A stretch of DNA of 64,000 nt, taken from NCBI GenBank assembly GCA_951406725.2, contig OX597831.1:30938001-31002000 (forward strand). Reading direction: 5' to 3'. Under the pieces are notes generated by a model that was given only the letters and a program-made list of their open reading frames with translations, had not been told where the DNA came from and did no database searches. The stretch is from Octopus vulgaris. Lineage: Eukaryota. Of the stretch, positions 1-64,000 are shown piece after piece; the first letter of the stretch is position 1, and every line of letters begins with the position of its first letter. Made by a program: the position numbers and the translations under genes.

Positions 1-89
1 GCTAATAAAAGTATATTCGTAATTATCTATTACTATAAAACCTTGCTACGATTAAAGCTAATTTAAAACTGTTTAAAAGATAATAAAAC

Positions 90-519
90 GGCAATCTTTC
101 GTCTCTAGTAGACCTTTCCGTCGATTTCCGTAAAAAATTTTTTTTTTTTTACGTATGGGCTTGCGGGAACTTTTGAAGTAATGAGAGCGAAAGAGACTAA
201 GAGAAAGCGATTGTATGACGAGGGAAATTCTTTTGAAGTTACCGTGCATGGGAAGCATTAATGTACATGTGTGTGTGTGTGTGTGTGTGTGTTTGATGGG
301 GCGTGGGAGACAGAAAGTATGTTGTGTAAGTGAAGTGCTTCTGTTAGTATGTGTGAAGAGACAGAGTAATGTGTGAAAGAAAGAGATAACTGAAATTTTT
401 TACTCGGTGTATGTGTATATGTATGTATATTACTTCAAAAGTTCCCGCAAGCCCATATGTAAAAAAAAAATTTTTTTACGGAAATCGACGGAAAGGTCTA
501 CTAGCGACGAAAGATCGCC
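90..519. mobile_element. Non-autonomous DNA transposon (MITE), Merlin-like
   Basis: About 94-bp TIRs (90-183 vs ~428-519) starting GGCAATC/GGCGATC; perfect 8-bp TSD AATAAAAC at 82-89 and 520-527; internal (GT)n. GG termini with an 8-bp TSD fit Merlin (superfamily call is inference). Confidence 0.85.
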
Positions 520-706
520 AATAAAACTACAACGTATTAACACTTACATGTTTTGTTTTCAGGCCACGCGGTTCCATCACTTCTAGAACTTAAAAGACTA
601 TCTAACTTATTGATGACGCGGTGTGTAATTACTACTACCTAAATTGTCTCAAACAATATTGGTGACGTAGTAAGCAAATAACTTGGATCGTGAACATTTC
701 AAATCT

Positions 707-1020
707 TTACAAATATTTGCTAAGTTGAAGGTTACATACTACCGCATATTTATTTAAAAATTCAAGTCTTCCACCTAAAAAGCAACTAAAAGTTTTAACC
801 AATTTACCATATTTATACCCTTGTTTTACTAAATGCCTTAACAGTTTATTTATTCTGTCCCAAAATTTATTATCATTATTAATAATAGTACCATATCTGA
901 CAATTTGCCCTGCAAAAACACCATAAACAATAAAAGAACAAATTCTACTACTATGGCATTGAAGCCACTTGGAAACCAAAACCTGTTATGTTAGTACATA
1001 TTCCATCATTATCCTTAATT
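707..1020 (-). pseudogene. Penelope-like element RT thumb/C-terminal fragment, 5'-truncated at (TA)n
   Basis: SRICSFIVYGVFAGQIVRYGTIINNDNKFWDRINKLLRHLVKQGY resembles the PLE motif SNIP..AYGV..SQL.RYAR....F..R...L...L..QGY; stop at 707 with no C-terminal GIY-YIG. Confidence 0.65.
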
Positions 1021-1025
1021 ACTAA

Positions 1026-1094
<69 letters not shown>

Positions 1095-1095
<1 letters not shown>

Positions 1096-1301
1096 CGGGA
1101 AGCTTTATGAAAATAAACAAAAGACGAAGGCAGGTGGGATACAAACAAACAATTGTATTAGTATGGCGCTCAGGAATATAAATAAAACAAGTCTTTTACG
1201 TTTCGAGCCTACGCTCTTCAACAGAAAGATACACAGAAAAGAAACACGGAAAGAAACAAGGAGAGAAAAAAATGCGTGCAGAAGCTAGCGAATCAACATG
1301 G

Positions 1302-1303
<2 letters not shown>
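1095..1303 (-). mobile_element. Short PLE pLTR-like insert in (TA)n with minimal hammerhead fold (family a)
   Basis: Flanked by (TA)n; minus strand reads TCTTT CTGTTGA A GAGC GTAG GCTC GAAAC GTA AAAGA; homologous copy at 18964-19136. Confidence 0.7.
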
Positions 1304-1363
<60 letters not shown>

Positions 1364-1710
1364 CGTTGAGAGATTTATTATATATATATCGTCATTAGTT
1401 TATATATCCGAAAAAGAAGCACACTCTCAGAGCAGTAACATATTGTTTTGGTCGATCAGAGAGTGATCATTCAGCTAAGCGCTTTATAGCTACTCTCTGA
1501 CTGACCATAGAACTCACCTTTCTCAATATGTATATATATATATTGTCCAATGAGGATTTGCTAGCCGAAATTTCGAAGTCACTGTCAACTCTATTCTTAT
1601 TAAAGAATAAAAAAAAATTGTATGCTACAAAAAAGTATGGAGCAACCCTACAGATTAATGTAAAATTGAGCGTGTAAAAGCAAATATTAATATATATATA
1701 TATATATATA

Positions 1711-1948
1711 TATACTTTATTTAAAGTAGCAGAAAATTCCACAAAACCTGTTACTCTGAGTTTCCCGTTGCCGTTCATCGGACAGTTTTTGCTAGATTCC
1801 AGCAAAAACTGTCCGATGAACGGCAACGGGAAACTCAGAGTAACAGGTTTTGTGGAATTTTCTGCTGCTTTAAATAAAGCATATTACTCTACCACTGGTA
1901 TTTGAGTACTCTTTTTTCCACCTTGTTTCACATTTATGTGTTTACTCC

Positions 1949-1950
<2 letters not shown>
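1711..1950 (+). mobile_element. Inverted-pLTR PLE-type insert (palindrome) with hammerhead fold
   Basis: Arms 1711-1793 and 1801-1883, 7-nt spacer; HHR-like CTGT CCGATGA A CG GCAA CG G GAAAC TCAGA GTA ACAG at 1809-1846; (TA)n on both sides. Confidence 0.75.
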
Positions 1951-2002
<52 letters not shown>

Positions 2003-2011
2003 AACTAACTG

Positions 2012-2285
2012 GCACTTTGTCGGTTACGATGACTTAGGTTGCAATTGATCTGATCAACGGAACAGCTTGCTCGTGAAATTAATGTGCAAGTGGCTGAGCA
2101 CATTAAACAGAGTGCGAAAAGGCTGGCCCTTTGAAATACAAGTACTACAAATTTTTGCCAGCTGAGTGGTCTGGAGCAACATCAAATAAAGTGTCTTGCT
2201 CAGAGACACAACGCGTCGCCGGGAATTGAGCTCACAACCTTACGATCGTGAGCCAAATATTCCAATTATTAAGCCGCCCTCCTCC
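2012..2285 (-). mobile_element. tRNA-derived CORE-like SINE (family C)
   Basis: Pol III A/B-box-like head followed by the GAGCAAGACACTTTATT...GCTCCAG..CACTCAGCTG core; copies at 19783-20075 and 39476-39835. Confidence 0.7.
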
Positions 2286-2287
2286 AC

Positions 2288-2332
<45 letters not shown>

Positions 2333-2902
2333 CTCATTTACTCATTTACTTGTTTCAGTCATTTGACTGCGGCCATGCTGGAGCACCGCCTTTTAGTCGA
2401 GCAAATCGACCCCAGGACTTATTCCTTGTAAGCCCAGTACTTATTCTATCGGTCTCTTTTGCCGAACCGCTAAGTGACGGGGACGTAAACACACCAGTAC
2501 CGGTTGTCAAGCAATGCTAGGGGGACAAACACAGACACACAAACATACACACACACACACACGCACACATATATATATATACATATATACGACGGGCTTT
2601 TTTCAGTTTCCGTCTACCAAATCCACTCACAATGCTTTGGTCGGCCCGAGGCTATAGCAGAAGACACTTGCCCAAGATGCCACGCAGTGGGACTGAACCC
2701 GGAACCATGTGGTTGGTAAGCAAGCTACTTTATTTCAAAACATTTGCCATAAAGGCAGTACACAGATTAAGTTAGCTTTGCGGGCTGGACGAGGACATTA
2801 ATGAGGTGAATGATAATGAAAGAAAGATGATAAGGATGGGAGAAGACAAAAAGCGCCCGCCGACTTTTGCTTCTCTAAAACATTGTTCTTTTTAAAGATA
2901 AA

Positions 2903-3024
2903 CACAAAACGAGGTATTAAACCTCTTACAATTTTTACAATTTTTGGACTTAGCAGTCCATTATTAATACAAAACGAGGTATTAATCCTCTTACAATTTT
3001 TCAATTTTTGGACTTAATTCCATT
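2903..3024. repeat. ~65-bp tandem duplication in the element 3' UTR
   Basis: ACAAAACGAGGTATTAA.CCTCTTACAATTTTT.CAATTTTTGGACTTA occurs twice. Confidence 0.85.
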
Positions 3025-3025
3025 A

Positions 3026-3544
3026 CTAATAATACATATCGTCCTCGAAATAGCTTGTGCCCGCGCCCTCCACCATCAACCACGCCTCCCTCAGAACGTA
3101 TTCAAGTTTCGAGTTGGCGTCGCCCGGGACCAAGTCATAATCTTCATTGAGCTCCTTTAGCCCTAGCGTCACGTCGAACGCCACGGCCTCCACAGCTACC
3201 TGCGGAGGCCATTCGGGGTCCTGTGTGAAGGTTAAAGGTGCTCCCTTGTAGTGCTCTTCCATCACTTTTTCAATTTCTCCTCCTCTATAGAAGAGGACCA
3301 ATACATTCAGTTCTTTCGTTGGCGGCACAGTTTCCGCCAACGGTATTCCTTCTCTTGTCGGTGGCACAGCCCCAACCGACGTAGTTCCGCGACATTCCGG
3401 TGCTACACTGACAGCCGGTAATGTCCCGTTTTTCTTCCTCTTTTTCTTTTTTTCCCTTTTCAACTGAGGGAGGGTGCGTCTCCTCCGTGGCTGGAAGAAT
3501 CGCGTTCCTCTCCTCATCCCTATTATCCTTTGGTGAGCACCCAT
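3026..3544 (-). CDS. Overlapping +1-frame ORF, probable C-terminal extension of ORF1 (function unknown)
   Basis: 172 open codons overlapping ORF1; complex protein-like C-terminal half (LVLFYRGGEIEKVMEEHY...FEDDMYY); frames overlap across an A-rich run at ~3430-3460. Confidence 0.45.
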   Translation of the reverse strand: MGAHQRIIGMRRGTRFFQPRRRRTLPQLKREKKKKRKKNGTLPAVSVAPECRGTTSVGAVPPTREGIPLAETVPPTKELNVLVLFYRGGEIEKVMEEHYKGAPLTFTQDPEWPPQVAVEAVAFDVTLGLKELNEDYDLVPGDANSKLEYVLREAWLMVEGAGTSYFEDDMYY

Positions 3545-4268
3545 TGTTGCTCACCTTCCTCTTTCGGCCTCTGTTTGAGGAGTCCTCTGCTTTCTCGGCC
3601 GTTATCGTTCCCTCTTCTAGAGGGGTTTTACTTAACTGTTCCGGGATCCTATTTTGTTTCCGAGGACAGTTCTTCTTTATGTGGCCGGACTCCAAGCACC
3701 GATGACACTTAGGGGGGCGACCCTCAAGCATCACCGGGTACCTGCACCCGGCCATTTTCAAAAAATCTGGAAGAACCAGATTGGCTGATTGGGTCCACAG
3801 GGTCAAAATTGCTTTTGACCCAACCCAAGCAGCCGCAGGAAGAACTTTTACATTGAGGAGCTTAGTTTCGCTGTCACCCAGACCCCGGCGGATAGTCTCC
3901 TCTATCCACTCGGGTTCTATGTCGGGTGGCAGTCCGCAGATCCAAGCTTTCATCAATTTCTTTTTTTTGTACGTGGGCAGGAATAAGATTTCCTTACCCT
4001 CCAAGGGTTTGCTAGCAAATTTGCAAGCCTCTTCAGGGGTGTCAAATAGCAACCACACCGTTGCATATTTGACACCCCTGGAAATGAATTTAATTGTTGG
4101 CAAATACTCTTCCAACTCCTTTTCAATTGCCGTCTTTTCGAATAGGGCGATGGTGTCAAGTGCCTTGGAGTAGGTTCTCAACACCACCGTCCTATCTTCA
4201 CGGTCTTTTAACCACTTTTTAGGTGGTATGATTTCCCACTCCAAAATTTTGTTATTTTTCATTGCCAT
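3285..4268 (-). CDS. Gag/ORF1-like nucleic-acid-binding protein with CCHC zinc knuckle (327 aa)
   Basis: Intact ATG ORF; EGRPPKCHRCLESGHIKKNCP is CX2CX4HX4C, preceded by an RRM-like ICGLPPDI segment typical of L1/Tx1 ORF1. Confidence 0.8.
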   Translation of the reverse strand: MAMKNNKILEWEIIPPKKWLKDREDRTVVLRTYSKALDTIALFEKTAIEKELEEYLPTIKFISRGVKYATVWLLFDTPEEACKFASKPLEGKEILFLPTYKKKKLMKAWICGLPPDIEPEWIEETIRRGLGDSETKLLNVKVLPAAAWVGSKAILTLWTQSANLVLPDFLKMAGCRYPVMLEGRPPKCHRCLESGHIKKNCPRKQNRIPEQLSKTPLEEGTITAEKAEDSSNRGRKRKVSNNGCSPKDNRDEERNAILPATEETHPPSVEKGKKEKEEEKRDITGCQCSTGMSRNYVGWGCATDKRRNTVGGNCAANERTECIGPLL

Positions 4269-5027
4269 GTTTTTTTAAAAATATATTCAAATTAAACTCA
4301 AAAGCAGGAAGAAAAAAGTTCAAAAGTCCAAATAAAATTTGATAGATTTTTGAAAAAACAAAAAGGAGAAAGCACAACAGAAGGGAAGAAATTAACGGAA
4401 AGTCGCAATAAAGAAAACAAAACAAAAAGGGGGGTTAAATGAAGTTCAAAAGAAAGTTAATAAACAGAAAAAACACAGCAAAAATATTCTGGCCTTGCGG
4501 TACTCCCGGCCTGGGTTGAACCTGGAACGCCTCAACTGCAACACAACCTCCACAAAAATCGGTCCGAAAGGTAATCCAATAGTGGCTTATTTTTATAATT
4601 TTCTTGCGAAGTACTCTGACAAGGGAATAAATTCAACAAACCCAAACACAGCACTGGCTACCGCCAACGGTAATTTTAACAGTAACTGTGTTGAATTCTG
4701 AGGATACGCCCCTCCACTGTTTTTTCTTTTTTTTCAATGAACACAAAAACGGCAGCCGCCGAGAGCAGGCGAAATTGTCTCAGAGTTGGACACAACCTAC
4801 TGAAATAATAATTGGCACGCAATAAATTATGCCCAACTCACAATAAACAAAATCACTTACCTCGACAACTTTCCGTTTTTGGTCTTTTTTCTTTAATTGG
4901 ACAGAGCTGATTGACTCGCGTCCACTCTGGCTGAACAGGAAGCAACTGACTAATTGCGCATGTGCGTTAGCAAAGCTACTTGGTAAGCAAGCTACTTACC
5001 ACACAGCCACTCCTGCGCCTATATATA

Positions 5028-5315
5028 TATATATGAAAAAAACAAGTCAAAAATAGAAAATGCTAAAATAATTTTATAGTGAACATTTCAGTACCGGTTT
5101 CGGTCATTTTGAGACCTTTTCAACTGTAACGATTAAATAATTAAATTTAGAAAAATTTAAATTTTTCTAAATTTAATTATTTAATCGTTACAGTTGAAAA
5201 GGTCTCAAAATGACCGAAACCGGTACTGAAATGTTCACTATAAAATTATTTTAGCATTTTCTATTTTTGACTTGTTTTTTCATATATATCAACTCGTGTG
5301 TTCCTTTTCACCCTT

Positions 5316-5325
<10 letters not shown>
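5028..5325 (+). mobile_element. Spacer-less palindromic PLE-type insert with hammerhead fold
   Basis: Perfect palindrome ~5028-5289 centred at 5158/5159; HHR-like CAG TTGAAAA GGTC TCAAAAT GACC GAAAC CG GTA CTG at 5191-5228. Confidence 0.75.
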
Positions 5326-5358
<33 letters not shown>

Positions 5359-6509
5359 GTATGTGTTTTAGGGAATTAATGATAATGGTAAATATCTCCT
5401 ATGTGACGAATGAAATAACTCAGTAAAGAGAGTATGTAGCAGGCGGTCATAGACAGTCGTGTCTTTACTGGTTTTCTAAGTGTACTGTATACCGAATTGG
5501 GTGTTATATCAATGCAACATTTTAAGGGTTACAGCAGTGGCGGCGAGGATTTAAACAACTCACGAGGAACTAGCAACTCACGAAGAGGTAACAAAATAAC
5601 AAAGGTTTTGTTGTGTGAATTTTACGAAAAAATCGTAAAAATTATGGAAATTTGTCGGCCGTTTTGCTCCAGTTGCAAAAACAACAACAACAGCAGTAGA
5701 TTCAACTGCAAGAAAAACAACAGAAGCAACCACCACAACAGTTAATTTTACAACAACAAATACTGCAATTAATGAAGTCGTCAGGAAATTCAGAAAAAAA
5801 TATAAATAGTATGCCATCGGAAGAAATTGTTAATCTAATGATGAGGAAATTCGTGAAGGGGAAAATCAGAAATACAAGTGTTAAAATGCAGTTGGACGCT
5901 GATAGGGACTATGTTAATTAAATCGAAAAATGTAGCATTCCGACGAGTGTTTTATATCGAACGTTTTTCTTGTTTCATATTTTCCATGCCGTTTGAACAG
6001 GTACTGAACAGGTATTAATCACATCTTCAGAATGATATGATTATGCGTGTTGCCACCTCTTTAGAGTAGACAGGGCCTTCATGACTTGTCGTAGACATTG
6101 CCACCGGAATTTTAATGTTGATCATTAGATACATATCATCAGCCAGAAGTTTGTTTTTGTTTGTGCACAATGTATGCAGTCTGTATGTTAATTCTAGTCG
6201 TGTGCTGTGACATAAGTATGGCTTTCATCCTTAATTGTCTATTTCTGTAGGTAATTTTGAAAAGGCCTATTGTCTACACGAAATGCTCTTTGTTGTAAAT
6301 AAATGGATACAGAATGACAGAAGAATGTCAAGTACCGTGCTGCTATAACCAATATAACACAAAAGGTCATATATTCCACAATTTTCACGTTCGAAATCGA
6401 TATTAAAAACGACGTTGATCATTAGTATCATGTTATCGGGTTCAAATGCTTTTGGCTTGTCGTTGATAACATTTTTAATTTCAATTGTCTTTGCGCGGTT
6501 ATTATTAGG

Positions 6510-6735
6510 AGTAAGGCAGCAAGCTGGCAGAATCGTTACTACACCGGACATAAAATGCTTTGTGGCATTTTATTCCTGCTCTTTACATCCTGAGCTTAAA
6601 TCTCACCGAGGTCAGCATTTACCGTTCATCCTTAAAGGGCCGATAAAATAAAGTACCCATTCAAATACTGGGGTTTACGCAGTCGACTAATTTCTCTCGT
6701 CGAAATCGCTGGCCTTGGCCAAAATTTAAGACAAT
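6510..6735 (+). mobile_element. Diverged SINE family B copy
   Basis: AAGGCAGCAAGCTGGCAGAATCGTTA head plus degenerate TTCATCCTT...GATAAAATAAAGTACC domain. Confidence 0.65.
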
Positions 6736-7427
6736 TGCTATTACTGTTAATGTATCACTTTATGTAATGCATCTTCTGTCTGTTTCACTAGGGTTTTGAT
6801 AATCTGTTGGGCTATTCCATAGTTAGGAACTAGTTAGGAAAGCATTAGCGGATAACACATTTATGTTCTACTATACAGAATTATACACGCGCATACGCAC
6901 ACACATGTATTCATAGATAGGGGATTAATCCCTAAACAGCGAACATCATCAATTGATGTTTTATTACAGAACAGTGGACACCACTAATTCATGATTCGAA
7001 AAAAAATTTACATTGATACGGCCATCATCAAAGAAACGTAAATATTTTCCGACGCTTTCCAATAGCAAGATTGTAAATTTCATTGTACGAGAGACTAACA
7101 ATTACTATAGTCTTACAATTTACTTAAAGTAGAAAAGGTATAGTAATTACCCTTAAGAAAAAGATAATTTTTGCTTTCACTCGTTTGGCGTACACATTCA
7201 TTTAACCCTTTCGCGCCATTTAAGGGCTAAGGAAGAAAGCAATACTCGCAGCACTGTGCTATGGTAGAACATATACACTCATCATACAACAGTCACGAGT
7301 AAAAGCTAACAATTGATTAATAAATTTAATTAATAGCTTGTTTACATGATTACAAGCTTATAATATCTATGTAATGGATAAGAAGAGTTTAATATTAGTG
7401 TTTTCTAGAATATTATTAGCATTACTG

Positions 7428-7636
7428 AAGACGGCGAGCTGGCAGAAACGTTAGCACGCCGGGCGAAATGCTTAGTGGTATTTCATCTGCCGCTACGTTC
7501 TGAGTTCAAATTCCGCCGAGGTCGACATTGCCTTTCATCCTTTCGGGGTCGATTAAATAAGTACCAGTTACACACTGGTGTCGATATGATGTTTGTCCCC
7601 TCTGTGTTTAGCTCCACGTGGGCAACAAAGAAATAA
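7428..7636 (+). mobile_element. tRNA-derived SINE family B (Meta-domain-like), monomer
   Basis: GGCGAGCTGGCAGAAACGTTAGC head, GAGTTCAAATTCC B-box, GCCTTTCATCCTTTCGGGGTCGAT central domain, AAAGAAATAAG tail. Confidence 0.85.
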
Positions 7637-7966
7637 GAATATTATTAGCATTATTTTATGGTTTGGTGCAATGCATTTTCTGTTGTATTTTTGAGGTGTT
7701 TGATACTCTAGTTAATACTGTATGCGATGACCTAAAAGATCCCAGGTGTATTAAACATAACCCAGTTTCAGCAGTGCATATTCAGGAAAAACGTGTTTAA
7801 TGCGTTAAAGCAAATAATATAGTCACAAGTTCTCATATTGGAACCTGGGTGATGCTTTGAGACATTTTTCTGAAAAAAGAGCATCTTGTATGCCATCAAG
7901 TACAATATGTGTTTGGTATATGTAACACTTTTTATATGTGTAGTTTGTTTAATTTTAATAGGTGTT

Positions 7967-8142
7967 AGCGCAGGCCTGGCCGTGTATTAAGAAGCTTACT
8001 CCCCAGCCACATGATCCCAGGTTCAGTCCCACTGCGTGGCATCTTGGGCAAGTGTCTTCTACTATAACCACGAGCCGGCCAAAGTCTCGTGAGTGGATTT
8101 GGTAGACAAAAACTGAAAAGAAACCAATCGTATATATATATA

Positions 8143-8181
<39 letters not shown>

Positions 8182-8448
8182 TGTGATGTGATGTGATGTG
8201 TGTGTGTGTGTGTGTGATGTGATGTGTTTGTGTGTCTTTTGTCCGAGTTTGTTCCCCGCCACCACTTGACAACTGCTGTTGGTGTGTTTACGTCCCCGTA
8301 ACTTAGCGGTTCCTCAAAAGAGACCGATAGAATAAGTACCAGGCTTTTAAAAAATAAGTCCTGCGGTGGTTCATACGACTAAAAATTCTCCAAGGTGGCA
8401 CCCCAGCGTGACCGCAGTGTAATGACTGAAACAAGTAAAAGATAAGAG
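7967..8448 (+). mobile_element. SINE family A
   Basis: Full head, internal (TA)/(TG) microsatellite, ACTGAAACAAGTAAAAGA tail. Confidence 0.85.
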
Positions 8449-8950
8449 GCAAAAAGTTGTGTCTTAATGAATTTATTATAACGCATTTTCAACTTTATTG
8501 TTCTATGTCTTGATCTATTAACCTATTTTATACTAGTCGTTCATTAGTGCTTGTTTTATAATGTAGACGATCTTCACGTAGTGCTTCGCTTCTGGAGGGA
8601 ATTTAAAAGTTTGCTTTTGTTTTTTAATTCTTTTCTTTCTTTTAAAGTAGATCTCTTCGTTCACCACTGACATTTTGCATTTGTGTAGGAATTGACTGTT
8701 TCCGTGTTAGCACAGACATTTTGTTAAATATTTCATTTCAAACGGACGTGATATATCTGTTATTTTCGCTTTTCTTACCTGATTGTTTATGTCTAGAAAT
8801 GGATTATTTGTACTATGAGTTTTATCTAGTTTTATCTAGTTTTATCTAGACTGTTCTAGATACAGAATTTCAGTACAGACCCGTTTTCTAGGTCTTCATT
8901 TAAACAATCGCCATCATTTGCTGTGTTTATTACGAATATACTTTCTATAT

Positions 8951-9116
8951 AAGCGTAGGAGTGGCTGTGTGGTAAGTAGCTTGTTTACCAACCACATGGT
9001 TCCAGGTTCAGTCCCACTGCGTGGCACCTTGGGTAAGTGTCTTCTACTATAGCCTCGGGCCGACCAAAGCCTTGTGAGTGGATTTGGTAGACGGAAACTG
9101 AAAAAAGCCCGTCGTA

Positions 9117-9180
<64 letters not shown>

Positions 9181-9396
9181 TGTGTGTGTGTCTGTGTTTG
9201 TCCCCTAGCATTGCTTGACAACCGATGCTGGTGTGTTTATGTCCCCGTTACTTAGCGGTTCGGCAAAAAGAGACCGATAGAATAAGTACTGGGCTTACAA
9301 AAGAATAAGTCTCGGGGTCGAGTTGCTCGATTAAAGGCGGTACTCCAGCATGGCCGCAGTCAAATGACTGAAGCAAGTAAAAGAGAAAAGAGAGAG
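8951..9396 (+). mobile_element. SINE family A, full length
   Basis: A-box TGGCTGTGTGGT, B-box GGTTCAGTCCC, internal microsatellite, conserved 3' tail. Confidence 0.9.
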
Positions 9397-9504
9397 AAAT
9401 ACATGGTATGTATTGCATGGTCATACATTGTATTTTCTGTTTTCTATTTTAACCATATAGAATGCCGCGAAATGGAGTCCGGATAAAGGATCTATAAACC
9501 TTCT

Positions 9505-9665
9505 ATTCATTACCTTGCGCGCGTAACCGAAAGCAGGATATTGTAGTCACTTGTCTTTGATATTTGTCTGTGTGTTTGCAAAGTTACTGGAAAACGGCTG
9601 AACGGATTTTCACCAAATTTGGCAGAAATACTCATGGGTAATTAACGTTTGGTCTGATTATCTTC
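9505..9665 (+). mobile_element. HINE/DINE-1-like (Helentron-associated) 5' fragment
   Basis: ATTACCTTGCG...GTCTGTGTGTTTG...AAAACGGCTGAACGGATTTTCACCAAATTTGG resembles the DINE-1/HINE core block. Confidence 0.5.
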
Positions 9666-9683
9666 GGACATACATATATATAT

Positions 9684-9915
9684 TTCTTTACTGCCCACAA
9701 AGGGCTAAACATAGAGGGGACAAATAAGGGACTAAGTCGATTACATCGACCCCAGTGTGAAACTGGTACCTTATTTATCGACCCCGAAAGGATGAAAGGC
9801 AAAGTCGACCTCGGCGGAATTTGAACTCACAACGTAGCGACAGACGAAATACCTATTTCTTTATTACCCACAAGGGGCTAAACATAGAGGGGACAAACAT
9901 GGACAGACATAGGTA
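9684..9915 (-). mobile_element. SINE family B tandem (partial plus headless unit)
   Basis: Junction AAAGAAATA|GGTATTTCGTCTG at 9854/9853. Confidence 0.85.
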
Positions 9916-9974
9916 CTTGTAGGTTCTCCAATACTTTAGCTGAAATCAGCTGAAATTGCTGGCAGTTTGTTTAC

Positions 9975-10325
9975 GACAGGTTTCTTTCAGTTTGCGTCTA
10001 CCAAATCCACTCACAAGGCTTTGGTCGGCCCGAGGCTATAGTAGAAGACACATACCCAAGATGCCATGCTGTGGGTTGAACCCGGAACCATGTAGTTCGT
10101 AAGCAAGCTACTTACCACACAGTTACTATGCAATTATTTATGGACTATGCAATAATTTATAGGCATAGGAGTAGCTGTGTGGTAAGTAGCTTGCTTACCA
10201 ACCACATGGTTCCGGGTTCAACCCACAGCGTGGCATCTTGGGTATGTGTCTTCTACTATAGCCTCGGGCCGACCAAAGCCTTGTGAGTGGATTTGTTAGA
10301 CGCAAACTGAAAGAAGCCTGTCGTA
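9975..10325. mobile_element. Two head-to-head inverted SINE A 5' halves
   Basis: 9975-10121 (-) and ~10161-10325 (+) are near reverse complements and share diagnostic variants. Confidence 0.8.
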
Positions 10326-10631
10326 TATATGTATATTTATGTATATATGTATGTGTGTGTATGTGTTTGTGTGAAGGGAAAGGCGAAGAGCTAAAGAAAA
10401 AGGTGAGAGAAAAAGAGGGAGAGTGCTGTGTATTATGTCTATAAAATTGTGCATAAAGTATATAAAGTGTATATATAAAGTGCATTAAGTAATCATCGTA
10501 TTCCAATTTCTTTCACTTTTCAATGAGTAGCAGATGAGCGACTTTCTTTCCATCCAGACACAGCACAGGCTACGCTTTCAGGTTTTGTGGATAAAGTTTT
10601 CAAAAATAACCCAATAAGTTTTTCATTAATT

Positions 10632-10658
10632 CCACGAAATGTTCGCGGATCCCGCTAG
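10632..10658 (+). mobile_element. Helitron-like 3' terminus
   Basis: Imperfect hairpin CCACGAA-ATG-TTCGCGG then CTAG followed by T; 5' end not located. Confidence 0.45.
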
Positions 10659-11314
10659 TTAATATGATACCAATATCAATATAAATTTTAATTTATTTAT
10701 TGCCTTGTATTTAAAGAGTTTCACGCTACACCGTACAAATGATAGACTGAAATATGGCTAATATTTTCATGTTTTTCGTTGGGTTATTCAATATCATTAA
10801 CTCGCATCGCGTGTAATTTTGCTGATTCTTGAATGTATCGCTCAGTGAAGAAATCTTTTCTTAGAATTTAGTGTTTCCAAATATTGTTCAAAATATTTCT
10901 TCGATTACAGTCTTCACGAATTTCGCTTCGAGAGAGAGAGAGAGCGATTGCACATTAGTCACTTTGTAGTTTATCAAAATGTTCATGTAATGACGCTAAC
11001 AGACGACATTATAACATTAAATTCTTTGTTTAGGCATGACGTTTTGCTTTTTATTTCTTTTGTTGATGAACAAGGAAATTATAATTTTGTATTTGAGTAC
11101 GTATGAGGTTTGTAAAAATGCATATATGTGTGTGCGTGAGACAGAGAAAGAGAGAATGCATACATATAGACATATATACGCAATCACACACAAGTACAAA
11201 TATTCACGTAAATATTAATGAAAATATTTAAGATTATTTTTATAAAAGCCAAAGCAATGCAAGTTTGTTTAAATTTTTACCTCGTATTCCAATATCGATA
11301 TAAATGTATAAGTA

Positions 11315-11440
11315 GTGTGATTGCGTGTATGTGTGTGTGAGTGGGTATGTGTGTGTGTGAGTGTGTATGTGTGTGTGTGAGTGTGCATGCACGTTTGTCT
11401 CTATCGGATTAAATCTTGAAATATCGACACCATATATGCA

Positions 11441-11520
<80 letters not shown>

Positions 11521-11733
11521 CATACATACATATATATATGTATATATATATGTACACATAGATATATATATACATACATATATATACATATATATATATA
11601 TGTACATATATATATACATATATATATACATATATATATATATAGATATATATATATATAGTATGTATGTATGTATGTATGTATGTATGTATATATGTAT
11701 ATGTATGTATGGCTAGCTAGCTAGCTAGCTAAC

Positions 11734-11786
<53 letters not shown>

Positions 11787-11790
11787 GGAC
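11315..11790. repeat. Compound microsatellite (TG)n/(TA)n/(TATG)n/(CTAG)n/(GATA)n
   Basis: Directly visible. Confidence 0.95.
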
Positions 11791-12554
11791 TGAAGGACGG
11801 ACGAATGTATAGATATGTGTATGCGCGAGACAGTGTTCCGAGAGCGTTCAAAATTTTTCAGATATATCTAATTAAAATTGTATGCAAATGTACACAATTT
11901 TAATTAGCTATATCAGAAAACAAGTAAATGTGGTGTAAACAACATACGTACATGCATGTATGTATGTATGTATGTATGTATGTATGTATGTATGTATGTG
12001 TGTGTGTATGTATATATATATATATATACACATGCATAATACATACATAGAGAGACACAAACACTACCCCACCACATAATATAACGTACAATACAAAATA
12101 TAGATACTAATAATATAATTATCCGTATTTGACTCTAAGCTTTCAGTTCTCAGATGTTTTATGCTATTCATATACAATAATCAATTGAGGAAAATGAGAT
12201 ATATAATCATATACAACAGACACAGTAACACGTTGTTTTGTTTTGGTTTTGGTTTTCCTTTTACCTCGTAAAAGAACGGAAATGCCATGGAACAATAGAA
12301 AACGACCCAAACTAAGTTTAATATATAAATATTTACATTTGTCGCAGAGAAGATGTAAATAAACTAACATTATATTACCTTATAATTCTCTAAGAATTTG
12401 AGTAAACATTAATCCTTGAATTTTATAGAAGGCTATAGCAAAAAATGCATCATACCTTTCAATTATAATTTTAATGTTTATGATTGTAAGACAGCTCTAT
12501 TTCCATTGATGATTGTCTATATAACACATGAATATCAAAGTCTGAAATTCTGTT

Positions 12555-12591
<37 letters not shown>

Positions 12592-12593
<2 letters not shown>

Positions 12594-13001
12594 TCTTTAC
12601 TCTTTACTCTTTTACTTGTTTCAGTCATTTGACAGTGGCCATGCTGGAGCACCGACTTTAGTCGAGCAAATCGACCCCAGGACTTATTCTTTGTAAGCCT
12701 AGTACTTATTCTATCGGTCTCTTTTGCTGAACCGCTAAGTTACGGGGGTCGTAAACACACCAGCAAGCGATGTTGGGGGGACAAACAGAGACACACAAAC
12801 ATATGTACACACACACACATATACATATATACATACATACGACAGGCTTTTTTCAGTTTGCGTCTACCAAATCCACTCACAAAGCTTTGGCTGGCCCAAG
12901 GCTATAGTAGAAGACACTTGCCCAAGGTGCCACGTAGTGGGACTGAACCCGGAACCATGTGGTTGGTAAACAAGCTACTTACCACACAGCCACTCCTACG
13001 C
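12592..13001 (-). mobile_element. SINE family A, full length
   Basis: Reverse complement of the 8951-9396 type, between (TA)n tracts. Confidence 0.9.
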
Positions 13002-13002
13002 C

Positions 13003-13034
<32 letters not shown>

Positions 13035-13040
13035 ATATAT

Positions 13041-13245
13041 ATAAAGTTAATCCAAACAAGAAAACACAAAAAAACAAGAACGCGAGGACGTGGAACAAAT
13101 GTAGTATTATTGGACGCTCAGGAAAGAAGGGAAGAAGGAGGGTTTAACGTTTCGAGCGGAGCTCTTCGTCGGAAACATAGGAGAAGGAAAGATCCCGAGA
13201 AGGGAAAGACAGAGGGAAATAAAAATCGCCAACGGTACACACGTG
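13041..13245 (-). mobile_element. Short PLE pLTR-like insert with hammerhead fold (family b)
   Basis: Minus strand GTTT CCGACGA A GAGC TCC GCTC GAAAC GTT AAAC (13142-13176); copy at 50012-50226. Confidence 0.75.
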
Positions 13246-13451
13246 TTCGCCCAAATAGATTTTTTAAAAAAGCAAGGAAGAAGTCTCTTTCATTGGGATT
13301 TAACAGCATGACTTTGGGTGTGACGTACGTAAATGTGTATGTGTTCCTGCTCACTAATTCATCTGTATGCAAAATATGCGTGAACTTAATTATCTTCATT
13401 TAAATGAATGTACATGTACACCTGTTCGTATATGTAATATGTAAATAATTC

Positions 13452-13665
13452 GAAGGCGCCGAGCTGGTAAAATCGTTGCCACGCTAGCTGAAATGCTTAG
13501 GGGCAGTTCTTCTGTCTTTACGTTCTGAGTTCAAATTCTGCCGAGGTCGACTTTGCTTTGCATCATTTCGGGGTCATAAGATAAGTATTTCTTGTACAGT
13601 GGTGTCGATGTAATCTACTTACTACCTTCCTTAAAATTTACTGGGCCTGTGTCAAAATGTGAAAG
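13452..13665 (+). mobile_element. SINE family B (older variant)
   Basis: GAAGGCGCCGAGCTGG head and GAGGTCGACTTTGC domain. Confidence 0.75.
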
Positions 13666-14185
13666 CGTGTAAATCATTCTACAGATTAAATGTCCAGAAT
13701 GTTTTACGTATTTTCTCAGTTCCGAGTTCCATTAATGACTTGTAATTGAAATGATTTAATTAGCAATGTCCTTTGTGTTTATTGTGAAGTTCAGCTTCTC
13801 GAGCTTAGTTTTGATATCGTTAATTACAAAACCAAGCATCCTTATTAATCACTGGCATAAGTCCGAGTGTCACTCGTGCAGATTTTTCATTAGTTCCACA
13901 TAGATGTTTTCGTTTCTTTTATGTTGCATATGATGTTACAGATAATACATAATGTTATATTAACATGAAGTAACTGATTGCTACGTCAGTGGAGATTTTC
14001 TCTTCTTTGTATAAGAACATTAAGCCCGTTCTTATGCTGCTAAAAGAGGTTTAGACATCATTTTATATCCTAATGTTGGATAAATGATTTAACGAAGCAG
14101 GGTGAAAGAAAGTATTCACACAATGGCCTACTATTACTGTTACACAAGGTTAAGCGCTCTCTGCTAACGGCTCACAGTGAACTGC

Positions 14186-15715
14186 TTTATTTTATGATAT
14201 TGGCTATGGAAGCCGTACATAGAGGAGACAGCACAAGGTGGGGACAAAAAACAAAACGAATGGGAAGGATGAATTGAATATAATGTAAAAGGAAATGAAG
14301 TTATTCGGCTCCCACCTCCTACCGACTTTATTGAACCTGTTAATATAACCTTTTTTAAAAAAAAAAACACTAGTTTATATACTAATATTGACAATGCCAT
14401 TGTAGCAGCTAATTTCCACTTTCTTGGAAAATGTCTGTTAAGTTCCTTTAAAATATATGCATAAATTACCCTTTTAGGCATTATGCTGATGTCCATTTTC
14501 TAAAGGCACCAATCAAAGTCAATTTCTTCCACGTAATTCCTCAATCTCGAGAGGTACTCTGGATCTGCCACTGCACAGCAAACGTCCTCGGGCAACCCCT
14601 TACCCTTGTTCCATCCACTTCTATTGCTCTGTCCCATGTCTTTATCTCATTACAAAGTTCTTCCTTTTTTTCTTTTGTACAATTTTACAAATTTATCCAA
14701 GGGTCGGGGTGGGGAAATTTGGGGCTCCTGTGTGTTCGTGCTTGTGTTTATGTCAGGCGAAGTATGGAGAGGATTGCTGTCAGTAGAGAGTAGTTGGAAT
14801 AGGTTGGGAGTTGGTGGGAGCCGGCTAGCTGTGGAATGGGGGTCATCCTTTACTGCGAGTGTGTTTTTTCTCTTCTTGTTTTCCCGCTGTTTCCCAGCCG
14901 GTATTCACCCCCTCTTCTTCGACGCTGGTACTGGGTTTTGTCTGTGGTACTGTTTCAATCTCCTTCTCGTGCTCCTCCTCAGCCTCCACGGGCAGTGGAG
15001 TACCAACAACTTTCTCGCTCTCTTGCCTCTCCTTAGCCTTCACAGGTGGTGGAGGACAATCCGCTCTAATGTGACCTTTCAGGCCACATTTGTAGCACCG
15101 CGGAATCCTCCCTTCCACTCTAACTCTTAGTGTCATTTCTCCGCCCGTAATGGTCTCTACCATATTTTCAGTGTCTCCCAGGGCCACCTGTATTACCATG
15201 TCTAGGCTCTGCACTTGCCAGTCCCTGTAGGGTGTTCTGATGGCCTGAGGGATCACTCCCCTCTCCTCCATGCCTAGCAGTATGGCAGCCACCAGCCAGG
15301 CTACATTCACTTCTGGGGGTACATCTTCTACCCTAACCCTGGAAGCCCGTCTCCCAAGGTATACGGGTAGAAGCACACCTTCGTCAGTTTTTAATGGTGT
15401 TGCTGAGTGCAGTCTGGCGGTAGCTATCTCCCGAAACTGCACCTCCATCGTTCCAAACTTTCTTCCCCTAGGAAATCCCTTGCCAGCCTGGTCTCGGCGC
15501 CTTTTCAACTTGGGTTGTTGACACTACTTCAATTTTTTCGTTGCCACCGCGTATGTTCTATAAATAAATGTCCTCTCATTTTGTTCTTTTAAAACTTTTT
15601 TAGGGTGGGGAACACCTTCACATTTTCCTTTTGCTGCTTCAGTATAATTTTTTTGTTTCTATTTCCTTGTCAATTTTATTCAGACACTTCACCAATTCTT
15701 CCTCAGATGACACAA
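14186..15715 (-). mobile_element. Second, diverged ORF1-only retroposon
   Basis: ORF1 homologous to 3285-4268; same 3' hairpin plus AATAAA terminus at 14186-14222; 5' side abuts a mariner fragment; no RT seen between ORF and 3' end. Confidence 0.7.
14843..15625 (-). pseudogene. Frameshifted gag/ORF1-like CCHC protein
   Basis: EGRIPRCYKCGLKGHIRADCP; an upstream frame gives VFPTLKKVLKEQNERTFIYRTY, which aligns to IIPPKKWLKDREDRTVVLRTY of copy 1; disrupted near 15480-15530. Confidence 0.75.
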
Positions 15716-16338
15716 AGTCTGAACAAGTTTTAATCGTTTTCGACACAATCAAGGAGATCTTATGCAACTGAAACCCGAGTGTCTTTTTGGTCAGCTGAAA
15801 GCACTTTTTGCACAAGCTTGGCAGACACGCGTCTCATACCCAATATTCAGTGATAATGAACTGAACTGAACCGTAACTAATCTACGCATCCTCTGATAAC
15901 TCACAGATGGTGATTCGACGATTTCCCCTCACAGCTGCGCGCACATTTGCGATGTTTTTCTCAAATCTGCTGGTAGTAGATCTCCCAGAACGTTCTTCAC
16001 TATCGACATGTTTCGGCCATCTTGGAAACATCTGAACCACTTGTACACTTGTGTGCGACTCATGCATTCGTCTCCATACATTTCCTGCAACTTTTCGTAG
16101 GCCTATGAATAGGTATCGCCATGACAAACATTTTTTGTCATGGCCAATGCAACGATCACATGTTACATACGTTATGTCCAAGCACTGCTGTAAAAAGGAG
16201 ATGTAAGCTAGAACGTTAAAACTTAGTGTGCATGCACAACAGAGATCGAGGTCAATCTGTATCAAGCAGCATTACTCTGCGTGCTTTAGCTTCGTTACTA
16301 TGGCAACGGTCCGGATACTTATTGATCAGATCACATAT
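15715..16338 (-). mobile_element. Mariner (Tc1/mariner) 5' fragment, decayed transposase
   Basis: TIR-like TATGTGATCTGATCAATAAGTATCCGGAC; translation DSEERSGRSTTS...NRRITICELSE, then GMRRVSAKLVQKVLSADQK. Confidence 0.8.
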
Positions 16339-16679
16339 CGGCCACTACAGCAGCTACATATTACCTTGATGACATTTTCGAACAGTTAATCGTAATATGA
16401 GTCACATCATTGATGTTACTGCACAGAAACCGACTCGAGTGGCACATCCAGAGGTTTTATGTACAACATTCCTCTTTTTCTACATCAATAGTTTGTTGCT
16501 ACTGTCATTTCAGGATTGCAAAAGTTGAAGGGTGTTTGATAGGAAATAAACTACTCTCTTACTGTCGCTCTGTAATTTCTTCCAAAATAGTTATGCATGA
16601 CCCACTGCTGATAAGCAGAAGAAAAGTCTTTCATTTGATGTTCTAATATTGCAGAGCAAAGCAAATACTTTAGTTGTAT

Positions 16680-16985
16680 CTTCTTTCTTCTTCTTATTAG
16701 CAGCTTTCACCTGGGGTGGGTTGAGCTGGCTTCATTCATCCTCAATGCTGCATCTCTCACAAACGCCGACTAGGCTTGGCGATTTGAGGCTAACGGCCTC
16801 GTGATCTCCAACCACTCCTTATTCCAGCGGCGAACGCCGTAGATATGGGGGCCTAGGTTGGGTTCCAGATTAGCCTTGACCGTCATCAGCCAGGTTTTTC
16901 GTTGTCCACCACATCGCTTTCGCCAACCCTGAAGGGAAGCTGGGGCAATTGCTTCGTAGATGAATTCTCCTAGTTGTATCCCTGA
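16680..16985 (-). mobile_element. RTE-clade LINE 3' fragment
   Basis: WRKRCGGQRKTWLMTVKANLEPNLGPHIYGVRRWNKEW matches an RTE ORF C-terminus; (AAG)n-like tail. Confidence 0.7.
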
Positions 16986-18498
16986 CCCAAGGAATACTTT
17001 CTGAGGATCTTTCCAACCATTATAACCTCATTTGTCTCATTTACACACAATTGATTCCTCAAAGGAACTTGATGCATTATAGATGCTGTTGAAGAGAAGT
17101 AACGCTGCTTGAATCAATCTTAAACCATTGCCTCATTGTATCTTTGTTTTAGGCAGAGTTACTCTAGATACCAGAATTTCAAGAGTAATTCACGAGTTAT
17201 ATATATTCAATGACTCGAACCTCAATTATCAAGCAATTGGGTATCCCAAATGTTATTTATGTGAAGTGAGGCACTCAGAACATCGTGCTCTACTGCCTTA
17301 TTGTATGCAGAGAACCCTGATTACTATACATTCTTTCAACTGAGTGCAATTATCTCTGGATATGTGTTCTTTGATACAAATGTAATCGTATGGCTTATGT
17401 TGATCCTTTATTAGATACTGGTCGATTTCCTTATCGGATACTTAGAAAATTGTCAGACAATTGACAGAGCTAATACTGGACTGGCACGTAAGTCTTTTTT
17501 TAATTTTACAATCAAGAAAGAACATTTATTTTGACATAGATTAAGGGACATATATTTTGATAATTTTGTAACTAGATCAAGACTTTTTGTCATACATATT
17601 TTAAGTAATTGACAAAGTAACTAATTTTCATGTTTCCGACCTCCTGCGGACCAATTACATGCTATTCAGACATCCTTAACATAAACAATAACAGGTTTAC
17701 TGCATTTCTAAACAGCAACATGCATAGAGACATCAACTCCTTGAAATATACGCTTGTGATACTTTATGCTATCTCAGCGAATACAATCGCTTCCTGTATT
17801 TCATTTCAGAATGCTAGCTCGGGATGAAGCCAAACTGTCTGCGGTTTTGATTATCGTCTCGAGAAATTTAGCAATTCGAAAGCCTGAAACATCAAGATAA
17901 TACGAAAAGAATCGAAAGTTTCCTTGTAATCCGTAATCCAGCCATACTGTTGCCAATTTTTCCTATGAGTCTCACCTCTAACAGCACAGTTTTGTTGGTT
18001 AGGAATTGCACAGCGCATCACGAAATTCGTTTCTTCCCATCTGCTTATTCGTCTGTAATGATATTGCTATTATCATAGTGATCTTAGGGGAATAAATGCT
18101 GACAGGCTATCTGCAGTTTATATAATGGGTTTCGGCTTTCAGTTCGTTAGTATGCATGATTCTTTTTTAAATCAGGCCAATTTCTGCTAATGCCAGCTAG
18201 GTTGTTATTAATATATCCCAGCGAGCGGTTCCTAGAGGAGAGCTTTTTTTTTTATATAGAACACACACGCGCGCATATGTATTCATATACGTGGCTGACA
18301 GTTACTGAATGGGAGGAGAGAGTAGCTTCTAACTTTGAGCATGTTGAGGAATTATTTCATACAGTAAAGAGCATACATATATTTCTATATATTTCTTTTT
18401 TTTTTAAGTCTTTGGTGGTCATAAATAAGAGTATTTCGCCATCCTTTTGGACTCATCAGCTTGACAAAACTTGAAACTTGAAATTAAGTAATCTAATA

Positions 18499-18905
18499 AG
18501 GCGTTGGAGTGGCTGTGTGGTAAGTAGCTTGCTTACCAACCCCATAGTTCCAGGTTCAGTCCCACTGCGTGGTACCTTGAGCAAGTGTCTTCTACTATAG
18601 CCTCGGGCCGACCAAAGCCTTGTGAGTGGATTTGGTAGACGGAAACTGAAAGAAGCCCGTCGCGCATATGCGTATATATGTATGTGTTTGTGTGTCTGTG
18701 TTTGTTCCCCAACATCGCTTGACAACCTAATGCTGGTGTGTTTACGTCCTCATTAAGTTAGCCGTTCGGCAAGAAAGACCGATAGAATAAGTACTAGGCT
18801 TACAAAGAATAAGTCTTGGGGTCGATTTGTTCGACTAAAGCCGGTGCTCCAGCATGGCCACAGTCAAATGACTGAAACAAGTAAAAGAGTAAAAAGAGTA
18901 AGAGT
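18499..18905 (+). mobile_element. SINE family A, full length
   Basis: High similarity to 8951-9396. Confidence 0.9.
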
Positions 18906-18929
18906 AATGTTTTTCCATTTTTATTTCAT

Positions 18930-18963
<34 letters not shown>

Positions 18964-18965
<2 letters not shown>

Positions 18966-19136
18966 CCACTACACACATTTTCTTCTCTCCTTGTTTTTTC
19001 TGTGTCCCTTTCTGTAGAAGAGCGTAGGCTCGAAACGTAAAATACTTTTTCTATTCCTGAGCGTTATACTAATACATCTGTTTGTTTTGTACACCACCTG
19101 TCTTCGTCTTTTGTTTTTTTCGTAAACTCTCCCTAT
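18964..19136 (+). mobile_element. PLE pLTR-like insert family a, copy 2
   Basis: TTT CTGTAGA A GAGC GTAG GCTC GAAAC GTA AAA at 19009-19042; flanked by TA repeats. Confidence 0.7.
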
Positions 19137-19782
19137 TTATATATACATATATATTCTCTTTTAATCGTTCTTACACAAGTAAGAACGACAGAAGTCAATT
19201 TTTTGTGCTACTAGCCTGCAACCAAGTCTTTACACTTCCCTGAATTTTTTTTTCTTTTTATCGCCGTCTCAGCGATGTCATCATTTTTCTTTTCCGTGTT
19301 ATGTAAACGCCATGCCTCATCCAGATTCATTCTCACTTAATATATCCCAATCAAATTCTTTTTTCTTTTTCATTCTCTCTTTTACTCCAGAATTAATCTC
19401 TATCTTCATGAAAGAAGAATAGTCTCTGATTTTTATTATCTGTCCTTTGATTTCCCTACAGACTAATGATTGATTTCCACTAAATTTATTGTTAATTATT
19501 TTTATTTTAGTTACTCTGTTCTGATTACGTGTTTTCCTTACTGACAGCTTTTAATTCCTGTTTAAGGGTGATCGATTCATATTCAAGTGCACTTTTTACT
19601 ATCTCTAATATTTTTTTCTATCAAATATTTCAATTTTTCTAAACAAGAAGAGTAATTGTTTGTTTATTTTTTGATGTGTGTCCCTATATAAACGACAGCC
19701 TTCCATAGATCAACGACGTTTTTCTTTTCTGTTTTCAGTAGCTTTGATAGCATTTTTTATTGTTTTCACTTTGCTTCTTCAG

Positions 19783-20075
19783 TGAAGACGTATGGCTTAG
19801 TGTTTACGGGTATTCGGCTCATGATCGTAAGGTCGTGAGTTCGATTCCTGGCGGCGAGTTGTGTCCTTGAACAAAACACTTTATTTCCACGTTGCTCCAG
19901 TCCACTCAGCTGACAAAAATGAATTGTACAAGTAGTTCAAAAGACCAGTCTCGTCACAGTCTGTGTCACGCTGAATCTTCATGGGAACTACGTTATGGGT
20001 AAGCGTGTCTATGGAGTACTCAAACACTGATCGGATCAACTGGAACCCACGTCATCGTAACCTACAGAATGCAAG
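19783..20075 (+). mobile_element. SINE family C (CORE-like)
   Basis: TGGCTTAGTG A-box, GAGTTCGATTCC B-box, TGTGTCCTTGAACAAAACACTT core. Confidence 0.75.
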
Positions 20076-20534
20076 TTCAGCTTCTTTAGAATCTTCTAAA
20101 AGCGGTGTTCCAGCATGGCCACAGTCAAATGACTGAAACAAGTAAAAGAGTAAAAAACAAATAAGGGTTGAGAGAATTTATAGCCTGGATAAAGGCTGTA
20201 AGTTTCGCACTGGTGCAGCATAAATGCTCTGTTTTTACAACTTTAGACTTCACATACGATGTGCAGCTGATTTGGCAACATGTCAGAATATTCAGGTCTG
20301 TTGTGTTTGTACTGGATTGCTGCATTTACAGCAACATTACACCGGTTTTCCTTATCTTTGACGGTGTGATGACCGTCTGATGTTCACATGCCTTCAACAT
20401 GACCGACGGAACAATTGCTATGATCACTTTAAAGGTGTTGTTACGTACTATAATCATGCGGATATTATTGGAGAATTGGTTACACTGCAGCTTTCTTTCA
20501 CAAATAGTTTGTGTAAAATGTAAGAGTAGGCGCA

Positions 20535-21230
20535 GTTTGCAATGATTTACGCCCGCAACTATAGCAGGCCTGATCTGTATATTACCTTCACATGCAGTCT
20601 TACAGGCCAGAGATCATAGTAAAGTAAAGCGCTTATACTTGGTCAAACAGTCCTACACCGACATGACTTTCTTGTGAGAGTGTTTCGCCAGAAAGTTATT
20701 TCATTTATAAATCACATCATGAAAGATGCTGTTTTTAAAGATGGCTGGCATTGAGAGATTGCTGACTGAATGGGCGGCAGTATGGATTGTCGCACCTCCG
20801 CATTTCGCTTTGATCTGCTTTACAATTAAGATTTTTACGATAGAAGTAAATCACATGAGTGCAGAGATTCCGAATTCTATTAAGACAAAATATTGTGTAA
20901 ACTGGCGATGAATAATATGCTCCTAGTCCCTGTGGTCAACACAATGCGCATTCTTCTTCCACGAAAGCGATAAAATGCTCAAAAAAAGTATCCTAAGTCC
21001 TTTCGCCAAGAAGCTCAGACATATCAGAATGGATATACTTTGTAGTGGAGAGGTCCAGGAGGTGGAGGTTTCAGCGTATCTCATAAAATGCAGCAACAAG
21101 AAAATGTCATTGGTACCCAACAATCGCCTGTTTTTGTGCATTCTCCAAGACTACATCAACCCTAAAGTCTACAATGCAGTCAAATCTATCAAGTATATCC
21201 TTAAATACATAATTAAAGGTAGCGATCTAG
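20535..21230 (+). pseudogene. Helitron Rep (HUH endonuclease) domain, decayed
   Basis: Across frameshifts: AMIYARNYSRPDLYITFTC (motif 1), GQTVLHRHDFLVRVFRQK, EW..GLSHLRI (degenerate HUH), SAEIPN, KYPKSF, VPNN...AVKSIKYILKYIIKGSD (motif 3 YxxKY). Confidence 0.85.
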
Positions 21231-21319
21231 TTTGGAGGTGTAGTGCGAAGTACTCAAACATGTTTACATATGATAACGGTAGCCTCTCGTAGTCCGGAGA
21301 AAAACGTTTCTGTTACTTC

Positions 21320-21555
21320 TTATTTCTTTACTGCCCACAAGGGGCTACACACAGAGAGGACAAACAAAGACAAACAAACGGATTGAGTCGATTACATCGA
21401 CTCCAGTGCGTAACTGGTACATAAATTATCGACCTCGAAAGGATGAAAGGCAAAGTCGACCTCGGCGGAATTTGAACTCAGAACGTAACGGCAGGCGAAA
21501 TACCGCTAAGCATTTTGGTCCGGCGTGCTAACGTTTCTGCCGGCTCGGCGCCTTC
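21320..21555 (-). mobile_element. SINE family B monomer
   Basis: Reverse complement of the 7428-7636 type. Confidence 0.85.
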
Positions 21556-22249
21556 AACAAGTAACAGATGTTTCTATTACTTCTTGCTAAACAACCTGCA
21601 CCGATAATTTGTTTGTTGTGTTGTCTAATGTTTGTACTATACATTAGCAAACCCCCCTCATCAAATTGACGTTGCCTGATCAGGTGCACGGTGTACCATA
21701 AGTCAGGTGCTGAAGTGATTGCAGAGCAATATGAGATGGAGTGGTTTGCGAGGCCAAGTATCAGAGTGGCTGTTCTAACACATCTCCACCGCTAGCTTCC
21801 GGAGCAACGCCTTTTTCTATTTTGTCTGCTGGGGTCACAAGGCGGTCTGAATTACAGGAAATTGTACGTTCCACACCTTAGTGTAAAGTCATCCCATATA
21901 TTTTGCTCTTATTACCTCACGAACATTCGAAATACAGAAATGCATGTGGTATTTGCAACCTTAATTAAGATAGTGAGAAACGTATTTCCTTCTCGTAATT
22001 GAAAATATTATTAATAGAAAAGTATCATATTAATCAACGTTTGTGTGCGTATTATAGGAAAAGTATACTTCTAGAATATGAACTATCACATAAATGCTTC
22101 ATAATTTATCTGATAACGAGATTAATGTATAGGACGGAAGATACTTCCAAATCCTAACCGCTTGTTATCATGACACAGCGATTGTATATAAGTGGATATC
22201 TGTATGCATATTGTGTGTCATAAGCACACTGACACACGCATGCACGCAC

Positions 22250-22289
<40 letters not shown>

Positions 22290-22364
22290 TTACTGAACAA
22301 GAGATTCTAAAAGCAGTCGTTTGACCTGTTAGAACTAGCAGCTAAATATACCTAAAATCAAACT

Positions 22365-22765
22365 TATTTAATCGACCCCGAAAGGATGAAAGGCAAAGTC
22401 GACCTAGGCGGAATTTGAACTCAGAACGTAACGGCAGACGAAATACCTATTTCATTACTGCCCACAAGGGGCTAAACACAGAGGGGACAAACAAGGACAG
22501 ACAAAGGTATTAAGTCGATTATATCGACCCCAGTGCGAAACTGGTACTTAATTTATCGACCCCGAAAGGATGAAAGGCAAAGTCAACCTCGGCGGAATTT
22601 GAACTCAGAACGTAACGACAGACGAAATACTGCTAGGCATTTTGCCCGGCGTGCTAACGATTCTGCCAGCTTGCCGCCTTTGCCAGCTTGCCGCCTTTGC
22701 CAGCTTGCCGCCTTTGCCAGCTTGCCGCCTTTGCCAGCTTGCCGCCTTTGCCAGCTTGCCGCCTT
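22365..22765 (-). mobile_element. SINE family B dimer with 5' 17-bp stutter
   Basis: Junction at 22448/22447; six perfect copies of TGCCAGCTTGCCGCCTT at 22664-22765. Confidence 0.9.
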
Positions 22766-23089
22766 ATGTGTGTATATATGTGTGTATGTCTGAATGCACG
22801 GACGTGTTTTGGCCTTAGTTTTTCTGCTGCACACGGCAATAAAACATAGACAAGTAATTTTTCTTTTCCTCTCATTAACTTCAATGATATCAAACGCTTC
22901 TCAGTGACTATATTAAGTCAATATATTTATTTAAAACTGAGGGTGTTATATATATATATATATATATACATTGGATATGAATCAAGACATCACTCGAATC
23001 GCAGAGCTAAACGATTGCCTATTTTATTGGTAGTTATAGAGTAGTTCCCTATACGTATGTTTCTCTCTCTCCTCTCTTCTCACGCGCTC

Positions 23090-23707
<618 letters not shown>

Positions 23708-23842
23708 TAAATAGTTATGTTTATATAGATATAGATTTGTATGTATGTACGTATGTATGTTTCTCTTTATAATTTTAAAATTTTAAAGGAAATCGTAACC
23801 GGTTACCTACTTCGTAGTAAGGTTGTGAAGGAAAGAATCTTT

Positions 23843-24007
23843 AAGTAACTTGCTTACGAACCACCTGGTTCCGGGTTCAGTCCCACTGCGTGGCACTTTG
23901 AGCAAGTGTCTTCCACTATAGCCTCGGGCCGACCAAAGCCTTGTGGGCGGATTTGGTAGTCGGAAACTGAAAAAAGCCCGTCGTATATATATATATATAT
24001 ATATGTG

Positions 24008-24068
<61 letters not shown>

Positions 24069-24292
24069 GTGCGTGTGTGTGTCTGTCTGTATTTGTACCC
24101 CCAATATCGCTTGACAACCGATGCTGGTGTGTTTACGTCCCCGTAACATTAGTGCTTCGGCAAAAGAGACAGATAGAATAAGCACTAGGCTTACAAAGAA
24201 TAAGTCCCGGGGGGCGATTTGTTCGACTAAAGGCGGTGCTCCAGCATGGCCGCAGTCAAATGACTGAAACAAGTAAGAGTAGAAGAGTAAAA
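23843..24292 (+). mobile_element. SINE family A, slightly 5'-truncated
   Basis: Starts at AAGTAACTTGCTTACG; internal (TG)n; conserved tail. Confidence 0.85.
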
Positions 24293-24377
24293 GTGTAACC
24301 ATGATCATTTAAATCTTAAGGTCTTCTAGTTTTTTATAGTCTCAGATATCGTGATCATTTGTAGCATATGAATTAAG

Positions 24378-25033
24378 TATGTATGTATGTATGTATGTAT
24401 GTATGTATGTATGTATGTATGTATGTATGTATTATGTATGTATGTATGTATTATGTATGTATGTATGTATTATGTATGTATGTATGTATTATGTATGTAT
24501 GTATGTATTATGTATGTATGTATGTATGTATTATGTATGTATGTATGTATGTATTATGTATGTATGTATTATGTATGTATGTATGTATGTATGTATGTAT
24601 GTATGTATGTATTATGTATGTATGCATGTATGTATTATGTATTATGTATGTATGTATTATGTATGTATGTATGTATTATATATGTATGCATGTATGTATG
24701 TATGCATGTATGTATGTATGCATGTATGTATGTATGTATGTATTTGTGTATGTATGTATGTATGTATGTATGTACGTACGTATGCATGTATGTACGTATG
24801 TGTGTGTGCGTGTGTGTATTATGTATGTATGCATGTATGTATTATGTATGTATGTATTATGTATGTATGTATTTGTGTATGTATGTATGTATGTATGTAT
24901 GTATGCATGTATGTATGTATGTATGTATGCATGTATGTATGTATACATGCATGTATGTATGTATGCATGTATGGATGTATGCATGTATGTATGTATGCAT
25001 GTATGTATGTATACATGCATGTATGTATGTATG
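24378..25033. repeat. Degenerate (TATG)n microsatellite
   Basis: Directly visible. Confidence 0.95.
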
Positions 25034-25384
25034 TTCTCAGGAGCGTCACTAGATCAAAAGTACAAGAGACTATCTTTTTATCATAACTATTGTGTATATT
25101 CTCTATTTAAATTAAATGTTATGGAGTGATGCCAAACTTTTTGCGTCTTCATTTTCTATTTTACTCTACATCCACCCGCTCAAGGACAAACCACTCCTAG
25201 TCACCTTTGATAGGCATTTTCAGCACCACATTTTTTCAGTTGCACTTAGGCCAGAGTTTTTGTAGTAAACCAAACTATGCACTGATAGTATAGACCTATT
25301 ACATTACGTTAATTGACGAAAAATTCCTTGTATATATGTGTGTGTCTGTATGTGTTTGTGTGTGTGTATATATATATACATATT

Positions 25385-25581
25385 CTTTTATTCTATTCCT
25401 TTATTCTTTTACTTGTTTCAGTCATGTGATTGCGGCCATGCCGGAGCACCGCCTCTTGTCGAGCAAATAGACCCCATGACTTATTCTTTGTAAACCCAGT
25501 ACTTATTCTATCGGTGTCTTTTGCGAAGTAAACACACCAGCATCGGTTGTCAAGCAATGTTGGGGTACAAACACAGACACA

Positions 25582-25622
<41 letters not shown>

Positions 25623-25760
25623 ATATGCATATATATATGACGGGCTTCTTTCAGTTTCCGTCCACCAAATTCACTCACAAGGCTTTGGTCGGCCCGGGGC
25701 TATAGTGGGTGCCACGCAGTGGGGCTGAACCCGGAACCATGCGGTTGGTAAGCAAACTAC
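25385..25760 (-). mobile_element. SINE family A with small deletions
   Basis: Similar to other A copies. Confidence 0.85.
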
Positions 25761-25845
25761 AGGGAATGTGTGTGTGCGTGCGTGTGTGTTTGTGACAGAG
25801 AGAGAGAGAATGAGAGTGTGAGTGAGAGATAGCTTGCTAGCTAGC

Positions 25846-25908
<63 letters not shown>

Positions 25909-25909
25909 T

Positions 25910-25967
<58 letters not shown>

Positions 25968-27329
25968 GCCGATGCAAACATCAGACAGGAAATTTAATTA
26001 CTGGTTTTTTATAACAGAAGTCAGTTGTGATATTCATTTTACATTAACTTTGAGGCACTGCTTTTTTACTTTCTCCGTCTGTCGTTGCATATAGGTTGCA
26101 TAAAATTGCATACTGTTCTGTACCGTTTGACTTGTTCGAAACCTCCATACACATGTAAAAATGTAATGATACGGTTGAATCTGCTTATTTTTAATTTTCT
26201 AATATCATTTCGTTTCCATGCTTTCCTTTTCATATGGCATTCTTCTCATTAAAATGCATTCAAAATTAATGTCTTGGTCAAGTCTTTTGTTTTTTTTTAC
26301 TTTTATTTTCCTACTCTCTGTATTCTATTTTCCACTGTGCATGTTCGTATGCAATATATCCTCAGACCATTGCACATATCTTTCGATAGCATGAGAGAAA
26401 ATCAGATTTCGAAGTGGAAGTATTCTAAAACATTTCTTGTTTAATCTCTGATGTAATTCCAAGTTATTTATGAAGCCGGCAGGCATCGTGCTGGTACTTG
26501 CTACCAGTTAAATTACAAAAACCATTTGCAAACAGCCGTTCATTGTATCATAAACATTGATTCTCAAACAGCTACTACACACATCCATACACAATACCAT
26601 TATATTTTAAACAAACGGTGTATGTGATAATAGTCCTTGATGAAATTTCGCCCTAGAGAAACTACACTGATCATAACAATGACTGAATGGATATAATTCT
26701 ACTGAAAACGGACAGATGACAACAAATAATACATCAACACGCAATGAATAGCTTGCCTTTATAGAGAGCTGTAGTTCTTATTAGTGGATTCAAGAGGTGC
26801 GGGAAATACAGTGCTTGTTAAGTGTGAAGAAGGAGGGGGTTTCTTTTGATGTTCATCCTTCTTTGTTGTTGCTATTGTTGTCTGTTTGCCGCGGTATTTT
26901 TATTGTTACTGTATATATATTATTCTGATTGTTGTTGTCTGTTAATGGTAAATATATTTGTTTCTTTTTCTTCCAAACAGCCATCTATGTATTAGTTAGT
27001 TTCGACAGCCTCAAGCTTTCGAAAGGATTGTTGTAGTGTGAATTTTAATGGTGTAAAATAACGGAAAAATCTTTTAACGCGGTATAATATCGAATTAGCA
27101 ACCGAAAAGTTTACGGTTCGAACCCTATCACAGACACTGCGTTACGTCCGTGGCCAAACTTCTCATTATATTCATTGCTCTCTCCCGCGTATCTTTTCAG
27201 TGTATTAACCTCGATATGCTGCAGACACTCTTTCATATAGCCGTATCAAATACTACTTATACAACCCTTCATTTCGACAATTACACCCCTCAGAACTTTT
27301 CTCCAGTGCTATAGGATTGCGGAGTTTAA

Positions 27330-27535
27330 TATTTTATTATTATCATGGCCAGGTTCCAACCCGGGCCGCAGTAACAAAGTCCACCCGCCACACTTCCCGG
27401 TCCGACATCAGTGCCTCGAGGTTCTGGATACACTTCAGTTCAGTTTATGCGATCAACTTGTCGATGTAACTGTGACGACGTTTTCTTCTCACATCTGCCA
27501 TGAAGTGGGTTCCACAACTAATTTGGATTCTTCAT
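27330..27535 (-). mobile_element. RTE/RTE-X LINE 3' fragment
   Basis: LWNPLHG...RRHSYIDKL...LEALMSDREVW resembles the RTE C-terminus; (TAA)n tail. Confidence 0.6.
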
Positions 27536-28026
27536 AGTGATCAGTCTGATCTAGAATATAATCGATTGAACAGACCCTGGTCTAGGCATAGTATCTGTTT
27601 TATCGATCTTCGAAGACTGGAAAACGATGTCGATTCTGGCAGGATTTGAGTTTAAAAATATAATGTTTCCTAAATATAAATATTGTATTTTATCAATTGA
27701 TTCTTTTATCAATGCCTTCCGATTATTAGATAATCCTGTTTTCACAGCCACTTTAAAGCTCATATGACTTTCTGACAGCATAATTTGCTCGAATCTTTGA
27801 CCGTTCCTTCTTGACGGCATAAAGTATTTTCCATCTTTCCAACATTTTTGTATTCAACTATTTGCCGAAACAGAATATCGCTAATTTAATCAGCTTCCAT
27901 TGTTTTATTGCTAGATTACAGTTAATACTGAGAATCTTTAAGCCAAGTATCCTTAACCATGGATATACATTTAAGCTATTGGCTCTTTTTGAAAAGATAC
28001 TTTGCCTAGAACTGGAGATTACGAGA

Positions 28027-28312
28027 AGACGGCGAGCTGGCAGAAACGTTAGCGCGCCGGGCGAAATGCTTAGCGGTATTTCGTCTGCCGCTACGTTCTG
28101 ACTTCAAATTCCGCCGAGGTTGACTTTGCCTTTCATCCTTTCGGGGTCGATTAAATAAGTACCAGTTACGCACTGGGGTCGATATAATTGACTTAATACG
28201 TTTGTCTGTCCTTGTTTGTCTCTCTCTGTGTTTAGCCCCTTGTGGGTAGTAAAGAAATAGGTATTTCGTCTGTCGCTACGTTCTGAGTTCAAATTCCGCC
28301 GAGGTCGACTTT
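28027..28312 (+). mobile_element. SINE family B monomer plus partial second unit
   Basis: Junction AAAGAAATA|GGTATTTCG at 28259/28260. Confidence 0.9.
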
Positions 28313-29121
28313 GCAGATAGTCAATAAACACAGTGCCTTTTACATCCCAAAAACTGAGGTCATCACCTTTCCTGCATATGAAACGACCTTGGCCCTCTGT
28401 CGCGCAGGCGAGTAGGGGTGATTTCACTGCATGACTTGTCTCTTTGTCTCTTTCTCAAAGTGATGCACCCAACATGCGTCCTGGCTTAGGAAACGTTCAG
28501 GGAAACATGCTTCAAATAATGTCAAATTTTCCCGTGATGTTATCAGTAAGGTGCGCTTTTGATCAGGTGTCAGAAGACGTGGTACCTAATGAGCAGAAAA
28601 CTTCGACAAGCCAAGTTTTTTGAGCAAGATATTCTGAATTCTCTCGCTGGATATGCTAATAACATTGACTATTTGATTTATTGTCAATCGCCTGTTATCC
28701 ATCACCATGTGCTGAACACGATCATTGTTTCCTTCAGTAGTGACAATTTCAGGATGCCCAGGACATGCAGGCTTTTGATTACCAGGATTCTCCTTCCCGC
28801 TCCTAAATTCAGTTGTCCACTTTTACACCGCTGATAAAGCTGGAATATCACCCCTTAATGTACCAAGCATGCCAGTATTAATGTCCTTGCGTGCTAAACT
28901 CTTTTACTGATAATACTACGATGCCAAATCTTGTCCATTTTAAAAAGAAATCGGCACTAGTTACTTTTGAAGTTATCTTTGAACGGTCAGATGTAAGTTT
29001 ACTCGGAGAGAGACGATACAGTTATTAATAAGAAGAGATGAAATTAATACACGCAAGATTTTCACAGCTCTAGCATCACTCCTTCATAGTCAGCCTATGA
29101 AATGTTTAACCTACCCTTGTA
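28313..29121 (-). mobile_element. Mariner fragment (left TIR plus decayed transposase)
   Basis: TIR-like TACAAGGGTAGGTTAAACATTTCATAGGCTGAC; AGKVM...FWDVKGTVFIDYL motif. Confidence 0.8.
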
Positions 29122-30961
29122 ACTCCACTTCATCCCAATATGGGATTTGGCCATCAAGAGTCTTGATACTTTATAGTATAGGGCAACATCTTTTTATATT
29201 TATGTTCCTCTGAGACTTTCGACTTTGAACGACATCTGCATCAAAGCCAAGGTACTTTATTTCAAAGCTATAATCATTATTTTAACATTTGTATCCATTT
29301 CTGGTAACGCCTGATATCACAAATCGATAGGATTATATAATCAGACAGTTCCTTCCTTTACGGCTGCTATAACTACTGCTTCTGTTCATGTATTAACTCT
29401 TGGTGCTGCTTTTATATTTGTTTTTTGTTTTTTTATTCAGGGGACTAAGGTGGCGAACAGGCACGATTATTATAGTGTCGGGCAAAATGCTTAAAAGCAT
29501 TCGTTTCTGCTCTTTGCGTTCTGAGTTCAAGTTCAGCTGGAATCAATTTTGTCTTTCATCCTTTCGAGATTGATAAAGTATCAGTTAGGTTCTGGAGTCA
29601 GTGGCAGCGATGTACCACTTACCCTTAATTTTACTGGCCTTGTGCTAAAATTAGGGAGAATTATTCAGTAGTCCTTCAAGTCCCGCTGAGGTCAACTTTG
29701 CCTTTCAACCTTCCTACGTCGATGCAATAAAATACAAGTTAAATACTTATTAAATACTTAAAATGGCGGTGCCCCAGCATGGCCACAGCTTGTGAGCTGA
29801 AACTAGATAAAAAAAAATATCGATTATATCTCCTCATCTCAAAATTGCTACCCTTGTACCTAAATTAGAAACGATTATTCAGAAATTCTTGTACATACGA
29901 CACTAACGGAAAATAGAAAACGAAGCAGATATACGAGCACAGTCAAATAAGTTAGATATGTAAACATAATAGGTACAATGCACAGATACAATGTTTCAAT
30001 ATGAGTTGTCTTTTACAATTTTTCATCATATCATTGTTGTAACCGAAATTATCCTACCTTTATTGCAGTGTTTGAGGTCCTAAGATTTACGCCTTAAAAA
30101 TAACTGAAGTCATATTAAAATCGGTGTCACAATTGGTCATGGAAAAATAGCAGCCATATTAAGCAGAACAGTCCTTCTCATATATTTAACACGTTGATTG
30201 AGGATGATAGTTAGGGCAATATTACTTCTAAATTGAGTATGTTCACGACTACAGAAGAAAACGGCTTGATGGAAAATGTGTTCAATTTTTTAAAGAGACA
30301 ATGAGGTTGAAAGTAGCAGATGCCTTTCTTACATTCAGCAATACGCATACTGCGACAGAAGATTTTCCAAAGCTTGTAAGACCCCACTTTTTATTCTCGT
30401 AGATTATCTATTAAAATGCGGAAAAGAAATTTATTTCTTGCTTATAATGATGTAATAGCAACAATGCGGAGAATTAAGTATTCAAAATGGTATGCACATA
30501 AGAAAGGTTTGCTTATGAGCTCAGCGTCCAGCCAAATGGCTGATGCCACCAAATCTGATTAGTCATGTGTTATTTGTGTAACATAGTTATGGCCATACAT
30601 ACTTCGTCATTTTCAGCATTTGTGCAGAAACAGCAGCAATTACATTTCCTAATGAGATACTATTTATTTAATCCATATTTATTCAATGCTTTTAATAACT
30701 GCAGACCGCTTGACCTTTTCATCAATATAATGGCTTCTAAATTCGGCTTAATGCCACCAAATTCGAAATGCATCTATGGTCCACGGAGGAACGAAAAATA
30801 AAGTCGACAACGGGGGACGGTGGCGAGGGATGCAGTGGGATGGGATTATTGAAATAAGAGTCCATAGAGATGTTTCTGAATATAACAGAACAGCACTTCA
30901 TTGATTCTGTTTTTGCACACTGCATGTGATAATAATAGAGTGCATTATAATAGCATACATT

Positions 30962-31245
30962 GAAGGCGGCAAGCTGACAGAATCGCTAGGGTGTCGGACA
31001 AAATGCTTAACAGCATTTCTTCTGGCTTTATGATCTGAGTTCAAATTCTGCTAAGGTGGACTTTGCCTTTCATCATTTCGTGGTCGATAAAATAAACACC
31101 AGCCGAGCACTGGAGTTAATGTAATGGATTAGCTTCCTCTCCCAAAATGTCAGGCTTCGTGCCTATGGTAGACAGGGAAGGCGGTGAGCTGGCAGAACCG
31201 TTAGCACGCCGGGAAAGTTGCCTGGCGCCTGGCGTCATTTCGTCC
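30962..31245 (+). mobile_element. SINE family B old copy followed by a second head
   Basis: GAAGGCGGCAAGCTGACAGAATC at 30962 and GAAGGCGGTGAGCTGGCAGAACC at 31177. Confidence 0.7.
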
Positions 31246-32763
31246 GGATTTAGAAAGAAAAGTTATGTTGGTCGATATGATCATTATGGCTAAAAATACG
31301 ATTGGGTAATCATGGATTGAATGCTTCTCACCACAGGTTTGCTTAATCAAAACTAGACTGGAATTAGATAACAACGATGATGCATTTTCACTTTTTGAAA
31401 GTGTCCGAAACAGAATACAAAAACCTTGGTCCGGCTACAGAAATCGGCTTTCGCCAATTTTTATTTACTTCTCTATGCGCTGAGCTGCAAGTCCACTGAC
31501 ATGTCCCTGTTGATGTGTTCTCCATTCACTTCTGGTATACTTCTAGTTGGTGTCGACCGCTTCTGTCTCCGAAATGTTCGACATCATAATAGAAAAGACG
31601 TCCGAGTATGCAGAGAAAGCTCGTGTATGACCCATCCAGAGTTGGTCCCACTTCAAAGACAACAGTACCAACGAATATAGGAAAATGGCAATGCCCCCAA
31701 TACCAATGCATACAGGAAAGGAGCAGTGAGTATTCTTGACGGAACGAAAACGCTTCCGAGAGGTGGTTAGTTTGAACACTGAACACTTGCTTGTGCATGT
31801 TTTTTCATTTAAATGTATCTTTCAGGAAGTCTCATACATTTAAATACCATCTCCACATAGTAAGAATGTAAGTTTTTACACACACACACACACACACACA
31901 TACACACATACACACATGCACATGCACGCACACACACACGCACACTCACACATACACACACACATTGATTGATTGTCATCGACATGAAGGAGTCAATATA
32001 TTCCCTACAATAAAAAAACGCGTGTGAAACAGCTGTAATGAACCTCAACCATTTTGTGTTTTTATTTATATTACACCACATCAAGAATCTTCCCTACCTT
32101 GGATCTGGAACTTAAAGTGGACCGTAAAACTGCTCACCGGAGTACGGTCTGTACGTGATTTTCACATATACATCTATATTTATATCGATGGCTATATATA
32201 TATATATATATATAGCTACAAACAGAAGGAAAACTTATGCAGCCATAAAGAGAAGTGAACAGAAGTAACAGAAATTATCCCACGCTAATCTGAGACACAT
32301 TAATAAAGCGCTTATTTTCCTCAACCTAGGAAAGATGGAAATCAAAGTCAGACCCGTTGGGATTTGAAATAAAAACATACAGCATAATAAGAAAATAATG
32401 TGCTTAATACTCTACGGATTTTACTATTTTGAGTGTTTGAAATACAGGATAATCTATTTTTGCTTTCAACAACACTAGTAAACAGCACAAACTCTTTCTC
32501 AGACGATGGCTACTTGACACGTTAGAATACGCTTAACCCTGGCGGCATAACGTTTATTTTACTACGTCGACATTTTGTATTACTATTTGCTGACACAGAT
32601 CATCTAAAGTCTCCTTGGTTTCCACTGTTTGAGTGTTAGATTATACAAGATGTTGAGAATCTCTGAATCAAAGATATCCATACACCTTATAGCTATGGAA
32701 ACCAAAAAGTTAAGGTTTAAGCATTATTTTTATATAAATAAATGAGTGAAAACAAAAAGCACA

Positions 32764-33267
32764 TCTATATATATAAAACTGTAGTTGTGTGAGTGTCTGT
32801 CTCCTACGATTTAGATTCCTAACTCCTCCCACATTTTGCGGTGCAGTTTAACCAAATTCGGGTATCTTATAGTCGTGATTCATATCGAGCCCGTCTGAGT
32901 ATTAGCGCGCGTCTACGATGAGTCTACGATTTTAAAAATAATTTAACAATTTTTTATTCCATTTTAATGCATAATTTTTCGTGTGTCGATGGCGGCGGAG
33001 ATGGCGTCCACGCTCAAACACCTGCACCTGTGTTTGCTTCTCCCCCATCTCCCTCCCTCGTGAAGCTGTGGGGAAGGGAGTTCAAGGAAATCAACGTCGT
33101 AATGCGTTGTCAAGGAGACCAGCGTTCTTTTAGAACAACGACTTCATGGCTTGAAGACACCAAAACAGAAATGGCTAAGAAAGCCCGAATTGGCATCATC
33201 TATAAAGGAAGTAACTCTCTAAGTTATTTCCCTTACAAACCCGAGCAACGCCGGGCGATACTGCTAG
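32764..33267 (+). mobile_element. Non-autonomous Helitron, complete (504 bp)
   Basis: A|TCTATATATATAAAA start; 3' hairpin CCCGAGCAACGCCGGG then CTAG|T; inserted in an AT dinucleotide, no TSD. Confidence 0.85.
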
Positions 33268-33831
33268 TATGATATATTTCCTTTCTGTTCAAATTTCTTA
33301 AAAGGTGAAAGTTCGCTGTCTTATGGTTAGGTTGATGGATTCGCGATGTAACTCCGTGAGTTCGATTCCCAAGTCGACCGAAATGGATGCCTCGGACTAT
33401 CCACGAGAAGATACTTCTTTTCACGATGCTCCGGTCCAGTCAGCTTAAAATGAAATCTGTCTGGTATAGAGTGGCGCCTTGCAGACTGTTGTTATTCCCA
33501 AATCTCGCAAATATTCTTCATAGTGACAACTCACTGAAATGAATATGTAAATAAAATCAATTTTATTTTCCATAGGAACGAAGACCATGTGCTACATCAC
33601 AGAATAGGGAATAGACATAAACGAGATACAATATTGCATGAAAGAAATGAACGCCCATCTTAACAAGCGGGACGTGTTATATGATACTGTCCTAGATACA
33701 TCCAGAGAAAGGCGGAAAGGTCACAGATGGAATGCTTTTGATCATAGGTCTTCTCAGTCATATATGTGTTTGTGTGCATATATGTATGTGTATATATGTA
33801 TGTGTATATACATGTATATATATATATGTGC

Positions 33832-33869
<38 letters not shown>

Positions 33870-33928
33870 TATATTTCTATATATCCTATCTTTCATATGT
33901 ATACATATATATATTCTATCTATCTATC

Positions 33929-33977
<49 letters not shown>

Positions 33978-34178
33978 GACATTCTCTTCAGATATTCTTT
34001 TATTTTTTTTTTTACTTGTTTCAGTCGTATGACTGCCGCCATGCTGGAGCACCGCCTTTAGACGAACAAATCAATTTCAGGACTTATTCTTTGTAAGTCT
34101 AGTACTTATTCTATCGGACTCTTTTGCTGAACCTGGAACAATGCAGTTGAGAAACAAGCTTCTTACCACAGAGTCACG

Positions 34179-34212
<34 letters not shown>

Positions 34213-34334
34213 TGTATGTATGTATGTATGTATGTATGTATGTATCAATGTATGTATGTATGTATGTATGTATGTATGTATGTATGTATGTATGTATGTA
34301 TGTATCAATGTATGTATGTATATATATATATATA

Positions 34335-34669
34335 AAGTCGTAAGACACCTGCTGTTATCCTGTTATTACCATTCTTGTTTTTATTTTTATTTTTGTTTTC
34401 GTTTTATGTATTTATATTCGTGTGGCTTCGTCCGTTTTTCTGTCCTTGTTGCGTTTACATTCGTTCCTTTTTCCCAGAAATCTAAAGCTCACGGCTTAGT
34501 TTTCCTTGGGGCTGGCCGTGTTGGAGCAAATATCAGAATTAATCAGCCGAAATTTGCTATGATCATCCGGTTTCTGACTGAAGATTAAAGGCTTCGAATA
34601 ACCCGTCTGTTTTCTGTGTTTGTCCCTTTGTGTATTTCACGTTCTTGTTTCTTTTATATAATTTTTATA

Positions 34670-34719
<50 letters not shown>

Positions 34720-35112
34720 AAATTAATAAATAAAACATATGCATATATATACACATATATGTACGTACATACATCTACATGTATATATACATGCATATAT
34801 GGGTACAGGACACAAAAAAAAAAACGCCGAACACAATGAGAAACGAAAACATAAACACAAAATCAAGGAAATGGACATTTTTCTTAAACGAAAAAATAGA
34901 GCACAGGACAAATAACACAAGGAAAATTCCCCTTCTTCAGTCGCCTCTGTTTCATCTACTCCGCGTTTCGAAGGTCAAGGCGAGACACGACTTGGGTGAA
35001 ACATTCCTTCCCGCAAAAAGCAAATTAAATAAAATTTGAGATATCTTGCGGAGAGGTAAAAATGGTCACCGAAGTCGACTTTCGAAACGCGGAGTAGATG
35101 AAACAGAGGCGA
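34335..35112. mobile_element. Two T-rich pLTR-like inserts beside (TA)n, one with an inverted partial duplication
   Basis: 34335-34672 lies between TA tracts; ~34940-34972 is the reverse complement of ~35080-35112 (TTCGAAACGCGGAGTAGATGAAACAGAGGCGAC). Confidence 0.45.
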
Positions 35113-35124
35113 CTTACTTGGTAA

Positions 35125-35355
35125 TCTAATACTTATTCTATCGGTCTCTTTTACCGAACCGCTAAGTTACAGGGATGCAAACACAGCAACATCAGTTGAC
35201 AAGCGATGGTGGGAAAAACACACACACACACATTCACTTTGGTCGGACTGAGGCTATAGTAGGAGACACTTGCCCAAGATGAGGTGCCACGCAGTGAGAC
35301 TGAAACCAGACCCAGGTGGTTGAGAAGCAAGCTTCATACCACACAGCCACGCCTG
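35125..35355 (-). mobile_element. SINE family A, deleted copy
   Basis: TACTTATTCTATCGGTCTC...ACCACACAGCCACGCCT. Confidence 0.75.
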
Positions 35356-35493
35356 GATGTTTCAGAATCCCTTTTAGAAATATATAACAAATTTTAAGTT
35401 TCAATTTTGTAATAATTTTGTTTTGTATATATTTTTAATATCTATTAATTTGTTGTGAATATCTTTTTATTCATGTGTGAATAGGTATATGCA

Positions 35494-35574
<81 letters not shown>

Positions 35575-35801
35575 CTATCATTTATCTATCTATTTATCTA
35601 TATATATATATATATATCGTGACATATATTTGCCATTTGAATATGGCTAACCCCTAAGGGTGGATGCTACTGTAGTTTGTAGCCACAGGAGGACACCTCC
35701 TCCAGCTGGCTATAGACACACTTTCTGTGCCCTATCAGTATAAGTTGAAGACGGGAAGGATGGCTTCCCTTCGCAAATACTGGTCGGTCAAGGTTATCAA
35801 G

Positions 35802-35900
<99 letters not shown>

Positions 35901-36215
35901 GTCTATCTAGCTATCATCTATCTATCTATCTATCTATCTGTATGTCTGTCTGTCTGTCTGTCTGTACGTCTGTTCATCTAACTATTTATCCATGCAGCTA
36001 GCTAGTTATCTCTTTGTCTATTGATCTATTTGTATGACTGTCTGTCCGTATATATGTAGCATGTATGTAGGTATGTACGTAGGTATTAATACATGTATGT
36101 ATTAATGAATGGATGTATGTAGATATATATTGTTGAGAGAACAGAGAGATTATTCATTGACCTAAAATTGGCAGAATATAACGGTATTGCTGTTCAATTG
36201 TCCGGAAATACTTAC

Positions 36216-36357
36216 TTAATTCTACTGCGCGAGATGGACCTAGTGTCTGGAACCATAAAAGTAGGGCCATAAACGGAAAATCGTGGAATAGTTCAACTGT
36301 AGCTGTCGGTGGGGTTCTGGGTTTTGAATGCTGCTTATGAATTCCTTGGGGAAGTTG
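36216..36357 (-). other. Candidate host exon (signal-peptide-like, phase 0 to 1)
   Basis: Acceptor CTTCAG, donor A|GTAAGT, open frame ending FPFMALLLWFQTLGPSRAVEL; no homology recognised. Confidence 0.3.
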
Positions 36358-36650
36358 CTGAAGGTTGTGGTAAGATGAGAGGTTCGGCGAATTATTAAAG
36401 AAAGAGAGAGAGAGGAGGCACGACGTAAAAGAGAAAGAAAAAGTGAGAGAGGGGCACGAGAGAGAAAGGGGGACTAGACGTATATTAAAAAGCTCAACCG
36501 ACCGCAACTGATCTCGATCGTTCGTCTGTCTAAATTATTCCTTAAGGGACTTTTGAATCAATCTGTGTGTGTCTGTGTCTGTGTGTCTGAGTGCGCGTGT
36601 ATATAACTATGTACGTACGTGTGCATGCATAAATGTAAACCTTATCTATC

Positions 36651-36751
<101 letters not shown>

Positions 36752-36829
36752 GCCTCCCTGCCTGCCTGTCTATCTATCTATTTATCAATCGCTCTTTATA
36801 TACATCCACCCATATAAATACATGCATAC

Positions 36830-37220
36830 ATGTTTTACTTATTTCAGCCATTGGACTGCGGCCATTGCAGGGGCACCACTTTGAAGGGTTTAGTCGAACA
36901 GATCGACCACAGCACTTACTTTTTAAGTCTGGTACTCATTCGGTCGGTGTCTTTTTGCAGAACTGCTAACTTACGGGGACGTAAACAAACCAACACCAGT
37001 TATCAAGTAGTGGTGGAGAACAAACGCATACACAAAGACATGTACACACATAGGTACATTTACATACGTATATACGACAGTCTTCTTTCAGTTTCCATCT
37101 ACCAGATCCATTCATAAGACATGGGTCTAGCGCACTAGGAGATGACACTTACCTAAGGTGCTACACAGCAGGACTGAACCTAGAAACATATGGATGGGAA
37201 GCAAACTAACTCCCACACAG
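36830..37220 (-). mobile_element. Diverged SINE family A
   Basis: Degenerate tail, GTCCCCGTAAG block and head. Confidence 0.7.
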
Positions 37221-37275
37221 GAACACAGACACACAAACACATCCACGCACATGCGTCTCTCTCTCTCTCACTCTC

Positions 37276-37339
<64 letters not shown>

Positions 37340-37431
37340 TATATATAATGTACTTATATATGAATAATATATGGCCTGTGCTAGAAACACCAGCGATAAT
37401 AATTAATTTTATTTTATCGCATTTTGAATTT

Positions 37432-37469
<38 letters not shown>

Positions 37470-37471
<2 letters not shown>

Positions 37472-37743
37472 TCGTGATCACAGTGACCGACCAGGCTATC
37501 AGATGTTGCTACACATCTCTGGCCACAATGCGCTTAGCATTGTTTTAGCCTTCAAATGACGCCACCCAACAGAAGAGAGTAGTGGCGAAAGAGTACAGCA
37601 GTGATCGCTACCACCCCCTGCTGGAGCCTCGTGGAGCTTTAGGTGTTTTCGCTCAATAAACACTTACAACGCCCGGTCTGGGAATCGAAACCGCGATCCT
37701 ACGACCGCGAGTCCGCTGCCCTAACCACTGGGTCATTGCGCCT
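37470..37743 (-). mobile_element. tRNA-derived SINE family D
   Basis: Head GGCGCAATGACCCAGTGGTTAGGGC...GGTTTCGATTCCC; 3' part repeated at 42920-43035 (+). Confidence 0.75.
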
Positions 37744-37777
37744 ACACACAGACACACACACATACATACATATATAT

Positions 37778-37843
<66 letters not shown>

Positions 37844-37869
37844 AAGATAGAGAGAGCTACTTGCATATA

Positions 37870-37911
<42 letters not shown>

Positions 37912-38361
37912 CGTGTGTACATACATAGATAACTTCTCAGTATATCTACTACTTTCATGTCATAGAGATTTCCTAACTAGCTGCTTTGCTTGTTACAACA
38001 TCAGTGACTGATTGTCGCTTGGTTTTCTATACAGTGCAAACTGGAGCGAATTCCTGGTATCTCTAGCGGCCAGTTTGATCCTCACAGACGACGGAAACAT
38101 CTAGCCCGAAACCATTCGGTCTGGTGACCTCGTTGTTTGCTAGAAGATGGGATGGGTTCGTTCCCCTACTTCCAATATATACTGGATGCAGATTCCAGGG
38201 ATAACCCCTGGAGGAGACTCTTCCTGGGGTTAAATACGGCAGTACCTTTGAACAGCCATATTGATGGAGCGAAAAACATTACTTCCCAGTATAGCTACTA
38301 TTTTTATCTCTTATAGAGGTTTCCTAACTGGCTACTTTGCACACACACGCACACACACACA

Positions 38362-38686
38362 CACGGCACGTAAAAAGCACCATCCGAATCGTGGCCGATG
38401 CCAGTACCGCCTCGACTGGCTTCCGTGCCGGTGGCACGTAAAATGCACCAATCCGACCGTGGCCGTTGCCAGCCTCGCCTGGCACCTGTGCAGGTGGCAC
38501 GTAAAAAGCACCCACTACACTCACGGAGTGGTTGGCGTTAGGAAGGGCATCCAGCTGTAGAAACATTGCCAGATAAGACTGGAGCCCGGTGCAGCCTTCT
38601 GACTTCCCAGATCCCCGGTCGAACCGTCCAACCCATGCTAGCATGGAGAATGGACGTTAAACGATAATGATGATGATGATGATGAT
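38362..38686 (+). mobile_element. RTE-tail-like SINE 3' part with internal ~65-bp tandem units
   Basis: Three GGCACGTAAAA.GCACC units, TTGGCGTTAGGAAGGGCATCCAGCTGTA block, (GAT)n tail. Confidence 0.7.
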
Positions 38687-39475
38687 ATATATATATGTAT
38701 GTATGTATGTATGTATATATAAATATATATATAAATTTTTGTGTGTATACATATAAACACAAGCGTACATAAATACATACACACATTCATTCATTCATTC
38801 ATTTATACTGGTATATATTAATAGCTAGATAATTATGAGTACGGAAGAAAAGACGGGATGATCGTGGTTGGAATGCTTTTGATTAAGAGCTTGCTCCATT
38901 TGTTTCTTTCGTGTCTAGAATAAACAGCGTTGGAAGTGCGTTTGACAGGACCGTTCATATTGGAATTTGAAATGAAAGCATTGTGGAAGGAAATTTTATG
39001 TCATCTCAGTAATCGTGGTTGGGGGATATGTTTATAACTTCTACAATAATCTCTATTAAAATGGGATTCCTTTTAAATATATCAGACACTATTCATACAA
39101 ACATTGCAACAATAAGAATAAACATGCGAAAGCACCTGCTGTTTTGGTCGTTGGATATCGTTTCAATTTTTTTTTTGTCCTTTTATCTTTTTACTTGTTT
39201 CAGTCAATTGGACTGTGGCCATGCTGGTGCGCAACCATGAATGGTTTAATCAAACATATCGACGCCGCTATTTTTTAAGTCTGGTATATTTGCCATCGTT
39301 CCTTCTGCCGAACCGCTAAGTAACGGGGAGGTAAAGAAACCAACACCGGTTAGCAAGCAATGGTGGACACCAAATGCGAACAGGAATGCACACACCCTCA
39401 CACACACACATATGCATGTATGTATGTATGTATGTATGTATGTATGTATGTATGCATGTATGTATGTATGTATGT

Positions 39476-39835
39476 GAAGGCGCATGACTCAGTGGTTAGA
39501 GCGTCGAACTTACGATCGTGACGTTGTGAGTTCTATTCCTGAACCGGGCTGTGTGTTGTGTTCTTGAGCAAGACACTTTATTTCACTTTGCTCCAGTTCA
39601 CTCAGCTGCAGAAATGAGTTGCGATGTCACTTGTACCAAAGTGTATCAGCCTTTGCCTTTTTTACCTTGGATAACATCAGTGGCATGAAGAGGGGAGGAT
39701 GGTATGCATGGGTGACTGCTGGTCTTCCATAAAAACATCCCTCGGTCGTGCGTTCGCCGGTGAGGCAACTCTCTACCCAGACTTAAACCTCGACTGGGAA
39801 CCTCTTAGGTGTACCCATGGTCATTTGTGACCGAC
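39476..39835 (+). mobile_element. SINE family C (CORE-like)
   Basis: GAAGGCGCATGACTCAGTGGTTAGAGCG head and TTCTTGAGCAAGACACTTTATTTC core. Confidence 0.8.
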
Positions 39836-41651
39836 AGAGTCGAGTTTTGAGTATGTCTGTCTGTCTGTATGTATGTATGCATATGACGGGCTTTCACGCA
39901 ATTTCCACCTATCAAATTCACTCACAAAGAATCGGTCGGCCTATGACTTTATCAGAAGACACTTGCCCAAGGTACCGCGAAGCGGGACTGAACCTAAATC
40001 CACGTGGTTGCAAAATGAGGTATTTAATTAGCGAGTCATGCAAACTTCTGATTTCTGCTATTTCTCTGAACTATTGAGAACGTTGTTTATCCCCTGGTGC
40101 ACTCTAATCGAACACATCGATCAAAATGCAATGTTACACTCATTGTAACACAATGCTTGGCTCATTGTCTCTGCTCCTCTCTGATCCAAGCATAGCACTA
40201 TGAAGACGATTATTAAAAAATGTACAAGTTTTTTAAGATAGTAAAGGTTGATACGAGGTAGATATCTGCTGAATCAATGTGTAGAATCCCCTTCGTGAAA
40301 TGTAACTGACTTTGGTTAAAGTAAATACTGGAACCGAGAATTTTATCAAATGTTAATTTTCATTAAAATTAGGACGTTGGAAGATGGACCCAAATATTAA
40401 TGTGACATTTAGATCCTCTTCATCATTATTTCCATCATTGACTTCCTTATAACGATTTGTAACAGATGCTTCTAATGAATACTGTCAACTCTCAAACCTT
40501 GATGAATAACTAAATTAAACTAAATTAAAACTGTCACATGGAATATAACATTATAATGTCCGCTTCGTTTAAATAAATTCTGCAACAGACTTGTTAGGTC
40601 ATATAATGTCATAGGCAAAACTATAAACTAACATGGAGTAAAGCGGTTAAGAACGTATTTAATGTAATGATTTAAAAATTTGAGTTAATTGAATTTATAT
40701 GCAGCAATAATGAGAGAATCAAAGATGTTATAATCAAGAAAGGTGGTAACCTAGAAATTTAAAAAAAGGATTTATTCATTCAATAAGGAATGCAGAATGC
40801 AATGAGAAGTAGATCTGATCGGTGGCCGTACAGTGGTGACAACACCAAAGCGACATGATTTTGGGGTATTAAACCTCATCAGCGAAAAACAGTCTTTTAC
40901 TGTAAGATTTTAGACTGACTGGAGGAGTATAGTGGATTATAGTGAATGAACATTGAATGTGATAAAGAATGATGGCGTTTAACTACCCAGGGACGACTGC
41001 TGCAGGAAATACACACAGGAATGTGGTTGCTATGATATCAAATATAATAAGCAAAGACATCTTAATCAATTAAAATTACAACTGAAGTCAAATGGAAAAA
41101 GTGAAGAATTCAAATTAATTAAAATTAATTAAAAGTAGAATTTAAAGGAGAATATGTCTGACTTCTGTGTTTCGTTAGTATTCAGGAAAATAAATCATAT
41201 TTTACAACATATGTTGAGTACTTTCGTCAATGACAGATATTTCTACACTGGGAAGCCACATATTTAATATCACCTGATTTATTGTTCGAAAATCACGGGA
41301 GAATCTATTTAGAATATCCTATTTGGCTATTAACCTAGGTTTGGCAACTTGAAATCTCCTAACGTAAGATTAAATATTGGTTGACCTAACATGAAATATG
41401 CTTCAAGTAAATGGCTTTGAAAATCGAATAGTTTAGAGGTCATGTTTCAATATGCTGCGGATTGAATAGTTTAGTTCTTTAATTAAATATTTTAGCAAGT
41501 CAAGTAGTCAAATATTTAGGTTGTGATTGGTTGAAAGACATGTTCAAATATATTACAGAGTCAATTAGCTTGAGGACTTACATTCAAATATATAACGCAA
41601 ATTGAATGCAAGTCTTTGTTTTCAATTGGAATTCGGCTGAAGAAACTTAAA

Positions 41652-41673
41652 TATACATACATACATACATACA

Positions 41674-41739
<66 letters not shown>

Positions 41740-42222
41740 CATATATATACCTATACATGCACACAAGCTCATACACACACACTCACACACACATACATAC
41801 ACACACTCACACACACACACGTACATACATGCATACGTACGTACATACATACATGCATACATACATACATACATACATACATACATACATACATACATAC
41901 ATACATACATACATACATACATACATACATACATACATACATACATACATACATACATACACACATACATACATACATACATACATGCATACATACATAC
42001 ATGCATACATACACACACGCACACATACATACGTACATGCATACATACATGCATGCATACATACATACATACATACATACATGCATGCATACATACATAC
42101 ATACATACATACATACATACATACATACATACATACATACATACATACATACATACATACATACATACATACATACATACATACATACATACATACATAC
42201 ATACATGCATACATACATACAT
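41652..42222. repeat. (TACA)n microsatellite
   Basis: Directly visible. Confidence 0.95.
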
Positions 42223-42564
42223 AGAAGTGAATGATATCATTGTATTAAAATATCCTTCCAATAAGAATATATTGGTTTACATATCGAGTCGTATGTAAAT
42301 GCTAGCCCGTACAGCATTTGCAGTCTATGTATATAGTATTGATTATTTTTCCCTGAACCCAGTATACTATTAATATAATACTAAGTGAAGCTGCCGCAGA
42401 AGCTACAAACTGCGATTGTAATACTCACAAAGTTTTACTTGGAAATCTGTTGACAGATTACTTCAACAAAAGAATGAATATTTTAGGAATTTAGTTCAAA
42501 TATGATAGGTGTTTGGGGCGAAATATTCTCAAGATATTGGTATCAATGCTCACGTTTCAGTGTA

Positions 42565-42922
<358 letters not shown>

Positions 42923-43053
42923 GCCTGCTCGCTTAGCCAGCGGGGTGGCGTCATTCAAAGGCTAAATCAATGCGAACGCATTGTGACCAGCGATGTGTAA
43001 CAACATCTGATGGTCTGGTCGGTCACGTGATCACTTGATATATATATATGTGT

Positions 43054-43113
<60 letters not shown>

Positions 43114-43116
<3 letters not shown>

Positions 43117-43505
43117 CGCAGGCGTGGCTGAGCGGTAAGAAGATTGTTTCCCAGCTTCACGTTTCCAGATTTAGTCTCACTGCGTGGCAACTTGGGCAAG
43201 CGTCTTCTGCTATAGCCTCGGGCCGACCAAATCTTTGTGAGTGGATTTGGTAGACGGAAATTAAAAGAAGCCCGTCGTGTATATATATATATTTGTGCGT
43301 GTGTCTTTGTGTCTGTGTTTGTCCCCCCCACCACCACCACCATCACCATCGTTTGACAACCGATGTTGGTGAGTTTATGTTCCCGAAATCTAGCGGTTTG
43401 ACAAAAGACATCGCTAGAATAAGTACTGGGCTTACAAACAATACGTCCTGGGGGCGATTTCTTTGACTTAGGGCGGTGCTCCAGCATGGCTGCAGTCAAA
43501 TGAAT
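43114..43505 (+). mobile_element. SINE family A, full length
   Basis: GGCGCAGGCGTGGCTGAGCGGTAAG head and conserved tail. Confidence 0.85.
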
Positions 43506-44502
43506 GAAGCGTGTTAAACAGTGATATCTGCAGATATTTCTGCACCCCCACATATACATTTAAAAGCATACGCGCAGAGGTTTGTATATATAATATAGAT
43601 ACACAATTATACACATACATGCAGTCATACGCAAATATATGACTCGCAGAGGACAACTCACACGGTTACATACACTATCACTTACTCAGATACTCGTACC
43701 ACCCTTTAGCCGACTATTTAACTTCTAGTAGTCAGCGATCGACCAATAAACGAATGTGCATATACAAAAAAAGTCATATGATGGACAGACACAATTTCAT
43801 GCTCTCACAAATACGCTCATATCCTCATATAGAAGTGCACAAGCTTTTAGCAAGAACATATCAAAACAGTTGCACATACACACATAAAACACATCACAAA
43901 TATAGAAATACACATAGAGAAACTACTTCTCCAGATTGCCCGAACTCACAAACTTATACGCACGCACACCAACACGCACTCAAACACACGAACTTCTTCG
44001 TAGTCACTGTTCTTTCTTAAATCGTCCCATTTCACTCACCATCAAACTTCCGGTCAGTTAACGGCCGGCATGTAAATGAATTAATATAACCGTTTTCGCC
44101 GAGATTGCACTTTGAAATTTTTTTTCCCCTAAATTTTCATTCTTTATTTTGTTAAGTTTCTCCTTGTTATTCATGCTCTCTCTTTCCACTGTCCGAAGAA
44201 GGAAAATGCCTGAAGCACTATAGATATTAACTCTTTCCATTTCCTTAAGCATCAAGCTAATATTATTGATTGTGAAGCTGTCCAGTCTAGTTGTTAATGC
44301 ATTCTATGCTCTTGAACACAGTCGAAAGTAAATGTTGCAAATACATGTATTGTATGCTCATCACTATATACGTATAAGCACAGATACACTTGCATATCAT
44401 ATATATATATATATATATATATCCACATAACATATGCGTATATAGATGCTTATATATATATGTATGTATATGTATATATATATATATATACATGTATATA
44501 TC

Positions 44503-44559
<57 letters not shown>

Positions 44560-45099
44560 AAACATGCACAAACGCACACAAAATTATATGCGTATAGGAG
44601 CTCTCTACACGCAAGTCACACCGATGTCAAATGTGTCTTTCATCCTTTTGGGAAAATTAAAAGAGCTTTTGGTTACCGAAAATCTTGGAGCATCAGACCA
44701 GTTGCCTTGCAACAACTGTCCGGGCCCTTTGCGTATTGAATTCATAGGGACAACTTAGCTTGTCATCTGGTTTAACATTATGATTTGGTCCTCGTGTGCC
44801 TTTAGCAGTGTCAAATCAGTTGCAAGAATTCAGACCAGTCCAGAGGTTAAGATATGTTCCTTCAGTGCCTCAACTAAACTTGATTTATAGACAGCTTAAG
44901 AATGTTAAGTGAACTTGTCTCGCTTGACTATGACTTATTTTCAGGTGTTTTTTTTTACACCAGGCACATAGAGAATATATTCTCTTACGCCTAAAAACCG
45001 CAGCCGACCCATGAACTAACAACGCGCATACCTTATGTATGTTTTTTCGATTTGTTTTTATATACCTCGAGCTTCTTCTAAATTATATTTATATATATA

Positions 45100-47690
45100 T
45101 AATTTTAATTAAGCAGAAAATGGAGAAATCTTGATCAACAACAATTGACTACCATTGATTATTATTTTTTAATACAAAACATTATCCCATCTAACAGCCG
45201 TTTCTGCTTCCAATATCCTATAGTGTTGTCGAAGAAAATTCTGAAAATAATATTCGTCATATTTTGCAACACATCCAATCAGGAACATGGAGCTTCATCA
45301 GAATGAAGAAAAATACATAAAATAAAATAAAAGAAAAGAAGAAGAACCTCGAGAAGAGGAATGAAGGCTTAATATATTTGAATCAGGCCGTTAATTAAAT
45401 GAGGAAACTAGAAATATTAATTAGTGGGTTAATCTTTCTTTAGGGGCAACAGGGTGTATAAATAATAAAAAAGGAAAATAAATACTTTAGCATAACGGGA
45501 TACGCCAATAGGTCTAGAAAACGAGGGAGGTCTAGAAAATGCCATCACGCTTAGAATTAATCATAATAGTTCTTATGATTCTGTTAATAGTACTAGTTAA
45601 TATTAATCCAAATAAGATGTCCATAAATTAATTAAATTGGGTACATACATATGGAGCATACCACAAATTACACCTCCATGCATACAAAAATATGCCTCAG
45701 TACAAAGAACAAGCAAATACAATCTAAAGAGGTGTGTAGTTAATATTAAGTTGTTAAATGATTTTATACGGGGCGGGGGGTTCTGAAATGAGTAAATCTA
45801 ATGGGGTCATCAATAAATGGAAGTAGACCCATATGCTGACTAAGAAATGAGGCCCAGAATGAAATTAAGCTAAGTTAACAAGCTAACACATGGTCTAGAA
45901 AGTAAAGTTAGTTGCAAATAAAGTCATTGCTGAGACAGCAGGTACAGGCTCACCTGCGGTGGTGGTGTTGGGGGGCTGTAATTGTGGGGGATTGAATATT
46001 TATGCCCTCTGTATTCTAAATTAGGCTCATAGTTGAAAGAAATAGTATTATTAAAGGGAGTGAGAAGGTTATGTTAAGGGGAGATAGATTAATAAATATA
46101 TTATGTAATTTAGTTATTATGCGTGAGAGGTGGAATTTAAACTCGGATATATTGGTGTAGGGATATTAATCCTGGATTACCTGTAAGGGACCCACCTGTG
46201 TAAAAGTATTAAGCTAACTTTAATTTGGAAGTTAGTATGTGCCATCATTTAGTATCGGAATCTACTATTTCTGTGGTGAAGAGCTCTGGGTGCTATTTGT
46301 GGGGTTGATGCAAAAAGTCTATAATGATATTTATATTTAGAGAAGGTAACCTTACCCTTGTACAGGCAAGCGTGTTTCTCTCTTACCTCAAGTTGTGGGT
46401 GTTGTGCCGCTAGTATGAAAAATTTCCCATTGATGCACAGATGGCATTTCTTATGTCTTACATTGTTCGAAGATGCGGAGACGAGGAATTTCCATTCTAA
46501 AACGAATATAATCTATTTATCTTTAAGCTCCCAAATATATTTATTTAATCCGGTCGAATTAATCTTATTTCTCTATCTGAAAGAGTGTTGGTGTGCGGAT
46601 AGTCTTCGTTTCATCTTATTTTGGGTACCTCCTATGTACATCTTTTTACTAAACTGTGTCGTGACTGTGCACTGGTAAATTACATCTTTTCTTTTACAAG
46701 TATTTCTAAGGGTGCAATTATCTTTATTTCTACATTCGCACAGGTTGCGCTGTGGGGGAGAATTACTTACTAATGGGTTGGTGCTAGGTGTGTTAAGGCT
46801 GATAGGGTTATAATGGTTTTGAGTTTTATCGTTACTAAGTTTGGGATGGTTATGGGGGTTATTTTTATTCCTATTATTACTGCTATTGTTGTTATTGTTA
46901 CTTGTATCTAAATAAAAAAATGTCTAGTTGTTTTTATCATTTAGGGAGGAAATGATGCTAGCTAAGTTATACGTGAGACTGTATAATCTATCTTTATTAC
47001 TTTCCTATTAATAATTTCCGAATACCTGCTATTCTTATCAAAGTATTTATTTATAATTTTAAATATTGATTTAGCTAAGTCCGTTTTAATTTGCATAGCA
47101 TATGGGAGTATAAGCCAATTAATATCTTTCGTTCTTTCGGTTATCTTGCCGAACGATAAAATTTTATTGCTGTTAGAGTGGTACATGTGGTGTGTATGTT
47201 TATTAGTATTAATCTTATTATCTAAGTTATATGCGTAAATACCGCTATTAGTAGCGCTAGGACTCGGATTCTGCACATAATCTTTTCAGTTATTGCTGTT
47301 GTCATCGTGATTAGTGAATTTATTGGCATCATTCATGCTTTGCTTAGTTCTCATCGTTTTATTATGTTGTATTTCTATTATTATTGTTGTTCTTCTTAGT
47401 TCCATTCTTGTTAGTATCCTGGACTATAAGTTTCTATGATCTGTTACTTATTCTAGGCATATTTCTATGCTCTGTAATTTTGCTATTAATATTATCAATA
47501 ATGCCCCTATTCATTGTATTCCTATATGGCATATATTTAATTTTACTCCTGTAACCTACTTCTTTAAGTGCCTTATCGTACTTACCTTTATTTTTATTGA
47601 ATAAGTTCTCATTAAAAGAGAGATAAAACATTTTTTTACTAATGCTTTTTATAAGAGCTTTTTTTATAGATTGTGGATGATAACTGATAT
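45100..47690 (-). mobile_element. Penelope-like element, 5'-truncated: RT thumb, GIY-YIG, long 3' region with hammerhead
   Basis: ORF remnants listed separately; HHR-like fold at ~45187-45307; bounded by TA/TG microsatellites. Confidence 0.8.
46340..47690 (-). pseudogene. PLE RT C-terminus and GIY-YIG endonuclease, with stops
   Basis: SYHPQSIKK, LSFNENLF...YDKALKEVGY, INWLILPY...IINKYF; CECRNKDNCTLRNTCKRKDVIYQCTV...MYIGGT..MKRRLSAHQHSF..NSTGLNKYIWELK...CHLC. Confidence 0.85.
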
Positions 47691-47709
47691 ATATGTGAGT
47701 GTGTGTGTG

Positions 47710-47747
<38 letters not shown>

Positions 47748-47906
47748 AAAAATTAAAAGGAGCTCTAATAATGTAAACATTATCGAATCATACATACATT
47801 ATGTATGTGCAATCTATAATGTTTATATAACTACGGCTGATTTTAACTCGTAATTTAATTTACTTTCACATGTGCTTCGCCGCGGCACCTCACCAAATAG
47901 TTTTCA

Positions 47907-47958
<52 letters not shown>

Positions 47959-48002
47959 CATTATTAAATCTCAGAACGAGATGTAAACAGTAACCGCTCG
48001 AC

Positions 48003-48091
48003 AATGTGAAGTATAATAGCCATCTCAATATGGCTAACCACAAACACCTCCGTTTGTGGTTAGCCATATTGAGAGGGCTATTATACTTTAC

Positions 48092-48094
<3 letters not shown>
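48003..48094. repeat. 43-bp-arm inverted repeat inside a (TA)n-bounded insert
   Basis: AATGTGAAGTATAATAGCC...CACAAAC acctcc GTTTGTG...TTTACATT. Confidence 0.9.
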
Positions 48095-48187
<93 letters not shown>

Positions 48188-48424
48188 CATGCTATAGGCC
48201 AGAGATTCAATTCCTTTCGGTGTGATCCGAGTGCTGGTATTAAGAAGCCACAATAATGGTGACATATCTGTATGAACCACTCTCGGATTCAATATCAGAA
48301 GTTAGTTGAGTCGCCTGATCTAAGACATTCGGGTGTTCCCTAACACTCAGTGTTGTGCAGGGAGCTATTCCAGACGCTATCCCGCAGGTGTTTAAACAAA
48401 GCACATAGAGGTGTATGGGAGATT

Positions 48425-48474
<50 letters not shown>

Positions 48475-48674
48475 CACACACACACGCGCGCACACAAGGT
48501 GAGATAATGTTTTATAAACAGCCTCAATACATCCCTAACATTTACTTTTGTTCAGGGAAATGTTAAATAAGCTGACCGGCACCATAGTTCGGAATAGCTG
48601 CGAATCAGCGGATCCGGATATAATTCAAGCTGGCTTTTAGTCCGGCATTCAAGATATTTCTACCTCATTATCTG

Positions 48675-48892
48675 TTTCTTTATTATCCACAAGGGGCTAA
48701 ACACAGAGGGGACAAACAAGGACAGACAAACGGATTAAGTCGATTATGTCGACCCCAGTGCGTAACTGGTACCAAATTTATCGACCCCGAAAGGATGAAA
48801 GGCAAAGTCGACCTCGGCGGAATTTGAACTCAGAATATAACGGCAGGCGAAATACGGCTACGCATTTCGCCCGGCGTGCTAACGTTTCTGCA
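48675..48892 (-). mobile_element. SINE family B monomer
   Basis: Similar to 21320-21555. Confidence 0.85.
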
Positions 48893-49673
48893 GGAGCCTC
48901 ACCATCCTTACCAGCACCAGAAAGCAAAAAGAGAGAATTTTCCGTACTCTCTGACAGTTGACATCTTCCCTGTGGCCAATGCTGTCTTCACAGCCTAAAA
49001 AAACCTGATCGAAAAATGACTTCAATAAAATTGAGAGAGAAAGGTAGGGGAAACAAACAGACACATACAGAGTGGGAAGAGAATGGAGAGAGAGACGGAG
49101 AAGCAGCCAGAGAGGAATAAAAGGGGAAACCTTCTGTTACGTTTGTGATACCAATAGATTCAAAGAGGAAATCTCTCTTGATGTGATAGTGATAGTGTTA
49201 AAAAATAACTAATAAATAACACACCAAACAACACAACAAAAAAAATATCTGCCCAGCAGTGTAATTGAGTTACACTCTGGGCAACGTCAATTATATTTAT
49301 TCAAGTATTTATCGAGATAACAGAATAAAGAGTAACTCTAAATATAAAAGGAACAAGCACGATTTCAATCAACAAGATAGATAAATGTAATTTGGCATGG
49401 ATGACCAAGTGTTCTCAGGGTTTACCGGTGTAAGAGACTGCAGGACCGAACAAACAAACGGCAAAAAAAAAACACGAAACACGAAAAACAAAAGACACAG
49501 TTAACTATCGAAGCTACAGAAATAGCTGAGTTTTTGTGTCCATCATCGAACGTGAATATATACGTAAAAGTTGATAGATCGACATAGACAAAAATTGATA
49601 TACATACTTCAAATATTTACGCCCTCAAAAACGTTACAGTCACATATTTATGCACTCATCCATACACAAATTC

Positions 49674-49746
<73 letters not shown>

Positions 49747-50011
49747 CCTATCTATCTATCTCTTTGTCTCACTATATAAACAATATATATATATAAAATG
49801 AATATATATCTATATATATATATATATACATATATACTCATACATATACGCGCACACGCACACTATATATATATGTAATATCTATATATACATACCATAT
49901 ATATATATATATATACACACATTTAGGTATACAATATCTATGTATGTGTGTATGTATGTATGTATGTAAGTATCTAGCTATCTCTTTATCAATCAATCTA
50001 TATATATATAT

Positions 50012-50225
50012 GTGACCTCGTGAGTACCGTTGGCGATTTTTTTCCTCTGTCTTCCCTTCTCGGGATCTTTCCATCTCCTATGTTTCCGACGAAGATCTCC
50101 GCTCGAAACGTTAAACCTTCCTTCTGCCCTTCTTTCCTGAGCGTCCAATAATACTTTATTTGTTCCACGTCCTCGCGTTGTTGTGTTTTTTGTTTCTTTT
50201 GTGCTTTTCTTGTTTGAGTTAACTT

Positions 50226-50226
<1 letters not shown>
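50012..50226 (+). mobile_element. PLE pLTR-like insert family b, copy 2
   Basis: GTTT CCGACGA A GATC TCC GCTC GAAAC GTT AAAC at 50082-50116; between (TA)n tracts. Confidence 0.75.
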
Positions 50227-50287
<61 letters not shown>

Positions 50288-50789
50288 CATACATACATAT
50301 ATATATATACATATATATATAGATAGATAGAATGGAAGGACACATATTTCTATAAAGGCACACACACACAATTACAAACACAAATACATACACACATATA
50401 CACTCATCCAATCCGTACATATTGAAATGCTTATGCATACACACACACACACATACTTATATATACATAATTGTATACATATATTTATCTTTTTAAATAA
50501 GTAAATGCGTAATTATTTATTTGGATGTGTGTGTATGTGCGTGCGTGCGTGTGTGTAAGTATATATTCTTGAAATGTAAAGGAGAAAAATTTGCCCACCG
50601 AGATCAGACAAAAATATTGAGTGTAGTTATGGTTTTATCCAAGCTGGAATCCTTCTCTTCTGAAGCAGAACCAAATTTCTTCAACCTCTCACGAGATCTA
50701 ACGAACAGTTCTGTTAGAGGGAGAGAGAGAGAAACTGAGAAGTTTTGGAAGGGAAGGGGTAATTCGATTGGGGAATGAAAAAACAAAGC

Positions 50790-50821
<32 letters not shown>

Positions 50822-50830
50822 TGTGTGTGA

Positions 50831-50876
<46 letters not shown>

Positions 50877-51117
50877 GGAGAGAGAGAGGGAGAGAGAGGG
50901 AGAGAGAGAGAAAGAGAGAGTGAGTGAGAAAATCTACCTATATGTACATATTTAACTTACCTGTCTACATTTTCTTTTATATATACATATATGCACAGAC
51001 AGACAGACACATACATAAATTTGGCCCTCATCACAAATACATAGTACATACATCTAAGCACAGATTAATACATGCATATACATATATGTATACATGCACA
51101 TAGACAGACAGATAGAT

Positions 51118-51220
<103 letters not shown>

Positions 51221-51572
51221 CCTTCACTGAAGAAGTCTAAAAATACATAACATATACGTAGCCATCAACTTGTTCATTGACAAAGGTCATATTCCTTCAA
51301 CCAACCTATGAATCATTAAAATTAAGTTGTGTGTTAATTAGTTTTATACTTCTTGCGATTATCTTCTTTCTTCTCCAAGAATCTCCAAGAAATTGCCGCA
51401 AGGCTTTCGCTTATATTCTTTACCCACCCGTCAAATTTCACTGCATTCATCTAATATTCAGTACAATACCAATGTTTAGATCCCTTCATACAGTTATGGA
51501 TTCATACATGTTTATTCACGCACACACACGCACACACACGCACGCACACACACATACACACACACACACACA

Positions 51573-51650
<78 letters not shown>

Positions 51651-52240
51651 CACACACAATACACACACATGCATAGATATTTATTAATTCTGAAACAAGA
51701 ATAATTATAAAAAGTGATTTCGTGGTTTTCGGCCAGCTAAGCCGTCGTACAACGACTTCGAAGTCACTCTCAACAGCATTCATGTTTAAGAATAATAAAT
51801 TTGTGCTCTACAAACATATGGAGTAACACAACAGATTAATGTAAAATAGTTTTTTTTACTATAACTCAATATAAAACAAACATCATATACGTATATGTAT
51901 ATATATACGTACAAACATATTTTCTTACACATATTTGCGTATCTTGGCAGTAGGTGTGGAGAATAATCAGCTTCTAGTTGATAACAACCTTTTATTGGCG
52001 ACAGAGAGACTGTTTAATTCGAATGTGTAGTAATTACATAATATTCACATTTAGCCATTACGAAAGCTACAAAGAAAGGAGTGCGGCTTGGATGTGCAAA
52101 GAGAGAAGAAAACAGAAACAAACATTGTTGCGTTATATGCATTAGACAAGAGAGAACGTTAAATAATGGAAATGGTGTATAACCTTGACGTTCATTCAAA
52201 AACTTTTGTCTTCTAACACATGATTCTATTTCATAATTAG

Positions 52241-52286
52241 ACGCTACTATTCTGGTGAGGAGTGCGCCCGTTGTCCGAGAAATACG
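52241..52286 (+). other. Candidate 46-nt micro-exon (Cys-rich)
   Basis: Branch-like TTCTAAC, ATTAG acceptor, G|GTAAGA donor; one frame reads RYYSGEECARCPRNT. Confidence 0.25.
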
Positions 52287-52542
52287 GTAAGACGATTCTA
52301 CAATTTCTTGTTGAAGAACCTGCACAAATGATTTGTTTGTAGTGATCGAATGTTTGCGCGCTGAACGTTAAGCTCCGTCGCTCCATAAAATGGGCGCTTC
52401 CTGAACAGTTGCACAGTGTACCACGTGTCAGATGTGGAAAGGATCGCAGAGCAACGCAAGATGAAGTGTATTGCTCAAGAACACGACGTACTACCCAGTC
52501 CAGGAATTGAAACCACACACACTCGCACGCGCACCCCTTCCA

Positions 52543-53577
52543 CACAAGGGTCGGCTGAATAGTGCATTGGCTGACGAAGATACTCTCATGGAATATGACC
52601 AAATGAGTCTTACTTTCAACATAGTCGCCCTTGAAGTTCACACACTTCTTTTATCGATACTGGAGCCAAATATTGAAGAAGTTTCCATTTCGTTGGGTAA
52701 AAACTTCATCAATATCAGCAAATATGACGACATCATCACTGCGATACTGGTTTCCAGCCAGGTGTCTTTTCGTGTTGGGAAACTCATGATTGTCAGATGG
52801 AGTCAAATCACAAAGCTAGTTTAAAGCCACAGTCGCACACAACAGCCATTGAAACGAAGCATTGCATGTTGGAATATTGCCCTGTTAAAACAAGACCCCA
52901 TTCGCCAGTTTACCTGGCCATTTGATCTTGACAGCCTATTGAAATTTGCTCAGCAAGTTGGCAAAAACTCCATTGATGGAGTAGCCCTTTTGAAAATAAT
53001 AAATAGAATACTTCTTGCATCCCCAAAAAACCTGAGGACCATCACCATCCCTGCAAATGAAACCAGCTTGGCCTTCTTTGGAGCAGGGTTAAGAAAGGTA
53101 CTTTCACAGCATGTATTGTCGCTTTGTCTCTGACTCAAAGCGATGAACCCAAAGCTCATCCTCTCTGAGGAAACATCAAGGGAACCAGCTGAATCTGCCT
53201 CAAACAATGTTAGATTTCCCCGTGATGCGATCAGCCACGTGCGCTTTTAATCAGGTGTCAGAAAACGTGACAGCCACCGAACGGAGACCTTCATCATGCC
53301 ATTGTGCAGAATATTCTGAACTCTTACTGGATATGTTAATAGCATTGGCTATTTGATTTATAATCAATAGCCTGTCATCCATCACCCTGTAGTGAACACT
53401 GTCTATGTTTTCCTCGGTGATGGCTGTTGCAGGATGTTCAGAAAAATTTCCTAACCTTAGATGGGTGTTTGGCTCATCGCTTTGAGCCAGAGACAAAGAC
53501 ACGATTCACGCAGTGAAAACAACCGTCCTCACCTGTTCCAAAGAAAGCCAAAGTCATTTCATCTGCAGGCAAGGTAC
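52543..53577 (-). mobile_element. Mariner remnant with right TIR and an inverted internal piece
   Basis: TIR-like CAAGGGTCGGCTGAATAGTGCATTGGCTGAC; C-terminal NFKGDYVE; DELWVHRFESETK...PAPKKAK; plus-strand copy HRFEPETK...PVPKKAKVISSAGKV at ~53465-53577. Confidence 0.8.
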
Positions 53578-54429
53578 TTTTTGAGACGAAAATAGTACCG
53601 CGTCAGTTACGTGTGACGAACCCTATTACCAGATGAGTTCCATCTCAGCAGCATAGCGTTCGATATGGTCCACCCCGGAATCTGCTTTGAATCTGCTTTG
53701 TAATCCTAAATAGGGTTGTAGACGCGGGGATCGGCAAACTGAAGTACTGCGTTCAGCAGTACTCATTCTAGATATGCCACTGTTCCAGACGTGATCATGG
53801 CGCCATTTTGTGGGCAAGCAAGGTTACATAATCTTATTCGTCGCCTCCTTTAAGACGATAACGTGGTTGAAGGAAAATTTGGCTATTATCACTAGCTAGT
53901 CGGGCGATCACGTACAGACGGTCCCTCTCTGGCTTGGCTCACGATGGAGAGAAGCTGGGCATCGATTACTTGTTTACTATGAGAGAACGAACGATCAGCT
54001 CTCCACGATTGTGAATAAATGTACAAATTAAAACTAAAATAACCATTTGGTATTTACATTTTATTTTCTTCACTTCTTGTGTCAGACATATGAAACGTGC
54101 GAGCACAATACTGTGTTCTATGGAGCAATAACGGAACGAATTGTGAAAATAGCGTTAGGTTTAAAATGGATGCTTTGTGACGCCTATGAAGCTAAACTGC
54201 TCGAGGTTTTAGCTCCTTCACTGTTGACACAATGCACGATGCTTTTTGGACACATTTTTGCTTTTAATGGACAGATTCCTCTATTAAAGAAGATGCACAA
54301 TAGTGCTGTGGAATCTGTTTGTTTGTAATATTTTGATAAAGTATTTATTTATGGTGCTGGGAAGTGTTTAGCGTGGTATGCAGCTAAACTATTCAGCTAA
54401 TAAATAGCTAGATAAATCGACTGATATTA

Positions 54430-55565
<1,136 letters not shown>

Positions 55566-55739
55566 TTTAATGAGAAAATGAATGCAAAAAGAATTAATGG
55601 ATTCAGTGATAATTATAATAAAAACAACAAAGATTATTTGTTTTAATGAAACACGAATCCAGTTTTGTAAATGGAAATTAATGAAACAGACTCCAGCAAA
55701 TATCTGGATCATGTTTCATACACACCCAAGAATATACAA

Positions 55740-56143
55740 ATATATATATATACATATATATGTTTATGCATATTTATACATATATGTGTGTGTATGTATG
55801 CATAAATGCATGTTTGCATGTATGTATGTATGTATGTATGCATGTATGTATGTATGCATGTATGTATGTATGTATGTATGTATGTATGTATGTATGTATG
55901 TATGTATGTATGTATGTATGTATGTATGTATGTATGTATGTATGTATGTATGTATGTATGTATGTATGTATGTATGCATGTATGTATGTATGTATGTATG
56001 TATGTATGCATGTATGTATGTATGTATGTATGTATGTATGTATGTATGTATGTATGTATGTATGTATGTATGTATGTATGTATGTATGTATGTATGTATG
56101 TATGTATGTATGTATGTATGTATGTATGTATGTATGTATGTAT
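55740..56143. repeat. (TATG)n microsatellite
   Basis: Directly visible. Confidence 0.95.
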
Positions 56144-56404
56144 AGAGACCACATTTTCTCCCATGCATTCTACCTCACATCAAAAACAATAACTATTACT
56201 GACATAGACACAAGGCCTGAAATGTGGGAGAGACAGTTAATCGATTCTGTTGACACCAGTAATTGACTGTTTAGGGTATCGATTCCAGAAAGGTGAAAGG
56301 AAAAATTTGACCTCAGGTTGTTTAGAGCATAAGTTTGCCGGAGTAAATTCCACCAGCTATATTCCAACTCCTAGCGATTCTGCAAATCCGCAGGCTTCGA
56401 GCTG

Positions 56405-57100
56405 CTTGCAGAAACGTAAGCACGCCGGTCGAAATGCTTAGCGGTATTTCGTCTGCCGTTACGTGTGAGTTCAAATTCCGCCGAGGTCGACTTTGCCTTT
56501 CATCCTTTCGGGGTCGATAAATTAAGTACCAGTTACGCACTGGGGTCGATGTAATCGACTTAATCCGTTTGTCTGTCCTTGTTTGTCCCCTCTATGTTTA
56601 GCTCCTTGTGGGTAGTAAAGAAATAGGTATTTCGTCTGTCGTTGCGTTGTGAGTTCAAATTCCGCTGAGGTCGACTTTGCTTTTCATCCTTTCGGGGTCG
56701 ATAAATTAAGTACCAGTTGTGCACTGGGGTCGATGTAATCGACTTAATACCTTTGTCTGCCCTTTTTGTCTCCTCTATGTTTAGCCCCTTGTGGGTAATA
56801 AAGAAATAGGTATTTCGTCTGCCACTACGTTTTGAGTTCAGATTCCGCCGAGATCGACTTTGCCTTTCATCCTTTCGGGAGTCGTTTAATAAGTACCAGT
56901 TACGCACTGGGATCGATATGATCGACTTAATCCGTGTGTCTGTCCTTGTTTGTCCTCTCTGTGTTTAGCCCATTGTGGATAGTAAAGAAATAGGTATTTC
57001 ACTCGTCTTCACGGTCTCAGTTCAAATTCCGCCGACATTGTTTATCATCATTTCGGGGTCGATAAAATAAGTCCCAGTTGAGATCCGGAAGTGGGGTCAA
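56405..57100 (+). mobile_element. SINE family B head-to-tail array (one head, three 183-184-bp units, degenerate fourth)
   Basis: Units start at 56443, 56626, 56809 and 56993, each with GGTATTTC. Confidence 0.9.
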
Positions 57101-57819
57101 TGAAATCAACTAGCTCCCTTGAACTACTGCTTACAGTAGAATGCTTAGCACGCTGGGCAAAATGCTTAGCGATATTTCTTCTGGCTTTACGATCTGATTT
57201 CAAACTCCGCCGAGATCGACTTTGGTTTTCATAATTTCAGAGACGATAGAATAAGTAGCAGTTGAACACTGGGGTTAAAGAAATCGAATGACAGCACACC
57301 TAAATTTCATGCCTTATACCTATAGTAGAAATGGCTCGAGAGTAAACTTGGCCTCTACGTGTGTCTTTGTGTTTGTCCCGACTCCCCGCTTAACAACTGG
57401 TGTCGGTTTGTTTACCTCCTTGTTATCTAGCCTTTCGCCAAAGAACCAAGAATAAGTCGTTAAAGAGAAAGTACCGAGGTCTGTTTGTTCTACTAAAATC
57501 CTTCAAGTTAGTGCTTCCGCATAAGTCGCACTTCACTGACTGAAACAAGTACAAAATAAAAGATAAGAAGAATGATATACCATATTCTGAAGCAACAAGG
57601 AACTTTTGGTCACGTATTTGAAGCGAAGCATAATCGAAGTAACAATGGAGCTGATTATTTACGAGAATTTTCAAGGAAGAAAAGGTTCGTGAGAAAAGAG
57701 ATAGTTTTAGGGAAAAAATACAAAAAACAAAAAAAAAAAAACAACAAAAAAAACACAAAGCAAGATCGTGGGAAGATCGAGAGAAATTAAACATAAGGAA
57801 ATGTAAAAATCTGGATGCA

Positions 57820-58860
57820 AGTATTTCAGGGAGAAGCACTTTCCAATAGTTTTTGCCACTCTGTTGATTCCTTTGACAAGCATACTGACAAAATCCAGCC
57901 CTGTTTATGAAATTTCCGTGAACAGGAAGAAAATTTATCATATGCTATGTATAGATGGCCTTAAATTCTACATCAAAAGTGAAAAAGACTTGCATTCTGG
58001 TGTTAAACCTTGGAGAATACCCAGAAAGAGAATGCAGCATGAAGTGAATAAATTTGGAACATTAACTTTGAAAAGTGATCGAAGTATTAAATCTGATGAG
58101 ATAAAGACGTCTCGAGACGATATCCTTAGGTAATTGAAATCAAAGGGTACAAGGATAACGAAATAGAAAGTAAAGTCAGAATGAAAGTCTCCAAAGAGTG
58201 TATGAAAAGGACTGGGATGAGACTTGCAAGAAAATAAACGGAAGATAATTTTATCAAGGCAGTCAGTACGTGGATCGTGTCAGTGTTGATATATTCTACT
58301 CCCTTTTTAAAGTGGACAAAGAAAGAGCTAGAGAAATTAGTTAGAAGACCTAGAAAGTTGCTCATAACGTATAAAACTACGATAAATGAAATATTGATAG
58401 GTTTTTCTGTTTAGCACAAAGAGAATGAAGCAGAGTTTTGTTAAGTGCAGAAAAACACCGTGACTGTGGGCTTGAAAACATATGCTGTGCAGAGTTAGGT
58501 GAATCTATTATCTGTGGCTAGAAATATCAAAGAAGCTATTGAAACAGCGAGACACTTAAAGAATTGTAAGAACGCCGGGACAAATAATTGAAAGAAAAAA
58601 AGAACTTCGTAGGTTATTGATGCAACAAACCAAGAATGTTGGAAGCGGCTGAGACATGGAAATTTGAAACGAAACACTGAACCACTACCTTTAGAAACAA
58701 TATATGAGGACGAACTTGATAAAATAAACTTAGATAAAATCCAGTCAGACCTCAAACGCTAAATGTATGAAAAAGGGACGAAAAAATTACCTATTTTTAA
58801 AGTTACTGCAGTAAACTAGTAAATAAGGATGATAAACACAAGTGTGAAGATGTTGATAAA
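57820..58860 (+). pseudogene. Decayed R4/Dong-type LINE RT/thumb fragment
   Basis: IPLTSIL...KIYHMLCIDGLKFY (eroded HLLYMDDLKLY); IKAVSTWIVSVLIYS..KWTKKELEKLVRRPRKLL. Confidence 0.7.
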
Positions 58861-60005
58861 AATGAATAAGAAGATAATTTTACTACCAAGACATATCCCA
58901 CGAAGCAACATGAATGATACAACCTCAATTATACAACAGAATTTTGTCAACCAAATAATATTAAACTAAGGCTAATCTGAAGCACAACGCACCAACACCC
59001 TACACAACAGAAATAAAAGTCAAGTCAACATCAAATGATTTAAGAACCTTAACCCTAACCCTAAGAAACAAAATAATCTATGAGAAAAAAAAACTGACAA
59101 ACAGTATAAAATATAAAGCAAACCAGAAAACAATACATAGATTAGTTAGCAATATCATCAACAACAACTCCAGAACAACATCTAATAGCAGGCACTCATC
59201 ACTCACTCTCTCATCTCCTCGCCATACTCATGATTTATCCACCATCTAGGTTCCACACACATCATACGCTTAGTCGTTCCTGGAATGTTTGCTCTCGGGA
59301 AAAATTTCATATTAGGTCCCACAGAATTTATATTAAAATGTGCTTCACTCACCCAACTTTCTCATTTTCTCTCTCTCTCTCTCTTTCTCTCTATCTATCT
59401 CTATTTCTTTCTTTCTGACATACAACTAGCTTAGACTTAGTAAACACGATACTAAGTATCCAAAACTTTCTATGATACAAACGGTATTAAAAACACTTTT
59501 ATGGGATTAAAAGAAATAGTATCACTCAAAGAGCTCGTAGTAATGCGTTAAAAACATTTGCTAAAATAACATAACAAAACACACCCCACTCCAAATTGTA
59601 CTCACAAGACCAAATCTTTTCTGAAAAAGGTTGTGATCTTATACTTACATAAAATCTTGCTTTCAAACTACAAATATCGCAAGAGACATTTGCAAACTAA
59701 TAGGTTATGACGCCACTCCAGAAATGCATACATTCAAGCCAAACAAAGAAAGACCAGCAGTAGATAACACCTCTTTGTTATTCATTTACATACACTCCCA
59801 TACTTCATCCTCTCCAAATCCTCAGTTTGCATATCTCAACTTCAACACTTGGAAACCTTCACAATACCATTGTTGGTGGAAATTCCAATGGTATTTTACA
59901 AATTCTATAAAATAAAGCATGAGATTTAAGGTATCTGGACACCCTTTTCATCCGAAATAATGTTCCCTGTCTCACTATCTCTCTCTCTATCGTTCTTCCC
60001 CGTCA

Positions 60006-60041
<36 letters not shown>

Positions 60042-60379
60042 CCTATCCAGCTGTAACAACTCCCTCCAGATTCCATCTTCCCACTCAACTAGGTGTTATA
60101 ACCGTCTAGCAAAAAAATCTCCAAATGTCCTCAGATTACCTGCCTATTATCATCATAACACTTCCATAAACTTCAAACAAAAACAAAGTAGAATGATTTT
60201 ATTTACCGAGGAATGGAATTAAGATTTTCAGATTTTAGCAGCATATAATCAATGACAACATAGACACTTTAATATATAAAGCAAACAAAATAAGTATCGA
60301 CCCATCTATAAACATATTCAATAATGTAATATAAAAAATACAGCTCTAATTATACACCAGGAATTGCTAACATAATATA

Positions 60380-61450
60380 AACTAAAGACAACCTCAAACA
60401 CAGTAGGCGAAAACCCCACCACCGAAAGACAACTCCTTATAAACGGGGGAAAACATTAAAAATAATCATTAGAAAAACAAAAAAGCGTTAACTATTCCAT
60501 TATAAATTGCTAAAACAACAGCAAAATACTATTTAGCTCTGTCAGCAGCGACAAATGTGACATCACACCCAATCCTCACTACATCAACAAATGCCGTTAT
60601 CAAGTATTTCTCGAAAATCAGCCACAAAGAACCAAGGAAAAGAAGTAAAGGAAAATATAAAATTTTAAAAATATACAACTTCAACCAAGACCATAATTTT
60701 TGCTTGTCACCAGACACACCACAAGCCGATAGGGAACTCTAAAAACTTAAAAGCTTCAGGATAAGATAAAATCACAACAGATGCAAAACACCTATGTTAA
60801 AAACAAGATATATAAAACGCCCCAGAACACCACGACAACATCCAAAAAAACACTATCTCTCCCATTCAGCCGAGACAAGCAGTAGGAACACATCCACACA
60901 GAAACCAACCCAGCTCCCTTGAGATAATAGCGGCATCAGAACTATGATTGCTTATGCAATCGGCGCCAGGCTTAAAGCAACGTTTATAAAAAAAAAAAAA
61001 AGAGAACTAAGCAAATATACATTTAAATTCAGTAACGCACTTTCAAAGGAGATGAAAGACAGTACTATCGCAAATGGAATAGGTGGAAACGAAGTCAAAT
61101 ATTTGATTGTGTGGTTGGATAAACAAATATAACAAACATTAGATACTTTTAATATTACTACAACCGTGTACTCTCGAGATTTTTGCAACATTAACCTCGC
61201 CATTAAAACGATTCTGAAGGTCGGAACGATGTGAAAACACAAACACATCCAAAATGTATTGTATAGCACATAAATTGTACACACTATAGTATAAAAGTAA
61301 AAGGTGCCTCCCCTTCAATTTACACTTCCATAGGAGATTACCCATATTGGAAACCGAATTATGGATTGAGACCAATAACCTTAAACAGAACGCCCAAATC
61401 ATGTATACTCTACTCATGTTACTGAAAACCTTTGGTGAACCCATTATTAC
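60380..61450 (+). pseudogene. Highly decayed APE-type LINE RT remnant
   Basis: KASG*DKIT (cf. KAPGPDGI) and EVKYLIVWLDK (cf. VKYLGV.LD) in order; A-rich coding strand. Confidence 0.4.
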
Positions 61451-61899
61451 TCACGAAAGACTTTGATATATCGGAAATAACTAAATTGAACATACTAATG
61501 GCAAAACCTCGAAATAGAAATTAGGAACGTGTGTCAACAGCGCCAAATTCACGAAGAACGGATGTATATTCATTACTTTAACTTCCGGCTGTAGTTTTCT
61601 GATTATACAGAAAAAGGAAAGGGTCAGAAAGAGCCATTAAAAGGTTTCTAAAATATTCTTCATAATGATGCAAACTGATTATGTATTCTATATTGTAACA
61701 AATTCTGAAATATAGTCATTCGAGGAATGAATAAATTAGCGAACGACAGTATACGATATGAGAGCAATAGGCTTGATAGCATGATGTGTGTCGGTATCTT
61801 GTCCAAAAGTGAAATAGTTAATAATTTTTAAAAAAATCTCCGATAGTGTAATCTCAATATTAATGTCATTGGGGTTACAAAAATAGGCATAGGGCCAGT

Positions 61900-62080
61900 A
61901 GTTTTTGAGGGATGGGGGAAGTCGATTAATCGACCCCGCTACTTGGCTGGTACATATTTCATCAACCCTAGAAGAGATAGAAGGCAAGATTAACGTCGGT
62001 GGAATTTGAACTAAGAACTTAAAGACGGACGAATGCGACGAAGAATTTTGCCAGGCATGCTAATGATTCTGCCAGCTCGC
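61900..62080 (-). mobile_element. SINE family B, diverged
   Basis: GGAATTTGAACT...TTCTGCCAGCTCGC. Confidence 0.7.
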
Positions 62081-62098
62081 TAAAAATAAAAGTAAAAA

Positions 62099-64000
62099 AT
62101 TATTATTATTTTTATTATTATTATTTTCTATTATAAACTAAACAGATTAGACTGTTGGAAAACAAAAATCCTAACATCGGGCTACAACAAGTAAACTTAG
62201 ATGTCAAGAACCATCCTAAGTATCCTAGCTATCCTTAATAACACTGTTGTCTGGAGCTGTACTAAACTGGGTTTTATGCCTATTTCCTCTATCCATTCGT
62301 TCAGATGTTCAAGAATAGTTCCCAAAGCACCTATAACTACTGGAATACATTTTACCCGCACTTTCCATAGTCTCTGTAATTCAATAGCTAGGTCCTGGTA
62401 CTTTGATATTTTTTCTATACTTCTCATATTAATTTTTTCATCATTTGGGACTGCAAAGTCAATTATCGGGCACATTCTAATCTCTTTATCTACTTCTACC
62501 AAATCAAGGCATCTAGCTTATATTACTCTGTCAGTCTGAATGTTGAAGTCCCACAACATCTTATATTTCTTACTTTCTAGTACTTTGACAGGTTCATACT
62601 CATAACATTTATCAGTATGTTCAAATCCTAGCTTTATACATAGCTCTCAGTGGATTACACTTCCTAGATTGTCATGTTTTTTCTTGTATTCTTTCATTGC
62701 CAGCATGCTACGTTGGTTTACTATATGAGTAACACTTTCCTCTTTTGATTTGCGTAATCTATATTGGGAATCTGCTTGCTTTTGTCTATCTTGGCTTTTA
62801 TATAACTAGTCCTTAATGCTTGATTTTGTGCAGCTACTAAAAACACTTTCTGTCTCCCTTTTCAGCTTTCATTTCTGCAACCTTAACCACATCTCACTAC
62901 TACTATTTGCTGCAACTATCTTTGGGAATCTACCATGCAATGCGTTCTCCAACCAGTCAGATAATTTCTGTTCTTTTGTTTGGTTTTTAAGTTCGTTTGG
63001 TGATTTGGTTTCCCTATGTCTTGCTGTGACTGAAGCAGCTTTTAATAAACTTTCTTCTCTATTACCTACATAGGAGTCTATATCTACTCTAACTAACTCC
63101 ATGCAGTCTTCTACTGATATTAACCCTTTTCCACCTCTGTTTCTAGGTAGGTATAATCTTGATACTCCTGCCCTTGATTGGAGTCCTCCTTTCATAATGA
63201 ATTCCTTCTTAGTTCTTCTGTCAAGCTCTACTAATTTAGTTTTTGCTCAATCTTCAAAAGCTGCTGGGTATCTGATCTTCTGTTGACTATTACTCTTGCA
63301 TAGATCAATAACTTAGTGTCTTCTATATTTTTAGTATCTATCCTACTGATAACTGAATCTACTTTCCTAATCATATCTAGCAGCTTCCTTCTGTTGGTGC
63401 CTTTTAATTTTGGCAGTCTTTTTCTTACTCCTTTAGTCATTACTTCCTGCAACTCATCTAAAATCTTCTGACCTCCCTCACTTAAGTCGCTGGTGCCAGT
63501 GGTCCCTTCCTTATTGGTAGCGCTATTGTTATTTTTTCCTTTAGATTCTTCTTTGGTTTGAGTAGTATCTCTTATGTTGTTGTTTGTCTTTCCCACTGCC
63601 TGGTCTTTCTCTTGTGATCTCTTCTACCTCCAATTCTGTCACCCGCTTTCCCCTCCTAATAGCATTAGCTTGACCTACTAATCTCTTCTCATTCACTTTA
63701 AATATACCCTTCTCTACTCAAAGTGTCAACATCCGTTTTCTATAGCCCTTTCTTTTAGGTTCACTTTCTAAGTAGCACTGCATCACTATCCTGTTTCCTT
63801 CGCTGGTCCACTTCCTCCTCTTTGCTCTATTATCTGCTAATGCTGTATTAGGATAACAGCTGTGGTCAGTCTGCACCTTTACAGAACCACTGCCGAGCGA
63901 GAGGCCTTCCCTTAATAGTCCAGCTTCATTTTTGCTGTTTACACTCAGAGTTTCTAGGGAAACTCCTGTCTCATAAATTGAGTTGAGGTAATGTTCGTCA
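62099..64000 (-). mobile_element. R4/Dong-clade non-LTR retrotransposon with the RT core deleted; runs off the window
   Basis: N-terminal RRKWTSEGNRIVMQCYLES..GYRKRM; post-RT RLYLPRNRGGKGL; REL endonuclease LWDFNIQTDR...IIDFAVP..EKISKYQDL..PVVIGALG; (TAA)n 3' end. Confidence 0.9.

Follow-up and report, generated by a model that had tools for sequence, protein, structure and literature searches.

An insert of 2,249 bp on the minus strand (4979-2731), flanked by identical 18-bp repeats, interrupts a SINE in the window, a 64,000-nucleotide stretch of the Octopus vulgaris genome, and is one copy of a young multicopy family that encodes ORF1 without ORF2. We consider it very probable that these elements form an ORF1-only non-LTR family inserting at a fixed site in the SINE head, likely mobilised in trans by an L1/Tx1-type element that uses the same site. 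When the insert is left out, the two SINE halves (5016-4980 and 2730-2333) match an uninterrupted copy at 97% and 89%, respectively, which restores the SINE as the earlier note described. The 18-bp target site duplication proposed there is a perfect repeat, but its length is atypical and the junction match is partly carried by the element itself. The remaining parts of the insert are given in Table 1.

Table 1 Parts of the insert and of its host SINE (window positions)
Feature	Position	Strand	Remark
Host SINE head, 5′ part	4998..5019	-	97% match to uninterrupted SINE copy
18-bp direct repeat, 5′ copy	4980..4997	-	Target duplication, unusually long in window copy
Target-like 5′ start, element-encoded	4966..4979	-	Re-creates insertion site; also opens autonomous partner; present where local target differs
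5′ UTR, 711 nt	4269..4979	-	Exchangeable module
ORF1, 414 aa in intact copies	3026..4268	-	Frameshifted in window copy; predicted domains
CCHC zinc knuckle, aa 188-201	3666..3707	-	
A-run	3447..3453	-	Window copy departs from family frame here
3′ UTR, ~295 nt	2731..3025	-	
Internal duplication in 3′ UTR	2898-3009	-	65-nt spacing
4-bp stem and 5-nt loop near 3′ end	2745..2757	-	Common to partner
18-bp direct repeat, 3′ copy	2713..2730	-	Target site in SINE
Rest of host SINE	2333..2712	-	Internal TA/TG repeat, short-repeat tail

The 5′ UTR, put at ~0.7 kb in the earlier note, measures 711 nt. It is likely a Pol II promoter and contains what we take to be an NRF1-like motif (4955-4965, minus strand) and a splice-donor-like GTAAGT (4855-4860, minus strand). 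Sequences of this donor-like type (GGTAAG or GGTAGG) lie 75-120 nt from the start in every 5′ module examined, including that of the partner (window 4855-4860, L028, L029, L111, L121, L161 and L205); for the 5′-module type of the window, the exon end followed by a non-G base, as expected of spliced genomic copies, has 0 matches. Contigs of four runs presumed to be RNA cover the element piecewise, with SINE empty-site forms at the joints shown, and are uninformative on the strand, start, splicing or level of an element transcript. At the other end, the short 3′ UTR described as closing on AATAAA does lack a poly(A), but the real 3′ UTR is far longer (Table 1), and the final AA of the motif double as the first two target letters. 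A tblastn search with the partner ORF2 gave no match across the entire window, in line with the reported lack of a reverse transcriptase in the insert. Two other features of the window are worth recording. Just upstream of the SINE head lies a perfect 244-bp palindrome (5037-5280) of two 122-nt arms without spacer, either a real fold-back or an assembly artefact. A second, divergent ORF1-like element (~14187-15750, minus strand; CCHC frame 14846-15523) has a similar stem-loop and an AAATA-type 3′ end ~650 nt past its CCHC frame; it has no ORF2, lies outside the SINE site and resembles a second ORF1-only lineage described below.

In a DNA search of the genome, 26 of the 40 candidates scored, the window copy included, match over nearly the full length at 95-100%, so the window insert is not a chance arrangement; further copies match the window element from position 367 onward. 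A 3′ UTR motif has 430 exact genome matches, and the protein search for ORF1 returned at least 150. The ORF1-only unit is dispersed, with a constant 3′ end, 5′ truncations and independent host SINEs. All 30 loci from the DNA search are colinear with the window copy and lack ORF2. Another 40 ORF1 loci, comprising the first 20 outside the DNA-search set and 20 chosen down the ranking, have the 3′ UTR directly after ORF1 in 39 cases and are broken within ORF1 in one; ORF2 matches at six of them belong to neighbouring elements. In a sister subfamily (~66% protein identity), tblastn found no ORF2 in 30 of 30 loci. Together, the best 150 of over 11,000 candidates were scored per search and 100 ORF1 loci were inspected, of which 99 are traceable and one is broken, with no ORF2 between ORF1 and the 3′ end. 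A reverse transcriptase at that position in other copies, which the earlier note had named as the mark of a one-off deletion, is thus absent from the 100 loci, and a one-off deletion is rejected. A rare ORF2-bearing member of the family is compatible with a sample of this size. At L086 (~1390-1504), a ~110-nt internally deleted derivative occupies the same site as an ORF-less bipartite form, made only of the 5′ start and the 3′ end. Runs X15-X20, which bear four organism labels, carry about half of the sampled words of the element, hinting at close relatives in other species.

The target is an interspersed repeat of ~400 bp with a simple-repeat tail, represented by 20 BLAST segments within the window. 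The last 26 letters of the element have 217 exact genome matches, of which 212 run on into the target. The proposed targeting between A- and B-box-like motifs is borne out, with insertion one base after the A-box-like motif (which we take to lie at 4999-5009, minus strand, in the host SINE head) and upstream of the B box (presumably 2689-2699, minus strand). The label of a tRNA head draws on these two motifs, as judged against the consensus we assume for them, but ARAGORN predicts no tRNA in the window, and Rfam scans of the SINE head and of the element 5′ end gave no tRNA and no ribozyme. Upstream of the element, the SINE head is found in 28 of 30 loci and the 3′ end of another element in 2; among the further 40 loci, 31 have the SINE head, six another element's 3′ end and three an undetected upstream neighbour. 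There are 623 exact matches to a pattern that captures any end joined to the target, compared with 53,949 exact empty sites matching a 33-letter head pattern in the 2.8-Gb genome. Filled sites are thus ~1% of exact empty sites, and the effect of the insertions on the host is probably small. An older SINE variant hosts four older copies (L161, L162, L164 and L165), three of which carry that variant at their 5′ ends. Two loci (L081 and L098) have the element 3′ end and the SINE body with no SINE head found upstream, and may derive from read-through transcripts mobilised by the partner of the SINE itself.

Elements differ by 2.1% over their last 600 nt and host SINE bodies by 10.8%, and the two divergences are uncorrelated (47 loci, Mantel p 0.76; of 70 loci, 55 were used for junctions and 47 for this test), which indicates independent insertions. 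The same comparison bears on a single landing in a SINE, followed by spread of the insert as a SINE passenger or by segmental duplication with inherited flanks, a history we regard as extremely improbable. It would explain why every copy lies in the same SINE, and L081 and L098 could be read as read-through co-mobilisation; however, divergence among the host SINE bodies is five times that among the elements, with no correlation between the two, the flanks outside the SINE all differ, and unrelated ORF2-bearing elements and 5′-truncated copies occupy the same site, also in mixed arrays. Spread with the SINE is refuted for most copies.

The element and its partner both open with a ~15-nt copy of the target. 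Across the 55 copies, the match between the 5′ and 3′ junctions measures 15 nt in 16, 17 nt in nine and 18 nt in four. Specifically, a local target variant is missing from the 5′ junction in L004, L019, L127 and L135, from which it follows that the target-like 5′ start is encoded by the element. Local variants are copied to 7, 11 and 13 nt in L017, L029 and the 5′-truncated L154, and the window copy has an 18-nt duplication followed by a second, element-borne start, so the true duplications are variable, about 10-18 nt. In the 3′-shortened copy L027, the junction with the target falls on an internal GTAA match, consistent with microhomology priming. Since the target site is restored by each 5′ end, arrays arise. 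On C1 (G000:C1:223.69-223.71 Mb; L064, L065, L116), seven ORF1-only copies and one partner are stacked inside a single SINE, flanked by its head and its body; the mixed array on C7 (G000:C7:13.46-13.50 Mb; L061, L062, L118, L119) is longer and includes non-targeting families. Both run head-to-tail and mix several ORF1-only subfamilies with ORF2-bearing elements. Exchange of 5′ modules is seen between subfamilies and also with the partner (L156, L159).

Fixed sites and target-like ends are also features of Dada transposons, and a Dada-type DNA transposon directed to small-RNA-like promoters would suit a fixed site beside an A-box-like motif and a target-like end. Such an identity is vanishingly improbable: there is no transposase and no DDE Pfam match, the ORF is homologous to ORF1 of reverse transcriptase-bearing LINEs, and 5′-truncated copies with a constant 3′ end indicate target-primed reverse transcription. 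The ORF1 homology and the 5′ truncations refute it.

The autonomous LINE with a common 3′ end anticipated by the earlier note was found at the same target, with a terminus of ~37 nt in common, and was reached via the target junction. The first 30 target junctions in genome order have ORF2 upstream in five and this ORF1 clade in 16; the remaining ones are short or truncated, or have ORF1 farther off. Full-length partner copies (L111 and L112) measure 5.46 kb and carry ORF1 and ORF2 between the SINE head and body. The partner ORF2 contains Pfam domains Exo_endo_phos, RVT_1 and zf-RVT, corresponding to endonuclease, reverse transcriptase and zinc finger, and its best solved relative is human L1 ORF2p (E 8e-66, versus E 8e-22 for R2). 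The order of an N-terminal APE endonuclease, a reverse transcriptase and a C-terminal zinc finger assigns the partner, at the level of sequence, to the L1/Tx1 group; its tentative placement as 'Tx1' within the L1 group draws on architecture and behaviour, no named Tx1 sequence being among the matches. Of its best 30 3′ ends, 27 are at the target and 3 at the target-like start of an ORF1-only element (30/30). Partner copies are up to 99.9% identical, and 14 of the best 150 matches to its ORF2 fall within frames that stay open for at least 1,133 aa. The partner reverse transcriptase nests in an octopod clade that includes an Argonauta protein and non-targeting families 69-74% identical to it. 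The best 30 zf-RVT loci were rejected as partner: they have different 3′ ends and no SINE target, and represent sister ORF2 families. Used as a control, the sister families run on into the SINE body in 0 of 30 cases, and one of 30 lies at an array junction. One non-targeting ORF1- and ORF2-bearing family forms a tandem at L080 (G000:C2:73.04-73.06 Mb) with ~5.4-kb spacing.

The sole notable DNA match between the element and the partner is the last ~37 nt (78%, E 0.036). Within it lies a 4-bp stem closing a loop of 5-6 nt; over 24 distinct 3′ ends (30 loci, L108 left out), 96.9% of its cells are paired and 3 are compensatory. Of 500 stem shuffles, 2 reached the observed cell count and 33 the observed pair count; pairing in slid controls was 10-56%. 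With four pairs, related sequences and a short, weak match, the case for the 3′ stem-loop as a shared structure is suggestive, not strong. The stem-loop is likely a recognition signal for the reverse transcriptase, and mobilisation of the element in trans by the complete L1/Tx1-type element at the same site is likely on these comparisons.

The 327-aa CCHC frame reported as intact in the window does carry the knuckle (Pfam zf-CCHC, E 0.005, under the curated cut-off), but it is frameshifted relative to the family ORF1 of 412-414 aa. The window A-run is two letters shorter than the commonest spelling, which throws the 327-aa frame out of frame past ~residue 273, and the true ORF1 C-terminus sits in a 172-aa frame (3026-3544); compared with the 414-aa family ORF1, the frameshift rules out the 327-aa frame as the real protein. 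The A-run is off-frame in 30 of 53 callable copies, through reverse transcriptase slippage, mutation or assembly error, and ORF1 is open over 412-414 aa in only 16 of 55. For the window copy, mutation and homopolymer assembly error are both compatible with the assembly sequence. An AlphaFold2 model of ORF1 (15-row alignment, mean pLDDT 61.5) consists of two confident α/β domains in residues ~10-200, a disordered basic linker and a small C-terminal domain of low confidence. Tandem-RRM proteins, among them SFPQ/NONO and hnRNP A1, make up the fold matches shown (best E 5e-5, TM-scores low), and residues ~1-181 are predicted to form two RRM-like domains. Sequence matches to solved structures cover essentially the knuckle alone, and L1 ORF1p is absent from the 28 solved-structure sequence matches and from the fold matches shown. 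Over ~190 aa, ORF1 shares 23-34% identity with the ORF1 proteins of elements that carry ORF2, and ORF1-only proteins lack the N-terminal extension seen in autonomous ORF1s. Named relatives come from Octopus sinensis, O. vulgaris, O. bimaculoides and Argonauta hians.

The dN/dS check on ORF1 put forward in the earlier note revealed purifying selection, with ratios of 0.10-0.26 between subfamilies (dS 0.6-2.4), which are 60-70% identical in protein; closer pairs, private decay included, range from 0.15 to 0.44. Within the young family (55 copies), variants found in at least 3 copies have a pN/pS of 0.18 and no stops, and singletons have 0.57 and 14 stops (Fisher p 2e-4). Retention of ORF1 may also be explained by help to or antagonism of the partner, or service to the host, in a trans-mobilised element whose protein does not act on its own RNA. 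We judge this unlikely. HeT-A-type ORF1 proteins are proposed, in the available part of PMC5786205, to multimerise with those of autonomous partners, and the octopus elements and their partner co-occur in arrays and swap 5′ modules, but selection on a dispersed multicopy family is most simply a cis benefit, and no single conserved host locus was seen.

Two trees were built, one of ORF1 sequences whose frame is open over the 165 aa preceding the knuckle (63 distinct sequences, 17 after reduction at 93% identity) and one of relatives (28 of 147 matches, with alignments of 150 aa or more). In these, the ORF1-only proteins and an O. sinensis protein form a fully supported clade whose long branch sets it outside all autonomous ORF1s sampled. 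The element and partner ORF1s are only 23-30% identical; the element therefore did not arise by simple deletion from the partner in its present form, and a parent of the ORF1-only clade was not found among the matches placed on the tree of relatives. A second ORF1-only lineage (L061, L119) is unrelated to that of the window, which implies that ORF2 was lost at least twice. It is very unlikely that the family arose through recent internal deletions in an autonomous element that carries this ORF1 and lies outside the sample. The scoring of only the best 150 of over 11,000 candidates leaves room for such a parent, and some copies (L156, L159) share 5′ modules with the partner; against it, 100 loci over several subfamilies hold no ORF2, the subfamilies have diverged to dS 1-2 under purifying selection, all without ORF2, and the clade holds the O. 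sinensis protein and no other relative among the tree-placed matches.

Mobilisation in trans of an ORF1-only family would proceed as follows, with promoter, start site and nick position deduced from the junctions. First, an internal Pol II promoter in the 5′ module would make an RNA that opens with the target copy; Pol III transcription is disfavoured by the T-runs and the displaced B box. ORF1p, with two predicted RRMs and a CCHC knuckle, would coat its own RNA, which would account for the purifying selection. The partner ORF2p would then recognise the 3′ stem-loop and nick the bottom strand at the TT/A step just past the A box, and reverse transcription would prime on the terminal AA of the RNA, leaving no poly(A) to be copied. 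Top-strand cleavage would take place about 10-18 nt downstream and leave an overhang to which the cDNA would anneal by its target-like 5′ end, a step that would favour full-length copies. The site would be regenerated before each copy, and the next element could land there.

Non-autonomous LINEs that retain ORF1 are described from the Jockey, L1 and CR1 groups as HeT-A, HAL1 and Ag-Sponge (available parts of PMC5786205 and PMC5753468). The octopus element is like these in having only ORF1, no reverse transcriptase or endonuclease and, by our reading, a reliance on an autonomous LINE, but it stems from an octopod L1/Tx1-type radiation, is specific for a SINE head and ends without a poly(A). Its CCHC-type ORF1 of octopod lineage further separates it from HAL1 proper, as it does not derive from mammalian L1 ORF1. 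The Drosophila telomeric elements, in which ORF1-only lineages beget further ones, are closely comparable: in HeT-A, TART and TAHRE, as far as the available part of 10.1101/2025.06.09.658640 describes them, ORF1-only and complete elements share a niche in mixed head-to-tail arrays, ORF1-only lineages yield further ORF1-only families and ORF2 has been lost more than once. In contrast, the octopus niche is an interspersed SINE site regenerated at each insertion, not chromosome ends, and the octopus system has no evident host service and belongs to a different LINE clade.

Tx1 elements are known to target a piggyBac derivative, U2, microsatellites and Mariner-N4, the last shared by SINEU-3 (PMC4494074, available part). 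The insertion of Tx1L into Tx1D, of Tx1-Mar and SINEU-3 into Mariner-N4_AMi and of Keno into U2 resembles the octopus case in the Tx1-type targeting of repeats, in the inheritance of a partner's target by a non-autonomous passenger and in tandem insertions (same part of PMC4494074). The octopus target, a SINE head, is of another type than the DNA transposon, snRNA gene and microsatellite targets described there. Unlike SINEU-3, the octopus passenger encodes a selected protein, and its specificity is 98%, compared with 90% (313/347) for SINEU-3 in that source. For cephalopods, the available text of a 2026 O. vulgaris annotation lists 13 recently active L1-Tx1 families with no target or structure detail (PMC13282606), and that of PMC8967140 names L1-Tx1 merely as a class; neither available text gives a target site, an ORF1-only structure or a partner relation. 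A search of the open literature found no SINE-targeting or ORF1-only Tx1-type element described in cephalopods; entries in repeat libraries (Repbase, Dfam) are possible, and the sequences may be present without a label in automated libraries. Taken singly, LINEs with only ORF1 and Tx1 elements that target transposons are both known; their combination was not found in print.

These observations extend the ORF1-only strategy to molluscan L1/Tx1-type elements and add a SINE head to the known targets. Tentatively, and with more doubt than confidence, the system may be an interstitial counterpart of HeT-A/TART, in which a SINE promoter offers a renewable landing pad where a complete L1/Tx1 element co-evolves with ancient ORF1-only lineages, both tracking changes in the SINE by their target-like 5′ ends and swapping promoter modules; the divergent ORF1 would be a specialised co-factor, with which the partner ORF2p works as well as, or better than, with its own. 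The recently active partner is of the APE type, reaches a site fidelity of about 98-100% and has non-targeting sisters ~70% identical in the reverse transcriptase; together with these sister families, it suits the study of how LINE endonucleases gain specificity. A young ORF1-only family, a near-identical active partner and a single defined target are thus brought together in one genome, a natural test of why some non-autonomous LINEs keep a selected ORF1 while SINEs manage without.

What the first reader, a model, noticed from the sequence alone, without database searches (positions are those of the whole stretch)
14186..15715. Second, deeply diverged ORF1-only element with the same 3' cis signal
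The proteins align from the N-terminus to the knuckle at low identity (RGVKYAT/RGRKFGT, FLPTY/LLPVY, GLPPDI/DVPPEV, EGRPPKC/EGRIPRC). The 3' termini remain alignable: CTGTGTACTGCCTTTATGGCAAATGTTTTGAAATAAA vs CTATGTACGGCTTCCATAGCCAATATCATAAAATAAA, with compensatory hairpins TGCC/GGCA vs GGCT/AGCC. Only ~650 bp lie between ORF and end, so both lack RT. This points to an old, diversified RT-less lineage with a conserved RT-recognition stem-loop rather than a one-off deletion.
Basis: partly seen in the sequence, partly recalled or inferred. Interest (0 to 1): 0.75.

Follow-up and report, generated by a model that had tools for sequence, protein, structure and literature searches.

The report
Octopus half-LINE jumping gene without polymerase
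This is a decayed copy of a multi-copy octopus jumping gene that encodes only an RNA-binding protein and no copying enzyme; it shares a small 3' hairpin tail with a very different neighbour of the same build, so both likely borrow the enzyme of a full-length retrotransposon that has not yet been identified.

Summary
Observation confirmed. 14186-~15716 (minus strand; E2) is a decayed copy, with its 5' end lost, of an ORF1-only non-LTR retroelement in an octopus genome. Its protein (two predicted RRMs plus one CCHC knuckle) is 24% identical to that of a TSD-bounded 2.25-kb element at 2731-4979 (E1). The last 37 nt match at 26 of 37 (the only such place among 127,928), the tails are collinear for about 175 nt, and the 4-bp hairpin has two double changes. 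Public assemblies of four organisms hold about 20 other, 84-88% alike copies of the ORF core, and a few contigs join the ORF end directly to the tail, so this is a family, not one deletion. Corrections: most of the '650 bp' is probably the frameshifted C-terminal part of the same protein; the 5' end abuts a broken mariner; no TSD is left. The class is known (HAL1, HeT-A, Ag-Sponge). Not shown: the helper LINE (Tx1-like most likely), and whether E1 and E2 descend from one old RT-less lineage or from separate ORF2 losses; a shared tail fits both. One paralogous contig leaves the alignment near the ORF end and may be an RT-bearing parent.

The parts
14186..14363 (-). Conserved 3' tail (part of a ~220-nt 3' UTR), collinear with the E1 tail; ends in AAAATAAA
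14202..14214 (-). 4-bp stem, 5-nt loop (GGCT-TCCAT-AGCC); 2 of 4 pairs doubly changed against E1
14409..14904 (-). Linker and probable C-terminal part of ORF1, broken into three frames; contigs of other copies carry one-base indels or another base at the breaks (about 14665-14671, 14598, 14502, 14435). Inferred; sequence likeness to relatives' C-terminal domains is weak
   Evidence: against:
14843..15523 (-). Longest open stretch of ORF1 (226 codons): end of RRM1, RRM2, CCHC knuckle (15053-15100), start of low-complexity linker
15470..15716 (-). N-terminal part of ORF1 in pieces (15524-15658 one frame, 15470-15531 another); start codon and 5' UTR lost
15725..16330 (-). Decayed, very high-copy Tc1/mariner 5' part (Mos1-type HTH); broken off where E2 begins; junction also bridged in organisms B and C
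14064..14185 (.). 3' flank that is itself repeated in all 4 runs; identity unknown, possibly the target repeat
2731..4979 (-). Companion element E1, 2,249 nt, complete between target-site duplications, no RT
2713..2730 (.). E1 target-site duplication, 18 of 18 identical to 4980-4997; lies inside a SINE whose other copies carry the empty site
4980..4997 (.). E1 target-site duplication, second copy
3285..4268 (-). E1 ORF1, 327 codons: RRM-RRM-CCHC-linker
3026..3544 (-). E1 second open frame, probably the shifted C-terminal part of ORF1; no family hit
2729..2900 (-). E1 3' tail with hairpin at 2745-2757 (TGCC-TTTAT-GGCA)

Best explanation
The stretch is a decayed copy of a multi-copy octopus retroelement that encodes only an ORF1 protein (two predicted RRMs and a zinc knuckle) and likely moved by borrowing the reverse transcriptase and endonuclease of a full-length, probably Tx1-type LINE that would recognise its conserved 3' hairpin tail. 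Shown: ORF1-type protein, no RT, multi-copy family, homologous tails, and an 18-bp TSD on the companion E1. Inferred: an intact master is transcribed, its ORF1p coats its own RNA and co-assembles with the helper's ribonucleoprotein (as proposed for HeT-A), the helper's ORF2p binds the last ~175 nt and primes target-primed reverse transcription at an A-rich nick. This copy later lost its 5' end in a deletion that also cut a mariner, and gathered at least five frame breaks. E1 and E2 are two far-apart families of one octopod ORF1 clade using the same tail; I lean about 50:35 towards an old RT-less lineage over separate ORF2 losses.
For: Type I ORF1 fold: model with 157 residues at pLDDT 90 or more, RRM matches at residues 14-103 (Z 9.0, rmsd 2.7, 83 aligned) and 106-183 (Z 8.4, rmsd 2.3, 71 aligned), tandem-RRM Foldseek hits, zf-CCHC above cut-off in E2. 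E1 complete at 2,249 nt with an 18/18 TSD in a SINE. Family: 19-20 contigs per run differ from the window at 15258, 7-13 at 14910, 4-6 at 14302, in 4 of 4 runs; long paralogous pieces are 84-88% alike. ORF end joined to tail in other contigs: 2 in X13 (about 14329 to beyond 14517), 1 in X7 (about 14345-14427), and a joint 14356-14607 in 3 of 4 runs (spans read from its from_end column). Tails 26/37 and collinear over ~175 nt while proteins are 24% identical. 65 relatives at E<=0.001, the named ones from octopods and one cuttlefish. Kojima 2018 (PMC5786205, passages read) describes the ORF1-present class; Ohshima 2013 (PMC3747384, passages read) describes compensated 3' stem-loops in stringent LINEs; L1-Tx1 has 80 families in O. 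vulgaris (PMC13282606 supplement row).
Against: No helper was read: no octopus genome and no DNA around any relative. One paralog (X3 record 11, with like pieces in X4, X7, X13) leaves the alignment at 14436 with up to 827 unaligned letters on the 3' side; it could be an RT-bearing parent, an insertion, or the aligner stopping at an indel. Depth across the ORF-tail junction is far lower than over the ORF core, and the loose ends there are among 3,654 hidden rows. E2 has no TSD. Type I ORF1s also occur in Jockey, I, R1, CR1 and L2 (PMC4120745, passages read), and few L1-clade elements are known to lend tails (PMC3747384), so the Tx1 call is a lean. The hairpin is small and weakly stable.
Confidence: 0.75

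Rival explanations
1. Separate ORF2 losses: E1 and E2 are each ORF1-only derivatives of a different autonomous LINE of the same clade, and the tail is simply inherited from those parents (repeated HAL1-type origin).
For: HAL1 arose several times in mammals (PMC5753468, passage read); ORF2 was lost in dozens of Drosophila telomeric lineages (PMC13534243, passages read). E1 and E2 are far apart in the tree with many lineages between them. A paralog departs at 14436.
Against: The tails keep 70% identity over 37 nt although the proteins are 24% identical, more than two long-separated parents would be expected to keep (inference). 2 of 2 clade members whose structure could be read lack RT. No near-identical ORF1 in the protein collections. 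ORFs on 6.6-6.8-kb contigs, the size of a full LINE, fall in the other clade (the contigs were not read).
Confidence: 0.35
2. This copy is a one-off internal deletion of an ordinary full-length LINE.
For: The locus is rearranged at its 5' end, has no TSD, and the junction region is thinly covered by other contigs.
Against: Other contigs with different letters also run from ORF end into tail; E1 has the same layout with intact TSDs; the tails of both begin within about 50 nt (E2) or two 65-nt repeats (E1) of the last coding frame.
Confidence: 0.1
3. Processed retrocopies of a tamed host gene (ZCCHC3-like RRM-RRM-knuckle protein) rather than a selfish element.
For: An Atlas cluster with ZCCHC3 RNA-binding domains scores 0.90 (169 of 256 features); relatives are annotated as genes in octopus; the end is an AATAAA.
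Against: At least 29 highly diverged lineages in one octopod clade, about 20 copies of the E2 type alone, no poly(A) run downstream of AATAAA, conserved terminal hairpin.
Confidence: 0.04
4. A gag-only LTR, DIRS or Penelope-type element.
For: CCHC knuckles occur in gag proteins (one search hits nucleocapsids over the knuckle only).
Against: No terminal direct or inverted repeats, an 18-bp TSD, tandem RRMs rather than a capsid fold.
Confidence: 0.02

Closest known systems
HAL1 (half-L1) of mammals
   Same: Non-autonomous LINE derivative encoding only ORF1p, with a LINE-type 3' end (PMC5753468, PMC5786205, passages read)
   Different: HAL1 comes from L1 proper, whose ORF1 is type II (coiled coil-RRM-CTD); here type I (RRM-RRM-one CCHC), in octopus, with a hairpin tail shared by families only 24% identical
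HeT-A and other ORF1-only telomeric Jockey elements of Drosophila
   Same: ORF1-only, RRM plus CCHC, rely on another element's ORF2; some form clades of 2-6 ORF1-only families (PMC13534243, passages read)
   Different: Telomeric head-to-tail arrays and three knuckles (PMC4120745); these elements are interspersed, have one knuckle, and E1 has an 18-bp TSD
Ag-Sponge of Anopheles (CR1-derived)
   Same: ORF1-present bipartite non-autonomous LINE (PMC5786205, passage read)
Tx1-clade LINEs (Tx1L, Keno, Kibi, Koshi; crocodilian Tx1 and SINEU)
   Same: Type I ORF1 variants in non-mammalian animals go with the Tx1 clade (PMC5203782, passages read); Tx1 members and dependants insert into other repeats, including mariners (PMC4494074, passages read); both elements here sit in or beside repeats
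   Different: No endonuclease or RT; target specificity not tested

Membership tests
ORF1-present non-autonomous LINE (HAL1/HeT-A/Sponge kind) | Encodes an ORF1-type protein | tested here: met
   RRM-RRM-CCHC by model, fold search and Pfam
ORF1-present non-autonomous LINE (HAL1/HeT-A/Sponge kind) | No ORF2 (endonuclease/RT) between ORF1 and 3' end | tested here: met
   657 nt after the longest ORF, no family hit in 4 tail frames; E1 complete at 2,249 nt
ORF1-present non-autonomous LINE (HAL1/HeT-A/Sponge kind) | Multiple independent copies of the ORF2-less form | tested here: inconclusive
   About 20 copies of the ORF core, but only 3 contigs and one joint seen to cross from ORF end to tail, and one paralog departs at 14436
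ORF1-present non-autonomous LINE (HAL1/HeT-A/Sponge kind) | Hallmarks of target-primed insertion (TSD, A-rich end) | tested here: inconclusive
   Met for E1 (18/18 TSD); E2 has the A-rich end but its 5' junction is lost
ORF1-present non-autonomous LINE (HAL1/HeT-A/Sponge kind) | 3' end shared with an autonomous LINE | not testable with these tools
   No genome; no DNA context for relatives
Tx1 clade | RT-domain phylogeny | not testable with these tools
   The element has no RT and the helper is unknown
Tx1 clade | Type I ORF1 (RRM upstream of CCHC) | tested here: met
   the feature is shared with other clades (PMC4120745)
Tx1 clade | Target-site preference | tested here: inconclusive
   Two sites only; 6 of 10 bases alike after the end; E2's flank is repeated
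HAL1 proper | Type II (Transposase_22) ORF1 from mammalian L1 | tested here: not met
   No Transposase_22 hit in 28 of 28 aligned relatives at E<=0.1; model shows two RRMs and a knuckle
Stringent-type 3' stem-loop | Conserved stem with compensatory changes near the 3' end | tested here: inconclusive
   2 of 4 pairs doubly changed, 0.12% by simulation, but only two sequences; function untested

The most novel reading that the evidence does not exclude
Octopods carry an old, independently radiating clade of dozens of ORF1-only retroelements (29 of 48 tree rows, Octopus to Argonauta) that lost reverse transcriptase once, diversified their RNA-packaging protein to below 25% identity, and stayed tied to one Tx1-type helper through a conserved 175-nt hairpin tail; many 'uncharacterized CCHC genes' in octopus annotations would be these elements.
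Probability: 0.4. Interest if true: 0.62.

Novelty: new member of a known kind. Interest (0 to 1): 0.42.

Why it matters
ORF1-only LINE derivatives are on record from three clades (L1, Jockey, CR1; PMC5786205). An interspersed octopus set with a type I ORF1 and a hairpin tail would add a fourth setting, probably Tx1, and would indicate stringent 3'-end recognition in a group where few tail-sharing partners are known. If the whole clade lacks RT, it is a natural experiment on why a parasite of a LINE keeps its own ORF1p over long times. Practically, it flags a set of octopus 'uncharacterized CCHC' gene models (10 named rows of the clade) as probable transposon ORFs.

Tried and rejected
Whole-genome search: no genome held. 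TSD partner for E2 within 15,000-30,000: none convincing. Rfam: nothing meaningful at 1,500-18,000 or 14,000-14,450; no tRNA. ORF1-RT fusions: none among 5,653 candidates of 1,508-4,305 aa or among the 7 hits from 8,000 candidates of 92-1,507 aa; weak evidence by the tool's own note. DNA around relatives: metagenome scan gave 27 knuckle-only loci, 0 of 27 matching the RRM core; 3 viral scans and 1 prokaryote scan gave nothing. No RNA holder listed; expression untested. C-terminal domain: profiles from 8 relatives did not find the E1 or E2 tail; of 10 pairwise tests for E2 only P0022 stood out (4 of 1,000 shuffles), 0 of 10 below 50 of 1,000 for E1; Atlas blank; a fold of P0015 gave low confidence there, so no fold search was run on it. 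A third tail-like spot at 59546-59579 (22 of 34) has no hairpin and was dropped as chance. The 3' flank matched neither the E1 5' end, the SINE nor, convincingly, the mariner (best 30 of 1,000 among 7 tests). No RT family among 148 of the window's 192 long non-repetitive frames. An end-anchored test was one base out of register (11 of 37) and was redone. Literature: 10 searches found no report of ORF1-only elements in cephalopods; the HAL1 origin paper was not held, Repbase/Dfam and the O. vulgaris library on Zenodo could not be seen, so the families may already have consensus entries there.

Full report
Setting. The window is microsatellite- and SINE-rich animal DNA; the named relatives of its proteins are from Octopus sinensis, O. 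vulgaris, O. bimaculoides, Argonauta and one cuttlefish, so it is taken as octopus.

E1, the reference. E1 spans 2731-4979 on the minus strand between two identical 18-bp repeats. It interrupts a SINE; 5 other SINE copies in the window carry the empty site. It holds a 327-codon ORF (3285-4268) and a second overlapping frame (3026-3544), and no RT. An AlphaFold model built on 28 relatives has 157 residues at pLDDT 90 or more. Fold searches place an RRM at residues 14-103 and another at 106-183 (Z 9.0 and 8.4) and rank tandem-RRM proteins first; a CCHC knuckle follows. That is a type I ORF1 as defined in PMC4120745 and PMC5203782 (passages read).

E2, the observation. The E1 protein aligns to 15604-14993 at 24% identity, E=1e-14. 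E2 is broken: a stop at 15524-15526, a detour through another frame at 15470-15531, a stop at 14843-14845. Upstream it runs into a decayed mariner at about 15716-15725 (HTH_48); most mariner copies continue with other letters there, and no TSD partner was found, so a deletion, at or after insertion, removed E2's 5' end. The last 37 nt match E1's at 26 positions, the only such match among 127,928; the homology runs about 175 nt (score 93, 0 of 1,961 random segments; 26 of 1,974 without the last 40 nt). The hairpin has two doubly changed pairs of four; 0.12% of random variants with as many changes do so. It is only weakly stable, and two sequences cannot establish covariation.

Family or accident. 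Assembled contigs of 4 of the 24 listed runs (organisms A, B, C, E) were laid on 13700-16400 at 82% likeness. The locus itself is in A (3 pieces, 0 differences), B and C; B and C also bridge the mariner junction. Beyond it, 19-20 contigs per run cover 15258 with another letter, 7-13 cover 14910 and 4-6 cover 14302; long paralogous pieces are 84-88% alike. Contigs that cross from coding region into tail: two in X13 (about 14329 to beyond 14517), one in X7 (about 14345-14427, three differences in 11 nt), and a joint 14356-14607 in X3, X4 and X7. Against this, X3 record 11 and like pieces in the other three runs stop at 14436 with 154-827 letters left over on the 3' side; the tool hid 55,715 pieces and 3,654 loose ends, so I cannot tell an RT-bearing parent from an insertion or an aligner stop.

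The '650 bp'. The tail holds three open frames that overlap. Indels seen in other contigs fall inside the needed overlaps and have the needed sign (14665 or 14671; 14598), most contigs at 14502 lack the stop, and a 2-base indel at 14435 leads to a stop at 14409-14411. Each indel shows in a minority of depth, but so does the one at 15532, where protein homology independently shows the break. So ORF1 probably ran to about 14409 and the 3' UTR is about 220 nt. Likeness of this part to relatives' C-terminal domains is weak, so this step is inferred.

The clade. A whole-library search gave 65 proteins at E<=0.001. Of 96 sequences held, 89 matched the core profile; 48 were kept after dropping those covering under 125 of 191 positions and a list of 20 near-duplicate cluster members. 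The tree splits 19 and 29 rows, both at 100/100. E1 and E2 lie in the 29-row group with all 10 named octopod rows, far apart: E1 on a 1.64 branch, E2 beside an O. bimaculoides protein (98/94). The root is a midpoint for drawing only.

Mechanism. An ORF1-only RNA with a LINE tail cannot copy itself; E1's TSD shows target-primed insertion, so a helper ORF2p is needed. The tail's conservation against 24% protein identity points to recognition by one or closely related helpers, as in stringent LINE/SINE pairs (PMC3747384, passages read). Keeping ORF1 fits the proposal that such proteins multimerise with the helper's (PMC5786205, passage read). Tx1 is the likeliest helper: type I ORF1, an Atlas lead to ZCCHC3-type RNA-binding domains (0.90; their link to Tx1 ORF1 is my recollection, not a result), long TSD, A-rich end without microsatellite, insertion in repeats, and abundant L1-Tx1 in O. 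vulgaris (PMC13282606, parts 1-2 of 3 and supplement search read). CR1/L2 remain possible. Two earlier notes of this scan on Tx1 elements that target other repeats were leads only.

Comparison and verdict. The element works like HAL1, HeT-A and Ag-Sponge, and is not HAL1 proper. Both repeated ORF2 loss and small ORF1-only clades are documented in Drosophila (PMC13534243, passages read). Ten literature searches found no cephalopod case, but Repbase, Dfam and the Zenodo library were out of reach; PMC8967140, PMC11203168 and PMC4494074 were read as passages, other hits as listings only. Interest 0.42.

Noticed in passing
window 14064-14185: The 3' flank of E2 is itself repeated, with depth like the E2 tail in 4 of 4 runs; no match elsewhere in the window or in Rfam. 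Possibly a preferred target repeat.
   Followed up: partly
window 4971-4997 and 14176-14188: E1 begins GTAGCTTTG directly after a TSD that contains GTAGCTTG, and E2's flank begins GCAGTT: the element's 5' end resembles its target, and the two targets share 6 of 10 bases.
   Followed up: partly
window 3425-3461 and 14845-14907: E1 and E2 both change frame in the same direction in the A-rich linker before the C-terminal part, and several database relatives stop there: slippage hot spot or programmed shift.
   Followed up: no
window 62197-64000 (minus): Decayed LINE with motifs that I recall as R4/Dong-like (restriction-like endonuclease end), followed by TAA repeats; no Pfam hit.
   Followed up: no
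window 5100-5217: A 118-bp near-perfect palindrome flanked by (TA)n just upstream of the SINE that hosts E1, MITE-like.
   Followed up: no
window 2345-2730, 8974-9389, 12564-12980, 18522-18901, 23843-24291, 25367-25760, 43137-43508: At least 7 near-complete copies of one SINE at 79-89% identity to the copy that hosts E1.
   Followed up: partly
window 56443-57079: 3.5 tandem copies of a 184-bp SINE-like unit.
   Followed up: no
proteins P0005, P0015, P0017, P0022, P0028, P0043, P0045, P0049, P0076-P0079: Long members of this ORF1 family end in a shared motif (about LKxxFPxDVG) with no Pfam family: an undescribed C-terminal domain; fold unresolved.
   Followed up: partly
protein P0002: An O. sinensis gene model fuses the first 47 residues of an E1-type ORF1 to an integrase-core protein, probably a mis-joined prediction over nested elements.
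   Followed up: no
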